A DNA stretch of 64,000 nucleotides, taken from positions 25,327 to 89,326 of the forward strand of contig JAGYJW010000023.1 of NCBI GenBank assembly GCA_018401435.1, given 5' to 3'. Numbering within the stretch: position 1 is the stretch's first letter; every line of letters begins with the position of its first letter. The position numbers and the translations under genes are program-made. Of the stretch, positions 1-64,000 are shown piece after piece. The notes beneath the pieces are model-generated. The model saw only the letters and a list, made by a program, of their open reading frames with translations. It was not told the DNA's origin and did no database searches. This DNA comes from Deltaproteobacteria bacterium (GTDB lineage: Bacteria > Myxococcota_A > UBA796 > UBA2385).

Positions 1-114
1 GGCTGTGTACCAGCCGGCCAAAGCGCACCATCGCCGCGTCGATGTCCACCACCAGGGGCCCAGCCACCAGGGCCCCCCCCAAGCAGAGCCCCAGCTCGCT
101 CTTGCGGCCCCGCA

Positions 115-900
115 TCAGGTAGAGGCTGCCGAGGCCACGCCCGCACCCACCACCAGGGCCGCCCGGGAGCCACTGCTGAGGATGGCAAGGGGCGCCAGGC
201 CCACCAGCGCCAGCCGCAGCGGGCGCGCCAGCCAGTGAGGGTCGTCGGCCAACCCACCCAACAGAAGCGGCGTGACCAGCAAGACGAGGGTGGCCCACTC
301 GTTGGGGTCGCCGAAGGTGCCCGTGGCTCGCCCAGCCTCCCCTGCCCCACCCGCCTGCAGCACCGAGCTCGCCAGAGCCAACACAACGACGCCGCCCAGC
401 AGCCGGTAGATGGGCGGCAGGGGTCGATCCGACAGGATGGTGAAGCTGAGGCCCACCAGCACGGTCATCATGGCCATGCCAATCAGGGGAAAGCGGCCAT
501 TGACCATATCGCCCGAGGCGGCGACGCAGAGGGCGGTGGCCACCGTGAGGCCCACCATGGCGCTGAGCACCGGATGCCAACGCAAGGGACGTACCCGGTA
601 GAGTAGGACATAGAGCGCCCAGAGGCCCAGGCTGCCCAGGACCGCCAGCTTGGAGAAGGTGACCGGAAAGTTGGCCACCTTGGAACCGGTCACCCCCAGC
701 CGATCGAAGAGGATGGACACAAAGATCATCACCACCAGCAGCTGCGGCGCGCGCAAGGCCACCGCCACCCCCAGCAAGCCCACCAGGGCGACGGGGATGA
801 GGGCGGGCTGCACGGCCACCAACAGGCCCACCAGCAGCCCGAGCCCGACCGGGGGGAGCAGGGTCCAGCCCGGCCCCCGCGTGGACCCCGCCTGCATCAT
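115..900 (-). CDS. O-antigen ligase/polymerase (Wzy/WaaL-like) polytopic membrane protein. It probably continues to the window edge in another frame.
   Basis: The 261-aa ORF is made of hydrophobic helices. It carries a 'GTFGDPNEWA' loop motif typical of the Wzy_C / O-antigen-ligase family. Its start overlaps the upstream wzc-like stop by ATGA at 897-900. Past the TGA at 115, the adjacent minus-strand frame reads a protein-like continuation (LYLMRGRKSELGLCLGGALVAGPLVV...) down to position 1. Confidence 0.7.
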   Translation of the reverse strand: MMQAGSTRGPGWTLLPPVGLGLLVGLLVAVQPALIPVALVGLLGVAVALRAPQLLVVMIFVSILFDRLGVTGSKVANFPVTFSKLAVLGSLGLWALYVLLYRVRPLRWHPVLSAMVGLTVATALCVAASGDMVNGRFPLIGMAMMTVLVGLSFTILSDRPLPPIYRLLGGVVVLALASSVLQAGGAGEAGRATGTFGDPNEWATLVLLVTPLLLGGLADDPHWLARPLRLALVGLAPLAILSSGSRAALVVGAGVASAAST

Positions 901-2996
901 CGGGCCGCCGGCTGCTCTGCGGCGGGGGGCTCCTCACCATAGTAGGACGAGGCGTGGTGGGGCACCGCCCGGCGGGGGGGCACATCGTTGAGGACAAGCC
1001 CCAACACCTTGCCTTCGGCTTGGCGCAAGCGGGTCACGGTCTGCTGGACCATCTTGCCCGAGACCTCTCCCCGACGGACCACCATCAGCACGCCGGTGCA
1101 GTGGCGGGCCAGGGACATGGCGTCGGATACCAGCCCCGCCGGCGAGCTGTCCACGATGACCACATGGTAGGTGGTGCCCAGACGCGCGAGCATCTTGGGC
1201 AGCATCTGGCTTGAGAGCAGCTCGTTGGGATTGGGCACCGCAGCCCCAGCCGGAAGCAGGTCCAGCTGGGGAATCTTGGTGCGTCGTGCCAGGTCCAGCG
1301 GGTCGATTCGACGGCCCAGGCACTCGGCCAGCCCCGGGCCCTGCTCCTGCCCGAAGACAAGATGCAGACTCGGCCGGCGCAGATCCCCGTCGACGATCAG
1401 GGTGCGGGCGCCCAGACGGGCAAAGGCGATGGCCAGACCCACCGCTGTATTGGACTTGCCCTCGCCCGCAACGCAGCTGGTGACCAGCAAGCTGCGGGCC
1501 TGGCTGGGGTTGACGATGCCATGCAGCATCGCCCGCAAGGCCCGCAAGGCCTCGGCGACCAGCGACCGAGGGTGGGCCACCGGGTAGAGGGCGCGCTGGG
1601 GCAGGCTCAGCCCCGCAGGCAGGCTGGGCACCATGCCCAGCAGGTCGGCGTCGGTCTGGCGCACGAGGTCATTGGGACCCAACACCACATCGTCCAGTCG
1701 GTGGCGCAGCAGGCTGAGTCCGAGGCCCCCCGTGACGCCCACCAGCAAGCCAATGGCCAGGTTGAGGGGCACATCGGGCTTGGCGGGGCGGACAGGCACC
1801 ACCGCGGCTTCGACGATGCGCACATCCGACAGGCGGGTGCGGGCCTGCAGATCCACCTCCACCTCGCGCTCCCCCAAGGACTCCACGAGGCGCCGCGCGC
1901 GATCCTCGTCGTTGCGGTAGCGCGAATATTCGTCCAGCAGGCGCTGCTGGGCCAGCAGCTCGGTCTTGACCTGCTGCATCTCCTCTTCGATCTGCTCCTC
2001 CTGGCGCCGCAAGGTGGCCAGGCGCGACTGCTCGGCCTCCAGGTTGCGGCGCACCTCGGCGGCGATGAGATCATCCACACGCCGGATGTGCTCGACCACC
2101 CGCTGGTGTTCAGGGTGGCGCTCGCCGTAGCGGGCCAGGACCTCGGCGGAGCGGGTGACGATGGCGGCCTTCTCGCGGGTCATCGCCGCCAGGGAAGGAT
2201 CGTCGAACATGCTCGCCAACACGGCGATCTCGTTGTTCTTGAGCAGGCGCTCGTACTCGGAGACCCGGCTGCTCAGCAGCACGCGCTCGGTGGTGGTTGC
2301 CCCCGCCGCCGCTTGCAAGGAGGCCAGGCGCGAGGTGATGGCGTTGACCTTCTCGTCGACGTCTACCAGATCATTGGCCGCTTTGAAGGCCATGGATGCC
2401 TCTGTCGCCTTTGCCAGCTCGGCCCGGTAGGTGTCGCTCTGGCCCTCCAGCCAGACCCGGGTGTCCCGCGCCACGTCGCGGCGCTGCTCCAGGCTGGCCT
2501 CGAAGTAGACCTGGGCGACCAGGTTGGCCAGCTCGGCGGCCTGGTCGGGGATGGGGTGCAGCACTCGAATCTCGACCAGCTGTGTGTCCTCGCGTGGGCC
2601 GGCGGAGAGGGCGCGCTCCAGGCGGCCCAGGCCTTCGGGGCTGGTGTCGATGTCGTCGTGACCCAGGGCCATATAGCGCTTGGCGACCTCCTCTCGAACG
2701 CTGCGGCTGAGGATGATCTGGATCTGGGTGCGGGCGCGGTCGCGGCCCTCCATATAGCCGCCCTCGTCGCTCTTCCGAACCTCGTTGACGTCCATCTCCT
2801 GACCCGCGCGAGGCAGCAGCTGGATCACCGACACCGCCTGGTAGCGCTTCGTCGCCAGCAAGGATCCGACCAGCGTGGCCAGCAGCACCGCGCCCAGGAA
2901 ACCGAAGAAGGTCCACCGCTGACGCCAGAGGACATCGACGACAGCGTCGAAGTCGATGGGGCCACCTGGGCCGCGAGAGGGGGGGGTGGGGGTCAC
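897..2996 (-). CDS. Polysaccharide co-polymerase / tyrosine autokinase (Wzc/GumC/EpsB-like BY-kinase)
   Basis: The 699-aa ORF starts with GTG. It has an N-terminal TM helix and a long coiled-coil periplasmic region. The C-terminal kinase domain has Walker A 'AGEGKSNT', Walker A' 'VDGDLRRP' and Walker B 'VVIVDSSP'. A short Tyr-containing tail ('SSYYGEE') follows. Confidence 0.9.
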   Translation of the reverse strand: MTPTPPSRGPGGPIDFDAVVDVLWRQRWTFFGFLGAVLLATLVGSLLATKRYQAVSVIQLLPRAGQEMDVNEVRKSDEGGYMEGRDRARTQIQIILSRSVREEVAKRYMALGHDDIDTSPEGLGRLERALSAGPREDTQLVEIRVLHPIPDQAAELANLVAQVYFEASLEQRRDVARDTRVWLEGQSDTYRAELAKATEASMAFKAANDLVDVDEKVNAITSRLASLQAAAGATTTERVLLSSRVSEYERLLKNNEIAVLASMFDDPSLAAMTREKAAIVTRSAEVLARYGERHPEHQRVVEHIRRVDDLIAAEVRRNLEAEQSRLATLRRQEEQIEEEMQQVKTELLAQQRLLDEYSRYRNDEDRARRLVESLGEREVEVDLQARTRLSDVRIVEAAVVPVRPAKPDVPLNLAIGLLVGVTGGLGLSLLRHRLDDVVLGPNDLVRQTDADLLGMVPSLPAGLSLPQRALYPVAHPRSLVAEALRALRAMLHGIVNPSQARSLLVTSCVAGEGKSNTAVGLAIAFARLGARTLIVDGDLRRPSLHLVFGQEQGPGLAECLGRRIDPLDLARRTKIPQLDLLPAGAAVPNPNELLSSQMLPKMLARLGTTYHVVIVDSSPAGLVSDAMSLARHCTGVLMVVRRGEVSGKMVQQTVTRLRQAEGKVLGLVLNDVPPRRAVPHHASSYYGEEPPAAEQPAAR

Positions 2997-3020
2997 AGAA
3001 GCTCCGGAAGGGCAAAGCGC

Positions 3021-4010
3021 ATGATAGACAGAGGCGTGGCCGACATGCTTCCCAGCGGCGTCTTTACACTCAGCCTCGACTTCGAGCTGGTCTGGGGATC
3101 GCGCGACCTGGCGCCTGATCCCACCGAGCTGGTGCGCCAGTCCATCGTGACGCGGCAGGCCGTCTTCGGACCCCTGCTCGACAGCTTGCTTTCAACGGGC
3201 ATACGGGCGACCTGGGCGACGGTGGGGCACCTGTTCCTGGACCGGGCCGAACCCGGCAACGGCCCGCTGCACTCCGATCTTGAGCCTCCCCACCACGCCT
3301 GGCACCCGCGCCCGTGGTTCGAAGGCGTCCCGGCGGGCACTGAGTCCAGCGAGCCCGCCTGGTACGGGCGCAGCCTCGTGCAGCGGCTGGTCGCGGCAGG
3401 GCAGGAGGTGGGCAGCCACAGCTTCAGCCACCCGATATTCGGGGATGAAGGCTGCAGCCGCCAGGCCGCCGACCAGGACCTCGCCCGCTGCGTGGCCGAG
3501 GCCCGCAAGCTGGGCATCGCCCTGCGCAGCTTCGTCTTTCCCCGAAACCAACCCGGCCATGTGGACCTGCTGGCCCGCCACGGCTTTCGCTGCTGGCGCC
3601 CGCCCGAGCCCAGCTCCCTGGCGCGCCTGCCCAAGTCGGTCGGCCGCTTGGGCCACCTGGCGCAGGTCGCCCTCGCGCGCACCCCCCCCACGGTGCTGCC
3701 CACCCGCGACGCGCATGGCTTGTGGTGCGTGCCCGGGTCTGCCGTCTTCCTGCCCACCCACGGCGTGCGACGGCTGATCCCGATGCGCCAGCGGGTGGCC
3801 CGCTGCATCCGGGGCATCGACGCGGCCGCCGCGCAGCGGCGCATCTTCCACCTCTACACCCACCCCATCAACCTCGCAGATCGCCCAGAGGCCTGCCTTT
3901 CGGCCTTCCAGGAGATCTTCGAGCACGCCGCCCGCCTTCGGGACGCAGGCCGTCTCGACATCTTGTCCATGGACGAGGTGGCCGACCGGGCAGAGGCCGC
4001 CGCGGGCTGA
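3021..4010 (+). CDS. Polysaccharide deacetylase (NodB/CE4-like) family protein
   Basis: This is the C-terminal third of the 1362..4010 ORF; the remainder is antisense to wzc. The first ATG is at 3021, with an alternative at 3045. Supporting motifs are 'FTLSLDFELVWG', 'GSHSFSHP' and 'YTHPINL'. Confidence 0.75.
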   Translation: MIDRGVADMLPSGVFTLSLDFELVWGSRDLAPDPTELVRQSIVTRQAVFGPLLDSLLSTGIRATWATVGHLFLDRAEPGNGPLHSDLEPPHHAWHPRPWFEGVPAGTESSEPAWYGRSLVQRLVAAGQEVGSHSFSHPIFGDEGCSRQAADQDLARCVAEARKLGIALRSFVFPRNQPGHVDLLARHGFRCWRPPEPSSLARLPKSVGRLGHLAQVALARTPPTVLPTRDAHGLWCVPGSAVFLPTHGVRRLIPMRQRVARCIRGIDAAAAQRRIFHLYTHPINLADRPEACLSAFQEIFEHAARLRDAGRLDILSMDEVADRAEAAAG

Positions 4011-4018
4011 GTGCGCCC

Positions 4019-5434
4019 TCAAGATCCGGGCTTCATCAGCACCGTCTGAACGGTCTTGACCAGGATGATGGCATAGAGCAGCGGGTTGAGCTCTTGAGTT
4101 GCGTAGAGGTCATAACAGAGCTTCTCTGCCGCATCCTCTTCGCTCGCGCCATAGCGGTACCGCACCTGGGCCCAGCCCGTGACCCCCGGCTTGACGGCGA
4201 AGCGCAGGCCATAGAAGGGGATCTTCTCTTTGAGCTGGTCCACGAAGGGCTGGCGCTCGGGGCGGGGACCCACCATGGACATATCCCCCCGCAACACATT
4301 GAAGAACTGGGGCAGCTCGTCGATTCGACTGCGCCGCAAGAAGCGGCCCACCCGGGTGACCCGGGGGTCGGCCGGGCCTTGGGACCACACCGCGCCGGTG
4401 CGGGCCTCCGCATCCACGCCCATCGTGCGCAGCTTGACGATGGTGAAAGGGCGCTCGTTGAGGCCCACGCGCTCCTGCAAGAAGAGGGCGGGGCCCGGCG
4501 TCTCCAGGCGCACGGCGATGCCGGCGAGCAGGATGATGGGGGCCGAGAGCAGCAGACCCACCGCGGAGATCAGCACATCCGCGATGCGCAACAAGGCGGC
4601 GTCGATGGGTCGGGTGCCCGAGAAGTCCGGGCCGAAGATGAGCGAGGTGTCCGACAGGTGGAAGATGGGCACCTTGCCGGTCATGCGCTTGTAGACGCTG
4701 CGCATGTCTTCGATGCGCACGCCAGCAGCCTTGCATTCCAGCAGCTGGCGGGTCAACTCGGCCCCCATGCCGCTGCGCATGGCCACGATGATGCAGCCGA
4801 TGCGACGCTCCTTCACCCGCTCCACCAGGTGGCCACCGGCCCCGATGATGGGCAGGCCTGACAGCGTGTCGTCGCGCTCCTCTTCAGTGAAAGCGTTGTC
4901 GATGAAGCCAACCAGGCGGTAGACCTCGCGGCGCTCCACATCGGCGGCGATGGCGTCGGCGATCAGTTGGCCCGCCGCGTCTGCACCCAAGATAAGCGTG
5001 CGCAAGCGCACCTCCAGCCTCGGCCGCACCGTGCACATGGCCAGGCGCCACAGGGTCAGGAAGAAGACGAAGGCGCCATTGGTGAGCAGGGTGATGCCGC
5101 GCCCCCACCACCAGTTGGGAAAGGCGTAGAAGACGACCATCTGGCAGAGGGTGGCCACGGCCACGCCGGACCAGAGGCGCAGGAGCTGGCGGCCCTGGCG
5201 GAAGTCCCGGCTGGGTTCATAGGCCTCCACCACATAGAGGCAGAGCAGGTTGGCCAGGAGGAAGAAGGTGCTGGCCCCGGTGGACTCCTGCAGCAGCCCC
5301 AGCAGCTTGACCTCGTGCATGGGCACGCGAAAGCGAATGGCATAGGCGACCGCGATGGAGATCAGCGCGATCACGAGGTCGCCGGTCAGGTAGAGCATCG
5401 CGCGACGCTCCACGGGGATGCCGAAGGGCTTCAT
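4019..5434 (-). CDS. Polyprenyl-phosphate sugar phosphotransferase (WbaP/EpsZ-type priming glycosyltransferase)
   Basis: The 471-aa ORF has N-terminal TM helices. The C-terminal bacterial sugar transferase domain reads 'PGPALFLQERVGLNERPFTIVKLRTM ... DELPQFFNVLRGDMSMVGPRPE'. Confidence 0.92.
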   Translation of the reverse strand: MKPFGIPVERRAMLYLTGDLVIALISIAVAYAIRFRVPMHEVKLLGLLQESTGASTFFLLANLLCLYVVEAYEPSRDFRQGRQLLRLWSGVAVATLCQMVVFYAFPNWWWGRGITLLTNGAFVFFLTLWRLAMCTVRPRLEVRLRTLILGADAAGQLIADAIAADVERREVYRLVGFIDNAFTEEERDDTLSGLPIIGAGGHLVERVKERRIGCIIVAMRSGMGAELTRQLLECKAAGVRIEDMRSVYKRMTGKVPIFHLSDTSLIFGPDFSGTRPIDAALLRIADVLISAVGLLLSAPIILLAGIAVRLETPGPALFLQERVGLNERPFTIVKLRTMGVDAEARTGAVWSQGPADPRVTRVGRFLRRSRIDELPQFFNVLRGDMSMVGPRPERQPFVDQLKEKIPFYGLRFAVKPGVTGWAQVRYRYGASEEDAAEKLCYDLYATQELNPLLYAIILVKTVQTVLMKPGS

Positions 5435-6630
5435 CGGGCCCCTCCAAGGGCGGGCGCTCGCGCCGCCCAGGCGGGCGCGGCGGCGAGCAGCTCGTTGTAG
5501 ACTTGGGCGGTCGCATCCAACATGCGTGCGACGGTGAAATGGGCTTCAAAGTCGGCCCGCCCAGCCGCCCCCATGGCCACGCGCAACGCGGGATCGGTCA
5601 GCAGGCGGTGCAGGGACTGGCGCAAGGCGGGCTGGTCATCCCGGTCCACCAGGAGGCCCGTTACCTCCGGCCGCACGGCCTCGGCCACCCCCCCCACTCT
5701 CGACGCGATCACCGGCAAGCCGGCGCGCATGCCCTCCAAAATGGAGAGGGGGAAGCCCTCCTGGCGGGAGACCAACACAAAGATCTGGGCCTGGGCGAGC
5801 AGGGCCGGCACGTCTCTGCGCTCTCCCAGCAGCCGCACCCGGTCTGCGAGGCCCAGCCGGGCGATCTCGGCCTCGACGGCGGGGCGCTCGGGGCCATCGC
5901 CGATCAGCCAAAGAGAATAGGGCGCTTCCACCTGCGCTATCGCGCGCAGGAGCAGGCCGTGGTCCTTGGGGGCGGCCATGCGGGCGACCATGGCGACGAC
6001 AGGGGGGTCGCCACCCTGCACCTGCGCGCGGGCGCCACCCTCGGGCACCCCATTGTGCACGATGCGCACCTGGGCGTCCCGGGCCACACGCCAGCGCATC
6101 CCCACCTCGCGGTCGGCCGCAGAGACCACGATGAAGCGATCGGTCAGGCGCCCGGCCGCAGCTTCGACCGGTATCGCCCAGCCCTTGCGCGACCAGGGGA
6201 TGCCGTCGGAGAAGGACCAGGCGTGGGCCGTATGAATCACCGGCACGCCCATGCTGCGGGCAGCGAGACGGCCCAGCAGCCCTGCCTTGGTGCTGTGGGT
6301 GTGCACCAGGGCCGGCCGCAGCTGGCGGATCAGCGCGCGCAAGGACCGCAAGGCCACCAGATCGCTGCCCGCCGCCACCTCGCGCTGCAGGCCGGCGATG
6401 GGAAAGACCCGAATGCCTGCGGCTGTCAGGGCCTCGGTCAGAAAGCCCTCATCGCCCACGGCCACTGCGATGTCGTAGCGACTGGCCAGGCCCAGCACGA
6501 GGTCGCGGACGTGGACCTGGGCCCCCCCGGGCTCGCTGCGGGTGATCACCACCAGCACCCGCGGCCGCCCCGACACCGCATTGGTCGTCGCGGGCCGCGG
6601 GAGGGGCGATGGGGGGGGGCGGGCGATCAA
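5431..6630 (-). CDS. Glycosyltransferase family 4 (GT-B fold)
   Basis: The N-terminus ('VLVVITRSEPGGAQVHVRDL') and the C-terminal 'EGFPLSILEGMRAGLPVIASRVGG' motif fit GT4. The tracked start is a TTG. An internal GTG (MSGRPRVLVV) is an equally plausible start. Confidence 0.85.
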   Translation of the reverse strand: MIARPPPSPLPRPATTNAVSGRPRVLVVITRSEPGGAQVHVRDLVLGLASRYDIAVAVGDEGFLTEALTAAGIRVFPIAGLQREVAAGSDLVALRSLRALIRQLRPALVHTHSTKAGLLGRLAARSMGVPVIHTAHAWSFSDGIPWSRKGWAIPVEAAAGRLTDRFIVVSAADREVGMRWRVARDAQVRIVHNGVPEGGARAQVQGGDPPVVAMVARMAAPKDHGLLLRAIAQVEAPYSLWLIGDGPERPAVEAEIARLGLADRVRLLGERRDVPALLAQAQIFVLVSRQEGFPLSILEGMRAGLPVIASRVGGVAEAVRPEVTGLLVDRDDQPALRQSLHRLLTDPALRVAMGAAGRADFEAHFTVARMLDATAQVYNELLAAAPAWAARAPALGGAR

Positions 6631-6758
6631 GCGGGCTCCTGGGGTATCGGCCGAACCGCCGGCTGGGTGGACCGAATGAGGGTAGCCTCCCCCCCACTGA
6701 ATCCGATCGCGGACCGGCTGCTCAACCTGTGGCGGGGATCGGCTTTTTGCTCCAGAAC

Positions 6759-8768
6759 ATGAGCCGCATTCCGAAGCGGCAGCCGGAGGCCGAAGCCATG
6801 ACCCGAGCCAAAGAAGCAGACTTCGATGCGGTGAGCCCCGCGGAGCGCGTGCGCGCCTGGCGACGGGCGGCGCCGGGCTTCTTGCAGCGCCAGGCCAAGA
6901 CCGCGCGCCAGCTTCGGCACGGCTGGGCCCACAGCCGCCAGGTGGGCTTCGTCTTCGGTTGCCAGCGTTCGGGCACCAAGATGGTGATGCGGGTGCTGGA
7001 CCGCAGCCCCGACATCCGCATCTTTCACGAGAACCATGCCTCCGCCTTTCAGGACTTCCAGCTGCGGTCGGACCGCACGATCCGTGCCCTGGTCGCCCTC
7101 AATCCCGCGCCGGTGCAGGTCTTCAAGCCGATCTGCGACAGCCAGGAGGCCGACCGCCTGCTGGCGCGCTTTCCCCGGGTAAGGGGCGCGTGGGTCTACC
7201 GCCACTTCGACGACGTGGCGAACTCCGCCGTGGCCAAGTGGGGTGAGCACCAGCGCGATCTGGTGGAGGCATTGGTGAAGGGCGACGCGGAGCGCTGGGG
7301 CTGGCGCACCGCGCGCATCCCCGAGTCGGTGCGGGCCGACCTGCGGGCCGTCTACCGCGCCGATCTCAGCCCTGCCGAGGGCGCGATGTTGTTCTGGTTC
7401 GCCCGCAATTCCTTCTTCTTCGAGCTGGGCCTCGACCAGCACCCGCGCATGACGCTGGTGCGCTACGCCGACCTGGTTCAGCAGCCCGAATCTGCCTTTG
7501 ACGCGCTCTTTTCCCACCTGGGCGCCGACTTCTCCCCCGACTTCATCGACAAGGTGCGGGCCGACTCGATCGGCCGCAGCGACCCCCCGCAGGCCAGCCC
7601 CCAGATCCGCGCCCTGTGCCAGTCCTTGATGGATCGACTGGACGCCTGGACCCCCGCAGACCGGCCCGCCGGCGACCTGTCCTCCTTGCTGATGCTCATC
7701 GACACCCTGGGGACGGGCGGGGCCGAGCGCTATGCCGTGACCGTCTGCAACTGGCTGGACGCGCAGGGGGTGGCGGTCACCATCGCGTCGTCGGGCGGAG
7801 AGCAGGTGCCCGATCTCGCGCCAGGCGTGCAGCATGTGGAGCTGCCCCTGCGCCAGGTGCGCGGCGGAGCGCTGCCCCGAGCCGCCCGCAGCGTGCGGGC
7901 GCTCATCGACCAGACCCAGCCCGACGCCATCGTGAGCAATTCCCTGGCGGTGACCCTGATCGCCCGCGCGGCCCAGCTGGGCCGGGCCGTGCCGGTGGTG
8001 AATGTGGCCCATGGCTGGCCCGAGGACCGCTACCGCCAGGTGGCCCCACTGATGCGGGCGGCCACCCGCGTCGTCGCCGTGAGCCCCGACGTCAAGCGCA
8101 AGCTGGTGGCGGCGGGCCTGCCGCAAGACCGCTGCGCAGTCGTCTTCAACGGGGTGGACTGCAGCAACCTGGGCCGCCGCAGCGACCCCCAACGCGCCCA
8201 CGCCCGACAGGTGATGGGGGCAGGATCGGGCGAGATCCTGGTGGCGGTCGTTGGGCGACTGGAGGCCCAGAAGGCCCATCAAAACGTCATCTTTGTCGCA
8301 GAATCAACCCGCGAGAGCCATCCGTCTCTGCGTTTCGCCATCGTGGGGGACGGCAGCCGGGAGGCCGCGCTGGCCGCCTTGATCGCCGAGCGAGGCGTGG
8401 CCGATCGGGTGCGACTGGTGGGCCTGCGCTCCGATGTGGCCGACCTGCTGGGCTCGGCCGATCTCTACCTGAATTGCTCGGATTGGGAGGGCATGCCCCT
8501 GACCACCATCGAGGCCATGGCCTCGGGGCTGCCGGTGGTGGCCACCCGCACCGAAGGCAGCGCCCAGCTGCTGAATGATGCCTCGGGCATCGTGGTGCCG
8601 GTGGGCGATGCCGAAGCCATGGCCCAGGCACTTGGCCGTCTGGCCGAGGACGCCGACCTGCGCCAGCGCATGGGGGCCGCCGCCCGCCAGCGGGCCCTGC
8701 GCGACTTCAGCCACGACCGCATGGTGCGCGAGCTGGTCGCGGTGATCGCGGATGCCCGGCGGGCCTGA
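6759..8768 (+). CDS. Sulfotransferase - glycosyltransferase family 4 fusion protein
   Basis: The first ATG in the 6609..8768 ORF is at 6759. The N-terminal half carries two PAPS-binding-like motifs: 'GCQRSGTKMV' (5'-PSB) and 'YRHFDDVANS' (3'-PB). The C-terminal half is a GT4 domain ('LGTGGAERYAV', 'EGMPLTTIEAMASGLPVVATR'). Confidence 0.8.
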   Translation: MSRIPKRQPEAEAMTRAKEADFDAVSPAERVRAWRRAAPGFLQRQAKTARQLRHGWAHSRQVGFVFGCQRSGTKMVMRVLDRSPDIRIFHENHASAFQDFQLRSDRTIRALVALNPAPVQVFKPICDSQEADRLLARFPRVRGAWVYRHFDDVANSAVAKWGEHQRDLVEALVKGDAERWGWRTARIPESVRADLRAVYRADLSPAEGAMLFWFARNSFFFELGLDQHPRMTLVRYADLVQQPESAFDALFSHLGADFSPDFIDKVRADSIGRSDPPQASPQIRALCQSLMDRLDAWTPADRPAGDLSSLLMLIDTLGTGGAERYAVTVCNWLDAQGVAVTIASSGGEQVPDLAPGVQHVELPLRQVRGGALPRAARSVRALIDQTQPDAIVSNSLAVTLIARAAQLGRAVPVVNVAHGWPEDRYRQVAPLMRAATRVVAVSPDVKRKLVAAGLPQDRCAVVFNGVDCSNLGRRSDPQRAHARQVMGAGSGEILVAVVGRLEAQKAHQNVIFVAESTRESHPSLRFAIVGDGSREAALAALIAERGVADRVRLVGLRSDVADLLGSADLYLNCSDWEGMPLTTIEAMASGLPVVATRTEGSAQLLNDASGIVVPVGDAEAMAQALGRLAEDADLRQRMGAAARQRALRDFSHDRMVRELVAVIADARRA

Positions 8769-8813
8769 CCGGCTCCGCCTCCCTGTCCACCCCAACCCTG
8801 ACGGCCCGTTGCC

Positions 8814-9971
8814 ATGAGCGAAGAGTCCTTGACCGAGCCAAAGCACAGCCGCCCGCCACCCCCCTCGCCCCTGCGGGCGCGGCTGCGGGCCGGGGTCGCC
8901 GCCCTGGCGGAGCTGGCCGAAGCAGCCACGGCCCTTTGCCCTGGGGGCGGCCTGCCGCCTTGGCTCCGGCCCGTCCTGGCCAAGCTCGGGCCCGACGCCC
9001 TGCGCGTGGTGACCGTCCGCCGGGGCGACCGGGTGGTGGGCCTCTGGCTGCTGGAGCTGCAGCGGATCGGGCCCCTGCGGGTGGCCTGTCGGGTGGGCTG
9101 CGGCCTGCTGCCCTATGATGGCCTGCGCCTGGATCCGCACGAGGACCCCATCCCCATCGTCCAGGCTGCCTGGCAGGCCGTGGTGGAGGCCCGCTTCGCC
9201 GACCTCATCCGGCTGGAGGCCCTGCCCGAAGGCGACCCCCTGCTGGCCCTGCCCGAGCTGGCCGCCGCCCTGCGCCCCGCCGACCGGGCCAGCGTGGTGG
9301 ACCTGGCGCCCTACCCCACGGCGGCGGCCTACCTGGCCTCGCGCAGCAAGAACCGCCGCCGCAGCCTGCGGCGGCGCCGGGATCAGATGGCGGACTTCGG
9401 CACCGTAGAGGTCTGCGTGCTCACCGACCCGGCGGCGCGCCGACAGGCCATGGCCGACGCCTTGGACCTCAAGGCCCGCTGGCTGGTGGCCGAGGGCCGG
9501 CTGGGCCTCAGCCTGTCCGAGGGTCGCCTGCAGTCCACCCTGCTCGCCCTGGCCGAGGACCCCGCCACCATCGACACGGTGCCCATCCTCTGCCTGCGCC
9601 TGAACGGGCGGCTGGCCGCCGTCGAGGTGGGCCTGGTGGAGGGCGGCGCCTGCTTGTCCTACCTGGGCGCCTACGAGCCGGACTTCGCGCGCCTGGGGGT
9701 GGGCGCCGCGCTCACGCTGGAGACCATCGGCTGGTGCATCGAGCGGGGGCTCCGCAGCTATGACCTCTTGCCCCCGGCCACCGACTTCAAGTCCGACTGG
9801 GCGGACCGGCACCCCACCGTACTGCGTGGGCTGGTGCCCCTCAGCCGCCGCGGGCGCCTGGCGGCACCCCTCATGACAAACGGATATACAGCCGCAAAGC
9901 ATCGCTTTGAAGCACTTTCCCCACCCACCAAAGACGCATTGAGGACGCTGGTGACCCGCCTGCGGCGCTGA
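8814..9971 (+). CDS. CelD/BioF2-like (FemAB-type) GNAT acyltransferase
   Basis: The 385-aa ORF has the 'FKSDWADR' C-terminal motif and the overall pattern of the Acetyltransf_6 / cellulose-biosynthesis CelD family. An ATG follows a 45-nt gap after the upstream gene. Confidence 0.7.
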   Translation: MSEESLTEPKHSRPPPPSPLRARLRAGVAALAELAEAATALCPGGGLPPWLRPVLAKLGPDALRVVTVRRGDRVVGLWLLELQRIGPLRVACRVGCGLLPYDGLRLDPHEDPIPIVQAAWQAVVEARFADLIRLEALPEGDPLLALPELAAALRPADRASVVDLAPYPTAAAYLASRSKNRRRSLRRRRDQMADFGTVEVCVLTDPAARRQAMADALDLKARWLVAEGRLGLSLSEGRLQSTLLALAEDPATIDTVPILCLRLNGRLAAVEVGLVEGGACLSYLGAYEPDFARLGVGAALTLETIGWCIERGLRSYDLLPPATDFKSDWADRHPTVLRGLVPLSRRGRLAAPLMTNGYTAAKHRFEALSPPTKDALRTLVTRLRR

Positions 9972-9997
9972 GCTCCCCGCCCCTGTTGGCGCGTCGC

Positions 9998-12472
9998 TCA
10001 GCCCCGGGAACGCAGGGTCAGGCTGCCGTCCAGGTTGATGGCCTGCAGCACGGCCTTGAAGGGCCGCGTCCACCCCGCCTTGCGACGCAACCGCAGGCTT
10101 CTTGGGCAGGCCGGACTCAGGTGGAAGAAGTCATCGTCCGGGGTCCAACCCGGGGCATCGATCGACAGCCACTGCAGAAAGGCGTCCGCAGAGAGGCAGA
10201 CTTCGACCGTGTCTTCATCCAGGGACGCGACCTCGCCCCGCAGACCCGCGTCGCTGTGTTGGGACAGGCTGAATCCGGCTGGAAAGAGCGCGTCCTGGTG
10301 CAACACAGGGCCCTCGGGGCTGGCCCGAAGGCGCACCAGCACCACATCCTGGCGGGGAGGTCCGAAGCGGTAGGCATAAGCCGGGTCGCAGAAGTGCCCC
10401 AGCAGGCCCTCTACGGTGAGCCGTGCGCTCCCCCAGGCAGGCACCGACACCGGCCCGGAGTGCTGGCCCACCTTGTGTCGGGCCTTGCTCAGCAGCTCCA
10501 GCTCCAACCAGGCGGAGAGCGGCGCGGGGGCCTCGTTGTGGAGGTGGATGGCCACCCCGTCCAGGCCCTCGTCGGTGAGCAGCGCAGCCTGGGGCGCCCA
10601 GGCCCGTCGCAGCGCCCACAAGGCCGCCTTGGGTCGGCCAAAGCTGTCGATCAACCCCCAGCCTGCGCCCGGCCGCAGATCCTTGAGAAACCAGACCAGG
10701 GCGCCGCCGCAGCCGCTACCCGCCCGGCGCCACTCTGCGAAGACCCGCAGCATCAGCTCGCCGGTGAGCACCCGGGACAAGGCGAGGTAGCGCTCGGGAT
10801 CGACGCTGCGCAGGGCCACCGGATCTGCACCGAAGTGCTCGCGAAGGTAGTGGTCGCGCACATCTTCGAAGTCCCACCCCGCAGAGGGGTCCCGGGGCAC
10901 GCCGCGCTTCCATTCGGGGCTGTGGGGCGCTGGCCGGCTGCCCCCGCCGGTCGCCCGCACCGTCTCTGCATCGGGTATATTCGAAAAGCCCAGGCATTCG
11001 GGGCTGAAGCGCACCCCCGCCCGGCGCACATCGGCCAAGGGCCGCCGGTAGGCGCCCACCCCATAGTAGTGGCAGAGACCGCTGCCGGTGTGAAAGGGCA
11101 GGTCGCCCTCCCAGGGGGTGGACGGAAACCAGGGCAGATCGGGCAAGGACTCGGCCACCCAGGCGGGCAGCTGCTCCTCGAAGAAGGGTCCGGCCCAGGC
11201 CTCGCGCGGCAGCCCCAACATGGCCGCCTGTTGGGCGATCTCGCTGCCGCCGCACAGGAGGGCCACACAGGGGTGGGCGGCCAGGCGGGCGGTCTGCTGG
11301 CGCAGCTCGGCCTGGACCTCGGCCACGAAGTCGGCGTCCCCCACCGGCAGGTCCAGGTTGGCAAAGGGCAGGTCCTGCCAGACCAGGATGCCCCGTGCAT
11401 CACAGGCCGCCAGCAGCGCGTCGCTGGCCCAGGTCATGGTGCCGCCGATGCGGATCATGTTGAGGCCGGCGCTGGCAGCGAGATCCAGGGTGCGCTGCAG
11501 ATCCTCGGGCCTGCCATCCAGGCTGGCGGGATCCTCGGCCGTCCAGCAGGCACCCCGGCAGAAGACGGCACGGCCATTCACCCTTAGCTGAACCTGTCCG
11601 CCGCTGCGGTCCAACACAAGGCTTCGAAAACCCAACATGCCGCAATCGACCACCCGCAGCCCGGCGGTGCAGACCAGCTCCAGACGGCAGGGGTGCAGGG
11701 CCTGCGCCCCCTGGCCCAGCGGCCACCACAAGGCGGCGCCGGGCAGGGGCGCGTCCAGGCTGAGGATGAAGTCACCGGCCTCGTCTTCGTGGATATCCAC
11801 CGCGAGGGAGCACCCCGCCACCACCACGGTCGCGCCCTCCAGGCGCTGACCCGGACCCGGGTGCAGCCGCGCGTGCAGATGAAGCTGGGCCCGGCCCTGG
11901 GGGGCGGAGCCGCGCAGACGCAATGCAGACACGGAGAGGGCGGCGCTGCGGGTCAACACCACGTCCCGCCAGGGGCCGATGGCCGGCAGCGCGGGCATCC
12001 AGGCCGTGGCCCGCCCCAGCAGGCTGGTTCGAAACCAACGCAGATCCTGGTTGCTGACCAGCGCCGTCTTCCAGCGCGGCCGCGGGCGACGGCCGGCCAG
12101 GGCCGCGTCCAGTGACCGAAAGACGATGTCCACGCGGTTCTGCGCGTGCAGCCGCCCGGTCACCTCGAAGCGATGACTCCGAAACATATTCTGGCTGCTG
12201 CCCAAAGGCGCACCGTTGAGCCAGACCTCGGCCAGGGTGGCCAGGCCCTCAAAGACCAGGTGAAGCTGCTCGCCCGGACCCGCGGCCCGGGCGGGAACTC
12301 ACAGCGGTACCACCAGTCGTGGGCGTCGATTGGGGGTCATCGAGGGCCAGACCCAGGGCCGCGGCCACGGTGCCGGGCACCGCCGCGGGCAGCCAGGCGC
12401 CGGGCAGCGCGTCGAGGGCCTGGGGTCGGCTGCCGCGCCCGCTGGGGCCTCGCGCAGGGTCCAGGCCCCCAT
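9998..12472 (-). pseudogene. Glycoside hydrolase family 2 (beta-mannosidase-like), with the N-terminal ~90 codons broken by at least 3 frameshifts
   Basis: The 735-aa ORF (9998..12205) has a GH2 core ('GGTMTWASDALLAACDARGILVWQDLPFAN'). The conserved N-terminus is spread over three frames upstream: 'MGAWTLREAP..AADP', then 'ALDALPGAWLPAAVPGTVAAALGLALDDP', then 'IDAHDWWYRCEF', then 'LHLVFEGLATLAEVWLNG...'. The total span of about 825 codons fits a full-length beta-mannosidase. Confidence 0.8.
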
Positions 12473-12521
12473 CGGACAGCGAGTCTGCAGGGGCGTCACG
12501 GCGGGGGCCTCCAAGGTGGTC

Positions 12522-13496
12522 TCAGCCAAAGTGTCGGTTCAGCGCAGCCATCGCAGCATCATAGCGCAGGGCCAGCGCGTCGAAGGGCCCAAGGTCGAGC
12601 GGCCGGCGGCGCATCATGGCCCGCGCGAGCTGGAATTGCAGGGCCTTGGTGGACCGGGACAGCTCATCGAGGGCCAGGGTGGGCTCGGCGAGATCCTGCA
12701 CCCCCCCGGCGCTCAGCCATTGCAGCCAGCTCACGCATAGCTCGGAGCAGGCGCCGAATTGCCGCAGCGTCGCAAAGGAGTAGGCGTGAAAGCTGTCCAT
12801 ATCCCCGACCATCAGGTCGTCGAGATCCCCTTGCACCTTGTGTTGGAAGCGGCGGTAGGGGTTGACGAGGGGCAGGCGGCGCAGGTGCGCACGCAGCAGG
12901 CCCACCGAAGCCTCTACCAGGGCGGGCCCCTCCAGCGGCGCCGCGCGGGGCAGGGGCTTGAGGAATTCCACATAGGGCGGGAGCATGCGGTCATGCGCCA
13001 GCCCATTGATCTGGAAGAGGGCGTCGAAGTCCTCCCCTTCCACCCGGTGGTAGCCCTGGTTGTGGAAGTAGCCCATGCGACGGGCCGCACGGTCGATCTC
13101 GTTGACGGCAACCGTTGACTTGACGTGGGCCAGGCCATAGGCCGCGCCTGCGGTGTCGGGCAAATAGAAGGAGTCCAACTCTATCAGAAGGGGCCGGCCC
13201 GCAGCCACATGCTCCTCGACATGCTCCACCAGGGGCTTCCAGATGGCCAGCTCGCAGGTGGACAGCGCATAGAGGGTCTCCACATCCCCCGGTGGCGGCT
13301 TGAAGAAGGTCCACTGGTCCAGCTCGAGATCGAGGTCCAGGGTGAAGGCCATCAGGGCCAGGGGCTCGTGGCCCAGCGCATGCAGCAGCTCGATGACCAC
13401 GTCTGTATAACAATTGGTCTCGGCCCAGATGCGATCGCCCTGGTGCACCGCGTGACGGGTGTAGGTCTCGGGTTGGATATTCAGGATCTTCGGCAT
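12522..13496 (-). CDS. DUF1839 family protein (possible papain-like acyl/aminoacyl transferase)
   Basis: The ATG at 13496 (MPKILNIQPETYTRH...) lies 16 nt downstream of the ligase stop. The upstream part of the tracked 547-aa ORF is Arg/Pro-rich junk overlapping the ligase gene. The family call is from memory of the DUF1839 sequence pattern. Confidence 0.7.
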   Translation of the reverse strand: MPKILNIQPETYTRHAVHQGDRIWAETNCYTDVVIELLHALGHEPLALMAFTLDLDLELDQWTFFKPPPGDVETLYALSTCELAIWKPLVEHVEEHVAAGRPLLIELDSFYLPDTAGAAYGLAHVKSTVAVNEIDRAARRMGYFHNQGYHRVEGEDFDALFQINGLAHDRMLPPYVEFLKPLPRAAPLEGPALVEASVGLLRAHLRRLPLVNPYRRFQHKVQGDLDDLMVGDMDSFHAYSFATLRQFGACSELCVSWLQWLSAGGVQDLAEPTLALDELSRSTKALQFQLARAMMRRRPLDLGPFDALALRYDAAMAALNRHFG

Positions 13497-13512
13497 GCAG
13501 CGCCCGCGCGGT

Positions 13513-14442
13513 TCAGGAGAGGGACAGGCGCTGGCGCACCGTCTCGGGCCAGGAGGCGGTGTCCAGGCCATGGGTCTTGAACAGCGCCAGGGCCACCCGC
13601 TCCAGACCAAAGCCCACACAAGCGGTGTGGGCGGGCTGGCCGTCCGCGCTGAGGATGTCGAAGGCCAGGCCGAAGTAGTCCCGGTGGTAGTTGCAGGAGG
13701 CCACCGCGGTGGGCTTCTCCGTCGAGGTGATGGGCACCACCAGCTCGTATTTGAGGGCCTGCTCCCGCTGGCTGGCCTTGGCCATGCGTCCGCCCCGGCC
13801 AAAGAAGGGGTCGTTGGCCACCACCAGCTCCGCATCCAGGCCCACGGTCTGCAGCAGGTCGCGGGCGCGCTGCATCCAGCTGTCGCGATGGGCGGTCGCC
13901 TGGTCCTCAGTACCCAGCCGCACATATTCCCGTTGGCGGAAGATCTGCATTCGAGCCGGATCATCGGAAGGTTCGTGTCGGAAGACCCAACCCACCAGCT
14001 CATAGAGGCTGCCCTGGGCCGGCAGGGTGCCCTTGAGCCCGGGATAGAGGGGGTAGCAGGCCGCAGGCACCAGCATGGAGTCGGCGGGGGTGAGATCGCG
14101 GGTCCAGTCCTCTTCGGCCCGGTTCTCGAATTTCCGCACCAGCTCGCGGTGCTCCTTCTCGCCACCGGTGAAGGAGTGCACAGAGCCGATCAGATCCGGG
14201 AAGTTGTGGATATGGCTGATGCTGCAATAATGGGCGCGGTTGAAGATGGGGGGGAAGTGCACCTCGATCGCGCCATCGCCCTGCCCTTCCGCCCGCACCA
14301 GCGCCTGAAAGCGCGTGATCACGCCTTCGAAGTCACCTCCCCGGCCAAAGAGCCCGGGCACGCCCAGCGGGATGAGGTGCCCCGCACCCACCAGATCCTG
14401 GGTATAGCGGGCGCGAGGGTCCAATCCGTCTTGAACACACAT
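13513..14442 (-). CDS. Amino acid--[acyl-carrier-protein] ligase (atypical SerRS-like class II aaRS catalytic core without a tRNA-binding domain)
   Basis: The 309-aa ORF has class II motif 2 'VFRHEPS' and motif 3 'GFGLERVALALF'. Candidate zinc-site residues sit in 'AACYP', 'FRHE' and 'ASCNYH'. There is no N-terminal coiled-coil arm. The gene lies next to a carrier-protein gene. Confidence 0.85.
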   Translation of the reverse strand: MCVQDGLDPRARYTQDLVGAGHLIPLGVPGLFGRGGDFEGVITRFQALVRAEGQGDGAIEVHFPPIFNRAHYCSISHIHNFPDLIGSVHSFTGGEKEHRELVRKFENRAEEDWTRDLTPADSMLVPAACYPLYPGLKGTLPAQGSLYELVGWVFRHEPSDDPARMQIFRQREYVRLGTEDQATAHRDSWMQRARDLLQTVGLDAELVVANDPFFGRGGRMAKASQREQALKYELVVPITSTEKPTAVASCNYHRDYFGLAFDILSADGQPAHTACVGFGLERVALALFKTHGLDTASWPETVRQRLSLS

Positions 14443-14446
14443 GGGA

Positions 14447-15637
14447 TCAACCCTCCCTTGCGACGATTTGCATCGTCGAAGTCTGGCCCAGGATTCGGTC
14501 GTTGTTGACCATCAGGGCGGCGCCATGGGCGTCCCGCAGGTGCCGGCCCAAGCTGTGCGGGCTGTCGTTGCGGTAGCCTTCAATGCCACAAATCAGCATC
14601 GCCTTGCCCACGATGTCCACGATGAGCTGCGAGGCGGTGACCTTGAGATTGCTGACCCGGATGGCGAAGCCGAAATCCGACGGAAAGCTGCCGCAGCCCG
14701 CGTGTTCCAGCCGCGCCCGGTAGTCCGTTGCCGTGGCCAGCCAGTTGTTGCGCATGGAGAAGAGCACCGTGTCGACCTCGGCCAGGCGCAAGGCGGCGGG
14801 CGGCGGGATGCCCGGCGTCTTGCGCGCCTGGCGCCGCACCACCGCGCGGGCGTGGCTGACGGCGTCGGCGGCGAGACCCGTCCAAAGGGCGGCCCAGACC
14901 ACATGAGAGAAGGGGTGCATGGTCTGGCTGTGGATGTCGGCGTAGGGCCTGGGCAGGATCTGCGCAGCATCGCCGCTGCTGGACAAGGAGAAGCCCAGGC
15001 TGCGGGTGCCGCGGAAACCCAGCGTGTCCCAATCGCTCAGCGGCTCCAGGCTGCGGTCCCCCCGCAACACAAGCACCTGGGACTGGTCATTGGGCCCCGC
15101 GTCGGGAGCGCGCCGACAGGTCACCAGGATGGCGTCGGCCTCGACCCCATAGGAGATCACCGGCGCCCGCTTGTCCAGCTTGAAGCGCCCACCCTCGACC
15201 TCCACCGCGCAGGTGCTGGTCCGCACGTCGCCGCCGATGCCCAGCTCGGTGGTGGCCGAAGCCAACAGAAGCTGTTCGTCGCTGATGCGACGGGCGAAGG
15301 CCTGGAAATAGGGCGAAGCCAAGGCGTGGTGCACAATGCAGCCCACCTGGATCTGGTGCATGGCAAAGACCATGGCGGTGGAGCCGCAATAGCCTCCCAG
15401 GACCTCGCAGATGCGGGCCAGTTCGACGATGTCGAGGCCCATGCCACCGTATTCGGTGGGCACATAGGCGCTCAGCAGGCGGGCCTCGCGCAGGGCCGCG
15501 AAAGCTTCATCGGGGAAGCGTGCCTGGGCGTCCACCGCGGCGGCGGCCGGCGCGATCACCCTCCGCCCCAGGGCGTGCACCTCGGCGAGAAGCTCGATCA
15601 GCCGCTGGCTATCAGTTCGAAACGTCAAGTCATCCAT
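14447..15637 (-). CDS. Acyl-CoA dehydrogenase-fold flavoprotein
   Basis: The 396-aa ORF has an ACAD N-terminal/middle/C-terminal pattern ('YGGMGLDIVELARICEVLG', 'RDAHGAAL', terminal 'IVARE'). Confidence 0.88.
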   Translation of the reverse strand: MDDLTFRTDSQRLIELLAEVHALGRRVIAPAAAAVDAQARFPDEAFAALREARLLSAYVPTEYGGMGLDIVELARICEVLGGYCGSTAMVFAMHQIQVGCIVHHALASPYFQAFARRISDEQLLLASATTELGIGGDVRTSTCAVEVEGGRFKLDKRAPVISYGVEADAILVTCRRAPDAGPNDQSQVLVLRGDRSLEPLSDWDTLGFRGTRSLGFSLSSSGDAAQILPRPYADIHSQTMHPFSHVVWAALWTGLAADAVSHARAVVRRQARKTPGIPPPAALRLAEVDTVLFSMRNNWLATATDYRARLEHAGCGSFPSDFGFAIRVSNLKVTASQLIVDIVGKAMLICGIEGYRNDSPHSLGRHLRDAHGAALMVNNDRILGQTSTMQIVAREG

Positions 15638-15663
15638 GGGGCGCGCTCCAGCGGGGGACGGGA

Positions 15664-15903
15664 TCAGCCCGACAGCTCTTCAATGGCTTCGGCGATCGAT
15701 GCGACGCTCTCGAAGGTGCGTCGGCTGAGCATATGCTCCGGAAACTCGACGTCGAAGTGCTCTTCGAGGGCGAGCATCAGGTGCACCGTGGTCAGCGAGG
15801 TGAGGCCGGACGCGTAGAGATCCGTGTCTGCGGTGACGGACTCGGGGGGAACGGGGAGGCGCGCATGCTGCAGCACGAGGTCTCGAACCTGGTCCACGGA
15901 CAT
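15664..15903 (-). CDS. Acyl/peptidyl carrier protein
   Basis: The 79-aa ORF has a phosphopantetheine attachment context, 'DLYASGLTSLTTVHLMLALEE'. Its ATG overlaps the stop of the upstream hydrolase (TGATG). Confidence 0.88.
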   Translation of the reverse strand: MSVDQVRDLVLQHARLPVPPESVTADTDLYASGLTSLTTVHLMLALEEHFDVEFPEHMLSRRTFESVASIAEAIEELSG

Positions 15904-17657
15904 CAGGGCTCCTGGATGGAACGGGGAGAATCAGAGGGGGATGAAGCCTGCTTCGGGTCTACCCCCCCCTGAATCAAGGCGATCACGCGGGAATGAGACC
16001 AGAGGGGGCGCAGGGTGTGGTCGACACCGGGCACGATGGTGAGCGACGGCCGCCGATCGGCACGCACCTGGCGGTGCAGGTAGTCGATGCTGGGGTCGCC
16101 CTCGCTGCTGACCAGGTGCAGGTCGCAGCCGCTGTCCATCACAGCGCAGAGCAGGCGCTCCACATCCGATACGGCGGCCTCTCCCCGCGCGCGGGCGACC
16201 AGGGACCGGGCTTCGACCAGGCCCTTCTTGCCGATGGCCCGGGCCAGGGCCACCGCGCTGATGCGCCCGGTCAACAGGCGCCGCCAGCGGCGGCCGTTGA
16301 AGAGGCTGGCCCGGATGTGGGCGGTCATGCTGGAGGCCCGGGCGTCCTCATCCCAGACGAAGACCAGGCCATTGAAGAGCAAAGCGCGGCGCACCGGCCG
16401 CTCGGCGGCGAGGCGGGCCCCCAAGAAGGCCCCCGAACAGAGGCCCACCACGTCCACGCTGCCCGCGCCCAGGTCTTGCAGCGCGTCATGGGCCAGGCGC
16501 GCGTCGTGCACCGGGGCCTCGCTATACATGGCCTCGAGGTCGGCGTGGGGTTCGACGGCCCCATCGGAGTCGCCGACATCCCGCATGTCGAAGCGCAAGG
16601 AGGGCCGGCCCTCGGCGGCCAGGGCACGGGCGGCCTCGGTCCACAGGCGGTTGGGGCCGCTGCGCCGGATGCCGCCCGCGTTCAAAAACAAAGTCCAAGC
16701 ATGATCTTCTTGAATGCCACCCGGGGGGATGCACAGGATCCCCGACAGCTCGCCTGCGCCGCCGACCGCCCGCCAGGGGCGCTCGGTGCAGCCCCCCGGC
16801 AGCAGCAGCTGGGGGGCTGCAGGCGGGGCTGAGAGGTGCAGGCCCGGCCGGGCCGGCTCGTCAAAGAAGGCGTGGATTGCGGCGCCGACCTCGGGCAGCA
16901 GCACCGACTGGTAGGGGTTCTCCAGCAGGGGCCCGATGCCGCCCAGCTCCGCGACCTCGACCGCCGTGTCTGCACCGGCGAAGGCCTGTACCAGGCCCAC
17001 AGGCGGCGCGCTGCCCTCGCGGGGGATCAGCAGCACGCGGCGCAGACGCGCCTGGGCGGCCAGGGCGGCGGCCTCCATCCGGCCGAGGTCGGCCACCGTC
17101 TGCGGCCCGAAGTAGAAGCCGCCTGCCTCCACCGCGCCCTCTGGCAAGGGCGGGCGGTCGGCCGGGGTCTCTCCGAAGACGGCCTCGGCCATCTTGTGAA
17201 AGGCCTTCTCGCCCCGCAGGTAGTGGCGACCGCTGACCGGCAGGCCCCAGGCCACCAGGCTGTCGATGCCGCTGAGGCCCAGACCCAGCAAGGCGCCGGC
17301 GCGAACACCGATCACCCCCACCTTGGGCAGGCCCCGCTGCTGAAGAGACCGGGCCGCGTCCGAGGCGGCGCCCAGCCAGCGGTCCACCAGCCCCGCCTCT
17401 CGCGCGCTGGCACCGGAATCGCCCAGCCCCGGCCAATCCAGGCGCAGCACGAGGTGACCCGCGCGGGCCAGGGCGTCGGCCAGATGGCGCAAGGAGCGGT
17501 AGGCCGAGGTGTCCTCATAGCCCAGGGGTGGCAGCAGCAGCAGGCCCGTAGGCCGCAGGGCGCCCCTTGCGGGGCGATGCTCCACAATAAAGGCGCCATC
17601 GATGTAGTAGCGGGAACGCTCCACGGAGGAGCCGACCCCGCCCGCGGCATCGGTCAT
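15903..17657 (-). CDS. Tandem double alpha/beta-hydrolase-fold protein
   Basis: Two alpha/beta-hydrolase-like halves are present. Each has an 'LRxDxxGxGDS' strand-loop ('LVLRLDWPGLGDSG' and 'SLRFDMRDVGDSDG') and a nucleophile elbow ('GVRAG' and 'GLCSG'). The ATG at 17657 is preferred over the TTG at 17726. Confidence 0.75.
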   Translation of the reverse strand: MTDAAGGVGSSVERSRYYIDGAFIVEHRPARGALRPTGLLLLPPLGYEDTSAYRSLRHLADALARAGHLVLRLDWPGLGDSGASAREAGLVDRWLGAASDAARSLQQRGLPKVGVIGVRAGALLGLGLSGIDSLVAWGLPVSGRHYLRGEKAFHKMAEAVFGETPADRPPLPEGAVEAGGFYFGPQTVADLGRMEAAALAAQARLRRVLLIPREGSAPPVGLVQAFAGADTAVEVAELGGIGPLLENPYQSVLLPEVGAAIHAFFDEPARPGLHLSAPPAAPQLLLPGGCTERPWRAVGGAGELSGILCIPPGGIQEDHAWTLFLNAGGIRRSGPNRLWTEAARALAAEGRPSLRFDMRDVGDSDGAVEPHADLEAMYSEAPVHDARLAHDALQDLGAGSVDVVGLCSGAFLGARLAAERPVRRALLFNGLVFVWDEDARASSMTAHIRASLFNGRRWRRLLTGRISAVALARAIGKKGLVEARSLVARARGEAAVSDVERLLCAVMDSGCDLHLVSSEGDPSIDYLHRQVRADRRPSLTIVPGVDHTLRPLWSHSRVIALIQGGVDPKQASSPSDSPRSIQEP

Positions 17658-17782
17658 CGAATCATCCAGCCAGGACCTGGGAGCGGCGCAGCTGCCAGCT
17701 CCGGAGAGGATACGGACCTGCGGCAACTATCCTGAGGCCCGGCGGGCACGGCGGCCCCCTTCCGCGGGCCGGGAGAGCGAAA

Positions 17783-19045
17783 ATGCGTATCCTCTACGGC
17801 GTCGTGGGTGAAGGCATGGGCCACGCCACCCGCAGCCGGGTTGTGTTGGAGCACCTGCTCCAGGCTGGCCATCAGCTGCATGTCGTGGTGAGCGGGCGGG
17901 CCCACAGCTTCCTGACCTCGGCCTTTCAGGATCGCCAGGGCTATGGGCCCGGGCGGATTGAAATCACCGAGATTGCCGGCTTGCACCTGGTCTATGACGA
18001 ACGCGGCGTGGACAAGAGCGCGTCGTTGTGGTCCAACCTGGGCAATGCGCCCGAGGGCATCGCCAAGAACCTCGCAGCCTATGGCGCGGTGGCGCGGCGC
18101 CTGCATCCGGACCTGGTGATCAGCGATTTCGAGAGCTGGGCCTATCTCTTCGCCCGCAACCACGATCTGCCCGTCATCAGCATCGACAATATGCAGGTGA
18201 TCAACCGCTGCCGGCACAGCCCCGACCTCAAGGCGGGGCGGGGCGGGTTGCCCGCCCTGGACTACCGGATCGCCAAGCTGAGCGTGAAGGCCAAGGTGCC
18301 GGGGGCCTACCACTACTTGATCAGCTCCTTCTTCTTTCCACCGGTGCGCAAGGCGCGCACCACGCTGGTGCCGCCCATCCTGCGCCCCGAGCTGCTCGCA
18401 GCCCGGCGCGAGCCCGGCGACCACCTGCTGGTCTACCAGACGGCGGCCAACAACCAGGCCCTGCTGCCGCTGCTGGGCCGCCTGCCCCTGCCCTGCCGGG
18501 TCTATGGCATGGGTACCGACCGGCCCGATGGCCTGGCCGAATCCGTGTCCTTGCGGCCCTTCTCGCAGCAGGGCTTCATCGACGACCTGCGCACGGCCCG
18601 GGGCGTCGTCGCGGGGGGCGGCTTCTCGTTGATGGGCGAGGCCGTGCACCTGCAGGTGCCCTTGCTCGCCATCCCCCTTCGCAAGCAGTTCGAACAAGAG
18701 CTGAACGCCCGCTACCTGGACCGCCTGGGCTACGGCCGCTTCAACACCGAACCCACCGAAGATGCGCTGATAGACTTCATCTCCGAGCTGGACACCCTCA
18801 GCGAGGGCCTGGCAGCCTACCGCCCGCGGGACAACAGCATGCTCTTTGGTTGCCTGGATGAGCTGCTGGGCCGGGTGGCGCTGGGCGAGCCGCCCCCCGA
18901 GGCCCTGGACCACCCCAACCTGGGCGACCGGCTGAGCAGCCGCATCGCCGCCCGCCTGGGCGAGAACGCGCTGGGCGACGAGGAGGACGAGGTGGTAGGG
19001 GAGGACGGGGGCGACGGGGACCGCGCGGGGACGCCCGGGCGCTGA
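17783..19045 (+). CDS. Glycosyltransferase (GT-B, MJ1255/GT28-like) with an acidic C-terminal tail
   Basis: The start 'MRILYGVVGEGMGHATRSRVV' is typical of the MJ1255-type glycosyltransferase family. A Shine-Dalgarno-like GGGAGAG sits upstream. The gene is divergent from the hydrolase gene. Confidence 0.75.
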   Translation: MRILYGVVGEGMGHATRSRVVLEHLLQAGHQLHVVVSGRAHSFLTSAFQDRQGYGPGRIEITEIAGLHLVYDERGVDKSASLWSNLGNAPEGIAKNLAAYGAVARRLHPDLVISDFESWAYLFARNHDLPVISIDNMQVINRCRHSPDLKAGRGGLPALDYRIAKLSVKAKVPGAYHYLISSFFFPPVRKARTTLVPPILRPELLAARREPGDHLLVYQTAANNQALLPLLGRLPLPCRVYGMGTDRPDGLAESVSLRPFSQQGFIDDLRTARGVVAGGGFSLMGEAVHLQVPLLAIPLRKQFEQELNARYLDRLGYGRFNTEPTEDALIDFISELDTLSEGLAAYRPRDNSMLFGCLDELLGRVALGEPPPEALDHPNLGDRLSSRIAARLGENALGDEEDEVVGEDGGDGDRAGTPGR

Positions 19046-19054
19046 ACGAAGCCG

Positions 19055-19504
19055 TCAGTGCGTGGCCATGCTGTCCGGAAGACGCACCACATCTACATAC
19101 TCATCGAGCAGATCGAAGATCCGCTCATAGCCCGGCCCCGCATCCCGCTTGGTGATGTAGCCAGCGGCCCGCAGGCGATAGGCCTCGGCGACGTCCTCTT
19201 CGAGATCGGAGGTGGTGAGCACAAAGACGGGCGCCACGCACAAGGCGCTGTCGCGGTGGATCTCAGCCAACAGCTCCAGGCCGCTCATGCCGGGCATGCG
19301 CAGGTCGAGGAGCAGCACGGTGCCGTGGGGCAGCGTGGCCGTGCGCAGGTGCTCCAGCGCGGCGCGCGCGTTGGGCAAGGACAAGAAGCCGTAGCGGTCG
19401 CCGCGACGGAGGGCACCGCGACGCACAAGTTCGACGTCCACGTCATTGTCGTCGATCATCACGATGTGGTTTTCGGGCATGTCGCGCTGCATGGTGGGGC
19501 TCAT
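19055..19504 (-). CDS. Single-domain response regulator (REC)
   Basis: Supporting motifs are 'IVMIDDNDVD', the phospho-acceptor context 'LLLDLRMPGMSG' and 'GYITK'. The start overlaps the upstream HK stop by ATGA. Confidence 0.9.
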   Translation of the reverse strand: MSPTMQRDMPENHIVMIDDNDVDVELVRRGALRRGDRYGFLSLPNARAALEHLRTATLPHGTVLLLDLRMPGMSGLELLAEIHRDSALCVAPVFVLTTSDLEEDVAEAYRLRAAGYITKRDAGPGYERIFDLLDEYVDVVRLPDSMATH

Positions 19505-21039
19505 TCCGAGTCCTCCTGCGGGTCTTCAAGCAGGGGGAAGGTCAGCGTGAAGGTCGCCCCCCGCCCGGGTAGGCTGTGCACGTCGATCTCACCTCCGGCG
19601 TCGCTGACCAGCTTCCAGCAGGTGCTCAGGCCGATGCCGGTCCCGCCGCGATCCCCCCGGGTGGTGTAGAAGGGCTCGAAGATCCGAGAGCGCACCTCGA
19701 GGGTCATGCCCGGCCCGTCGTCGGTGACGACCACCCGGATCGCGGGCCCGCGGGGGAGATCGCGCAGAAGGTCCACGCTGATGCCGATGCGCCCGGGACC
19801 GGACAAGGCCGCGTTTGCGTTGGCGACGAGGTTGGTGAAGACCCGCTCCAAGGACAAGGGGTCGATGGCCGCGCGAAGGGGGCCCTCGGCCACCTCGAGC
19901 AGCAGCTCTTGTCCCGCACTGAGCAGCTTGCGCAGCATGGGCTCCAATGCGTAGAGGACGGCCGCCACATCGCAGTCTGCGCGGTTGACAGAGCTGCGCG
20001 GGGCCAGGGTCAGCAGCTGCCGGGTGAGGGCGCTGGCCCGCGATGCCGCCGAGAGGATGAGGTCCGCGTCGCCGGGGTCGAGGCCGGCCTGTTCGAGGTC
20101 CATCCGCAGCAGCGAGGCGGCCCCCACGATGGCGGTGAGGATGTTGTTGTAGTCGTGGGCGACCGTCGCCGCGAGACGGCCGACGGCCTCCATCTTGAGG
20201 GCCACCCCCAAGCGCTGCTCCATGCGCCAGACCTCGCTGGTATCCAGCACCAGGACGAGCACCCGGCGCCCCCCCCCGCTCTCCTTGACCGGCTCCAGCC
20301 AGACCGAGAGCCGGTGATCGGCCAGGACGAGGTCTACCCGGGCGGGCGTCGCCTGCCGCAGGCTCTGCCGCGCTGCGCGCACCAGCGGGTGGTATTCCAA
20401 GCCCAGGGCCGAACGGTCGGCGATGGCGCGTTCGACCTCGGTGGCGAGGCGGGATCGCAGGGTGCCGTCAAAGCGGGCGCCCCCTTGCCAGGACAAGACG
20501 CGCGAATCGTCGAAGATGCCCACCAGCGCCGGCAACGCATGCAGCACCATGGACATCTGCTGCCGCTCTCGGCGCAGATTCGAGTTGGCCTGTTCCAAGG
20601 CAACGGCCCGATCCTGCAGGGCCTCGCGCTCACTGTCCAGCGCCCGACGCGACCGATCCCTCTCGATGGCATAGTCGATGGCCCGGCGGAGCTGTTCGCC
20701 ATCCAGGCCGCCCTTGGACAGGTAGTCCATCGCGCCAGCCTTCATGGCCGCCACCGCGACACCCTCGTCGCCCTGTCCGGTCAAGAAGACCACCGGCGTG
20801 TCCCGAGAGACCTGGGCGGCCACATTCAGCCCGTCTGCGTCGGGCAGGTGGAAGTCCACCAGGGCGCAGTCCACCTTTGCGCGAGCCAACACCCGGCGCG
20901 CCGACGCAAAATCGGGCGCCTCGACCACCTGGCAGCTGCCCGAGAGCATGCGCCGCACCACCTCGCGGTCGACCGCGTTGTCTTCGATGACCAGCACACG
21001 GGGGGCTTCTGTTGGACCTTGCGTGTAGATGGGACTCAT
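19501..21039 (-). CDS. Response-regulator receiver / sensor histidine kinase hybrid (REC-PAS-like-HisKA-HATPase)
   Basis: The N-terminal REC has 'VLVIEDNAVD' and 'DFHLPDADG'. The H-box is 'VAHDYNNILTAI' and the G2 box is 'GTGIGLSTCWKLV'. The ATG at 21039 overlaps the upstream stop (ATGA). Confidence 0.88.
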   Translation of the reverse strand: MSPIYTQGPTEAPRVLVIEDNAVDREVVRRMLSGSCQVVEAPDFASARRVLARAKVDCALVDFHLPDADGLNVAAQVSRDTPVVFLTGQGDEGVAVAAMKAGAMDYLSKGGLDGEQLRRAIDYAIERDRSRRALDSEREALQDRAVALEQANSNLRRERQQMSMVLHALPALVGIFDDSRVLSWQGGARFDGTLRSRLATEVERAIADRSALGLEYHPLVRAARQSLRQATPARVDLVLADHRLSVWLEPVKESGGGRRVLVLVLDTSEVWRMEQRLGVALKMEAVGRLAATVAHDYNNILTAIVGAASLLRMDLEQAGLDPGDADLILSAASRASALTRQLLTLAPRSSVNRADCDVAAVLYALEPMLRKLLSAGQELLLEVAEGPLRAAIDPLSLERVFTNLVANANAALSGPGRIGISVDLLRDLPRGPAIRVVVTDDGPGMTLEVRSRIFEPFYTTRGDRGGTGIGLSTCWKLVSDAGGEIDVHSLPGRGATFTLTFPLLEDPQEDSE

Positions 21040-22250
21040 CGCCCGCCCTCTGCGATCCAGTAAACCGGCCAACGCACTTCGAAGCGGGCGCCTCGGCCTT
21101 CGGAGGAGACGCTGATTTGACCGCCGAGCCGTTCAACCGCCCGCTGCACGATGGCCAGCCCGATGCCGGTACCCGGCGCCGTCGTACCCAATCGGCAGAA
21201 GACATCGAAGATGCGGGCGTGGTGTTCGCGGGGGATGCCCGGGCCATCGTCGGTGACGCTGAGCACCAGCTGCGGTCCATCGACCTCTGCGGCCACCTGC
21301 AGGTGGCCACGGTCGCGATCGTGGTGCCGCCAGGCGTTGGCCACGAGGTTGCGCAGCACGGTCTCGAAGGGTGCGCGGGGGCCGGTGATCACCAGATCGG
21401 CATCAATCGCGACATCGACGGGGAAGGCGTCGGGCACCGCCGCGACGGTGATGGCGCGGCGCGCCGCCGCCAGGACGCCCACCGGTTCGGAGACATAGGG
21501 CGCCCGGGCCTCGCGGCTCCAGGCGAGCAGGTCCACCAGCAGATCGTCCATGCGGCGCACCCGCTGCACCATGGCGTGCAGGTGGCCACGGCTGTGGGCG
21601 GGCAGCAGATCCCCCACATCCTCCAGCAGAAAGCCCGCCAGATTCTCGACATCCCGCAGGGGCGCCCGCAAGTCGTGGCTGGCGGCATAGGCGAACTGGT
21701 CCAGCTGTGCGAAGGCCCGGTTGAGTTCGACCAGGCGGGTCTGCGTCAGCCGGCGCTGCTCTTCTTGTTCGGAGATGTCCCGAAAGAGCACGCAGAGGTG
21801 GCGTTCGGGCAACGGATAGCAGAAGACCTCGTAGTGCCGCTTCTCGTGCTCAGGGTCGGCGTATTCGATGCGCCAGCTGAGGGCCTCGCCCTCGGTGATC
21901 ACCCGGCGATAGCGATCGGGGACCGGCGTGCTGTTGATTCCGGGGGTGGCATCCCCCAGGCGCATGCCGATGCGGCGCTGGGGATCCCGGCCGGTCACGC
22001 TGGCCACCGCCGCGTTGGCATCGATGAGCACCAGATCTTCGGGATCGCTGGCATCGGCCCACCGGTAGATTTGGCCCGCCAGTGGCATATCGGCGAAGAC
22101 GCTGTGGTAACGCGCCAGGTCCGAGGCCTGGGGGCTGCCTTGGGACGGGACCACGGGGGCGCCGGCGATAGGGGGCGAACCGACATCGGGCTCACCCCAA
22201 CCCAAGGACCCTTGGAGATCCTGGAAGGAGTCGGGCTTTGGCGGGCTCAT
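21036..22250 (-). CDS. PAS-domain sensor histidine kinase
   Basis: The H-box is 'ASHDLRAPLRDV' and the HATPase motifs are 'NAWRHH' and 'GTGIGLAIVQRAVERLGG'. Confidence 0.88.
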   Translation of the reverse strand: MSPPKPDSFQDLQGSLGWGEPDVGSPPIAGAPVVPSQGSPQASDLARYHSVFADMPLAGQIYRWADASDPEDLVLIDANAAVASVTGRDPQRRIGMRLGDATPGINSTPVPDRYRRVITEGEALSWRIEYADPEHEKRHYEVFCYPLPERHLCVLFRDISEQEEQRRLTQTRLVELNRAFAQLDQFAYAASHDLRAPLRDVENLAGFLLEDVGDLLPAHSRGHLHAMVQRVRRMDDLLVDLLAWSREARAPYVSEPVGVLAAARRAITVAAVPDAFPVDVAIDADLVITGPRAPFETVLRNLVANAWRHHDRDRGHLQVAAEVDGPQLVLSVTDDGPGIPREHHARIFDVFCRLGTTAPGTGIGLAIVQRAVERLGGQISVSSEGRGARFEVRWPVYWIAEGGR

Positions 22251-22364
22251 GTCGCTGCCGGCAATGCGAGGCTGACTATGGCCCCTTGTCGCAGCAACCG
22301 CAGCGCCGGGTTCGAAGAAGATGCAGGTCTAAGGCCGATGGATACAGTATTCAAGACGGGCTCC

Positions 22365-22395
22365 GGCTCAGGTGGGGAAAACAAGCACCTGAGCC
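22365..22395 (-). terminator. Perfect 10-bp stem / 11-nt loop hairpin downstream of rarA (candidate terminator or RNA element)
   Basis: GGCTCAGGTG (22365-22374) pairs perfectly with CACCTGAGCC (22386-22395). The hairpin lies in an unusually A/T-rich spacer. No U-tract follows it on either strand. Confidence 0.3.
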
Positions 22396-22497
22396 ATGAA
22401 CACAGCCTACTGCAGCCCGAAGCGTGTCGGAAGCCCGCCACGAGCTTTGACAATCCGCGCCAAATTCTTACCATTAGGAAAGGCAGTCCGCGAAACT

Positions 22498-24714
22498 TCA
22501 GCGTGGAAGCCTGCGAATCTCCAGCAATAGGGTGGTGCCGCCCCAGCTGACCTCTGCGCCGGCCAGGCTGCGGCGGGCGGCGGCTTCGATGCGGGCGAGG
22601 CAGGCGGAGTCCAGCTGCGCCGCGAGCCGCTCCCGGTAGCCAGCGGGGCGCGGGGCAAACCAGCGGTCCAGCGTGCCCTCCGTGACCTGCAGCGCGTGGC
22701 GGGTGGGCAGCCGCCCAAGCTGCAGGCCGCGGTCCGGGGCGCCCAACAGCGCCTGCCAGGCCTCGGCCGTCCAGCGGGTGAGCGGGTCTTGCGGGTCGCT
22801 GTAGATCACGTCTTCGGCGTGGGCCCAGGCCGCGAGATCGGCAGGCGCCAGGGCATCTGGCGAGACCAGGGCGCTGATGCGTTGGGTGTCCCGGGCGAGG
22901 GTCTCGAGCAGCAGCAGGCGCCCCTCCGGCAAGAGCAAGGGCAGCAGCTCGGCGACCCAGGCCGCTGGATCGGCCGCCTGCGTGAGCCGGTCGCGCCCGA
23001 GGATGCGGTCGAAGCGCAGCCCCCCCACGGCCTCGGCCAGGGCTCCGGTGACCACCTGGGGCCGCTGCAGGGCCGGCAGGCGCTCGGCGAGGCCGCGCAG
23101 GCCGGCAACCTCGCCCGCTTCGGCCGCCCAGGCCCACACGCCGCCCTCGGGCACCTGGCGCAGGGCCTCCCAGGTCAACAGGCCCGTGCCCGGCTGCAGG
23201 TCCAGGACGAGGTGGTGGCGCTGCAGGCGGGCCGCAGCAAAGAGGGCGTCCCGCAAGCTGGCCAGGCGGGCCCCGGCTTGGGAGGCCGTGCGGTGCAGCC
23301 AGCGCTCCAAGCGGGGATCTTGGGGGCCCGTGCTGAGCTGCTCCACCGGCGCCAGCCCCGCGCCCTCCACCATGGCGGCCAGCTGCGCCTCTCGGCGCCG
23401 GGCCAGCTCCGGGCCCACCTGGCCCTCCCAACCCTGGGTGGAGGGCTGCCAGAAGACCCGCCCTCTCAGCGCGTCGGGCAGGTACTGCTGGGCCACCCAG
23501 TGGTCGCGGTAGGCATGCGGATAGAGGTAGCCCTCGCCGTGGCCAAAGCCCTCCTTGTCCCGGCTGCCGTCCTTGAGGTGCACCGGCACATCGCCGGCGC
23601 GCTCCTCGGCCACCGCGGCCAGGGCGTCGAAGAAGGCCATGGCGCTGTTGCTCTTGGGCGCCGCAGCCAGGTAGAGCGTGGCATGGGCGAGGTGGTAGCG
23701 GCCCTCGGGCAGGCCCACCCGGTCATAGGTGCTGGCGCAGGCCGAAACCAGGTCGATGGCGTGGGGGTCGGCCAGGCCGATGTCTTCACAAGCCAGGATG
23801 AGCAGCCGGCGAAAGATGAAGCGGGGGTCCTCGCCCGCATAGACCATGCGGGCCAGCCAATAGAGCGCCGCGTCGGGGTCGCTGCCCCGCACGGACTTGA
23901 TGAAGGCGCTGATGGTGTCGAAGTGGGCGTCGCCCTCTTTGTCGTAGAGCACGGCCCGGCGCTGGATGCTCTCTTCGGCCACCGACAGGTCGATGCGTTG
24001 GGTGCCATCGGGGCCCACCGGCGTGGTCTCCACCGCCAGCTCCAAGGCGTTGAGGGCCGCGCGCGCGTCGCCGTTGGCAACGCCGACAATATGCTCCAGC
24101 GCTCCATCTTCAAGGATGACAGGGCGGGCCCCGAAGCCCCGCTCGGCGTCGGCCAGCGCCGCGATCAGCACTGCAGAGACGTCGGCATCGGTGAGGGGCA
24201 GCAGCTGGAAGATGCGGGAGCGGCTGACCAGCGCCTTGTTGACCTCGAAGTAGGGGTTTTCGGTGGTGGCCCCCACCAGCACCACGGTCCCGTTCTCGAC
24301 CCAGGGCAGCAGCGCGTCCTGTTGCGCCTTGTTGAAGCGGTGCACCTCATCCACGAAGAGGATGGTGCGTTCGCCGTGGCTGTCCCGGCGATCCCGGGCC
24401 TCGCCCACCGCCGTGCGGATGTCGCCCACCCCCGCCAGCACCGCGTTGATGGCCACGAAGCGGGCCCGCGTGGCCCCCGCGATCACCCGCGCCAGGGTGG
24501 TCTTGCCGGTGCCGGGGGGCCCATGCAGGATCAGGCTGGAGATCTGGTCGGCTTCGATGGCCCGACGCAACAGGCGCCCTGGCCCGATGATGTGCTGCTG
24601 GCCGCAGTACTCATCCAGATTCCGAGGCCGCATGCGCGCGGCCAGGGGCTCGGGCGGCGGCGGCATCGTGAGGCGCTGTTGGGCGGAGGGCGGCTTGGGC
24701 GTGCGGGGGGACAT
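22498..24714 (-). CDS. rarA: Replication-associated recombination protein A (RarA/MgsA AAA+ ATPase) with a C-terminal ~290-aa methyltransferase-like extension
   Basis: RarA features are Walker A 'GPPGTGKTT', 'ILFVDEVHRFNK', an MgsA_C region ('DAHFDTISAFIKSVRGSDPDAALYWLARM') and 'YLYPH'. A class-I MTase-like segment follows ('HHLVLDLQPGTGLLT', 'LLPEGRLLLLE'). The ATG is at 24714. Confidence 0.85.
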   Translation of the reverse strand: MSPRTPKPPSAQQRLTMPPPPEPLAARMRPRNLDEYCGQQHIIGPGRLLRRAIEADQISSLILHGPPGTGKTTLARVIAGATRARFVAINAVLAGVGDIRTAVGEARDRRDSHGERTILFVDEVHRFNKAQQDALLPWVENGTVVLVGATTENPYFEVNKALVSRSRIFQLLPLTDADVSAVLIAALADAERGFGARPVILEDGALEHIVGVANGDARAALNALELAVETTPVGPDGTQRIDLSVAEESIQRRAVLYDKEGDAHFDTISAFIKSVRGSDPDAALYWLARMVYAGEDPRFIFRRLLILACEDIGLADPHAIDLVSACASTYDRVGLPEGRYHLAHATLYLAAAPKSNSAMAFFDALAAVAEERAGDVPVHLKDGSRDKEGFGHGEGYLYPHAYRDHWVAQQYLPDALRGRVFWQPSTQGWEGQVGPELARRREAQLAAMVEGAGLAPVEQLSTGPQDPRLERWLHRTASQAGARLASLRDALFAAARLQRHHLVLDLQPGTGLLTWEALRQVPEGGVWAWAAEAGEVAGLRGLAERLPALQRPQVVTGALAEAVGGLRFDRILGRDRLTQAADPAAWVAELLPLLLPEGRLLLLETLARDTQRISALVSPDALAPADLAAWAHAEDVIYSDPQDPLTRWTAEAWQALLGAPDRGLQLGRLPTRHALQVTEGTLDRWFAPRPAGYRERLAAQLDSACLARIEAAARRSLAGAEVSWGGTTLLLEIRRLPR

Positions 24715-24722
24715 GGCCGCCC

Positions 24723-25901
24723 TTAGCGCGGGGGCGCCGCCGGGTCGGGGGCGTGGGCCACCCGCATGCTCTCGGTGCCCACCATGACCGATACGCAGCG
24801 CCACAGACGCAGCCAAACCGAGTCTTGAACATAGGGCAGGCCGTGCTTCTCGCAGATCGCCTTCATTTGCGGCTGGAGCTTGCGGTAGGCCAGCAGCGAC
24901 AGGTCGGGCCAGGCGTGGTGCTCGATCTGGTAGTTCAGCCAGCCATGCATCAGATCGTTGAGATCGCCGCCGGTGCGGTAGTTCGCAGAGCCCAGGATCT
25001 GGCGCTGGTAGAAGTCGCCGCGGCCGGTGGTGCTGTGTTCGAAGCGCCAGAGATCGCGGCCCGCGTGGTTGGGCACGATGACCAGGAAGCTGTGCAGGTT
25101 GACCAGCCACTCGGCGAGCAGGCTGTTGATGGCGGCGCTCGCCATGGCCCAGGCGCCCAGGGGCAGAAAGACCAGGGGCAGCAGCACGAAGTTGATCAGG
25201 CCATAGGGCAGCAGGCAGGTGAAGACGAAGCGCCAGAAGGCCGGGCGGTGGGGCAGCCACTCGCGGAAGGGGAAGGGGCCCTGCACGGGTCCACGACCGC
25301 CGCGGTGGGCGTCGAGGTAGCGCAGCGCGTTGGGGGCGTAGTAGCCCCAGCGCCAGATGGAGGCGCCGATGGCCACCAGCAGGTAGCGCAAGGGCATGGG
25401 GATGCTGGACTCGCGCAGCCAGGACAGGTTGGCCTCAACCAGGTCGGGGTCCCCCGCCTCGTTGAGCTTGTAATGGTGCAGTCGGTCGTGCTCGTACTTC
25501 CACGACGCGGGCTCGAGCCAGTCCAACCAGTCGATGAAGCGGCGGCGGCCCTCGCCGAACTGCTTGGGGTCGAGGTGGGGGCGCCCCTCGCGGAACTGCC
25601 GGTAGCCCCCGTGGCTGGTGTGGTGGGCCACGGTGGTCCAGCGCAAGAAGCGGCCCATGCTCAGCAGCGCCACGCTGATGGGGTTGGGGGCCACAAAGGA
25701 TGTGGCCCACCCCAGCAGCGTGCACAGGCGCCCCAGCAGCGACACCCGCGCGAAGTGGCGACGGTCGTCGTCGCCGACGGCCTCGCGCGCGGCCCGCCCG
25801 GCAGCATCCAGATCGGTCTGGAGAGCCTGCAGGGCGTCTCCGGTGAGCAAGGGGTTGCGGGATGTGGGCGCGTTCAAGGGCTCCTCCAAGGGCCCCCCCA
25901 T
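24723..25901 (-). CDS. Membrane fatty acid desaturase family protein
   Basis: Three His boxes are present: 'HHTSH', 'HDRLHH' and 'QIEHH'. The ATG is at 25901. Only 8 nt separate this gene from rarA. Confidence 0.88.
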   Translation of the reverse strand: MGGPLEEPLNAPTSRNPLLTGDALQALQTDLDAAGRAAREAVGDDDRRHFARVSLLGRLCTLLGWATSFVAPNPISVALLSMGRFLRWTTVAHHTSHGGYRQFREGRPHLDPKQFGEGRRRFIDWLDWLEPASWKYEHDRLHHYKLNEAGDPDLVEANLSWLRESSIPMPLRYLLVAIGASIWRWGYYAPNALRYLDAHRGGRGPVQGPFPFREWLPHRPAFWRFVFTCLLPYGLINFVLLPLVFLPLGAWAMASAAINSLLAEWLVNLHSFLVIVPNHAGRDLWRFEHSTTGRGDFYQRQILGSANYRTGGDLNDLMHGWLNYQIEHHAWPDLSLLAYRKLQPQMKAICEKHGLPYVQDSVWLRLWRCVSVMVGTESMRVAHAPDPAAPPR

Positions 25902-26063
25902 GTAGCGCAGGGCGCCCGAATCGTCGGCCCGGATTCGGCAGCGCCCCGCCGTCCCTGCCCCAGGACAGGGTAGAAAGCGATGGACCCCCGCCGCCCTTGC
26001 AAGCGTCTTTGCGCTTGAAGGTTTCTCTTGTCGCCCTGCACCCATGGCGCCCGGATCCCCACC

Positions 26064-28258
26064 ATGCTGCTCCGTAAACCCGCCCTGATCCTGGTCCTTG
26101 GCCTGACGGCCGCCTGTGGCGCCAAAGGCGAGTTCGGCCTGCCCACCACCTCGGGCCCCAAGGCCACGGCGGCGCCGGAGTTGACGATCTCCGAACCGGC
26201 CGCCGACCGCGTCTACGCCGAACGCGAGGAGGTCGAGCTGCGGATCGCCGTGACCGACGCCGACACGGCGCTGGCCAGCCTGAGTTTGAGCTGGGCCTCG
26301 TCCTTGGACGGAGAGCTGGCCGGCAGCGCCCACCCCGACGACTTCGGCAACGCCAGCCTCGTGCAGCGGATGAGCGTCGGCCAGCACCTCTTGACGGTGA
26401 CGGCCACCGACGCCGAGGGCAACCTGTCGGCGGCCTCTGTGGCGGTGACGGTGAACGGCGCGCCCTCGGCACCCGTCGTCGAGATCCAGCCCGGCGAGCC
26501 CGGCACCGACGACGACCTGGTGGCCGTGGTGGTGGGCGGCGCCCAAGACCCCGAAGGCGACCCCCTCACCTACACCTGGTCCTGGACGCTGGAGGGCGTG
26601 GGCGCCGGCGACACCGACACCATCGACGCGGACCGCACGGAGCGCGAGCAGCGTGGCGGGTGGTGGTGGTGGCCAGCGACGGCCTGCAAGACAGCCCCGC
26701 GGGCAACACGACGGCCCTGATCGGCCCCCCCTGCGACCAGGACGGCGACGGGCAGCGTGATCTTCACCCCGACTGCGGCGGCGACGACTGCGACGACCTG
26801 GACGCCGGGGTCTACAGCGGCGCGATCGAGGACTGCTACGACGGCAAAGACAACGACTGCGACGGCATCGTAGACCGCTGCACCCAGGACCTGGCCAATG
26901 CCGCCGCCATCATCGAAGGCGTGGACAGCGACGACGCCTTGGGCCGTGGCCTGGCCATCGCCGGCGATGTGAATGGCGATGGCTGGACCGACGCCTGGGT
27001 GGGCAGCGATCAAGCCGGCACGGGCGCCAGCCCCAAGGGCTTCGCCTACCTGCACCTCGGCCCGCTGTCGGGCACGGTGCGGGCCGACGGGGGTGCCGCG
27101 GTGGTGCGGGGATTCACCGATCTGGACGGCATCGGCGCCAGCTTCGCCGCCCCCGGCGACCTGGATGGCGACGGCTTTGACGACAGCCTGCTGGGGGCCC
27201 CCCGCGGCGGCACCTTGTGCCGAGGGCCCACAGGCGGAGACTGCGACGAGGGCGAGATCTGGCTGATGGCCGGTCCACTGACAGGCACCCTCACCGCAGG
27301 AGCGGCGGATCACCTGGTCTTTGGAGACGACGAGAGCGCCCTGGCCGGCTCCGCCCTGGCCTGGCTGGCGGATCTGGACGGCGACGGCAGCGGCGAGCTG
27401 GCCATCGGCGCGCCGGGCTGGTCCAGCAGCACCGCCGGCAGCGAAGGCGCGGTCTACCTGGTGTCGGGCCCCCTCACCGAAGCCAGCACCCTCTCTACCG
27501 CCGACAGCCGCATCCGCGGGGTGGCCGTGGGCGACCGCTTCGGCCTCGCCCATGGCGTGATCAACGCGGGAGATACCGATGGAGACGGCCTGGACGAGCT
27601 GGCCGCCGCGGCCACCTGGTCCGGCCACCAGTCCCTGACGCCGGGCACGGCCTTTGGCGCGGTCTACCTGTGGCGGGACATGCCCGCATATGGCAGCAAC
27701 GCCACCTCGGCGGAAGTGCGCGTGGTGGGCCAGGATCGGGGCGATGAGCTGGGCGCGGCCCTGCTGGGTGGCATCGACCTGAATGGGGATGGCTACGACG
27801 ATCTGGTCGCGTCCAGCCTCACGGCAGGTGGGGCGGGCACCGTCTATGTCCTCGCAGGCCCGCTGGTGGGCGGCTCGGCCCACCTCGTCGCTGCGGCCAG
27901 CCTGGTGGGTGAGTCCAGCAGCGCCCAGGCCGGCGCCAGCATCGCAGCGGCCGGCGATGTGGATGGCGATGGCAGCGAAGACCTGTGGGTGGGCGCCGCC
28001 AGCGGCGAGGGCCTGCAGGCGGCGGCGGGCGCGGCCCTCCTGGTCGTCGGGCCCTTCTCGGGGACCGTGGACCTGGGCACAGCCAGCAAGCAGCGGCTGA
28101 TGGGTGAGGTCACCGACGACGCGGCGGCTTCCCGCCTGGCGGGCGGCGGCGATCTCGATGGAGACGGCATCCTCGACCTGCTGCTGGCAGCGCCGGGCAG
28201 CGACCGCAACCAGGCAGGGGCCGGCGCGGTCTACCTGTGGGCGGGCTCCGATCTGTAG
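26064..28258 (+). CDS. FG-GAP (integrin-alpha-like) 7-blade propeller lipoprotein with a Cys-rich DNDCDG motif, split by one apparent frameshift near 26650
   Basis: The lipobox is 'LVLGLTAAC'. Seven DxDxDG calcium loops are present (GDVNGDGWTD, GDLDGDGFDD, ADLDGDGSGE, GDTDGDGLDE, IDLNGDGYDD, GDVDGDGSED, GDLDGDGILD). The Cys-rich segment reads 'DCDDLDAGVYSGAIEDCYDGKDNDCDG'. ORFs 26028..26720 and 26660..28258 overlap in different frames. Confidence 0.8.
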
Positions 28259-29085
28259 ACCGCCGCGTCGATGAGGTGGATACGCGCCTTCTGCGTCGGG
28301 TCCACCCGACCGCGGGCGTCGCCCAGGGCGGGCAGGACCTGGGCCTGGGTGAAGCCCGCATGCTGCAATGCAGCATGGGCGCCCGCCACCCCATCGAAGT
28401 GGGCCAACACCCGCCCGCGGGCCACCACCGACACGCTCAGCAGAAAGGCCCGCACGAGCGGATCCTGGTCGGGCCCGCCCACGGCCAGATCGGCGAAGAA
28501 GTGCCCCGCCCGGGACCGCCCCAGAAAGGCGCAGGCCCGCTCCAGCACCGCGCGCACGGCCGGCGGCTGGAAATAGTAGAGCAGGCCCTCGGTGATCAGC
28601 GCGGTGGGGGCCGTCGGGTCGAAGTCGGGCCCGACCGCGGCCTCCAAGCAGAGGGGGCCGTCGGTGGCCAGCAGGTCGAGGTCCACCACGCGGTGCCGGG
28701 GCTGCCGGTAGCCGGCCCGGGCAAAGGCCCGGCGCTTGTGTTCGGCCATGCCGGGCAGATCCCCCTCCACATAGAGCAGGTCGGGGTAGCGGGCGACAAA
28801 GCGGGCCCCCCGGCTGGCCAGGCCGCCGGGCACCTCGACCACCTGGCGCAGGCCCTCGTCCTCGATGACGCGGGTCAACATCCGGTCGATGCCGTGGTGG
28901 CGGTGCAGCAGGGTGGACTCGACCGTGGGCGAGCCAGTCAGGCGCGACAGCGGGCCCAGGAGCAGCGCTGCGCCGCGATAGAGCCAGGGGCTGGCGGCCC
29001 CGACCAGGGCGGGGTGGGCGAGGCCGTTTCGGGCCCACACCGTCGCGGTGTAGTGGGCGGTGGGGCTGATGCGCGCGTCGGACAT
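28231..29085 (-). CDS. Class I SAM-dependent methyltransferase (LCMT / O-methyltransferase TIGR00027-like)
   Basis: Supporting motifs are 'ISPTAHYTA', 'VVEVPGGLASRG' and 'LITEGLLYYF'. The ATG is at 29085. Confidence 0.7.
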   Translation of the reverse strand: MSDARISPTAHYTATVWARNGLAHPALVGAASPWLYRGAALLLGPLSRLTGSPTVESTLLHRHHGIDRMLTRVIEDEGLRQVVEVPGGLASRGARFVARYPDLLYVEGDLPGMAEHKRRAFARAGYRQPRHRVVDLDLLATDGPLCLEAAVGPDFDPTAPTALITEGLLYYFQPPAVRAVLERACAFLGRSRAGHFFADLAVGGPDQDPLVRAFLLSVSVVARGRVLAHFDGVAGAHAALQHAGFTQAQVLPALGDARGRVDPTQKARIHLIDAAVYRSEPAHR

Positions 29086-29123
29086 GGCCGGACGATAGCC
29101 GACCCACACAAGAGGAGCCCGCC

Positions 29124-29645
29124 GTGCCACCCGAGGATGCCCCAAGCCCGCCCCGCCGCCACCGGGCCCTGCGCTGGCTGCGCGAGCTGCTGCTCACCCT
29201 GCTGCTGGGCGCCCTGCTCTTTCACCTTGGGGGCTGGCTGCGGGCGCCTGACCTCCCAAATGAAGCCCCTGACTTCATTCTCGCAGATCTGGATGGGGGC
29301 ACGGTGCAGCTCTCCCAGCTGCGGGGCAAGACCGTGGTGCTGAATTTCTGGGCCACCTGGTGCGGCCCCTGTCGGGTCGAGATCCCCAGCTTCTCGACCT
29401 TTGCGGAGGACCACCCGGAGCTGGTGGTGCTGGGTATCGCCACGGACGGCAGCCCGGGCCAGCTCAAGGCCGCCCGCAAGAAGCTGGACATCCGCTACCC
29501 GGTGCTGGTGGGGGACCGGGCGACCGTGCAGGCCTACGACGTGCAGAGCCTGCCCACCACGGTCATCATCGACCCGGAGGGCAAGGTGCGATCGGCCCAT
29601 GGGGGCATGCTCACCCGGCCGCAGCTGTGGTGGATGACCCGCTGA
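29124..29645 (+). CDS. TlpA/ResA-family thiol:disulfide oxidoreductase (membrane-anchored thioredoxin fold)
   Basis: The active site is 'FWATWCGPCRVEIP' and there is an N-terminal TM helix. The start is GTG, with an AGAGGAG Shine-Dalgarno upstream. Confidence 0.88.
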   Translation: MPPEDAPSPPRRHRALRWLRELLLTLLLGALLFHLGGWLRAPDLPNEAPDFILADLDGGTVQLSQLRGKTVVLNFWATWCGPCRVEIPSFSTFAEDHPELVVLGIATDGSPGQLKAARKKLDIRYPVLVGDRATVQAYDVQSLPTTVIIDPEGKVRSAHGGMLTRPQLWWMTR

Positions 29646-29650
29646 GGGGT

Positions 29651-31329
<1,679 letters not shown>

Positions 31330-31333
<4 letters not shown>

Positions 31334-33480
31334 GGGGTCTCCCCTTGTGCCGGGCCCATGCCCAGCTCGTCGAGAATCCAGTCAGCATGCTCAACCTCAT
31401 CGAGGATCCAAAGCATGTACCGGATGTCGACATGAATGCTGCGGGTGAGGACGGGATCAAAGACCCAGTCCGCGCTCATCGCCTCGTAATTGCCGTCGAA
31501 GATGAGCCCCACCAGGCGGCCCTGGCTGTCCAGGGTGGCGCTGCCGGAGTTGCCGCCGGTGGTGTCGAGGGTGGTGAGGAAGTCCACGGGCACATCGCCC
31601 AGGGCGGGATCCACCCAGCGGCTCTGCCGCGAGCGGGCCGCAGCCTGCAGCACCCGGTCGGGCGCGTCGAAAGGCCAGGCGCCCGCCTTGTCCACCATGC
31701 CGGCGACGGTGGTCTGGGGCAGGGCCAGCAGGCCATCGGCCGGGGCGTAGCCCTCTACCCGCCCCACCGTCACCCGCAGGGTGCCATTGGCGTCAGGGTA
31801 GAGGTCCCCATCGGTGAAATTGCGCAGGGCGTCGACATAGTCGGGCTGCAAGCGAAGGCGTGCCCCCTTGCGGGCCTTGTCGAGGTCGCGGCGGGGCGCC
31901 AGCCAGGCATCCAAGGCGCCGGCCAGCTGCACCCAGGGGTCGGTGCTGGCGGCCAGCTCTGCCGGGGTGGCGGAAAGCAGGGCCAGGCGCCCCTCGGTGC
32001 TGGCCAGGGCCGGCGTCGTGTGCAGGCGCTCCAAAGCCGGGTCGATGCCGCCCCACTCGGCGATCAGCGCCATCACCGGGGCCGGCTGCTGATTCGGGGG
32101 CAGAGCGGCGATGCGCGAGAGCAGCATCGCCATCACGTCGCGATCCGACGCGATCCACATCGTCTTGTCCAAACGCTCCATGCGGCGGACCAGGCGCTCG
32201 CGATCGCGCTCCTGATAGCCGCGATCGCGCAGCAGATCGGGCTTCTCGCTCTCGTGGGCCAGGCGCCAGGCCGTATAGGCCGCCCCCAACAGATCGATGC
32301 CCTGCAGCCAGCCCACCAGCGCGTCGCTGCGGTATTCCTGCTCCTCCACCGCCTGCATCTGGTCCAACTCATCGAGCACCGGGCCGTAGCGGCGCAGGCG
32401 CTTGGGATCGGCGCCGATCCAGCCCAGAAGTTCCTTTTCGGCCCCTTCTTTGCGGGCGACCACGTCGCTCTTGGAGAAGCCGTCCAACATGCCCTGGGCA
32501 TATTTGCGCCCATTCTCCAGGTAGCCGACATGGGCCGTCAAGCGGGCCCGGGCCTCGTCCGAACGACTGGCATGATCATTGAGAATGCCGATCATGGCTT
32601 CGTAGAGGTCGATGCGGAAGGGGTAGGCCTGGTCGCGGGCGAAGCGCATCTGCCGGGCGCGCTGGTAGCGGTAGGTGGACCCGGGGTAGCCGGCCACCAT
32701 GACAAAGTCGCCAGGGCGGGCGCCCTCGGGGTTGAGGGTGAGGTGCTGGGGCGGCTTGTAGGGCACATTCTCGGGCGCGTGTTCCGCCGCAGCGCCGTCC
32801 GGGGCGACATAGGCCCGCAGAAAGGCGAAGTCGCCGCCGTGGCGGGGCCACATCCAGTTGTCCACCTCGCCGCCATACTGTCCGACGGCTTCGGGGGGAG
32901 CATAGACCAGCCGCACATCGCGCAGGCGCCGCTTCTCGATCAGCCGGTATTCGGCGCCACCCCAGTAGCTGGCCACCTGGCAGCGCACATCGGGGCGGTC
33001 TCGCTCACAGGCGGCCACCAGCGTCTTCTCTTGCAGGGCCACCATGCGCTCGCGGGTGCTGTCGCTGGTGCGGCGCCGCATGCCGGACAGCATGGCCACG
33101 GTGACGTCGGTGATCTTCTCGACCACCTGCACCTCGGAGCCCGGGCCCACCCACAGCTCTCCGGCCCGGTCGGGGGCGAGGTAGCCGTCCTTGTTGCGGT
33201 CCTGGTCGGCATCCGACAGGTATTGCAGGTAGTCGGCCACGCAGTGGTGGTTGGTGGCCACCAGGCCATCCGGCGAGATGAAGCTGGCCGAACAGAAGCC
33301 CAGCGTCACGATGCTGCCCAGGGGCGAGCCCATGGGATCGCCCAGCTCATCGGCGTCCAAGGTCAGCCCCAGATCGCGCAGCTTGCGCTCGCGGTGGGGC
33401 AGCTGCTCGGGCAGCCACATGCCCTCGTCGGCGTGGGCAGCGGAGGCGGAGAGCAGCAGGCCGAGGAGGAGGACAGACAC
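31330..33480 (-). CDS. S46 family serine peptidase (dipeptidyl-peptidase 7/11-like)
   Basis: A signal peptide is followed by 'DEGMWLPEQLP', then 'ATNHHC' (His), and a C-terminal 'TTGGNSGSATLD' (Ser). Confidence 0.85.
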
Positions 33481-33510
33481 AGCGACTCCCTGGGGGACGG
33501 GAGCGGGGGT

Positions 33511-34047
33511 CTAACGCCTCGCCGCGCGCTCCACGTCCCCCAGGCGCCAGGAGTTGAAGCCATGGTTGGAAATATGCCACCAGGCGGTGGCCCCCGCGGG
33601 GTGGGCCGCGGCCACCGGCTGCTCCAACATATCGATGGCCTCGGACCCGGGCACCGCAAAGCGCGCCTCCCAGATGACCTCGTCCTCGATCTGCAGCACG
33701 ACCCGCGCCTCGGCGGGGAGCTGGGCCCAGAGATCGAGGTGCCAGGCCACGAAGTCCAGCCGGTCGCCGGCTTGCAGGGCGCCGGCCAGGGGCTGGCTGA
33801 AGACCGCATAGGCGCAGCGGTCGCTCTCCACCTCGAAGAAGCCGGCTTCAGCCCGATAGGCGGCCGAGGGGCAAGCCGCGTCAGCCGGGCGATCCGCGGC
33901 AAAGGGGCCGTCGCCGGCTGCTGTGGACCAGCCGTCATGGGGCAGCACCACCTGGGGCCCGGCTGGCACGGCGCTGTCGGCGTCGGACTTGGGGCCAGAA
34001 CAGGCCAGGCAGAGGCCGAGCAGCGCCGGCCCGAAGCGGCGAATCAG
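33511..34047 (-). CDS. Hypothetical lipoprotein (start codon uncertain)
   Basis: The coding-like sequence begins 'IRRFGPALLGLCLACSG' (lipobox). No ATG, GTG or TTG is available. A CTG at 34047 overlaps the bamD TGA. Confidence 0.5.
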   Translation of the reverse strand: MIRRFGPALLGLCLACSGPKSDADSAVPAGPQVVLPHDGWSTAAGDGPFAADRPADAACPSAAYRAEAGFFEVESDRCAYAVFSQPLAGALQAGDRLDFVAWHLDLWAQLPAEARVVLQIEDEVIWEARFAVPGSEAIDMLEQPVAAAHPAGATAWWHISNHGFNSWRLGDVERAARR

Positions 34048-34832
34048 GCGCCCCCGACCGGCTGGGCGCGCGCCACCCGCTCGCGGGCCTGCCGGGCCAG
34101 GCTGGGGTCCAGGCTGTCCAGGCGCTCCAGCGCGGCGGCGGCGTCTCCGGCCTCCCCCTGCCAGGCGTGGGCCACCGCGAGCAGCGCCAGGCCTTGGGCG
34201 GCGTAGCTGCTGTCGGGCCAGGTCTCGAGCAGGCCCCGGGCGCGGCCCTCGACCGCCTTCCAGGCGCCGCGGCGGCCATAGAATTCCGCTATTTGAAGCT
34301 CTTTTCTGGCCAGCCGTTCCCGGCATGCCGTGAGCTTTTCGAGGACCTCGGCCTGGTAGATGGAGTCGGCGAAGCGGCTGTCGAAGCCGGTCCAGGAATT
34401 CACCGCCTGGCGGGTCCAGGTCTGGTCGCGTCCAGCGATGCGCGGGGCCTTGCGGTACAGGGCCGACCCGATGCGAAAGACCACATAGTCGAGGTCGGGA
34501 TGCCGCGGGTGCAGGCGCATGAAGTCCTCATAGGCCAGGCGCGCCTGGTCCCACTCGTTCTTCTTGTAGTGCACATCGGCGATCGCGAGCTCGGCCTTGA
34601 CCGCGTAGGGGTCATCCCGGTGGTAGTTCCGGATGCGGCTGAACTGTTCCAGGGCTTTGACGTAGTAGCCCCGGTTCATATACTTGAGGCCCAGCTCGTA
34701 TTGCTCCTGCACCGTGGGCTGCTGGCGGGCGGCTTCGGCCGGCCGAGAATGCAGCAGAGCCGGGGCGAGCAGCAGCCCGCTGACAAGCAGCAGGCGGCAA
34801 AGCAGGGGCCGGATGGAGGGTGCGCGGAGCAT
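34044..34832 (-). CDS. bamD: Outer membrane protein assembly factor BamD (TPR lipoprotein-like)
   Basis: The sequence 'EQYELGLKYMNRGYYVKALEQF...ADVHYKKNEWDQARLAYEDFMRLHPRHP...IAEFYGRRGAWKA' matches the BamD/YfiO pattern. The ATG is at 34832. Confidence 0.85.
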   Translation of the reverse strand: MLRAPSIRPLLCRLLLVSGLLLAPALLHSRPAEAARQQPTVQEQYELGLKYMNRGYYVKALEQFSRIRNYHRDDPYAVKAELAIADVHYKKNEWDQARLAYEDFMRLHPRHPDLDYVVFRIGSALYRKAPRIAGRDQTWTRQAVNSWTGFDSRFADSIYQAEVLEKLTACRERLARKELQIAEFYGRRGAWKAVEGRARGLLETWPDSSYAAQGLALLAVAHAWQGEAGDAAAALERLDSLDPSLARQARERVARAQPVGGA

Positions 34833-34951
34833 GGAGCAGGCGAGTAGCCCGGAGGATGGCGGGCGGTCAACCCGCGGCTCGCGCCCCCGCATCCTCCCTG
34901 CATCACGATGGGTGCTTGTCATGGGCGAAGATGCGTCTACATAGAAGCACC

Positions 34952-36334
34952 ATGCGACCGCGCCGCACCGTGCCCCTCGACGCCATTGGAATCGGCCTCG
35001 CCGCCGGCTTCGCCTTGGCCATTGCGGGCGGCGCCCTGGCCAACCTCGTGCAAAAGGACGTCGGTGGCGCCGATCCCGCGGACCAGACCCCCGCAGGCGA
35101 CGCCTTGCCTGTCGCCGCCGCCATGGGCAGCGCCGACCCCATTCGCCGCACCGCCACGGTCGAGGCCGTGGAGCGCGTGGCCCCCGCGGTGGTCAGCATC
35201 ACCACCGAACAGGCGGTGGCCGATCCCTTCTTGCGCCGCGGGGGCCGCACCCGGTCCAGCGAGGGCTCGGGGGTGGTCATCGCATCCGACGGGGTGGTCC
35301 TCACCAACGCCCATGTGGTGGAGGGCGCGTCGCGCATCCGCGCCACCTTCGCCGATGGCGCCGGCTACGAGGCCGATGTCATCGGCATCGCGCCCGAACT
35401 CGACCTCGCGGTGCTGCGCCTGCGTGGGGGCGCCGGGCTGATCGCCGTGCCCCAGGGCACCAGCAGCGACCTCATGCTGGGAGAGCCCGTCATCGCCATC
35501 GGCAACCCCTTTGGCCTGGGCCACACGGTCACCACCGGGGTCATCTCCGCCACCCGCCGGCCCCTGGCCACCGACGACCGCGTCTACCAGGACTTCATCC
35601 AGACCGACGCCAGCATCAACCCCGGCAATTCGGGCGGCCCGCTGATCAACGCCCGGGGCGTGCTGGTGGGCATCAACACCGCCGTGCAGGCCAGCGGCCA
35701 GGGCATCGGCTTTGCCATCCCCGCCGACCGCGCCCTCAAGGTGGCCCGGGACCTGGTGGACTTCGGGTCGGTGCAGGTGCCCTGGTTGGGCCTGGACCTC
35801 AGCGATGTCGCGATCACCGGGCCGCAGGGCCACAGCACCGCCGCCCGGGTGGACCGGGTGCACCCTGGCACCTCCGCAGCCGCGGCGGGGGTGGCCGTGG
35901 GGGACATCCTCATCGCGGTGGATGGCCGGCCCGTGCAAGGGCGCTCCGATCTCAACGCCTGGCTGGCGGGCTTCAGCCCCGATCCCGAGGTCGAGGTCGA
36001 GCTGCTCACCGCAGGCAAGGCGCGCCGGCTGCGACTGGCCGCCAGCAAGGTGCCCGCCGATGTGGTGAAGTCCAGCATCGACACCGTCCTGGGCCTGCAG
36101 CTGGCCGACACCGACGGCGCCGGCCTGACGGTGCTGGCCCTGCGCCCCGATGGCGGGGCGGCCCGCGCCGGGATTCGACCCGGCGACCGCATCCTCGCCT
36201 TGAATGGCAGCAGCCTCGCCACCGTCGCCGACCTCGAGGCCGCCATCGGGCAGGCCAAGAGCGGCCACCGGGCCAACGGACTGGCGCTCGTGCGCCGGGG
36301 CGACGCCCGCGGCCGCCTCATGCTCCCCCTCTGA
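34952..36334 (+). CDS. HtrA/DegP/DegQ-family periplasmic serine protease with two PDZ domains
   Basis: The catalytic triad context is 'TNAHVV', 'DLAVLRL' and 'GNSGGPLINARG'. Two PDZ-like segments follow. The start is at 34952, or alternatively 34931. Confidence 0.9.
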   Translation: MRPRRTVPLDAIGIGLAAGFALAIAGGALANLVQKDVGGADPADQTPAGDALPVAAAMGSADPIRRTATVEAVERVAPAVVSITTEQAVADPFLRRGGRTRSSEGSGVVIASDGVVLTNAHVVEGASRIRATFADGAGYEADVIGIAPELDLAVLRLRGGAGLIAVPQGTSSDLMLGEPVIAIGNPFGLGHTVTTGVISATRRPLATDDRVYQDFIQTDASINPGNSGGPLINARGVLVGINTAVQASGQGIGFAIPADRALKVARDLVDFGSVQVPWLGLDLSDVAITGPQGHSTAARVDRVHPGTSAAAAGVAVGDILIAVDGRPVQGRSDLNAWLAGFSPDPEVEVELLTAGKARRLRLAASKVPADVVKSSIDTVLGLQLADTDGAGLTVLALRPDGGAARAGIRPGDRILALNGSSLATVADLEAAIGQAKSGHRANGLALVRRGDARGRLMLPL

Positions 36335-36379
36335 CCCCTCCCCTCGCCTTCCAAACCCTGCCCGCTCCCAGGAGCCGCC

Positions 36380-36691
36380 ATGCCCACCTCTCCTTCGGCC
36401 CCCGCCCAGCCCAGCGATCGCAAGCCGCCCCCGTGCAGCTTCTCCCAGTTTCTGGTGAGCCTGGGCAGCTCGGCCATGGTCCACCTGGGCGAGGCCCAGG
36501 ACCCCGACGGCGGCGCCCACAAGGACCTCGCCCTGGCCGCGCACACCCTCAACCTCCTGTCCTTGCTGCGCGCGAAGACCCGCGGAAACCTGGATGCCGA
36601 CGAGGCTCGGCTGCTGGATGCGCTGGTCGACGAGCTGGGCCAGAAGTACGAGGCCGTGGCCGGTCACCCGCTGCCCGACACCTGCAGCTGA
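36380..36691 (+). CDS. DUF1844 domain protein
   Basis: The 103-aa ORF reads 'SFSQFLVSLGSSAMVHLGE...LSLLRAKTRGNLDADEARLLDALVDEL', which matches the DUF1844 pattern from memory. Confidence 0.7.
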   Translation: MPTSPSAPAQPSDRKPPPCSFSQFLVSLGSSAMVHLGEAQDPDGGAHKDLALAAHTLNLLSLLRAKTRGNLDADEARLLDALVDELGQKYEAVAGHPLPDTCS

Positions 36692-36742
36692 TCGCCTACC
36701 TGGAATGGCCCATCTTCACCCTGGGTTCGACGAACGGGCGCG

Positions 36743-36772
36743 TTGACAGTGCCCAAAGTTGCGGGCTACCTT
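36743..36772 (+). promoter_or_regulatory. Sigma70-like promoter candidate upstream of the lipoprotein gene
   Basis: The layout is TTGACA (36743-36748), an 18-nt spacer, then TACCTT (36767-36772). It sits about 80 nt upstream of the ATG at 36852. Confidence 0.3.
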
Positions 36773-36851
36773 CCCGCACCGTGCACCCCACCTTCGGGGT
36801 CCACTTCGCCTGGCTGGCACCCTGCCGGCTTCCAGATGGAGGAAGACACCC

Positions 36852-37898
36852 ATGATCCGCTACGCGATGCTCCTGGCCCCCCTCGCCCTTCTCGCCTGCA
36901 ATGGCGACAAGGGCAGTGACACTGCTGCTGCCGATGGTGGCGACGGCGCCGATGGCGGCGCTTGCGACGTCGAGATCGCCCCCAGCTACCCGCTGGACGG
37001 CGCCACCGACGCCTACTACCGCTCCGACATCGAGTTCACCCTTTCCGAGGACGACGCCAGCGCCGTGCTCAGCGTGTCCGACGCCGGCGGCACCGCCGTG
37101 GCCGGCACCAGCATGACCCGCACCAACGCCGACGGCACCATCGGCCTGGTCTTCACCCCCGATGCCCCCCTGGCCCCCAGCACCAGCTACACCGCCACGG
37201 CCGAAGCCTGTGACGGCGCCGCCAGCGGCACCGTGAGCTTCACCACCAGCGGCCTGGGCACCGCCACCACCTGCGATCCCACCGGTGAGACCTACGTTCT
37301 CGACCTCCAGAACGCCCGCTTCATCGAGCCCCCCAACGTCGCCAGCCTGCTGCTCGGCCAGCTCGAGGACGACATCATGGTCGGCGTCGAGTCGGTCGGC
37401 GGCGGCAGCATCCAGATGATCGGCGCCATCGGCGCCTCCGGCGTGCAGGACTACTGCAGCCCCTCGATCCCCTTCCCCGCCGCCGACTACGAAGACCCCT
37501 ACTTCGTCATCGGGCCGCAGGACGTGGACTTCACCGTGGCCGGCGTCACCGTGCCCATCAACCAGCTCCGCGTCAGCGGCGACATCTCCAGCGACTGCTC
37601 CTATGTGGGCGGTGCCGTGCTCTCCGGCGAGCTGGACGCCCGCGTCCTCGCCCCCCTGGTCGGTGAGCTGCTCGGCGGCGGCGACAGCCCCGACGAGGTC
37701 TGCGCCCTGCTCGTGAACTTCGGCGTCGCCTGCGAGCCCTGCAGCAGCGACAGCGCCCCCTACTGCGTGGGCGTGCTCGCCGACCAGATCAACGGCATGG
37801 GCGGCGCGGCCACCATCGAGTGCGTGGACGAGAGCGACTGCCACCCCTCTTGCGACGCCAACACCTGCGGCGACCCCAACCTGGGTGTGTGCGACTAA
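36852..37898 (+). CDS. Hypothetical lipoprotein with an Ig-like (SbsA/Big_5-type) segment and a Cys-rich C-terminus
   Basis: The lipobox is 'LLAPLALLAC' and a GGAGGAAG Shine-Dalgarno is present. The segment 'PSYPLDGATDAYYRSDIEFTLSE...TSYTATAEAC' is Ig-like. The antisense 382-aa ORF is compositionally junk. Confidence 0.75.
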   Translation: MIRYAMLLAPLALLACNGDKGSDTAAADGGDGADGGACDVEIAPSYPLDGATDAYYRSDIEFTLSEDDASAVLSVSDAGGTAVAGTSMTRTNADGTIGLVFTPDAPLAPSTSYTATAEACDGAASGTVSFTTSGLGTATTCDPTGETYVLDLQNARFIEPPNVASLLLGQLEDDIMVGVESVGGGSIQMIGAIGASGVQDYCSPSIPFPAADYEDPYFVIGPQDVDFTVAGVTVPINQLRVSGDISSDCSYVGGAVLSGELDARVLAPLVGELLGGGDSPDEVCALLVNFGVACEPCSSDSAPYCVGVLADQINGMGGAATIECVDESDCHPSCDANTCGDPNLGVCD

Positions 37899-39030
37899 GG
37901 ACCGGACCCGCGGGCTTCGGCCCGCGGCCCCACCTGGCGCCCCCCCTGGCCTTGTGCCCGGGGGGGCGTCCTGCGTCGGGCGCCGCGTCGCTGCCAGCCC
38001 TCAGCCGTCGTCGGCGACCGCCGCAAAGCAGGGCCTCGGCCAGGCCCAGGGCTTCGGCCACCGCGATGAAGTCGGCCGGCGGCGGGCTGCGCCGGTCGAT
38101 CCGCTGGCCGCTGACCGGGTGGTCAAAACCCAGGCGGGCGGCGTGCAAGAGCTGGTGATCCACCGGCTCCATCACCCCGCGCAAGAAGGCCGGAATGCGC
38201 CTGCGGCGCTGATCGTAGAGGGGATCGCCCAAGAGCGGCAGGCCCAGGTGGGCCATATGCACCCGCACCTGGTGGGTGCGCCCCGTCTCCAGGCGGCAGC
38301 GCAGCAGGCTGATGCAGCCGCCTTCGCCATCACCCGCGATGCCAAAGCGCGCCTCGGCCAGGCGCTGCCAGTGGGTGACCGCGTGGCGACCGCCTTCGCG
38401 CACGGCGAAGCGCAAGCGGTCGGTCGGGTGGCGGGCGAGGGGCGCATCCACCGTGCCGGCGGGCCCCGGGCTCTCGCCCCAGACCAGCAACAGGTAGCGG
38501 CGGTCGGCGCTGCGGTCGGCGAATTGCTGGGCGAGGTGGGCGTGGGCCTCTGGGGTGCGTGCCACCGCCATCACCCCGCTGGTGCCCTTGTCCAGCCGGT
38601 GCACGATGCCCGGGCGCGTGGGATCCACCGCGTGGCCACCGATGGTCTGGTCCTCGTCCACCTCGGCCAGCAGGTGCAGCAAGGCGTTGACCAGGGTGCC
38701 GCTGGCGTGGCCCTTGGCCGGATGCACCACCAGGCCAGCCGGCTTGTCCACCACCACCACCTGGTCGTCGATGAAGAGCACGGGCACCGGGATGTCTTCG
38801 GGCTGCAGGTCGGTGGTGGGGGCCGCCGGAAGGCCCAGCTCCACCACCTGGCCGGCCACCAGGGTCTGACGGGCGCGGGTGATGACGGCGCCATCCACCG
38901 TGACGCCGCCCTCCTTGATCACGACCTGGAGGCGGCTGCGGGACAGGGGGAGCTGGTCGGCCAGGAAGGCATCCAGCCGCGGGGCGCCGCCCTCGGGCAC
39001 TGCGAGGCGGGCGCGCTCGGTCACCCGCAT
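37789..39030 (-). CDS. rluD: RluA-family 23S rRNA pseudouridine synthase (RluD-like); the last ~80-90 codons look non-coding
   Basis: An S4 domain ('RLDAFLADQLPLSRSRLQVVIKEGGVTVDG') and the catalytic 'HRLDKGTSGVMAVA' are present. After '...FIAVAEALGLAEAL' the frame becomes an Arg/Gly/Pro-rich tail that overlaps the convergent gene. Confidence 0.8.
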   Translation of the reverse strand: MRVTERARLAVPEGGAPRLDAFLADQLPLSRSRLQVVIKEGGVTVDGAVITRARQTLVAGQVVELGLPAAPTTDLQPEDIPVPVLFIDDQVVVVDKPAGLVVHPAKGHASGTLVNALLHLLAEVDEDQTIGGHAVDPTRPGIVHRLDKGTSGVMAVARTPEAHAHLAQQFADRSADRRYLLLVWGESPGPAGTVDAPLARHPTDRLRFAVREGGRHAVTHWQRLAEARFGIAGDGEGGCISLLRCRLETGRTHQVRVHMAHLGLPLLGDPLYDQRRRRIPAFLRGVMEPVDHQLLHAARLGFDHPVSGQRIDRRSPPPADFIAVAEALGLAEALLCGGRRRRLRAGSDAAPDAGRPPGHKARGGARWGRGPKPAGPVLSRTHPGWGRRRCWRRKRGGSRSRPRTRWWPRRPCR

Positions 39031-40182
39031 CAGCCCCGCTGGTTGGTGAAGAGGGCCATATAGCCCTCGACGACGCCGCGATCGCCAAGTTCGAGGACCT
39101 GTGCGACCTGGCGCAGGTAGCCTCGCACAAAGGTGGGAGAGGGCAAGCGGTCAAAGGCGCCCTCTTCCAGGGCTGCGAGGTAGCGACCCGAGATGCGCGT
39201 GGTGCGGGCCAGCTCTTCGAGGCTGAGGCCGCGGTGTTCGCGCACCGCCCGCAGCAGGGCGGCGCCCTTGCCGTGCTGGCGGATGAGGCGATCGATGGGA
39301 TCGGCCGGCTCGGCCACCTGCGGGCCCTGGTCCAGATCGAAGATGCCCCGGTCGTCTGCCCAGGGATCGTCGGAATCGTCGGCCGCCGCCTTGGGAGCCG
39401 CGGCCGGCGAGGCGCCGCCCCCGGGCCAAGGCGGCCAGGCGGCCCAGCAGGCCCAAGCGGGGGGCCGCGGCGCCACCATCCGGTGCGTCGGGGTCGGAGC
39501 GGCCCGCCAGCGGGGGCAGCTGAATGCCGATGCGGGGGTCTGTGGGGGCGGCCTCGACGTCGAAGTCCAGCTCGGGCGCGGGCGGCCGCGGCGGGCCCCC
39601 GACCGGTTCCAGGCCCACCGCGATGCTGGGGGCCGGCATGCGCACGATCTCGATGTCGTCGTGAATCTGGACCGGCGTGACCGTCGCTCGGGCCGGGCTG
39701 TCGGGCGAGGAGACCGAGGCCGCGGCGGGGGCCGCAGGCGGCGTCACCGCGGGGGCGGGCTCAGCGAGATCGACCGTCCAAGCACGCTTCTGGCTATATC
39801 CTGGGGGCGGTTCGGGCAGGGGGTCGCCGACGGGCAGGCGGGTCAAGGAGCGCACCGCCGCCAGGGCGATGCCAGCGACCGGGTCCACCATGCCGCCCCG
39901 GGCTTGTTCCCACAGCTTTTCGGCGTCTTCGGGGAAGTCTGGCCCCCGCATGACCTGCAGATAGGCGTCGTATCGACGGCGGCGAACCGCGTCGGCGAGC
40001 ACCTCCATGGCCTCGCGTACGGCGCGCTCCTGGGCCTCCAGGATGCTCACATCCGCGCCTTGCTGGCGGGCAACCCGCAGCCGGCGCACCAGCTCGGCGA
40101 GGCGCCGCTGGTAGGCCTCGCGGATCTGGTTGGGCGGAGCGTCGCATTCAACGCCCAGCAGCTCGTAGAAGCCTTGTGCCAT
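39030..40182 (-). CDS. J-domain protein with a Pro-rich linker and a C-terminal RodZ-like HTH, read through one apparent frameshift near 39420
   Basis: ORF 39151..40182 starts with a DnaJ J-domain-like sequence ('FYELLGVECDAPPNQIREAYQRRLAEL'). ORF 39030..39479 carries an HTH ('LRAVREHRGLSLEELARTTRISGRYLAALEEGAFDRLPSPTFVRGYL'). The two overlap in different frames around a C5/G5 run. Confidence 0.65.
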
Positions 40183-40191
40183 CGAGCCCGC

Positions 40192-41547
40192 CTATTCTGT
40201 TGCTGCAGAAGTGTCGCACAAGAGGTCGCGCACCACCGCAACCAGGGTCGCGTCTTCGCCGGGAAGCAGGGTGCGGGGGTCCAAGAGGAGCTGGTCGCGG
40301 GCGACCCGGGCGATGACGGGCGGCGCGGCCTGGCGCAGGCGGCGGGCGTCGCCGCTGGGGTCTGCGGAGGGCAAGACCACCACCCAAGCCGGCAGGGCCA
40401 CAGCCGGCAGCGCCCCTCCCCCCGAAAAGGCCTCGTCCGCCCTCACCCGCGACCCGGGCAGCTGGGCCGCCAGGGCCTGGGCCCGGGCCTTCAGCTGGGC
40501 GTCGGTGAGGCGCAGGGCCCGCTGGGCCGGGATGCCCCCGGTGCGGCCGTCCCGGTAGAGGGCCAGGGTGCCCTCCAAGGCCGCCAGGACCAGCTTGTCG
40601 CAGCGCAAGGCCCGGTAGAGGGGGTGCTTTCGCAAGCGGGCCACCCATTCGGCCCGGCCCAGGATGATGCCCGCCTGGGGCCCACCCAGCAGCTTGTCCC
40701 CGGAGAAGCAGACCAGGTCGGCCCCCTCGGCCAGGGCCGCGCCCACCTCCTCGGCCTCCAGGCCCGCGCCCGCCACCGGGGGCGAACCCAGCAGGCCCGA
40801 CCCGAGATCCTCCACCAGCAGCACATTCCGGGCCCGCGCCAGGGCGGCCAGCGCCGAGCGTTCGGGCCGCTCGGTGAAGCCCTGCATGCGGAAATTGGAG
40901 GGGTGCACCCGCAGCAGCACCGCCGCGTCTGCATCCACCGCCGCCTCGAAATCGGCGACCCGGGTGCGGTTGGTGGTGCCCACCTCGACCAGGCGGGCGC
41001 CGCCGGCGCTCACCACGTCGGGAATGCGGAAGGAGCCCCCAATCTCGACCAGCTCACCCCGGCTGGTCAACACCCCGCGACCCGCGGCCAACGCGCTCAG
41101 GCAGAGCAGGACCGCCGCCGCGTTGTTGTTGACCACCAGCGCGTCTTCAGCGCCGGTCAGGCGACAGAGCAGGCCGCGCACCCCGGCCAGGCGGCCGCCA
41201 CGCTTGCCGCTGCCCAAGTCCATCTCGACATTGCAGTAGCCGCCCGCCACATCGACGAGGTGGGCCACGGCTTCGGGGGCCAGCGGCGCCCGGCCGAGGT
41301 TGGTGTGCAAGACGATGCCGGTGGCGTTGATGACCCGCCGCAGCTGGGGCCGTCGGGCGGCCAGCACCCGGTCAAGGACCTCGGCGGCCAGATCCATGGG
41401 CGGTGCGGCCCCCGCTCGCAGCCGCGCCCGGGCGGCATCGAGGGCGGCGCGCGCCTCTTGAACCACCAGCTCGTGGGGCTGGTCGGCGAGGCGGGGGTCT
41501 TGCAGCAGGGTGGTGACCGCGGGCAGGGCGCGGAGGGGGTTGGCCAT
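40192..41547 (-). CDS. selA: L-seryl-tRNA(Sec) selenium transferase
   Basis: Supporting motifs are 'VINATGIVLHTNLGRAPL', 'VVNNNAAAVLL', 'RGELVEIGGSFRIPDV' and 'FSGDKLLGGPQAGIILG' (PLP Lys). The ATG is at 41547. Confidence 0.9.
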   Translation of the reverse strand: MANPLRALPAVTTLLQDPRLADQPHELVVQEARAALDAARARLRAGAAPPMDLAAEVLDRVLAARRPQLRRVINATGIVLHTNLGRAPLAPEAVAHLVDVAGGYCNVEMDLGSGKRGGRLAGVRGLLCRLTGAEDALVVNNNAAAVLLCLSALAAGRGVLTSRGELVEIGGSFRIPDVVSAGGARLVEVGTTNRTRVADFEAAVDADAAVLLRVHPSNFRMQGFTERPERSALAALARARNVLLVEDLGSGLLGSPPVAGAGLEAEEVGAALAEGADLVCFSGDKLLGGPQAGIILGRAEWVARLRKHPLYRALRCDKLVLAALEGTLALYRDGRTGGIPAQRALRLTDAQLKARAQALAAQLPGSRVRADEAFSGGGALPAVALPAWVVVLPSADPSGDARRLRQAAPPVIARVARDQLLLDPRTLLPGEDATLVAVVRDLLCDTSAATE

Positions 41548-41606
41548 GGGCCCCCTCCTAGCCCCGAGCAGGGCCGGGCGCCGCCGGATAGGCCCCAAGA
41601 CAGCCC

Positions 41607-43793
41607 ATGAACGCCCTCATCTACCTTGCCACGGCCGTGCTCTGCGGCATCTACGCGGTCCGCACGCTGGCCCGCGACACCCGGGACCTCACCCGGCGGG
41701 CCTATGCCGTGGTCGCGGGCATCGCCTGCCTGGCCTTTGGGGGCTTCGGCCTCTACCTGGTCACCGGGCAGCCGGTCTTCCGCTACATCCACGCCGGCGC
41801 GGGCAGCTTCCTGCCGCCGGCCATCCTGTGGTTCCTGGACCGCCTGCTGCGGGGCGGGCTGGGCGGCCGCCCGGTCAGGGTCAGCCCCTGGGTGGCCCGG
41901 GCCTGGATGGGGACCGGCGTGGCGGTCGCCCTCTTCATCGGGCTGGACCTCGCGGTCTTCGGGGTGAGCACCTATGGCAGCCCGGCCGAGCTGCTGCTGG
42001 CCCTGCTGGTGCAGACCGGCTTCGGGCTGTGCATCCTGCGCCTGTGGCTGGGCCACGAAGCGGCCGAACAGCGCTACGAGAAGGTGCGCCTGCGCTACCT
42101 GATCGGCCTGTTGGCCGCCGCCACGGCCTTTACCTCCCTCGAACAGCTGCTGCGCTGGTTGGGTCGGGCCGAGATCGCCGCCGGCGCGGTGGACCTGGGG
42201 CCGCTGGCCCGTTCGGTGCTGCTGCAAGGCGCCTTTCCGCCCATCGGCGTGGTGCTGGCCACCCTCTTCCTCTACTTCCTGCACCAGGTCGTTCAACTCT
42301 CGCGCCTGCTGGACCTGCACGAGATCTTCGCCCGCCTGTTCACCCTGGCGGTGGCCTCGCTGGTGCTGGTGGGCATCGAGTCGGTGACCGTCTTCCAGGC
42401 CGACGCCCTCTCCCTCTACCCGGCCCATGGCGCCTTCCAGGTCTTCCTGGCCTCGGCCCTGTTCTTGTCGGTCTATGACCCCCTGCGCCGCCGCATCGAG
42501 GCCCTGGCCGGGGAGTGGTTCAACCGGGCGGGCCGCCGCTTGGAGCTGACCCTGCAGGATGTGGACCGCAACCTGGGGCGGGCGATGAGCCTGGATGGCC
42601 TTGGGGATGAGCTGCTGGAGCGTCTTTTCGCGTCGGGACGGGTGCCGCTGGTCAGCCTCTACCTGTGGGACCACGACCGAGGCGCCTTCCGCCTGGCGCT
42701 GCGCCGCGGCATCGTCGAGCAGCCCTTGATGGAGACCATCGCGGGGAACCCCTACACCGACGGCTTTCAGCAGGGGCAGCCCGCCTATGTGCGCGCCATG
42801 CTGGAGCGCACCGTGCGCCGCAAAGAGGCGGGCCACGAAGAGGCCGCCGCCCGCTTGCGCACCCTGGACGCCATGGACGCCGACCTGTCGCTTTGTGTGC
42901 GGTCGGGGGACCTGGTGGTGGGCTGGCTCAACCTCAAGGCCGAACACTGGATGGACGGCTTCAGCCGCGAAGAGGTCCGGCGTCTGGGCGAGACTGTCGA
43001 TCGCGCCGCCGTTCTCATCGAGAACATCTATAGCTTCGAGCGCCTGAAGGAGCAGCACCGGCTGGCCGCGCTGGGCACCATGGCCGCAGGCCTGGCCCAC
43101 GAGATCCGCAACCCCCTGGCCGGCATCAAAGGCGCCGCCCAATACCTGCAAGAGGTGGCGGAGGAGGCCGATCCCGAGGAGGTCCAGGACTTTGCCGGCG
43201 TCATCACCCGCGAGGTGGACCGCCTGGGTTCGGTGGTCACCCAGTTCCTCGACTATGCGCGCCCACTGTCCATTCGCGACGATGAGATGGACCCGGCCGA
43301 CCTGGCCAGACGCACGGTGGACCTCGTCACCCGCCAGGAGCTGCCCGAAGGGCTGGCGCTGGAGCTTCGCGCCCTCGACGGCCTGCCGCCCTTGCGCGCC
43401 GATGCCGACAAGATCCACCAGGTGCTGCTCAACCTCATCCAGAACGCCATCCAGGCGCTGGACGGGCCCGGTCGCATCTGCGTCGAGATCGCACCAGCGG
43501 GCATGACCCGCTCCGGGGCTGGCGGCGGGGGTCGCAAGGCGGTCGAGATCCGCGTGATTGACGATGGGCCGGGCATCCCGCCCGAGGTGCAGAGCAAGCT
43601 CTTCATCCCCTTCTTCACCACCCGCATCTCGGGCACCGGCCTGGGGCTGGCCATCAGCCGGCGCATCGTCGAGGCCCATGGCGGCGAGCTGGTGGTGCGG
43701 TCCAAGGCGGGCCAGGGCAGCACCTTCACCATCCGGCTGCCCGCGGAGCAAGACCCCCCCGCCGCCCTGGTCAAGGGCTCATCGGCGGCCTGA
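41607..43793 (+). CDS. Multi-TM sensor histidine kinase with a GAF-like domain
   Basis: About 7 N-terminal TM helices are followed by a GAF-like middle segment. The H-box is 'HEIRNPLAGIKG' and the HATPase motif is 'GTGLGLAISRRIVEAHGG'. Confidence 0.88.
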   Translation: MNALIYLATAVLCGIYAVRTLARDTRDLTRRAYAVVAGIACLAFGGFGLYLVTGQPVFRYIHAGAGSFLPPAILWFLDRLLRGGLGGRPVRVSPWVARAWMGTGVAVALFIGLDLAVFGVSTYGSPAELLLALLVQTGFGLCILRLWLGHEAAEQRYEKVRLRYLIGLLAAATAFTSLEQLLRWLGRAEIAAGAVDLGPLARSVLLQGAFPPIGVVLATLFLYFLHQVVQLSRLLDLHEIFARLFTLAVASLVLVGIESVTVFQADALSLYPAHGAFQVFLASALFLSVYDPLRRRIEALAGEWFNRAGRRLELTLQDVDRNLGRAMSLDGLGDELLERLFASGRVPLVSLYLWDHDRGAFRLALRRGIVEQPLMETIAGNPYTDGFQQGQPAYVRAMLERTVRRKEAGHEEAAARLRTLDAMDADLSLCVRSGDLVVGWLNLKAEHWMDGFSREEVRRLGETVDRAAVLIENIYSFERLKEQHRLAALGTMAAGLAHEIRNPLAGIKGAAQYLQEVAEEADPEEVQDFAGVITREVDRLGSVVTQFLDYARPLSIRDDEMDPADLARRTVDLVTRQELPEGLALELRALDGLPPLRADADKIHQVLLNLIQNAIQALDGPGRICVEIAPAGMTRSGAGGGGRKAVEIRVIDDGPGIPPEVQSKLFIPFFTTRISGTGLGLAISRRIVEAHGGELVVRSKAGQGSTFTIRLPAEQDPPAALVKGSSAA

Positions 43794-44423
43794 GCGCCGG
43801 GGCACGCCACGCAGCAAGGCCCCCGCGCCCACCTCCAGGGACCAGGCCCAGCGCTGCGGCAAGGGGGAGAGCGCGCGGGCGAGGGCGGTGAAGCTGCGCT
43901 CCACCCGCGCCTCCGCGGCCAGGGCCCGCGCATCGGGCAAGCCCTGGCGAATCCAGTCGGCCTCGGTGGGCGCGGCCTGGCCCAGCAGGGCCTCGGGCGC
44001 CAGCACGGTGCAAGACAAGGACGTCAAGGCGTCGAAATAGCGGGCGGCGCGGGGCTGGTGGTAGGCCGCGGTGAGCACCAGCAGGCGCTGCCACCCCTGC
44101 CGCCGGGCGAGTGCGGCCGCCTCCAAGGCCTCCTCGCGGGTGCTGCGGGTGATCTGCGCGGAGAGCAGCTGGCCATCCTCCACGCCCAGCTCTGCCAGCA
44201 GCCGCGCCACCAGCGCGCTCCCGGCATCCAGCTGCCCCCGCAGCGGCGCCTCCAGGCTGACGGCTACAGGCACACCCAGGCGCAACAAGGCCGCCGCTGC
44301 CGCCGACCGGGCCTTCAGCTCGGCCAGGCCCCGGCAGGGATCACGCCGCAGCTCCTTGCCCAGGATAAGGACGGCGTCGGCATTCTCGAGCAGATTCAGC
44401 GAGAAGCTGTGGGCGAGGGGCAT
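43779..44423 (-). CDS. YdcF/ElyC (DUF218) family protein
   Basis: Supporting motifs are 'ADAVLILGKEL', 'STREEALEAAALAR' and 'LLVLTAAYHQPRAARYF'. Confidence 0.75.
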   Translation of the reverse strand: MPLAHSFSLNLLENADAVLILGKELRRDPCRGLAELKARSAAAAALLRLGVPVAVSLEAPLRGQLDAGSALVARLLAELGVEDGQLLSAQITRSTREEALEAAALARRQGWQRLLVLTAAYHQPRAARYFDALTSLSCTVLAPEALLGQAAPTEADWIRQGLPDARALAAEARVERSFTALARALSPLPQRWAWSLEVGAGALLRGVPRRSGRR

Positions 44424-44441
44424 GGCCGACAGCGGGCTGGC

Positions 44442-44825
44442 TCAGGCCGGGTCCGAAGGAAAGTCCACCACGGCCTCGTCGTATTGAAGCAGGAGACGGC
44501 GGGCCTTGGCCTCGCTATCTTCGGCCACCAGCAGCACGCCATAGCCGTTCTGGGCCGACAGGGCGTCGCTGAACATGCCGCCGCCGTGCACCACATAGGG
44601 GACGCCTTCGTCGTCGAAGATGGCCGAGATCAGGGCGCGGTCCACGGGCCCATCAAAGATCCGCACCGGCAAGAAGTCTTCGTGGCCCAGATCGTCGCGC
44701 AGGCGCTTCCAGCCCGCCAGCTCGGCGTCGTCCAAGGTGCGACTGCCGCAGTCCGGACAGCGGAGAACGGGCGCTTCGCCCTCGTTCTGGTTGTATTCAG
44801 CATGGCAGGAGACGCAGGTCTGCAT
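44442..44825 (-). CDS. Small zinc-ribbon + DUF2007-like protein (hypothetical)
   Basis: The sequence 'MQTCVSCHAEY...LRCPDCGS' (CxxC...CxxC) is followed by a beta-alpha-beta segment resembling DUF2007. The ATG is at 44825. Confidence 0.55.
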   Translation of the reverse strand: MQTCVSCHAEYNQNEGEAPVLRCPDCGSRTLDDAELAGWKRLRDDLGHEDFLPVRIFDGPVDRALISAIFDDEGVPYVVHGGGMFSDALSAQNGYGVLLVAEDSEAKARRLLLQYDEAVVDFPSDPA

Positions 44826-44887
44826 GGGGGCTCCACAAGGGCGATCGGGCGGCCTCATGATCCTAGCCCGCTGATCCGTAGCCTGGG

Positions 44888-45505
44888 GTGATGCTCACCT
44901 TCAGCCTGATCTTCGCCATGCTCACGGCAGCCCACGCCGACCCCATCTGGGGTGCGGAGGCCTTGCGGGTGCTGCCCGACGCCTTCGCGGTGGAGCTGGC
45001 GCTGGAGCGCACCGGGCTGGCCCGCCGCGAGACCAGCGCCCTCTACGGTGCCGTCGCGGATGGCAGCCGGGTGGACGGCAGCCGGGCGCGCATCTCGGCC
45101 ATCGGCTGGTTGCGGCTGGACGGGGTCGAGGTGGTGAGCCCGCTGGAGACCAAGGCCCTGGACGAGCGGCGCCAGTGCGCCAAGGTCCGCGGCCACGACC
45201 CGGTGCCGGGTGGCCGGCAGATCGTGGACTTTCATGGGCGGCCCGAGGCCGCGGAAGGTCCGCCCCTGGAGGGCCCGCCCACCCTGGTGCTGGGCAGCAA
45301 TGCCGACGGCGAGTATGCGCTGGTGCAGCTTCTTCCCGGCGATGTCCTGCGGGTGACCGACGCCACCCGCCCCGGCCAGGAGCCCTGGGAGCACATCGAG
45401 CTCACCCGGGACAGCCAGCGCCTGACCCTGGTGCGCCGGGGCCGCGGCGCCCAGGTCTGCTACGAGCCCGACACCGAGATGCGCGCGGGCTGGCTGCCGG
45501 ATTGA
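44888..45505 (+). CDS. Secreted hypothetical protein
   Basis: The signal peptide is 'MLTFSLIFAMLTAAHA'. I recognise no family. The codon usage looks coding, while the antisense 567-aa ORF is junk-like. Confidence 0.55.
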   Translation: MMLTFSLIFAMLTAAHADPIWGAEALRVLPDAFAVELALERTGLARRETSALYGAVADGSRVDGSRARISAIGWLRLDGVEVVSPLETKALDERRQCAKVRGHDPVPGGRQIVDFHGRPEAAEGPPLEGPPTLVLGSNADGEYALVQLLPGDVLRVTDATRPGQEPWEHIELTRDSQRLTLVRRGRGAQVCYEPDTEMRAGWLPD

Positions 45506-45535
45506 CCGCCCCCCAGCCGTGGGTGAGGAGGGGCC

Positions 45536-46708
45536 ATGAAGCGGCACCTCGACACCCGACTCGTACACGGACCGGCCGATGGCCACAGCGAGCCCAGCGG
45601 CGCGGTGGTGGGCCCGGTCCACCTCAGCAGCAGCTGGCGCATGGGCTCGGATCCCGACCGCCCCCTGCGCTACCAGCGCTTGGGCAACGCGCCGGACCAG
45701 CTGGATCTCGAGGCCCGCATCGCCGACCTCTGCGGGGGGGAGCGCGCCCTGCTCTTTGCCAGCGGCATGGCGGCCATCAGCAGCACCCTGCTCGCGATAT
45801 TGCAGGCGGGCGACGCGCTGCTGGTCTCGCGCACCCTCTATGGCGGCACCCAGGCCCTGCTGGACCGGGATCTCGCCCGCTTCGGCGTGCGCCATCAGGC
45901 GGTGGACGCCACCCGCCCCGAGCAGTGGGCGGCGGCCTTGACCCCGAATTGCAGGGTCTTCTATGTGGAGGCCCTCAGCAACCCCCTGCTGGAGGTGCCC
46001 GAGCTGGAGGCGGTCGTCGCCTTCTGCCGCGCCCATGGCCTGCGGTCGGTCATCGACGCCACCTTTGCCACCCCCCTGGGGCTGCGTCCGCTGGACCTGG
46101 GCTTCGATGTGGAGCTGCACAGCGCGACCAAGGCCATGGCGGGCCACTCCGACTTGATCGCGGGGGTCGCTATCGGCCAGGATGAAGTGCTGGCGCCCAT
46201 TTCCAGCGAGCGCGACCGCCTGGGTGGCCACCTCGACCCCCTCTCGGCCTTCTTGTTGGGCCGGGGGCTGAAGACCCTGAGCCTGCGCTTTGGGCGACAG
46301 AGCGCCAACGCCCTGGCCCTGGCCCGGGCGTTGGAGGGTCATCCCGCCCTGGTGGAGGTCTGCCACCCCGGCCTGCCCCGCCACCCCAGCCACCTGCGGG
46401 CCCAGCGCCTGATCCCCCAGAGCGGCGGCATGCTGGCCCTGCGCTGCCACAGCGGGGCGCAGGCCGAGGCCGCATTGGCCGCCTTGCGCATCGCCCTGTC
46501 CGCCCCCAGCCTGGGCGGCGTCGAGACCCTGGTGAGCCGGCCGGTCGCCACCTCTCACGCCGGGCTGGACGAGGCCGCGCAGCGGGCCCTCGGCCTGGAC
46601 CCGGGCCTGCTGCGGGTGAGCTGCGGCATCGAAGACGCCGACGACCTGATCGCGGACTTCCGACAGGCCCTGGACGCGGCCTCAGCCCTCGACGGCCTGC
46701 ACGCTTAG
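45536..46708 (+). CDS. Cys/Met-metabolism PLP-dependent enzyme (cystathionine gamma-synthase/beta-lyase/gamma-lyase family)
   Basis: A GAGGAGGGG Shine-Dalgarno is present. Supporting motifs are 'TRLVHG', 'LYGGT' and 'HSATKAMAGHSDLIAG' (PLP Lys). Confidence 0.88.
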   Translation: MKRHLDTRLVHGPADGHSEPSGAVVGPVHLSSSWRMGSDPDRPLRYQRLGNAPDQLDLEARIADLCGGERALLFASGMAAISSTLLAILQAGDALLVSRTLYGGTQALLDRDLARFGVRHQAVDATRPEQWAAALTPNCRVFYVEALSNPLLEVPELEAVVAFCRAHGLRSVIDATFATPLGLRPLDLGFDVELHSATKAMAGHSDLIAGVAIGQDEVLAPISSERDRLGGHLDPLSAFLLGRGLKTLSLRFGRQSANALALARALEGHPALVEVCHPGLPRHPSHLRAQRLIPQSGGMLALRCHSGAQAEAALAALRIALSAPSLGGVETLVSRPVATSHAGLDEAAQRALGLDPGLLRVSCGIEDADDLIADFRQALDAASALDGLHA

Positions 46709-53877: not shown

Positions 53878-56800
53878 ATGAGGCTGGAGGACCTGGCTGG
53901 GCTCGACCTCAACCGCCTCGTCGTGCTCGCCGTGCTGCTCGAGGAGGGAGGCGTCTCCCCCGCAGCCCGACGGCTGGGCCGGACCCAGTCGGCTGTGAGT
54001 CACACCCTGGCCCAGCTCCGGGAGGACCTCGGCGACGACCTGCTGGTCCGGGTGGGGCGGGGCATGGCGCCCACTCCCTTCGCGGACCGCCTCCGGTTTC
54101 CCCTGATGACCGTGCTCGGGCAGCTCGGGGCCCTGACCCGTGGGGCCGCCTTCGACCCGGCGACGGCGCGCCGAACCTTCCGCGTGGGCTGGAGTGACTA
54201 CCTGCAGCTCGTCGTCGGAGGCAGCTGGCTCCCCCCGCTGCGGATGGCGGCCCCGGGGATCGACCTGGTGGCCGTCGCACCGCCGCCGGGGGGCCCGGCA
54301 CCCCTGCTGGCCGACGGCCGCCTGGACCTCGCCTTCGACGTCGGCTTGTCCGACGACGACACCCTCAAGGGCCGGCTGCTGTTCGAAGACGCGTTCGCCA
54401 CCCTGGCTGGTGCTCGGGGAGGCTTCGCCCCCGGACCGCTCAGCCTGGAGCAGGTCGGCGAGCGGCTCTCCGTCGCGCGGGCGCTGCGTGAGAATGGGCT
54501 TGACGTGCTTGATGCCGACGAGGTGGCCTCGCGTTTGCGCCACGCCGAACCCGGGCTGATCGCCCTGCTGGACGGGGCGCCGCCGGTGCTCGACAACCCC
54601 GACCAGCCCACCCTTCGCGTGGCCCGCGCCGACGAGCGGGCCCGGGTGCGGGTGGTCTGCGGAAAGCCCTTGCCCGACCCGGCGCTGCCGGCCAACCTGC
54701 CCTCCCTCAGCCGCTTGGGACGCAGCGTCTTTGCGGCGCTGCCCGCGCCCATCCTCGCCGTAGATCTCATCTATGATGCCCGCCGCTGGCGCATCCTCGA
54801 CCTGCGCACCCTGGCGTTGGCCGACCTGGCTCCGGCCGAACAGGCCGAGCTCTACCAGGCCGCAGCGGCCTTGCCCGACCGCAAGGGCAATGGCCGCAAA
54901 GAGCCCCACCTGCCCAGCCTCGCCGTCCTGTGGGCCGGGCGCTACCCAGGCTCTGCATCCTCGGCAGAGACCCTGGACAAGCTGGCACAGGTGGGGGCGC
55001 GCATGGGCCTGCGCGTCGAGATGATCGGCCCCGATGATCTCGACCGGCTGGGCGATCACGACGCGCTCTTCATTCGCATGCTGACCGGCGTGAACCAGCC
55101 GGCCTGGCGCTTTGCCACCCGGGCCCAGGCCCTGGGCATGCCCGTCATCGACCAGCCCGACGCCATTGTGCGTTGCAGCAACAAGGTCTACCTCTTTGAA
55201 TTGCTGCGTCGCAGCGGACTGCCCATGCCGGCGACGGTCGTGGTGGACCGGGCCACCACCTGGGAGGAGCTGGTGGAGGCCCTGGGCGCGCCGGTGGTGC
55301 TCAAGGACCCCGACGGCTCCTTCTCCACCGGGGTCTTCAAGCTGGAGTCGGCCGAGGATCTGCGGCAGCGCATGGACAGCCTGATGGAGCGCTCCCCGCT
55401 GCTCATCGCCCAGGCCTGGCTGCCCACCAGCTTTGACTGGCGGGTGGGCGTGCTGGGGCGCAAGCCGGTGTGGGCCGCCCGCTACCATATGGTGACCGGA
55501 CACTGGCAGATCAGCGCCAGCCACGGCCACGCGGTGCGCTTTGGCCGGGTGGAGGCCGTGCCCCTGGACCAGGCCCCCAAGGACGTCGTGCGCCTTGCAT
55601 CCCGGGCCGCCGACCTCATCGGAGATGGGCTCTTTGGGGTCGATCTCAAAGAGACCCCCGACGGGCCGGTGGTGATTGAGGTCAACGACAACCCCAACCT
55701 CGACCTGGGCTATGAGGACGCCGCCAGCGGCGACAGCATCTACGAGGCCATCGTGGGTTGGTTTCTGCAGCGTCTGCGGGCCGACGCGCCCAGAGCGGCC
55801 CAAAAGATCCGCAGCGCCGCCGAGCTACCCGCGCTGCAGCGGCCCATCGGGCGCGCCTTGCCCGCCCGCAGCCAGCCCTACTCTGCCTATGAGGTGGTGG
55901 GGCTCGAGCTGGAATATTCGCTGGTGGACCGCGATCTCAACGTGGTGCACCTGGCGCCAGACGTGCTCGCGGGCCTGGCCGGGCGGCCCTGCTCCGACGT
56001 GGTGCTGGGACGGGTCGGGATCTCCAACGAGATCATGGAGCATGTCATCGAGATCAAGAACCAGGTACCCCATGGGTCCCTGGCCCGGGCCGAGGCCGAC
56101 CTGGTCGAAGGCGTGCGCCGGGTCGCCTTGCTGCTCGACCAGCGCCACCGCGCCCGCATGTTGCCCGGCGGCATGCACCCCTGGTTCCGCCCCGAAGGCG
56201 CGCGCACCTGGCGCCGCAGCAACCGCCGCATCTATGACACCTACACCCGACTCTTCAATGTGCAGACCCACGGCTGGGCCAATGTGCAGGCGGTGCACGT
56301 GAACCTGCCCCTGGGCAGCCCCGAAGAGGCCACCGCGATGATGAACGCGGCCCGCCTGCTGGTGCCCTACCTGCCGGCCCTGGCGGCAAGCTCTCCGCTG
56401 GTAGAAGGCGAGATGACCGGCCGGGTGGACAACCGGGTGGCCTGGCTGCTGGAGCACCAGGCGCGCATTCCCGAGAGCATGGCCCGCCTGGTGCCCGAGC
56501 CCCTGCGGGCCTATGGCGACTACAAGAAGAACGTGCTGGCGCCCATGTACGCCGCGGTGGACCGCCTGCCCGACGCCGAGGCCCTGCGCGCCGAATTCCT
56601 CAACGCCCGAGGCGCGGTCTTCAAGGCCAGCCGGGCCTCCATGGAGCTGCGCATCCTGGATGTGCAGGAGTGCGTCGCCATGGACATGGCCATCGCCTGC
56701 TTCGTGCGCCGGGCCTTGCGCGATCTGGCCCAGGACCTCAGCAGCCTGGCACCGGCCGATCAAGGGCTGCTGGAGCGGGATCTGCTGGCGGTGGCCACCG

Positions 56801-57132
56801 GGGGCAGCCGCGCGCGGGTGATGGCCCCTCACCTGCCCTTGGCGGCCCAACGCGCCGCTGACGGCGGCCTGTCGGCCCAGCAGGTGCTGGCCTGGCACCT
56901 GGAGCGGGTCAGCCACAGGGCTAAGGACGAACGGGCCTACCTCGACCGGGTGGCCGACGTGGTGGCCCAAGGCAGCCTGTCCGAGCGCATCCTGGCGCGG
57001 CTGACGCCCCTGGCCGACGACGAGAGCGGCTTCACCGAGGCCGCCCGCGGCATCTACATCGAGCTGGCCGACTGCCTGGTGGACAACCGCCCCTGGACCG
57101 GCCGCAGCCATGCCTCCCCGGAGCGTCCATGA
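53878..57132 (+). CDS. Triple fusion: LysR-type HTH regulator + RimK-like ATP-grasp ligase + GCS2 (YbdK-like) carboxylate-amine ligase
   Basis: A single 1084-aa ORF has a strong Shine-Dalgarno. Residues 1-~260 are LysR-like ('LNRLVVLAVLLEEGGVSPAARRLGRTQSAVSHTLAQLRE'). Residues ~347-631 are a RimK ATP-grasp ('APVVLKDPDGSFSTGVFKLES', 'VIEVNDNPNL'). Residues ~668-1084 are GCS2 ('VVGLELEYSLVD', 'AVHVNLPL'). There is no stop, and no nearby ATG, at either junction. Confidence 0.8.
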   Translation: MRLEDLAGLDLNRLVVLAVLLEEGGVSPAARRLGRTQSAVSHTLAQLREDLGDDLLVRVGRGMAPTPFADRLRFPLMTVLGQLGALTRGAAFDPATARRTFRVGWSDYLQLVVGGSWLPPLRMAAPGIDLVAVAPPPGGPAPLLADGRLDLAFDVGLSDDDTLKGRLLFEDAFATLAGARGGFAPGPLSLEQVGERLSVARALRENGLDVLDADEVASRLRHAEPGLIALLDGAPPVLDNPDQPTLRVARADERARVRVVCGKPLPDPALPANLPSLSRLGRSVFAALPAPILAVDLIYDARRWRILDLRTLALADLAPAEQAELYQAAAALPDRKGNGRKEPHLPSLAVLWAGRYPGSASSAETLDKLAQVGARMGLRVEMIGPDDLDRLGDHDALFIRMLTGVNQPAWRFATRAQALGMPVIDQPDAIVRCSNKVYLFELLRRSGLPMPATVVVDRATTWEELVEALGAPVVLKDPDGSFSTGVFKLESAEDLRQRMDSLMERSPLLIAQAWLPTSFDWRVGVLGRKPVWAARYHMVTGHWQISASHGHAVRFGRVEAVPLDQAPKDVVRLASRAADLIGDGLFGVDLKETPDGPVVIEVNDNPNLDLGYEDAASGDSIYEAIVGWFLQRLRADAPRAAQKIRSAAELPALQRPIGRALPARSQPYSAYEVVGLELEYSLVDRDLNVVHLAPDVLAGLAGRPCSDVVLGRVGISNEIMEHVIEIKNQVPHGSLARAEADLVEGVRRVALLLDQRHRARMLPGGMHPWFRPEGARTWRRSNRRIYDTYTRLFNVQTHGWANVQAVHVNLPLGSPEEATAMMNAARLLVPYLPALAASSPLVEGEMTGRVDNRVAWLLEHQARIPESMARLVPEPLRAYGDYKKNVLAPMYAAVDRLPDAEALRAEFLNARGAVFKASRASMELRILDVQECVAMDMAIACFVRRALRDLAQDLSSLAPADQGLLERDLLAVATGGSRARVMAPHLPLAAQRAADGGLSAQQVLAWHLERVSHRAKDERAYLDRVADVVAQGSLSERILARLTPLADDESGFTEAARGIYIELADCLVDNRPWTGRSHASPERP

Positions 57133-59516
57133 TGACCCGCCTGACCACCGGCGCCGCCCTGCTGCTGTGCGCCTGCAGCGATGGTGGGCCCGCCTCCACC
57201 CCGGCCCCCACGGCGAAGGCCCCCAACATCCTGGTGGTGACCCTGGACACCACCCGCCGGGACTCGCTGAGCCCCTATGGCGGCCCCAAGGAGGGCACCC
57301 CGGTGCTGGAGCGCATCGCCCGCCAGGGCGCCCGCTTCGACCGTGCCTATACCGTCACGCCGCTCACGATTCCGGCCCACTCGTCTCTGCACACCGGGCT
57401 CCTTCCGCCCCGACACGGCGTGCGGGACAATGGCGACCAGTTCTTGTCCGACAGCGCCCTCACCCTGGCCGAACAACTCAAGGGCGCCGGCTATGCAACC
57501 ATGGCCTCCGTGGGCGCCGAGGTCACCAGCCACCATTGGGGCTTTGCCCAGGGCTTTGACGCCTATTTTGACGATATGGGCGAGGCCGCCGAGGGCGAGC
57601 GCAACCGCTGGCGCGTCGAACGCCGCGGCGACAAGGTGGTGGATGACGCCTTGGGTTGGCTGCAGAGCCGGGCCGGCCAGGAGGCGCCCTTCTTCGCTTG
57701 GGTTCACCTCTTTGACGCCCACCACCCCTACGAGCCTCCCGACAGCTTTCGGGCCCTCTTCCCCGACCGCCCCTACCTGGGCGAGATCGCCTTCGCCGAC
57801 GCCCAGCTGGGCCGGGTGCTGACCGAGCTGGAGCGCCAGGATCCGGGCCTGATGAACACCTGGATCTTCGTGCTGGCCGATCACGGCGAGAGCATGGGGG
57901 CCCATGGCGAAGGCATGCACGGCGTGCTGCTTTACGACGAGACCACCGCCATCCCCCTGGTGGTGCGCCCGGCCGGAGGCCTTCCGACCCCCCGCATCAT
58001 CCAGGCCCCTGCCAGCATCGTGGACATCCTGCCCACCGCCCTGGCTGCCGCCGGCCTGCCTCTGCCCCAGGACATCGACGGCCAGGCCCTCTCGGGCTGG
58101 TTGAGCCCCGAGCCGGCCCCGCCCGAAGGCGCGATGGACCGGGTGGTCTATATGGAGAGCCTCTATGGCTGGCACCACTACGGGTGGGCCCCCCAGCGCG
58201 CGGTGGCCGAAGGCCAATACAAGCTCATCGATACGCCCACCACCGAGCTTTACGCCAAGGCCGACGGCGCCGAGGCCACAAACCTCGCAGCGACCCAACC
58301 CGAGCAGCGCCAGCGCCTGCTGGACCGCATGGACGCCCTGGCTGCCGGCCTGCTGCCCCTCGAAGGGGCCGCGTCTTCGGCCTCGCTGAGCCCCGACCGC
58401 ATCGCCCAGCTCGAAGCCCTTGGCTATGTCACCACCAACGCAGGCAGCAGCGGGGACGTGCCCTGGCGGGACGCCAGCCTGTCGGATCCCGTCGCGCGCC
58501 TGCCCATCCTCAAGCGCCTCGAAGAGGTGCGAAAGGCCCAGCAATCCGGCGATCTCAACCTCGCCCGCAAGGTGGCCGAGCAGATCCTGGCCGAGGAGCC
58601 CGGCCTGGTCGATCCCGCCCGCACCCTGGCCGGCATCCTGCTGCGGCTGGGCGATCTGGACGCGGCCGAGAAGGTGGTGGCCGACCTCGACGCCCGGCAG
58701 CCCTCCAGCAACAACAAGGCCATGCTGGCCAGCATCCACATGCGGCGGGCCGATCTGGACGGCGCCATCACGCTCTATGGGGCCGCCTTGGAGATGGATC
58801 CCTATGTGGCCGGCACCTGGACCCCCTATCTGCACGCCCTGTGGATCAAGGGGGATCTGTCCCGCCTGAATGAAGAGCTGGCGCGGGTTCACGCGCTGAT
58901 TCCCGACCACGCCATCGCCCAGGGCATGGGGGGGGTGGTGATGGCCATGCAGCGCCAATGCGGCCCCGCCGTTGCAACCTTGCAGCGGGCCATCGCCGCA
59001 GAGCCCATGCAACCCTTTGTGCACCACGCCCTGGGCATGTGCCAGCGGGCCATGGGCGAGGTGGACGAGGCCGAGACCAACCTGCTCGAAGAGGTGGACC
59101 ACTACCCGCCCGCCCTGCCCAGCCGCCGGGCGCTGGTGGAGATCTACACCGGCCAGAAGCGCTATGACGAGCAGCTGGCGCAGCTCTTGGCCATTGAGGC
59201 CAAGGAGCCTGCCCACCCCCTCACCGCCCACAGCAAGGGGCAGGTGCTCTTCAACCTGGGCCGCTATGCAGAGTCGCGCCCGGTGGTGGAACGCTGCATG
59301 GAGCTGGCGCCGGACTACCCCGGCTGCGTGATGCTCTATGCCAATGTGCTCAAGAAGCTGGGCGAGGAGGAGAAGGCCGTCGAGACCTACCACCGGGCCC
59401 TGGCCATGGCCGACCAGCGCCCGCCCACCGCCGCGGCCGAAGAGCCCGCAATCACCGCCCCCGAAGCGGGGGCCGCCGACCCCATCGCCGACCCCACCCG
59501 CTACTGGAAGGAGTAG
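57129..59516 (+). CDS. Alkaline-phosphatase-superfamily ('sulfatase' Pfam-type) lipoprotein with a Thr nucleophile and C-terminal TPR repeats
   Basis: The lipobox is 'LLLCAC'. The metal and nucleophile context is 'NILVVTLDTTRRD' and 'TPLTIPAHSSLHTGLLPPRHG'. The C-terminal ~330 aa are TPR-like. An ATGA overlap couples it to the upstream fusion gene. Confidence 0.82.
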   Translation: MMTRLTTGAALLLCACSDGGPASTPAPTAKAPNILVVTLDTTRRDSLSPYGGPKEGTPVLERIARQGARFDRAYTVTPLTIPAHSSLHTGLLPPRHGVRDNGDQFLSDSALTLAEQLKGAGYATMASVGAEVTSHHWGFAQGFDAYFDDMGEAAEGERNRWRVERRGDKVVDDALGWLQSRAGQEAPFFAWVHLFDAHHPYEPPDSFRALFPDRPYLGEIAFADAQLGRVLTELERQDPGLMNTWIFVLADHGESMGAHGEGMHGVLLYDETTAIPLVVRPAGGLPTPRIIQAPASIVDILPTALAAAGLPLPQDIDGQALSGWLSPEPAPPEGAMDRVVYMESLYGWHHYGWAPQRAVAEGQYKLIDTPTTELYAKADGAEATNLAATQPEQRQRLLDRMDALAAGLLPLEGAASSASLSPDRIAQLEALGYVTTNAGSSGDVPWRDASLSDPVARLPILKRLEEVRKAQQSGDLNLARKVAEQILAEEPGLVDPARTLAGILLRLGDLDAAEKVVADLDARQPSSNNKAMLASIHMRRADLDGAITLYGAALEMDPYVAGTWTPYLHALWIKGDLSRLNEELARVHALIPDHAIAQGMGGVVMAMQRQCGPAVATLQRAIAAEPMQPFVHHALGMCQRAMGEVDEAETNLLEEVDHYPPALPSRRALVEIYTGQKRYDEQLAQLLAIEAKEPAHPLTAHSKGQVLFNLGRYAESRPVVERCMELAPDYPGCVMLYANVLKKLGEEEKAVETYHRALAMADQRPPTAAAEEPAITAPEAGAADPIADPTRYWKE

Positions 59517-59551
59517 TTTGGCGGTGCGCGAGAGGCGCGCATGCCAACCCA

Positions 59552-59584
59552 GTTCAACAGCGCGCAAATAGCGCACCGTTGAAC
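59552..59584 (+). terminator. Hairpin downstream of the TPR-lipoprotein gene
   Basis: GTTCAAC (59552-59558) pairs with GTTGAAC (59578-59584). An inner GCGC/GCGC pairing surrounds an AAATA loop. No U-tract follows. Confidence 0.3.
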
Positions 59585-59659
59585 CAGCCCGATATTGGCG
59601 GGGGCCTTGCCCGCACCGCGCCAAGGGCGCTTCCCCGGCGTCCTCTTCGAGGCCGCCGG

Positions 59660-59712
59660 GCGGCCGGCCCACATGCGCCGGCCGCGTCCAACGAATCGGG
59701 ATTTCCGATTCG
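59660..59712 (-). terminator. Two GC-rich hairpins immediately downstream of cysK
   Basis: CGAATCGG (59692-59699) pairs with CCGATTCG (59705-59712) around a 5-nt loop, 5 nt after the cysK TAG. GCGGCCGGC (59660-59668) pairs with GCCGGCCGC (59677-59685). Confidence 0.35.
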
Positions 59713-59717
59713 CTGAA

Positions 59718-60650
59718 CTAGCCAAAGAGCCCGGTGCTGAGGTAGCGCTCGCCGGTGCTGGCGCACAAGAAGGCCACATTGCGCCCGGGGCCGAGCTTTC
59801 GGGCGAGCTGACGGGCCACCACGAAGGCCGCCCCCGACGAGATGCCCACCAGCAGGCCCTCAGCCCGGGCCAGGGCCCGGCTGCCCTCAATGGCGTGCGC
59901 GTCGGGAAGGGCCACCACGGCGTCATAGGCGGCCCGGTCCAACACCGGCGGCACAAAGCCCGCGCCGATGCCCTGGATGCCATGAAGCCCCGGCGCGCCC
60001 CCGGTGAGCACCGCGCTGCCTTCGGGCTCCACCACCCAGATCTGGATGTCGGGGAAGGCTGCCCGCAACACCGGCGCCACCCCGCTCACCGTGCCCCCGG
60101 TTCCCACGCCGCAAACAAAGCCGTGCAGCCCATCCTCGGCGAATGCCGTCACGAGTTCGGGCCCCGTTCCAGCGCGGTGGGCGCCGGGGTTGGCGGGGTT
60201 GGCGAATTGGCTGGGATAGAAGGCGTCTTCGACCCGCTCGCCAATGCGCAGACTGGCGTCGATGGCCCCGCGCATGGCGTCGGCCGCCGGGGTCAAGACG
60301 CACTCGGCCCCATAGGCCTCCAACAGGCGCCGGCGCTCGATGGAGAGGTCATCGGGCATGGTCAGGATCAGGCGGTAGCCCAAGGCGGCGCAGGCCATGG
60401 CCAACCCCACGCCCGTATTGCCGCTGGTGGCCTCGATGATGGTGCTGCGTCCCGCTTGAATGCGCCCCTCGGCCTCGGCCTGGCGCAGCATGGCCAGGGC
60501 GATGCGGTCCTTGACCGAGCCGCCGGGATTCATGCTCTCCAACTTGGCGAAGATGTGCGCGCCGCGCGGATCCCAGGCCCGGCGCAGCCGCAGCACCGGC
60601 GTCTGGCCGATGAGGTCGAGGATGCTGTCCACCCGCGACGACCCGCTCAT
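59718..60650 (-). CDS. cysK: Cysteine synthase (O-acetylserine sulfhydrylase)
   Basis: Supporting motifs are '[16 protein letters not shown]' (PLP Lys), '[12 protein letters not shown]' and '[10 protein letters not shown]'. Confidence 0.9.
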
Positions 60651-61405
60651 TTGCGCTCCCGAAGCGGGCGCAGGCGGCTGGCCTTGCGAGCGGCCTCGCC
60701 CTCGGCGGGCGGCGGCGCGCCCCCGCGCACCATGGGCTCCTCGTCGCCGGCGGACCCCAGGGGCGGCAGGCCCTTGATGGCGCGAAGCTCGGCCTCCACC
60801 GCCATGAGTCGCTCCATGACCGGGTCGTCGGCCCCCACCGTCGCATCGGGGCTCCAGTGGCGGTCCTTGGCGCCCGCGGGATCCGGCGCGCTGGTCGCGG
60901 GCCGGCCCGGGATGCCCACCACCGTGGTGCCGGGGGCCACATCCCGCACCACCACGCTGTTGGCGCCGATGCGCGCCCCCCTGCCCACGGCGATGGGCCC
61001 CAGCAGCTTGGCGCCCGCGCCCACCACCACATCCTCACCCAGGGTGGGGTGGCGCTTCTCTTGCCGCCAGCTGGTGCCCCCCAGGGTGACCCCATGGTAG
61101 AGCGTGCAGTTGTCGCCGATCACGCTGGTCTCGCCGATCACCACGCCCATGCCGTGGTCGATGAAGACCCCGCCGCCGATCTGTGCGCCGGGGTGGATCT
61201 CCACGCCGGTGAGCCCCCGCCCCAGGTGGCTCAGGGACCGGGCCGTCACGCGGTGGCCGCGCGCCCACAGCCGCGACGACAGGCGGTGCAGCAACAAGGC
61301 GTGAAAGCCCGGGTAGTTGAGCAAGACCTCCAGGCGACTGCCCGCCGCGGGATCGCGGTCGAGCACGGCTTGAAGGTCCCGGCGGAGGTGCTGGAGCAGG
61401 GCCAT
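60647..61405 (-). CDS. cysE: Serine O-acetyltransferase with an extended C-terminal tail
   Basis: The left-handed beta-helix hexapeptide repeats read '[44 protein letters not shown]'. An ATGA overlap couples it to cysK. Confidence 0.9.
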
Positions 61406-61495
61406 GGCCGCCTCCTACCCGGATGCGGCGACGCGGGCAGCCGACCGGGGGGCGGCCCTCGCGTTATCCGGTCAGGTCTGAACATTGAGGACCCC

Positions 61496-63676
61496 ATGGA
61501 ATACCGCGGACTGCAGCTCGACCCCTTCCAGCAACAGGCCATCGAGGCCTTGCAGGCGGGGGAGAGCGTGCTGGTGTCTGCCCCCACCGGCACCGGAAAG
61601 ACCGTGGTGGCCGACTGGATGGTCGAGCGCACCCTGGCTGAGGGTGGCGAGGTCATCTACACCGCCCCCATCAAGGCCCTCAGCAACCAGAAATTCCGCG
61701 ACTATTGCAAGCTGCTGGGCGAGGACCGCGTCGGTCTGGTCACCGGCGACCTGGTCATCCGCCGCGAGGCCCCCTGCCGGGTGATGACCACCGAGATCCT
61801 GCGCAACATGCTGCTGGGCGGCGATCCACTGCCCAATCTGCGCGCCGTGATCATCGACGAGATCCACTTCCTTGATGACAACGAGCGCGGCACAGTCTGG
61901 GAGGAGGTGCTCATCTACCTGCACCAGCGGGTGCAGATCGTGGGCCTGTCCGCCACCCTGTCCAACCTGCAGGAATTCGCCGAGTGGCTGAGCTTTGTGC
62001 GCGAGCGCACGGTGCGGGTCATCGAAGAGCACAAGCGCGCCGTGCCGCTGACCTTCTTGATCGCCAGCCGCGAGGGCCAACTCAAGACGCCGGCCAATAT
62101 GGACCGCTTCTACAAGGAGTGGCAACACAAGAACGCCTACGCGCTGAAGCGGGTCGAGAGCAAGGGCGAGGACGGCGGCGCACGCACCCGCTACGGCCGG
62201 GGACGCGGCGGCGCTGGCGGCGGCGGGCAGGGGCGCAACCGGCGCGGTGACAAAGAGAAGGTGGGCAGCGTCACCCGTCACGGCGACGTCTTTCGGCTGC
62301 TGTGGCCCGATCTCTCCCCCTACCTCTTCTTCACCTTCTCGCGCCGGGACGCCGAGAATATGGCCAAGGGCCTGGCGGGGGGCTTGGAGTGGCCCCTGCT
62401 CGAAAAGGACGAATACGACCAGGTTGTCGCGCGTCTGGACGCCTTCCGCAAAGAGCCCGGCGCCGAGGCCGCCCTCGACGACGAGCTGGCCCGCATGCTG
62501 CGCGGGGGCGTGGGTTTTCACCATGCCGGCCTGCACGTCATGCTCAAGGCCCTGGTGGAGGAGCTCTACGAGCGCAAGCTCATCCGGGTGCTCTATTGCA
62601 CCGGCACCTTCGCCCTGGGCATCAACATGCCCGCCCGCACCGCCGTCTTTGACGGCCTGATGCGCTTTGACGGCAAGCAGATGATCAACCTGCCCAGCCG
62701 GGAATTCATGCAGATGGCCGGCCGCGCCGGTCGCCGGGGCATGGACGAGGAGGGTCTGGTGGTCGTGCGCTGCGATATCGATGACTGGGCTGAGTTGGCT
62801 CCCCAACTCAAGCAGTATCTGCAGGGCACCCTGGAGCCCGTGCGCAGCCGCTTCTCGCTCAGCTTCAACTCGGTGGTGAACCTGGTCGAGCGCCACCCCC
62901 CCGAGCGCATCCGGTCCCTGGTCGAGCGCAGCTTCCTGGCCTGGCACCGGGCCCGCCAGGGCGCCGAAGACGCCGTGCAGGTCGAGATCATGCGCGAGAA
63001 GCTGGAGGCTGCTGGCTGGACGGAGGACGGGGCGCCGCCCCGCAACCTGCGCCACGACATCAAGCGCCTGCGCCGCATCGAGAAGCGCGCTGAGGACGCC
63101 CAGGAGCAGACCTGGCGCGAGTTCACCGACAAGGTCGATTTCCTCAAGCGCTGGGGCTACCTCGAAGACGACGGCAGCTTCAACGCCGGCGCCCGCATCC
63201 TCAAGCACATCCAGATCAGCGAGGTCTTCGTCACCGAGCTGTTCCTGGCCGGCATCTTCGACGAGCTGGATCTGCCCGACCTCTTTGGCGTGCTCTGCGG
63301 CCTCTGCGCCAACCTGCCCCGGGGGGCCATCGTGCCGGCGGCCAAGCGCTACCGCGAGCTGGCCGGCCGCATCGAAAAGATCCGCCGCAGCGAGATCGTC
63401 ACCGCGTCCGAGGCCCTGTCGGGCACCGAGGTCACCTGGGATGGTGGGCTCATCCCCTTCGGCCGCTGGTGGGCCGAAGGAAAGACCCTGCCCGAGCTGA
63501 TGGGCCAGCTGCACACCACCACCGACGCCAGCGGCGACCTGGTGGGCGCCTTTCGCCGGGCCAAGGATCTGGCCGGTCAGCTCCGCGGCGCCTGGGAGGG
63601 CTTCCCCGAGCAGATCCGCGCGGTGGACGGCCTGATTCGCAGCGTCACCCGCGACGAGGTCGAGGTGGTGGACTGA
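61496..63676 (+). CDS. Ski2-like (HelY/Mtr4-type) DEAD/DEAH-box SF2 helicase
   Basis: Supporting motifs are 'APTGTGKTVVA', 'IIDEIHFLDD', 'SATLSN' and 'MAGRAGRRGMD', plus a C-terminal DSHCT-like region. The ATG is at 61496. Confidence 0.88.
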   Translation: MEYRGLQLDPFQQQAIEALQAGESVLVSAPTGTGKTVVADWMVERTLAEGGEVIYTAPIKALSNQKFRDYCKLLGEDRVGLVTGDLVIRREAPCRVMTTEILRNMLLGGDPLPNLRAVIIDEIHFLDDNERGTVWEEVLIYLHQRVQIVGLSATLSNLQEFAEWLSFVRERTVRVIEEHKRAVPLTFLIASREGQLKTPANMDRFYKEWQHKNAYALKRVESKGEDGGARTRYGRGRGGAGGGGQGRNRRGDKEKVGSVTRHGDVFRLLWPDLSPYLFFTFSRRDAENMAKGLAGGLEWPLLEKDEYDQVVARLDAFRKEPGAEAALDDELARMLRGGVGFHHAGLHVMLKALVEELYERKLIRVLYCTGTFALGINMPARTAVFDGLMRFDGKQMINLPSREFMQMAGRAGRRGMDEEGLVVVRCDIDDWAELAPQLKQYLQGTLEPVRSRFSLSFNSVVNLVERHPPERIRSLVERSFLAWHRARQGAEDAVQVEIMREKLEAAGWTEDGAPPRNLRHDIKRLRRIEKRAEDAQEQTWREFTDKVDFLKRWGYLEDDGSFNAGARILKHIQISEVFVTELFLAGIFDELDLPDLFGVLCGLCANLPRGAIVPAAKRYRELAGRIEKIRRSEIVTASEALSGTEVTWDGGLIPFGRWWAEGKTLPELMGQLHTTTDASGDLVGAFRRAKDLAGQLRGAWEGFPEQIRAVDGLIRSVTRDEVEVVD

Positions 63677-63694
63677 GAGGGGAGCCCGCCCCCC

Positions 63695-64000
63695 TCACAA
63701 GACGATGGTGGCCGAGCCCAGGGCGCCGAATGCGGTCATGCCCTGGATGGTGCTGCCATCCACCGGGCTGATGGTCTCGTTGACATTCCACCGGTAGAGG
63801 TAGATGGCGGCCAGGTCATACTCGTAGAAGGCCCCGAAATTGCTGGGGGGCACGACGAAGTAGCCGCTGTCATTGGCCACGCAGAAGATCTCGCCCGACA
63901 GGCTGCCCGACCAGCTGTCAAAGACCAGGATGTCGATGACCACGGCATCGGAGATGCCGGTGGGCGCCCAAGAGAAGCCCGCCCCCGAGCCCACGGACAT
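63695..64000 (-). CDS. C-terminal fragment of a hypothetical protein (gene continues beyond the window)
   Basis: The ORF is open to the window edge, has coding-like composition and ends '...GALGSATIVL'. I recognise no family. Confidence 0.4.
   Translation of the reverse strand: MSVGSGAGFSWAPTGISDAVVIDILVFDSWSGSLSGEIFCVANDSGYFVVPPSNFGAFYEYDLAAIYLYRWNVNETISPVDGSTIQGMTAFGALGSATIVL

Follow-up and report, generated by a model that had tools for sequence, protein, structure and literature searches.

Homologues of the aaRS-like ligase examined here load a carrier protein encoded in the same operon with glycine or alanine and do not charge tRNA (PMC5370406, PMC9437257). According to a 2022 review (PMC9437257) the physiological product of these ligases is unknown and, as we found no later paper on it in the literature searched, the same statement in an earlier note on this DNA stands. 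Also relevant are two papain-like enzymes, CtaG and CcbD, which take an acyl or aminoacyl group off a carrier protein and pass it to an amine. In the case of CcbD an amino sugar receives the carrier-bound aminoacyl group (PMC12945683), and BtrH has been placed in a class of which CtaG is the prototype (PMC12865890).

The window, the whole stretch of 64,000 nucleotides that was analyzed, contains one genuine copy of a widespread six-gene thiotemplate module. The module is self-contained and its gene order here is tandem alpha/beta-hydrolase, acyl carrier protein (ACP), ACAD-like flavoprotein, aaRS-like ligase, DUF1839 protein and GH2-like protein (Table 1). ORF analysis reproduced the tight packing described in the earlier note: five minus-strand ORFs within 12522-17726, a 1-nt TGATG overlap of the hydrolase and ACP ORFs at 15903, and gaps at 15638-15663, 14443-14446 and 13497-13512. 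However, that note ended the cassette at 12522 and missed the sixth conserved gene, which encodes the GH2-like protein. The 324 residues of the DUF1839 protein are counted from an ATG that lies inside a longer ORF. The longest hydrolase ORF (15903-17726) has 607 codons from the first TTG at 17726, but translation probably starts at 17657 because the NCBI-derived product (P0241) has 584 residues and its homologues have 555-575.

Table 1 Features of the module and of its surroundings in the window
Feature	Position	Strand	Size, matches or remarks
Wzc-type chain-length determinant / tyrosine autokinase	897..3191	-	Wzz, GNVR; TIGR01007 145 bits, cutoff 108
CE4-type polysaccharide deacetylase-like	3195..4007	+	GSHSFSHP motif; Polysacc_deac_1 23.4 bits, cutoff 23.1
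Priming polyprenyl glycosylphosphotransferase	4019..5434	-	Bac_transf; TIGR03025 346 bits, cutoff 296
GT4 glycosyltransferase	5431..6630	-	Best match TIGR03088, 174 bits, below cutoff
Short sulfotransferase-like stretch fused to GT4 glycosyltransferase	6546..8768	+	Domain matches
Acetyltransf_6 (FemAB-like GNAT)	8802..9971	+	94.6 bits
GH2 (beta-mannosidase-like) protein, 5'-truncated ORF	9998..12205	-	Glyco_hydro_2_N2; 735-aa numbering
GH2-like gene, frameshifted 5' remnant	12206..12472	-	N-terminal motifs split over three frames
DUF1839 protein	12522..13496	-	324 aa; PF08893
Amino acid--[acyl-carrier-protein] ligase	13513..14442	-	309 aa; NF005479
ACAD-fold flavoprotein	14447..15637	-	396 aa; ACAD N and C domain matches
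Acyl/aminoacyl carrier protein (ACP)	15664..15903	-	79 aa; NF005480, PP-binding
Tandem (double) alpha/beta-hydrolase	15903..17657	-	584 aa; ORF and HMM matches
Glyco_trans_1_3 / MJ1255-like glycosyltransferase, divergently transcribed	17783..19045	+	Domain matches

Across 82 loci the ACP, ACAD-like, ligase, DUF1839 and GH2-like genes keep this order and strand (in 73, 76, 82, 77 and 70 loci, respectively), mostly with 4-nt overlaps between module genes, and the hydrolase gene is found at either end. These loci are spread over Acidobacteriota, Pseudomonadota, Verrucomicrobiota, Gemmatimonadota, Planctomycetota and other phyla. No signal peptide or transmembrane segment was predicted in any module protein, including the GH2-like protein, and thus the chemistry should be cytoplasmic.

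The ligase scored 412.8 bits against the curated model NF005479 (cutoff 357), matches the crystal structures of Bll0957 (3mey/4h2w) at E 3e-74 and shares about 50% identity with that protein. Alignment to the SerRS structures 2cim and 3w3s placed its catalytic core among class II aaRS of the methanogen SerRS type and showed the tRNA-binding N-domain of about 200 residues to be missing. The adjacent ACP scored 99.9 bits against NF005480 (cutoff 72) with a PP-binding match (E 6.5e-11), and DltC was its second-best family match. Its phosphopantetheine site is Ser36 in GLTSL, G33, L34, S36 and L37 being conserved in 69 sequences. Hence, the earlier assignments of an amino acid:[carrier protein] ligase without a tRNA-binding arm and of its neighboring carrier protein are borne out, and the locus is a further member of an already known ligase/carrier-protein family. 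The Cys/Glu/Cys zinc site read in the note is also conserved, but two of its ligands were misplaced. The ligands are C129, E172 (FRQREYV) and C275 (HTACVGFG), which are invariant across homologues and align with the Cys/Glu/Cys of Methanosarcina barkeri SerRS 2cim at chain positions C326, E375 and C481 (presumably the residues numbered 306, 355 and 461, a constant offset of 20). The Glu of FRHE was rejected since E172 occupies the SerRS ligand position, and the Cys of ASCNYH (C250) was rejected since C275 does so and C250 is not invariant, being Phe in Bll0957.

The DUF1839 assignment was upheld by a PF08893 score of 368 bits. The predicted structure (pLDDT 90.4) gave full-length matches to AziU3/U2 (the best fold match, E 2e-8, TM 0.63), CtaG (E 5e-6, TM 0.57-0.60) and CcbD (E 2e-4, TM 0.55-0.59). 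Cys29, which sits at a helix start, is invariant, as are H124, T128 and H145. The parallel to BtrH that the earlier note had drawn thus gains support from the CtaG and CcbD matches, and the protein is predicted from its model to be a carrier-protein-dependent transacylase. Against this, AziU3/U2 is an aziridine synthase rather than a transacylase, and the permuted C-(T/S)-H arrangement of DUF1839 differs from the triad of CtaG and CcbD (PMC10318531).

The tandem hydrolase was predicted to fold into two alpha/beta domains (pLDDT 90.3). The N-terminal half scored 63 bits against TIGR03101 (cutoff 203) and the C-terminal half 65 bits against TIGR03100 (cutoff 168). The protein is related to these two families, but both scores are far under cutoff and it belongs to neither. 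The N-terminal half looks inactive, given an Arg at the nucleophile-elbow position (G-x-R-x-G; R119 is present in 54 of 55 homologues) and the lack of a conserved His. The C-terminal half has a Cys-Asp-His triad (G-L-C407-S-G, D521 and H547 in 584-aa numbering), with C407 and H547 in 55 of 55 homologues and Asp or Glu at position 521 in all of them. In one locus (L087) the double hydrolase is fused to a polysaccharide deacetylase domain (P0349).

The ACAD N and C domains of the flavoprotein exceed Pfam cutoffs, and in the HMM search no equivalog model reached its cutoff. The protein lies as far from ACADs as from the nitrososynthases DnmZ, KijD3 and ORF36. His245 is conserved, as is an MVNNDR motif whose Val377 falls at the position of MCAD Glu376; in the profile alignment this Val lies opposite the canonical catalytic Glu of YEG. 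Lacking the usual Glu base, the protein should not be a standard alpha,beta-dehydrogenase. As PigA and RedW matched at only about 35 bits, the proposed likeness to the oxidation of Pro-S-PCP is weak.

The GH2-like gene follows the DUF1839 gene in 70 of 82 loci, its start mostly overlapping the preceding gene by 4 nt, and typically encodes about 820-850 residues. Its product matches structure 6bye (E 1e-31) and retains the catalytic Glu pair (E322 in GSE and E403 in SPEC), with Ser in place of the Asn normally found in the NE motif; the catalytic residues are invariant in 62 sequences. In the window the 5' end is frameshifted: remnants reach an ATG at 12472, downstream of which the N-terminal motifs …WLPAAVPGTVAA…, …DWWYRC… and …FEGLATLAEVWLNG… lie in three frames. 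The copy of the module in the window may thus be partly decayed.

Most of the polysaccharide genes that the earlier note placed around the cassette were recovered, namely Wzc, the priming glycosyltransferase, the GT4 enzymes, the sulfotransferase-GT4 fusion and the second flanking glycosyltransferase. The exception was Wzy, since the 7-TM product of 115-933 had no family match in the HMM search. Elsewhere, at least 31 of 132 nearest neighbors (six each from 22 dereplicated loci) were polysaccharide genes (GT4, 10; UDP-sugar dehydrogenase, 5; epimerase, 4; GT2, 3; Acetyltransf_6, 3; priming glycosyltransferase, 2; Wzx-type Polysacc_synt_3, 2; DUF2334, 2) and such genes flanked at least 36 of 50 loci having at least 8 kb of flank, these being raw counts that are suggestive of an enrichment. 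Recurrent partners were CE4/DUF2334 deacetylases, Acyl_transf_3 membrane acyltransferases and TviB/TviC-like genes, the last pointing to N-acetyl-hexosaminuronic acid sugars. The polysaccharide linkage is therefore frequent in other phyla but not universal: none was detected at 14 of the 50 loci, and stand-alone modules with unrelated neighbors occur on Azospirillum, Rhizobium and Caballeronia plasmids.

These data suggest that the loaded amino acid is attached by the partner enzymes to a sugar, and that this sugar probably belongs to a surface polysaccharide. The polysaccharide aminoacylation proposed in the earlier note is plausible, and the DUF1839 fold matches sharpen it into a scheme of four steps: (i) the zinc-dependent ligase would use ATP to thioesterify a small amino acid to the phosphopantetheine arm of the ACP, (ii) the ACAD-fold flavoprotein may modify the tethered aminoacyl group, (iii) the DUF1839 protein, acting like CtaG, CcbD and BtrH, would load its own cysteine with the acyl group of the ACP thioester and then pass this group to an amine to form an amide, and (iv) the Cys-Asp-His hydrolase would probably form a second thioester intermediate for proofreading, release or a second transfer, while the cytoplasmic GH2-like protein would supply glycan recognition or trimming. 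Loading of the adjacent ACP has been shown for homologues and is strongly inferred here; the role in step (iii) is assigned from the fold and the invariant Cys29. The acceptor would most likely be an amino sugar, a candidate being a de-N-acetylated hexosamine or hexosaminuronic acid in a lipid-linked repeat unit or nucleotide sugar, and the product of the surrounding polysaccharide genes would bear an N-(amino)acyl decoration. The ligase and ACP assignments, the conservation of the module, its polysaccharide neighbors and recurrent partners, the hydrolase-deacetylase fusion and the predicted cytoplasmic location favor this scheme, as do the invariant hydrolase triad and GH2 Glu pair, whereas the aziridine synthase match, the permuted DUF1839 arrangement, the plasmid modules, the loci lacking polysaccharide neighbors and the broken GH2-like gene count against it. 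Taken whole, it is a tentative reading that we put slightly short of an even chance.

An unlikely but serious alternative is that the product of the module is a soluble small molecule (such as a glyco-amino-acid, or a metabolite or signal resembling a short peptide) built through NRPS-independent thiotemplate chemistry, its proximity to polysaccharide genes being incidental or due to common sugar precursors. The stand-alone copies on plasmids and megaplasmids and the 14 loci speak for this reading, and the characterized DUF1839-fold relatives (CtaG, CcbD/LmbD, BtrH, AsbE and AziU3/U2) are all natural-product enzymes (PMC12865890, PMC12945683). However, genes for an exporter and for additional tailoring steps are absent from the module, as is a second carrier protein, its GH2-like partner is near-universal, and it is embedded repeatedly in complete Wzx/Wzc-type clusters of unrelated phyla; the hydrolase-deacetylase fusion also argues against a soluble product.

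Glycine or D-alanine is transferred from carrier proteins to lipid A by AlmEFG and to teichoic acids by DltABCD. By analogy, the aminoacyl-ACP could be a cytoplasmic donor from which an Acyl_transf_3 membrane protein or the Cys hydrolase forms esters on a glycan outside the cytoplasm (EPS, LPS or periplasmic glucan). The final transferase would then not be DUF1839, which would serve in editing or as a relay. The DltC match is consistent with this, as are the Acyl_transf_3 genes, which adjoin 10 of the 82 modules and the one in Methylobacterium Leaf117, and a gene annotated as an acyltransferase (family by annotation only) directly upstream of the module in Mycetohabitans. We nevertheless consider it improbable: in the window no membrane acyltransferase lies in or beside the cassette, Acyl_transf_3 genes accompany a minority of loci, and the ligase is linked far more tightly to DUF1839 than to any membrane protein. 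It is very unlikely that DUF1839 joins an aminoacyl-ACP to the amine of another to build an oligo-amino-acid chain that the Cys hydrolase could off-load or transfer, for although CtaG carries out distal elongation of this kind on two substrates that are both PCP-bound (PMC12865890) and one ligase plus one ACP per module would fit iterative self-condensation, the GH2-like and ACAD-like partners are left unexplained and the CtaG relatives BtrH and AsbE, as well as CcbD, use free acceptors.

Two genes near the module in the window also have counterparts at other loci. Homologues of the CE4-type gene occur in loci L019, L049 and L006; in Geothrix-type loci they lie beside the module as GT4-CE4 fusions. 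An Acetyltransf_6 gene also adjoins the hydrolase-CE4 fusion in L087. As a separate observation on gene calling, a minus-strand ORF at 3192-4022 is a shadow of the CE4-type gene, whose plus frame has a GC3 of 0.90.

The ligase and ACP genes of the window are clear members of the known amino acid:carrier protein ligase system, as the earlier note had argued from motifs, since both products passed the curated whole-protein cutoffs of their families. The packing of five genes that the note described, from the tandem hydrolase to DUF1839, was reproduced exactly in an ORF scan, which gave a 1-nt TGATG overlap and gaps of 26, 4 and 16 nt (GC content of the window ~70%). A promoter and terminator scan of positions 9800-19200 gave nothing above shuffled expectation, and thus the sequence offers no evidence for or against a single transcript.

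Features of the module and of the adjoining polysaccharide genes in the window
Feature	Position	Strand	Evidence
Wzc-type kinase	897-3191	-	profile matches
CE4 deacetylase-like gene	3195-4007	+	GSHSFSHP; Polysacc_deac_1 just above cutoff
Priming glycosylphosphotransferase	4019-5434	-	TIGR03025 above cutoff
GT4	5431-6630	-	profile matches
Sulfotransferase-GT4 fusion	6546-8768	+	Sulfotransfer_3 only residues 135-169
FemAB-like GNAT	8802-9971	+	profile matches
GH2-like	9998-12205	-	735 aa; matches GH2 beta-mannosidases (6bye, E 1e-31)
DUF1839	12522-13496, from internal ATG	-	PF08893, 368 bits
Amino acid--[ACP] ligase	13513-14442	-	NF005479 412.8 bits, cutoff 357
ACAD-like	14447-15637	-	ACAD N- and C-terminal domains
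ACP	15664-15903	-	NF005480 99.9 bits, cutoff 72; Pfam PP-binding
Tandem alpha/beta-hydrolase ORF	15903-17726	-	ORF scan, 607 aa product
Glycosyltransferase, divergent	17783-19045	+	profile matches

Structure-sequence alignment gave the window ligase a class II aminoacyl-tRNA synthetase (aaRS) catalytic core of the methanogen SerRS type. Its 309 residues align with residues ~207-512 of the SerRS structures 2cim and 3w3s (522-527 aa) and with residues 45-332 of Bll0957, a crystallised amino acid:carrier protein ligase to which it is ~50% identical (E 3e-74). As only the C-terminal catalytic ~300 residues of the methanogen-type SerRS are covered, the window ligase lacks the tRNA-binding domain. 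The zinc site proposed in the earlier note is retained, but two of the three ligands had been assigned to the wrong residues. In a profile alignment the ligands C326, E375 and C481 of the M. barkeri SerRS (2cim_A), which we take to be Cys306, Glu355 and Cys461 plus a constant 20-residue tag offset, pair with C129 (AACYP), E172 (FRQREYV) and C275 (HTACVGFG) of the window ligase, and the Bll0957 ligands occupy the same columns with the same offset. None of the three residues varies in alignments of 13 and of 79 homologues. Of the residues chosen previously, E157 (FRHE) is an ordinary motif 2 residue, and C250 (ASCNYH) is not conserved and is replaced by Phe in Bll0957. The partner ACP has a conserved phosphopantetheine serine, Ser36.

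Bll0957 and Bll6282 of Bradyrhizobium and Atu2573 of Agrobacterium were reportedly described together with their carrier proteins by Mocibob et al. in 2010 and 2013 (PDB 3mey and 4h2w). These ligases share with the window protein the family, the zinc triad and the lack of a tRNA-binding domain, and ligases of the Bll0957 type likewise have an adjacent partner ACP of family NF005480. The likeness extends to bll0958, which adjoins bll0957 as the ACAD-like gene adjoins the ligase gene in the window (PMC10888616). The window copy differs in its lineage, a ~70% GC genome with nearest relatives among Holophagaceae and unclassified Pseudomonadota MAGs, and in being embedded in a Wzc/priming-GT polysaccharide locus. 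Homologues charge the operon-encoded carrier protein, rather than tRNA, with glycine or alanine (PMC5370406). A 2022 review agrees with the earlier note that the biological role of the ligases is unknown (PMC9437257), and nothing later was found in the literature searched, where queries on the physiological role of amino acid:carrier protein ligases, Bll0957, Atu2573 and DUF1839 returned only reviews, omics tables and a fold classification.

To define the extent of the cassette we surveyed one genome per species and obtained 80 loci whose ligase shares 54-69% identity with that of the window, from Acidobacteriota (Holophagaceae, Geothrix), Beta-, Gamma- and Alphaproteobacteria, Verrucomicrobiota, Gemmatimonadota, Planctomycetota, Myxococcota and Abditibacteriota. 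These loci were searched by tblastn, genes were then called from codon usage by a caller trained separately for each locus on its own cassette genes, and all products were clustered. ORF length or GC3 by itself was rejected as a basis for gene calling, as at 70% GC shadow ORFs displaced Wzc and the ligase. The same-strand order ACP, ACAD-like, ligase, DUF1839 and GH2-like gene recurs, with the five genes found in 73, 76, 82, 77 and 70 of 82 loci, respectively, the ACP lying in the ligase operon; missing genes mostly coincide with contig ends. Hence, the end of the cassette at 12522 given in the earlier note was not borne out, because a conserved sixth gene, GH2-like, follows DUF1839 across loci and extends the cassette to 9998. 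The double hydrolase was present in 57 of 82 loci. Its identity is 47-59% where it lies 5' of the ACP gene, as in the window, and 26-32% where it lies 3' of the GH2-like gene. RefSeq plasmids of Azospirillum sp. B510, Rhizobium leguminosarum, Mycetohabitans rhizoxinica and Caballeronia also carry the module (ligase identity 42-52%), with the hydrolase gene 3' or absent, and in Methylobacterium sp. Leaf117 it is chromosomal. The module genes already carry RefSeq names. Some loci have additional genes: a second ligase copy on the opposite strand at the end of a Longimicrobiales locus (L063), a second ACAD-like copy upstream of the module (L006) and, in an Abditibacteriaceae locus (L012 12182-13411), an inserted gene, weakly GH99-like, that separates DUF1839 from the GH2-like gene.

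The acid/base and nucleophile glutamates of the GH2-like protein (E322 and E403) do not vary among 62 homologues, whereas the Asn of the clan GH-A NE motif is replaced by Ser (G-S-E), a replacement conserved throughout the family. Sequence prediction gave neither a signal peptide nor a transmembrane segment. Homologues are intact and have lengths of ~820-850 aa, and their genes usually overlap DUF1839 by 4 nt. In the window the first ~270 nt of the gene (12206-12472, minus strand) are split over three frames, with the N-terminal motifs WLPAAVPGTVAA, then DWWYRC, then FEGLATLAEVWLNG lying upstream of the ORF in different frames. This arrangement implies that the reading frame shifts three times within about 12247-12440, after an ATG at 12472, and the frameshifted 5' end accounts for the 316-nt gap after DUF1839. 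The frameshifts mark either decay of the gene or a local fault in the assembly; the reading frames of the other genes examined, within the first ~30 kb of the window, are unbroken.

The 607-aa hydrolase product is identical over 584 aa to an NCBI-derived protein (P0241), and this length together with the homologue lengths of 555-575 aa makes 17657 the likely start. The protein is modelled as two alpha/beta domains (pLDDT 90.3). The earlier note had linked it to the hydrolases of exosortase-A loci, and the relationship held, although membership did not: the N-terminal half scored 63.2 bits against TIGR03101 (cutoff 202.75) and the C-terminal half 64.8 bits against TIGR03100 (cutoff 168.45). Among 55 module-linked homologues the nucleophile elbow of the N-terminal half reads G-x-R-x-G, with Arg in 54 of 55, and this half lacks a conserved His. 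The C-terminal half has G-x-C-S-G with Cys in all 55, a fully conserved acidic residue and a D-H pair with His in all 55, in canonical order, and a broader alignment agreed with this pattern. The pairing of a Cys nucleophile with an ACP that carries a thioester suggests a second step through an acyl-enzyme. Fold searches were uninformative as to function, returning only generic esterases and lipases, each fitting one half. One protein (P0335, 443 aa) is a fusion of the C-terminal part of the hydrolase with a PP-binding (ACP) domain.

The ACAD-like protein has the three-domain ACAD architecture, with Pfam scores that exceed the cutoffs for the N- and C-terminal domains but not for the middle one. 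Profile searches gave ACADs down to E 6e-22, and the protein is as near to the nitrososynthases DnmZ, KijD3 and ORF36 and to DszC as to true ACADs. In profile alignment a conserved MVNNDR faces IYEGTNQ, which places Val377 opposite the catalytic Glu (MCAD Glu376, the YEG position). By manual alignment Ser244/His245 occupy the alternative position of the IVD type, and the His is conserved. Given Val in place of the catalytic Glu, the protein is not a standard alpha,beta-dehydrogenase. The parallel with Pro-S-PCP dehydrogenases offered earlier is weak, as PigA and RedW gave ~35 bits and only over the N-terminal part.

DUF1839 gives the strongest support for the BtrH part of the earlier parallel with the BtrI/BtrJ/BtrH route, which decorates an aminoglycoside from an ACP. 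An AlphaFold2 model built on a 50-sequence alignment (mean pLDDT 90.4, pTM 0.89) consists of an alpha/beta N-terminal domain, which ends near residue 185, and a C-terminal domain made up of helices only. When this model was compared with the PDB by Foldseek, the only full-length matches were AziU3/U2 (the best; E 2e-8, TM 0.63), CtaG (E 5e-6, TM 0.57-0.60) and CcbD (E 2e-4, TM 0.55-0.59). The model thus has both parts of the bipartite CtaG/BtrH/CcbD fold, a papain-like N-domain and a helical C-domain, and it shares with the CtaG/CcbD class an invariant N-terminal Cys at a helix start (Cys29 in all 50 sequences, helix 29-40). H124, T128 and H145 are also invariant in the 50 sequences, and the pattern fits the permuted C-(T/S)-H arrangement assigned to DUF1839 in a survey of papain-like folds, which guessed from genomic context a glycan-related, acyl-CoA-dependent role (PMC10318531). 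The resemblance of the modelled protein to CtaG and CcbD is one of fold and not of family membership, for sequence identity is only 8-16%, Pfam matched DUF1839 to PF08893 alone and not to BtrH_N, and a PDB sequence search gave no relative. In the ping-pong mechanism of CcbD and LmbD, proline passes from the carrier protein to a Cys and then to the amine of the amino sugar of the lincosamide (PMC12945683). For both CcbD and BtrH the acyl group derives from an amino acid, is delivered by a carrier protein and ends on the amine of an amino sugar or aminoglycoside, and the genes of CcbD/LmbD and CtaG/BtrH/AsbE, like DUF1839, adjoin those of a carrier protein and a loading enzyme. The donors of the CtaG/BtrH/CcbD class are charged by an adenylation domain or an ATP-grasp enzyme, whereas that of the module would be charged by an aaRS-like ligase, and the best structural neighbor, AziU3/U2, has a different function.

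The most likely route would begin with loading of a small amino acid on the ACP by the ligase, as its homologues do. The flavoprotein would then alter the tethered group, and DUF1839 would take the acyl group on Cys29 and form an amide with an amine acceptor. The most plausible acceptor would be an amino sugar that has lost its N-acetyl group, either in the repeat unit or in a precursor, with the modification taking place in the cytoplasm ahead of export. This assignment is suggested by the DUF1839 fold, the links to deacetylases and the genomic setting. The Cys hydrolase and the GH2-like protein would act in further steps. We consider the full pathway from ligase to amide transfer to fall slightly short of an even chance, although the loading step is held with much more confidence. 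The broader proposal, that the module N-acylates amino sugars of surface polysaccharides in many phyla with an amino-acid-derived group, the donor coming from the aaRS-descended ligase and its ACP, with DUF1839 as transferase and the hydrolase and GH2-like protein as obligatory helpers, is distinctly more doubtful.

The polysaccharide context was assessed in the window and across loci. Of the flanking genes named in the earlier note, Wzc, the priming GT, GT4, the sulfotransferase-GT4 protein and the GT were recovered, but Wzy was not. The gene at 115-933 (minus strand), which may be the one meant, encodes 272 aa with at least seven predicted transmembrane segments and no Pfam or NCBIfam match. 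The CE4-like gene lies between the Wzc and priming GT genes and has homologues in three module loci (L019, L049 and L006), in all of which, as also in L051 and L079, the sulfotransferase-GT4 fusion follows the module. Further homologues occur as GT4-CE4 fusions beside the module in Geothrix-type loci. The longer minus-strand ORF at 3192-4022 was rejected as a shadow of the CE4-like gene, and the plus-strand ORF 1362-4010 is equally misleading.

Among the six nearest non-module genes of 22 dereplicated loci (132 proteins) at least 31 were polysaccharide genes, namely GT4 (10), UDP-sugar dehydrogenases (5), epimerases (4), GT2 (3), Acetyltransf_6 (3), priming GTs (2), Wzx-type Polysacc_synt_3 proteins (2) and DUF2334 (2). 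Judged only by the general rarity of such genes, this would correspond to roughly a ten-fold enrichment. The TviB/TviC-like dehydrogenase/epimerase pair points to N-acetyl-hexosaminuronic acids. Usitatibacter-type loci contain complete Wzx clusters with AsnB-like genes, and in Geothrix-type loci GT4-CE4 and DUF2334 deacetylases lie directly upstream of the hydrolase. A metagenomic protein of 834 aa (P0349; L087 235-2739) fuses the double hydrolase to a Polysacc_deac_1 domain, and its gene adjoins ATP-grasp and Acetyltransf_6 genes. With profiles from recurrent clusters, at least 36 of the 50 loci having at least 8 kb of flank showed a polysaccharide neighbor. The linkage that the earlier note saw in one locus is therefore frequent elsewhere, but not universal: no such neighbor was detected in 14 of the 50, and the Azospirillum, Rhizobium and Caballeronia plasmid copies stand alone among unrelated genes. 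These exceptions indicate that the module is self-contained and its polysaccharide link facultative. They are also what a soluble thiotemplated metabolite, unrelated to polysaccharide, would lead one to expect, a reading that we consider rather unlikely.

Amino acid decoration by ester formation has precedents in Dlt (D-alanylation of teichoic acids) and Alm (glycine on Vibrio lipid A), in which a dedicated ligase loads an amino acid on a carrier protein for transfer to a cell-envelope glycoconjugate, and the module may follow analogous logic. The components differ, as DltA and AlmE are ANL superfamily ligases and not aaRS-like class II enzymes, and neither system has an ACAD-like, GH2-like or DUF1839 partner. 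Conversely, the module lacks counterparts of the transferases DltB/DltD (MBOAT/SGNH) and AlmG (LpxL-like), and transmembrane prediction found no integral membrane protein among its products, only a marginal hydropathy peak in the soluble double hydrolase. A Dlt/Alm-like ester decoration would call for a membrane acyltransferase, and an Acyl_transf_3 protein is encoded beside the module in 10 of 82 loci (L021, L022, L026, L028, L037, L046, L052, L058, L065 and L076) and in Methylobacterium sp. Leaf117 (L088 2613-3701), and in Mycetohabitans an annotated "acyltransferase" gene (L085 6014-7255) lies directly upstream of the ACP gene. The window has no Acyl_transf_3 gene, and we regard this route as improbable. 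Oligomerisation on the ACP in the manner of CtaG is the least probable of these schemes.

The exosortase A cassette (acyl-CoA ligase, ACP, hydrolases 1 and 2) resembles the module in having two alpha/beta-hydrolase units beside an ACP and a carboxylate-activating ligase in an exopolysaccharide locus. The N-terminal half of the module hydrolase resembles hydrolase 2 and the C-terminal half hydrolase 1, and the flanking GT4s and priming GT of the window score best against XrtA-system models. The module differs in that the hydrolase units are fused and the ligase is aaRS-like rather than AMP-forming acyl-CoA-ligase-like, and no exosortase or PEP-CTERM gene was found among the genes scanned.

In the literature searched we found no definition of the six-gene module, no assignment of DUF1839 to the CtaG/CcbD fold, no report of the Cys-type half-dead double hydrolase or the missing ACAD base, and no quantified cross-phylum but facultative link to polysaccharide clusters. 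Since 2010 amino acid:carrier protein ligases, in which a tRNA synthetase core serves to charge a carrier protein, have stood as a curiosity of structure and evolution. Three observations give a testable hypothesis: the ligase is accompanied by a constant set of five partners, DUF1839 among them has the fold of enzymes that transfer carrier protein-bound (amino)acyl groups to amines, and the module recurs in polysaccharide clusters with TviB/TviC-like and deacetylase genes. Amide transfer to an amino sugar, if true, would provide the physiological function lacking since 2010 and explain the origin of some amino-acyl decorations of bacterial glycans. If confirmed, it would be a new route of surface-glycan decoration, a process that bears on biofilms, symbiosis and antigenicity, and a new natural use of the aaRS fold. 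Cultured carriers of the module include Geothrix fermentans, Methylobacterium sp. Leaf117, Azospirillum sp. B510 and Rhizobium leguminosarum.

Two further gene arrangements were seen. In four loci of Verrucomicrobiaceae and Spongiibacteraceae (L022, L023, L025 and L028) housekeeping fabA-fabB genes lie directly upstream of the module ACP gene, probably by coincidence. In the window, genes for a response regulator and for two histidine kinases, of which one is hybrid and the other contains a PAS domain, occupy 19055-22328 (minus strand), directly beyond the divergent glycosyltransferase, and may regulate the locus.

Follow-up and report, generated by a model that had tools for sequence, protein, structure and literature searches.

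The 1084-aa open reading frame at positions 53878 to 57132 (forward strand) of the window, the whole 64-kb stretch of DNA that was analysed, was found to join LysR codons 1-192 to codons 193-1084 of RLAN-remainder, ATP-grasp and GCS2 sequence. It is most probably a recent, lineage-specific chimera produced in vivo by illegitimate, microhomology-mediated recombination, in the simplest form by a single deletion. LysR codon 192 would have been joined in frame to an RLAN-ATP-grasp-GCS2 amidoligase gene at roughly its codon 80, with the crossover at a 9-nt CTGGAGCAG repeat at the end of the sole patch in which these two unrelated genes resemble each other, and the ligase frame would now be read from the promoter, Shine-Dalgarno (SD) sequence and ATG of the LysR gene. 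The event would have cost LysR its C-terminal 118 effector-domain residues and the ligase its conserved RLAN N-terminal core. Since the front codons of LysR were joined only once, and recently, to a known ligase gene minus some 79 codons, the gene is read as a genomic accident and not as an evolved sensor-regulator-enzyme.

The open reading frame is real and coding throughout. It starts with ATG, its SD was read directly from the sequence as AGGAGGGGG at 53867-53875, and GC3 (0.76-0.98) and GC2 (0.32-0.58) kept their pattern along the whole of 53878-57132, which indicates one continuous coding frame. The single 1084-aa frame with a strong SD described in the sequence-only reading was thus confirmed, as was its domain content of LysR HTH, RimK ATP-grasp and GCS2. 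All Pfam matches in the protein exceeded their curated cut-offs (HTH_1, PF00126, aa 11-69, 61.1 bits versus 26.6; RimK, PF08443, aa 434-609, 45.1 versus 21; GCS2, PF04107, aa 706-954, 87.8 versus 21), and Foldseek matches agreed. The same reading had seen no start codon just upstream of the ATP-grasp domain; none was present in frame between aa 332 and 372, and 3' of the junction no internal start had a convincing SD.

The LysR-derived segment (aa 1-192; 53878-54453, forward strand) contains a complete wHTH (nt 53908-54084), a complete linker helix and the first ~100 effector-domain residues. Its codons are about 95-98% identical to standalone LysR genes of 304-310 aa in close relatives, and in tblastn with P0051 as the query aa 1-192 were matched at 94.8%. 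Using blastn, the nucleotide identity of the LysR locus was 98.0% to L091, 88.8% to L007, 88.2% to L092 and 77.7% to L008. The intergenic region at 53772-53877, which carries the LysR gene's own promoter region and SD, aligned with the sequence upstream of the L007 LysR gene, including SD and ATG. Residues 193-310 of the parent (118 of 310, about half of the effector domain) are missing. LysR_substrate (PF03466), which spans aa 97-299 in P0051, gave no Pfam match in the window protein even at E<=1; the LysR part, which had been drawn to ~54660 with an effector-domain-like region, ends at nt 54453. Where complete, P0051-P0067 and the six proteins of the P0051 cluster measure 304-310 aa, and they carry HTH_1 and LysR_substrate wherever Pfam domains are on record. 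The dN/dS of the LysR fragment was 0.27 as against 0.20-0.23 for the neighbouring genes, with no excess of amino-acid change.

Two oxidoreductase genes on the reverse strand are divergent from the chimeric gene, as had been noticed from the sequence. One is an ADH_zinc_N/quinone-oxidoreductase-like gene (52800-53771, 323 aa; Pfam ADH_zinc_N, ADH_N and ADH_zinc_N_2) and the other encodes an F420_oxidored-type NADP oxidoreductase (52118-52750, 210 aa; PF03807, 66.6 bits). The layout is the same in L007, L008 and L092, with 323-aa ADH orthologs in the same position, and position 52118 is the left end of a 2.35-kb block common to relatives, at which the blastn homology of L007, L092 and L091 begins. 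On contigs that are long enough to show it, the standalone LysR orthologs adjoin these ADH_zinc and F420_oxidored genes and a Cupin_7 gene, and no ligase gene was found downstream of them. Judged by this gene order, LysR is the predicted regulator of the divergent ADH_zinc/F420-oxidoreductase unit. The ligase had been supposed to be fused to its own LysR regulator; this did not hold, LysR being a standalone gene of 304-310 aa beside oxidoreductase genes in every relative. In the closest relative the 5' end and promoter of LysR were lost independently, and LysR therefore looks dispensable in the lineage.

Among LysR-type regulators the nearest orthologs are P0051 and P0443, both standalone and 310 aa (271 aa in the record of P0443), and the nearest solved structure is DntR (1UTB). 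The chimera resembles these orthologs in its N-terminal 192 residues (95-98%), wHTH, promoter, SD and divergent oxidoreductase genes sharing the intergenic region. It differs in lacking residues 193-310 (RD-II and the return strands of RD-I), and hence an effector cleft and the complete PF03466 domain of about 200 aa (RD-I plus RD-II), and in carrying about 890 residues of foreign sequence after the LysR part. The product should be unable to sense an effector in the manner of a LysR protein. Its wHTH and linker helix could at most still dimerise and bind the intergenic operator, with constitutive autorepression as the result, and the orphaned half of the effector domain probably destabilises the protein.

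Codons 193-1084 belong to an RLAN + ATP-grasp + GCS2 family whose members are about 950 aa long and occupy 592 or more genomic loci. They aligned end to end with family proteins of ~930-990 aa at 44-66% identity; among the 50 close matches no relative of the ligase part was closer than 66%. The RLAN (PF14401) remainder (aa 193-335; 54454-54882, forward strand), which the sequence-only reading had missed, consists of a variable linker and the C-terminal third of the domain. Its Pfam match (aa 275-327) covers model positions 97-149 of 150, compared with 14-147 in the intact P0012. The absent N-terminal core of about 79 aa is a confident α/β unit of four strands and three helices in the AF2 model of P0012, and its deletion removed 8 family-invariant residues and 17 conserved at >=80%. 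The RimK-like ATP-grasp module (aa about 345-635; 54910-55782, forward strand; Pfam RimK, ATP-grasp_3 and others) was modelled with AF2 at pLDDT mostly above 85 and matched RimK (5ZK6/7QYR) in Foldseek at a TMt of about 0.77. The GCS2/YbdK-type carboxylate-amine ligase module (aa about 666-1084; 55873-57129, forward strand) matched the YbdK-type structure 1TT4 at a TMt of 0.78. Of 170 family-invariant residues 3' of the junction 167 are kept and the three misses are conservative, which is within the range of intact members. Because the catalytic residues are among those kept, the two modules may retain residual amide-ligase activity.

The fusion junction lies at 54445-54457 (forward strand) in the CTGGAGCAG (L-E-Q) microhomology, and the breakpoint is sharp, at nt 54453/54454 after codon Q192, LysR identity being gone within the next few bases. 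DNA alignment with L007 showed the 9-nt repeat to be common to the LysR parent and RLAN-family genes; the equivalent codons in RLAN relatives read CTCGAGCAG, CTGGAGGCG or CTCCAGCAG. Homology to the LysR loci of L007, L092, L008 and L091 was lost at window positions 54468-54471 in all four, and the ligase family could be aligned to the chimera only from aa about 176-193 onward. The fusion is taken as recent because L091 keeps its 98% nucleotide identity as far as the junction. When P0051 and P0012 were compared by BLASTP, the top segment (LysR 166-192, ligase 51-79; 16/29 identical, E=0.16) ended at LEQ. The LysR and ligase family profiles are unrelated (hhalign probability 0.04%), and the resemblance at the junction reads, from these comparisons, as the single best chance similarity of the parent proteins. 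Synteny is interrupted three times within about 5 kb, at the left end of the LysR block and to either side of the ligase fragment; as the ligase fragment is flanked by such breaks, the locus may have undergone more than one event. Neither partner genes nor a reciprocal recombination product were found within the window.

These breaks, together with the window's apparent origin from a metagenome and the singleton architecture, also suit a different explanation, that the contig misjoins a LysR locus to a ligase locus belonging to that genome or to a related one in the same co-assembly, and that the fusion gene occurs in no cell. A single NCBI contig (104 kb) is the recorded source of the protein, a near-identical Logan contig is available from run SRR14300309, and the LysR-ligase junction was seen in one assembly only; the Logan contig ends 117 bp upstream of the sulfatase gene, short of the junction, and the junction pattern had no match in JGI metagenomes. 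Several observations argue against a misjoin. To link two sequences, a de Bruijn assembler requires that they have an identical k-mer of at least some 21 nt in common, and only 9 nt are common with the nearest available RLAN genes; over the codons preceding the microhomology LysR and L003 are just 15/24 identical. The contig has no Ns and is uniform in composition across the junction (tetranucleotide r >=0.96 between all segments). The two frames meet in phase where the parent proteins are locally most alike, which recombination fits better than a random misjoin. On the right-hand side, the gene for a sulfatase and TPR protein (57129-59516, forward strand; Pfam Sulfatase and TPR families) starts within the stop of the chimeric gene. 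This ATGA overlap (57129-57132) was reproduced exactly in the independently assembled Logan contig L090, and core synteny with L093 and L094 starts at this gene, followed by cysK, cysE and a DEAD helicase. An assembly artefact is accordingly considered unlikely, and less likely than a microhomology-mediated deletion or rearrangement.

Three features run counter to an accident of recombination: the reading frame is preserved across the fusion, conservation of the enzyme modules equals that in intact members, and the LysR fragment shows no excess change. All three fit recency, and continued selection on the chimera would account for them as well. An evolved or newly functional regulator-enzyme was weighed, with the LysR DNA-binding module serving to tether or regulate the ligases, or with the substrate state of the ligases controlling DNA binding. 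PutA, BirA and NadR, which carry a DNA-binding domain and an enzyme on one chain, recur in many genomes with their domains intact, and the chimera is superficially like them. In favour of such a fusion are the intact frame and strong SD, the complete wHTH and linker helix, the 167 of 170 invariant residues kept in the ligase modules and a dN/dS that is not elevated, and the LysR motif LAGARGG..P happens to restore several invariant RLAN positions (A179, R180, G181 and P185 in alignment A1). The chimera differs from PutA, BirA and NadR in being a singleton with both junction domains truncated. No other protein covering both the LysR and the ligase parts was found among 1.84 billion representatives; HTH_1 occurred among the 50 close matches only in the window's own protein; and no fused LysR was present in the 86 ligase loci, of which three have a LysR gene near the ligase, on the opposite strand. 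The sequence-only reading's impression that the LysR fusion is without precedent was thus upheld, and the trait that marks an evolved fusion, conservation in orthologs with intact domains on both sides of the junction, was not seen.

Other evidence weighs against such a regulator-enzyme as well. A relative with 98% nucleotide identity is unfused, so little can be read from the absence of decay; the ortholog of this LysR is the oxidoreductase unit's regulator and not any ligase-linked one; and the operon partners of the ligase are missing. With the effector domain cut in half there is no sensor, the RLAN core is deleted, and the two remnants cannot complement each other as one fold, their family profiles being unrelated. 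The proposal of a one-polypeptide sensor, regulator and synthetase was not supported, given the cut of the effector domain at 192/310, the cut of RLAN and the singleton architecture, and a functional regulator-enzyme is regarded as improbable. A related and similarly improbable version is a newborn 'trigger enzyme', in which the dimer of LysR wHTH and linker helix would bind 53772-53877 and the substrate or oligomeric state of the ligase would modulate the divergent oxidoreductase genes, or DNA tethering would localise the ligase; if true, it would represent the birth of a domain architecture within about 2% divergence of the unfused ancestor. No evidence was obtained that the fusion is adaptive, and recombination is preferred.

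For discovery based on domain architecture this locus is a caution: what looks like a remarkable polypeptide with three functions can result from one recent deletion in which both domains at the junction are truncated, and such accidental fusions are quickly recognised once close relatives are compared. If confirmed in reads, the junction would be a natural in-frame gene fusion at a 9-nt microhomology, with an unfused relative of 98% nucleotide identity, and could be used for studying the origin of new multidomain proteins and their later survival or loss.

The occurrence of separate genes in orthologs had been named beforehand as grounds for giving up the three-part fusion. This was found for the LysR-ligase junction; the ATP-grasp-GCS2 junction, on the other hand, is a normal and recurrent fusion (14 fused versus 31 split loci). 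The usual family operon runs from a C39-like peptidase through the ligase or ligases to FGase: in the 45 loci with both ligase modules a C39-like peptidase gene is upstream in 39 and an FGase gene downstream in 27. The family proteins, recorded under names such as 'glutathione synthase/RimK-type ligase-like ATP-grasp enzyme / gamma-glutamyl:cysteine ligase YbdK' and 'RimK-like ATPgrasp N-terminal domain-containing protein', share with the chimera the order RLAN-remainder, ATP-grasp, GCS2 and the invariant enzyme residues. The chimera differs from them in having 192 LysR residues in place of the first ~79 residues, in its predicted expression from the LysR promoter, and in lacking a complete RLAN, an upstream C39_2-like papain-fold peptidase gene and a downstream FGase gene. 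A tblastn search found no C39-like gene anywhere in the 64-kb window, and the only FGase there was HutG-like, with 29% identity, and is encoded on the opposite strand.

Amidoligase systems with ATP-grasp and GCS2 were reportedly predicted by Iyer, Abhiman, Burroughs and Aravind in Mol Biosyst in 2009, and the earlier link of the window's gene to them is upheld; the RLAN + ATP-grasp + GCS2 fusion proteins are reportedly among the systems of that 2009 study. The literature searched contained no experimental work on the family. From the chemistries of the RimK, GCS2 and FGase families and the reported 2009 proposal, the intact system is predicted to assemble a small peptide or peptide tag that contains Glu, and to trim it. 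The widespread operon of C39-like peptidase, RLAN-ATP-grasp, GCS2 and FGase is the more valuable target, and the window, holding a damaged copy, is a poor model for it.

Other ligases are more distant. RimK (ribosomal protein S6 poly-alpha-L-glutamate ligase; 4IWX, 5ZK6, 7QYR) and LysX/ArgX share the ATP-grasp fold and sequence motifs; the chimera is not an ortholog of RimK proper (TIGR00768, 89.6 bits versus a cut-off of 143.4; PRK10446, 36 versus 331), and its family differs in the RLAN N-terminal domain and the covalently attached GCS2 module. YbdK/GCS2 ligases (1TT4; EgtA-type gamma-glutamyl ligases) share the GCS2 domain and fold; the chimera, with its GCS2 fused behind ATP-grasp, scored below every NCBIfam equivalog or subfamily cut-off, e.g. 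TIGR02050 (54 versus 176). The bifunctional glutathione synthetase GshF/GshAB also has a Glu-Cys-ligase-type module and an ATP-grasp ligase in one polypeptide; compared at the family level, it has the opposite domain order, a first module of the GshA and not the GCS2 type, and no RLAN.

The gene at 53878-57132 (+) is chimeric: LysR codons 1-192 run into a ligase gene from about codon 80 to its end, under the LysR promoter and Shine-Dalgarno (SD) sequence. It encodes 1084 aa from an ATG start preceded by AGGAGGGGG, and comparison with a relative's locus identified the promoter region, SD and ATG as those of the LysR gene. Third-position GC was 0.76-0.98 and second-position GC 0.32-0.58 along the entire length of 53878-57132, which establishes a single unbroken coding frame rather than a chance ORF in GC-rich DNA. 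The antisense ORFs at 53803-55803 (-, 666 aa) and 55825-57111 (-, 428 aa) are chance ORFs typical at ~72% GC; codon-position GC favours the plus strand. HTH_1 (aa 11-69), RimK/ATP-grasp (aa 433-610) and GCS2 (aa 706-954) were located using Pfam, all above curated cut-offs, together with a partial RLAN match at aa 275-327 (model positions 97-149 of 150). The Pfam scan gave no LysR_substrate domain, and the best NCBIfam LysR model (298 positions) was aligned with aa 5-179 only. The three-domain ORF noticed in the sequence-only reading is confirmed by Pfam and codon-position GC; its domain content stood, but its internal boundaries were corrected and the partial RLAN match had been overlooked. 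The same reading held that the ligases are not easily made separately, and this agrees with our result: translation from an internal start was rejected, as no start after the junction has a convincing SD.

The stop of the fusion gene overlaps the start codon of a sulfatase-TPR gene, and ADH_zinc and F420-oxidoreductase genes run divergently from it. The mechanical ORF of the ADH gene (52800-53843, -; TTG start at 53843, 347 aa) is over-extended. Its true start is probably the ATG at 53771, as supported by 323-aa orthologs in the relatives' loci L007, L008 and L092, which leaves a divergent intergenic region of 106 bp.

Over its first 192 aa the protein is a fragment of an ordinary LTTR. Residues 1-185 used as query retrieved ordinary LysR proteins of 301-318 aa (HTH_1 + LysR_substrate) with identity of up to 95%. 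The 90% cluster of the best match contains six members from different assemblies, of which the complete ones are 304-310 aa; the other three, at 228-271 aa, are apparently incomplete. The conserved unit in relatives is Cupin_7 – F420_oxidored – ADH_zinc ⇄ LysR; assorted unrelated genes lie downstream of LysR, none of them a ligase. Because the oxidoreductase-LysR unit occurs without the ligase, the LysR regulates that divergent unit and is not the ligase's "own" regulator, as had been claimed.

The remaining 892 aa belong, in damaged form, to a known, computationally described RLAN-ATP-grasp-GCS2 family. A whole-protein search of 5.8 billion protein clusters yielded ~49 proteins of 918-1089 aa (mostly 930-990 aa) with RLAN, RimK and GCS2 at 44-66% identity; none has an HTH, which among the close matches was present in the window's own protein only. 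The family aligns with the fusion protein only from aa ~176-193 onward, and nothing in it corresponds to the ~75-79 conserved residues (…VVNLC…YLS.GWYVSLLAEARGG…) with which the relatives begin. Using phmmer exhaustively against 1.84 billion representatives, full-length relatives aligned from query aa ~175, which pairs with their own aa ~60, the sole match spanning aa 1-194 was a 310-aa LysR, and no protein covered both the LysR and the ligase parts.

Members of the ligase family occur widely: one-genome-per-species contigs hold at least 592 loci, from Gemmatimonadota, Planctomycetota, Myxococcota-like MAGs, Gammaproteobacteria and others. The usual layout in 86 loci surveyed was a same-strand C39_2-like papain-fold peptidase, RLAN-ATP-grasp, GCS2 and FGase, in that order. 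This tightly packed operon, with its RimK-like ATP-grasp, recurs across many phyla (L003-L006, L010-L014, L016-L018, L021-L025, L029, L031-L032, L034-L036 and L039; L041-L042, L045, L047-L048, L052-L054, L057, L065, L075, L077-L078, L080, L083, L085 and L088). ATP-grasp and GCS2 were separate genes in 31 of the 86 loci and fused in 14; the RLAN-ATP-grasp gene stood alone in another 40, and the GCS2 part alone on one short contig. Where both ligase modules were held, the peptidase was detected in 39/45 loci and the FGase in 27/45. A fused LysR was found in 0/86 ligase loci, and a LysR gene lay nearby in three only, on the opposite strand. With 14 fused loci and a LysR fusion in none of the 86, the ATP-grasp-GCS2 fusion recurs as a normal variant and that with LysR is unique. 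RimK is an α-L-Glu ligase, GCS2 a γ-Glu-amine ligase and FGase an N-acyl-Glu amidohydrolase. Such amidoligase systems were reportedly predicted by Iyer et al. in 2009 to build a small peptide or peptide tag; on that basis, and from the three chemistries together with that of papain-fold peptidases, the product of the intact system, assembled and then trimmed, is here predicted to be a small Glu-containing peptide or peptide tag. Full-text literature search turned up no experimental study of the family or the operon, and the operon is a better study target than the window's damaged copy.

The breakpoint was located by blastn of relatives' loci against the window, which gave one colinear block at 52118-54471 with nucleotide identities of 88.8% (L007), 88.2% (L092) and 77.7% (L008); a fourth locus, L091, was 98.0% identical over 53961-54471. 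Homology stopped at 54468-54471 in all four. Identity holds through …CTGGAGCAG (L190-E191-Q192, nt 54445-54453) and is gone within the next few bases. After codon 192 the relatives' LysR reads "…LEQFAAAPHLLVAPQGG…" and runs on to residue 310, the standalone continuation containing "...TTCGCAGCGGCT..."; the window reads "…LEQVGERLSVARALRENGLDVLD…", the ligase-family sequence that follows the family's own "…LLEQ". The equivalent codons in RLAN-family genes are CTCGAGCAG, CTGGAGGCG or CTCCAGCAG. When the standalone LysR ortholog P0051 was compared with the intact ligase P0012 by BLASTP, the top segment paired LysR 166-192 with ligase 51-79 (16/29 identical, E=0.16) and terminated at LEQ, and hhalign of the two family profiles gave a probability of 0.04%, i.e. 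no relationship. The breakpoint thus lies at the end of the sole patch of chance similarity, in the same frame, and such a junction is what homology-facilitated illegitimate recombination would produce. A cryptic homology of RLAN with the LysR effector domain had been considered because a DntR alignment ran to aa 277 and an alignment with standalone LysRs showed weak post-junction similarity; it was rejected on the hhalign result. An alignment mixing full-length LysRs and ligases was left out as mis-aligned.

The junction was seen in a single assembly, as it would be if a LysR locus and a ligase locus had been mis-joined. The exact fusion protein is on record on no other contig, and a codon-degenerate junction pattern gave 0 matches in JGI metagenome contigs. 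A Logan contig of SRR14300309, 99.9% identical to window 57012-59577 and with the ligase/sulfatase overlap exact, ends 117 bp upstream of the sulfatase gene, short of the junction. An assembly artefact is nevertheless unlikely: sequence shared at the junction with available RLAN genes amounts to only ~9 nt, with 15/24 over the preceding codons, far below assembler k-mers; composition is uniform across the segments, with no Ns; and the two reading frames match at the join, which coincides with the best protein-level similarity of the parents. A cross-organism chimera was rejected on the uniform GC and tetranucleotide profiles.

The simplest origin of the chimera would be one microhomology-mediated deletion linking the LysR gene to a ligase operon that lay downstream in the same orientation; such a deletion would also have taken the LysR 3' end, the RLAN 5' end, the C39-like peptidase gene and any genes in between. 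Neither a C39-like peptidase, an RLAN N-terminus, a LysR C-terminus nor a ligase-type FGase was found in the 64-kb window (tblastn and Pfam). The tblastn queries were the LysR C-terminus, three RLAN N-termini, C39-like peptidases, FGases, and the Cupin_7, MopE and TPR neighbours from L007. Reciprocal products or displaced partners within the window were rejected, tblastn giving only LysR aa 1-192 and a HutG-like FGase. The latter, only 29% identical to ligase-linked FGases, is not the missing operon partner. On the right, gene order is shared with more distant relatives from the sulfatase gene onward (sulfatase-TPR, cysK, cysE, DEAD helicase, TIG), window 57129-64000 being syntenic with L093 and L094 at 60-78% aa identity; in these two loci no ligase lies upstream of the sulfatase gene. 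A small hypothetical gene is located there in both, and L093 also has a housekeeping cluster (rpmF, acpP, fabF, glyA, rib genes). Pfam scans of the genes at 40192-51948 and 60647-63676 detected no mobile elements, transposase or integrase near the rearranged locus.

The fusion is recent and its architecture a singleton, with both domains at the junction cut short. The effector domain occupies aa 97-299 of P0051, of which the chimera retains aa 97-192 only; given the established fold of LTTRs, it would lack RD-II as well as the RD-I return strands, and no effector cleft could form. We infer that effector sensing is lost in the chimera; dimerisation and operator occupancy by its wHTH and linker helix might persist, and the orphaned half effector domain likely lowers its stability. 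The AF2 model of P0012 shows residues 1-79 as a confidently modelled unit (pLDDT 82-93), with four short strands (7-10, 23-26, 42-45, 69-71) and three helices (27-31, 55-65, 74-79). This entire RLAN N-terminal unit is missing from the chimera, 8 family-invariant residues included. Past the junction 167/170 family-invariant residues are kept; the three misses are conservative, and this degree of retention lies within the range of intact members. The post-junction part was modelled confidently (AF2 pLDDT 74-98), Foldseek matched the chimera model to RimK and YbdK-type 1TT4, and the low pLDDT at aa 1-180 reflects missing alignment depth and is uninformative on folding. The ATP-grasp and GCS2 modules may retain residual activity.

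The fusion is very recent, as L091 is 98.0% identical right up to the junction and then continues as LysR, unfused. The dN/dS of the LysR fragment (0.27, vs 0.20-0.23 for its neighbours) was unremarkable and gave no sign of relaxed selection; given the recency of the fusion, neither dN/dS nor the intact enzyme modules can tell ongoing selection from a fusion too young to have decayed. L091 (Logan ERR13319468, 1-2170) has lost the ADH 5' end, LysR codons 1-28 and the intergenic promoter through deletions, as well as parts of the F420 and Cupin genes. This short Logan contig suggests that the lineage can dispense with the LysR unit and is losing it; barring collapse of the contig itself, the locus appears to have been disrupted independently in a sister strain. 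Divergence in the shared block is uneven. Relative to L007 (window 52118-54453), dS was 0.10 for the LysR fragment, 0.29 for ADH and 0.37 for F420, and L091 was 98% identical in LysR and about 85% in ADH, which suggests a recombination mosaic among related lineages.

The chimera differs from a complete LTTR in having no complete effector domain, from a complete RLAN system in having neither RLAN core nor partner genes, and from RimK and YbdK proper in scoring under the NCBIfam equivalog cut-offs. Evolved regulator-enzyme fusions such as PutA, BirA and NadR are defined by conservation and intact domains, and the chimera has neither. Its architecture is new but probably accidental, and a functional newborn "trigger enzyme" is very improbable.

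Farther to the left, a HutF-like Amidohydro_1 gene and the adjoining FGase/HutG-like gene (263 bits) at 49734-51948 (-) look like histidine-utilisation genes. An eCIS_core (DUF4157-type) protein of 446 aa is encoded at 48369-49709 (-), just upstream of them. The SelA (L-seryl-tRNA selenium transferase) gene at 40192-41598 (-) implies selenocysteine use in the source organism; genes for a histidine kinase, a DUF218 protein, a Cys/Met PLP enzyme and XseA lie near it.
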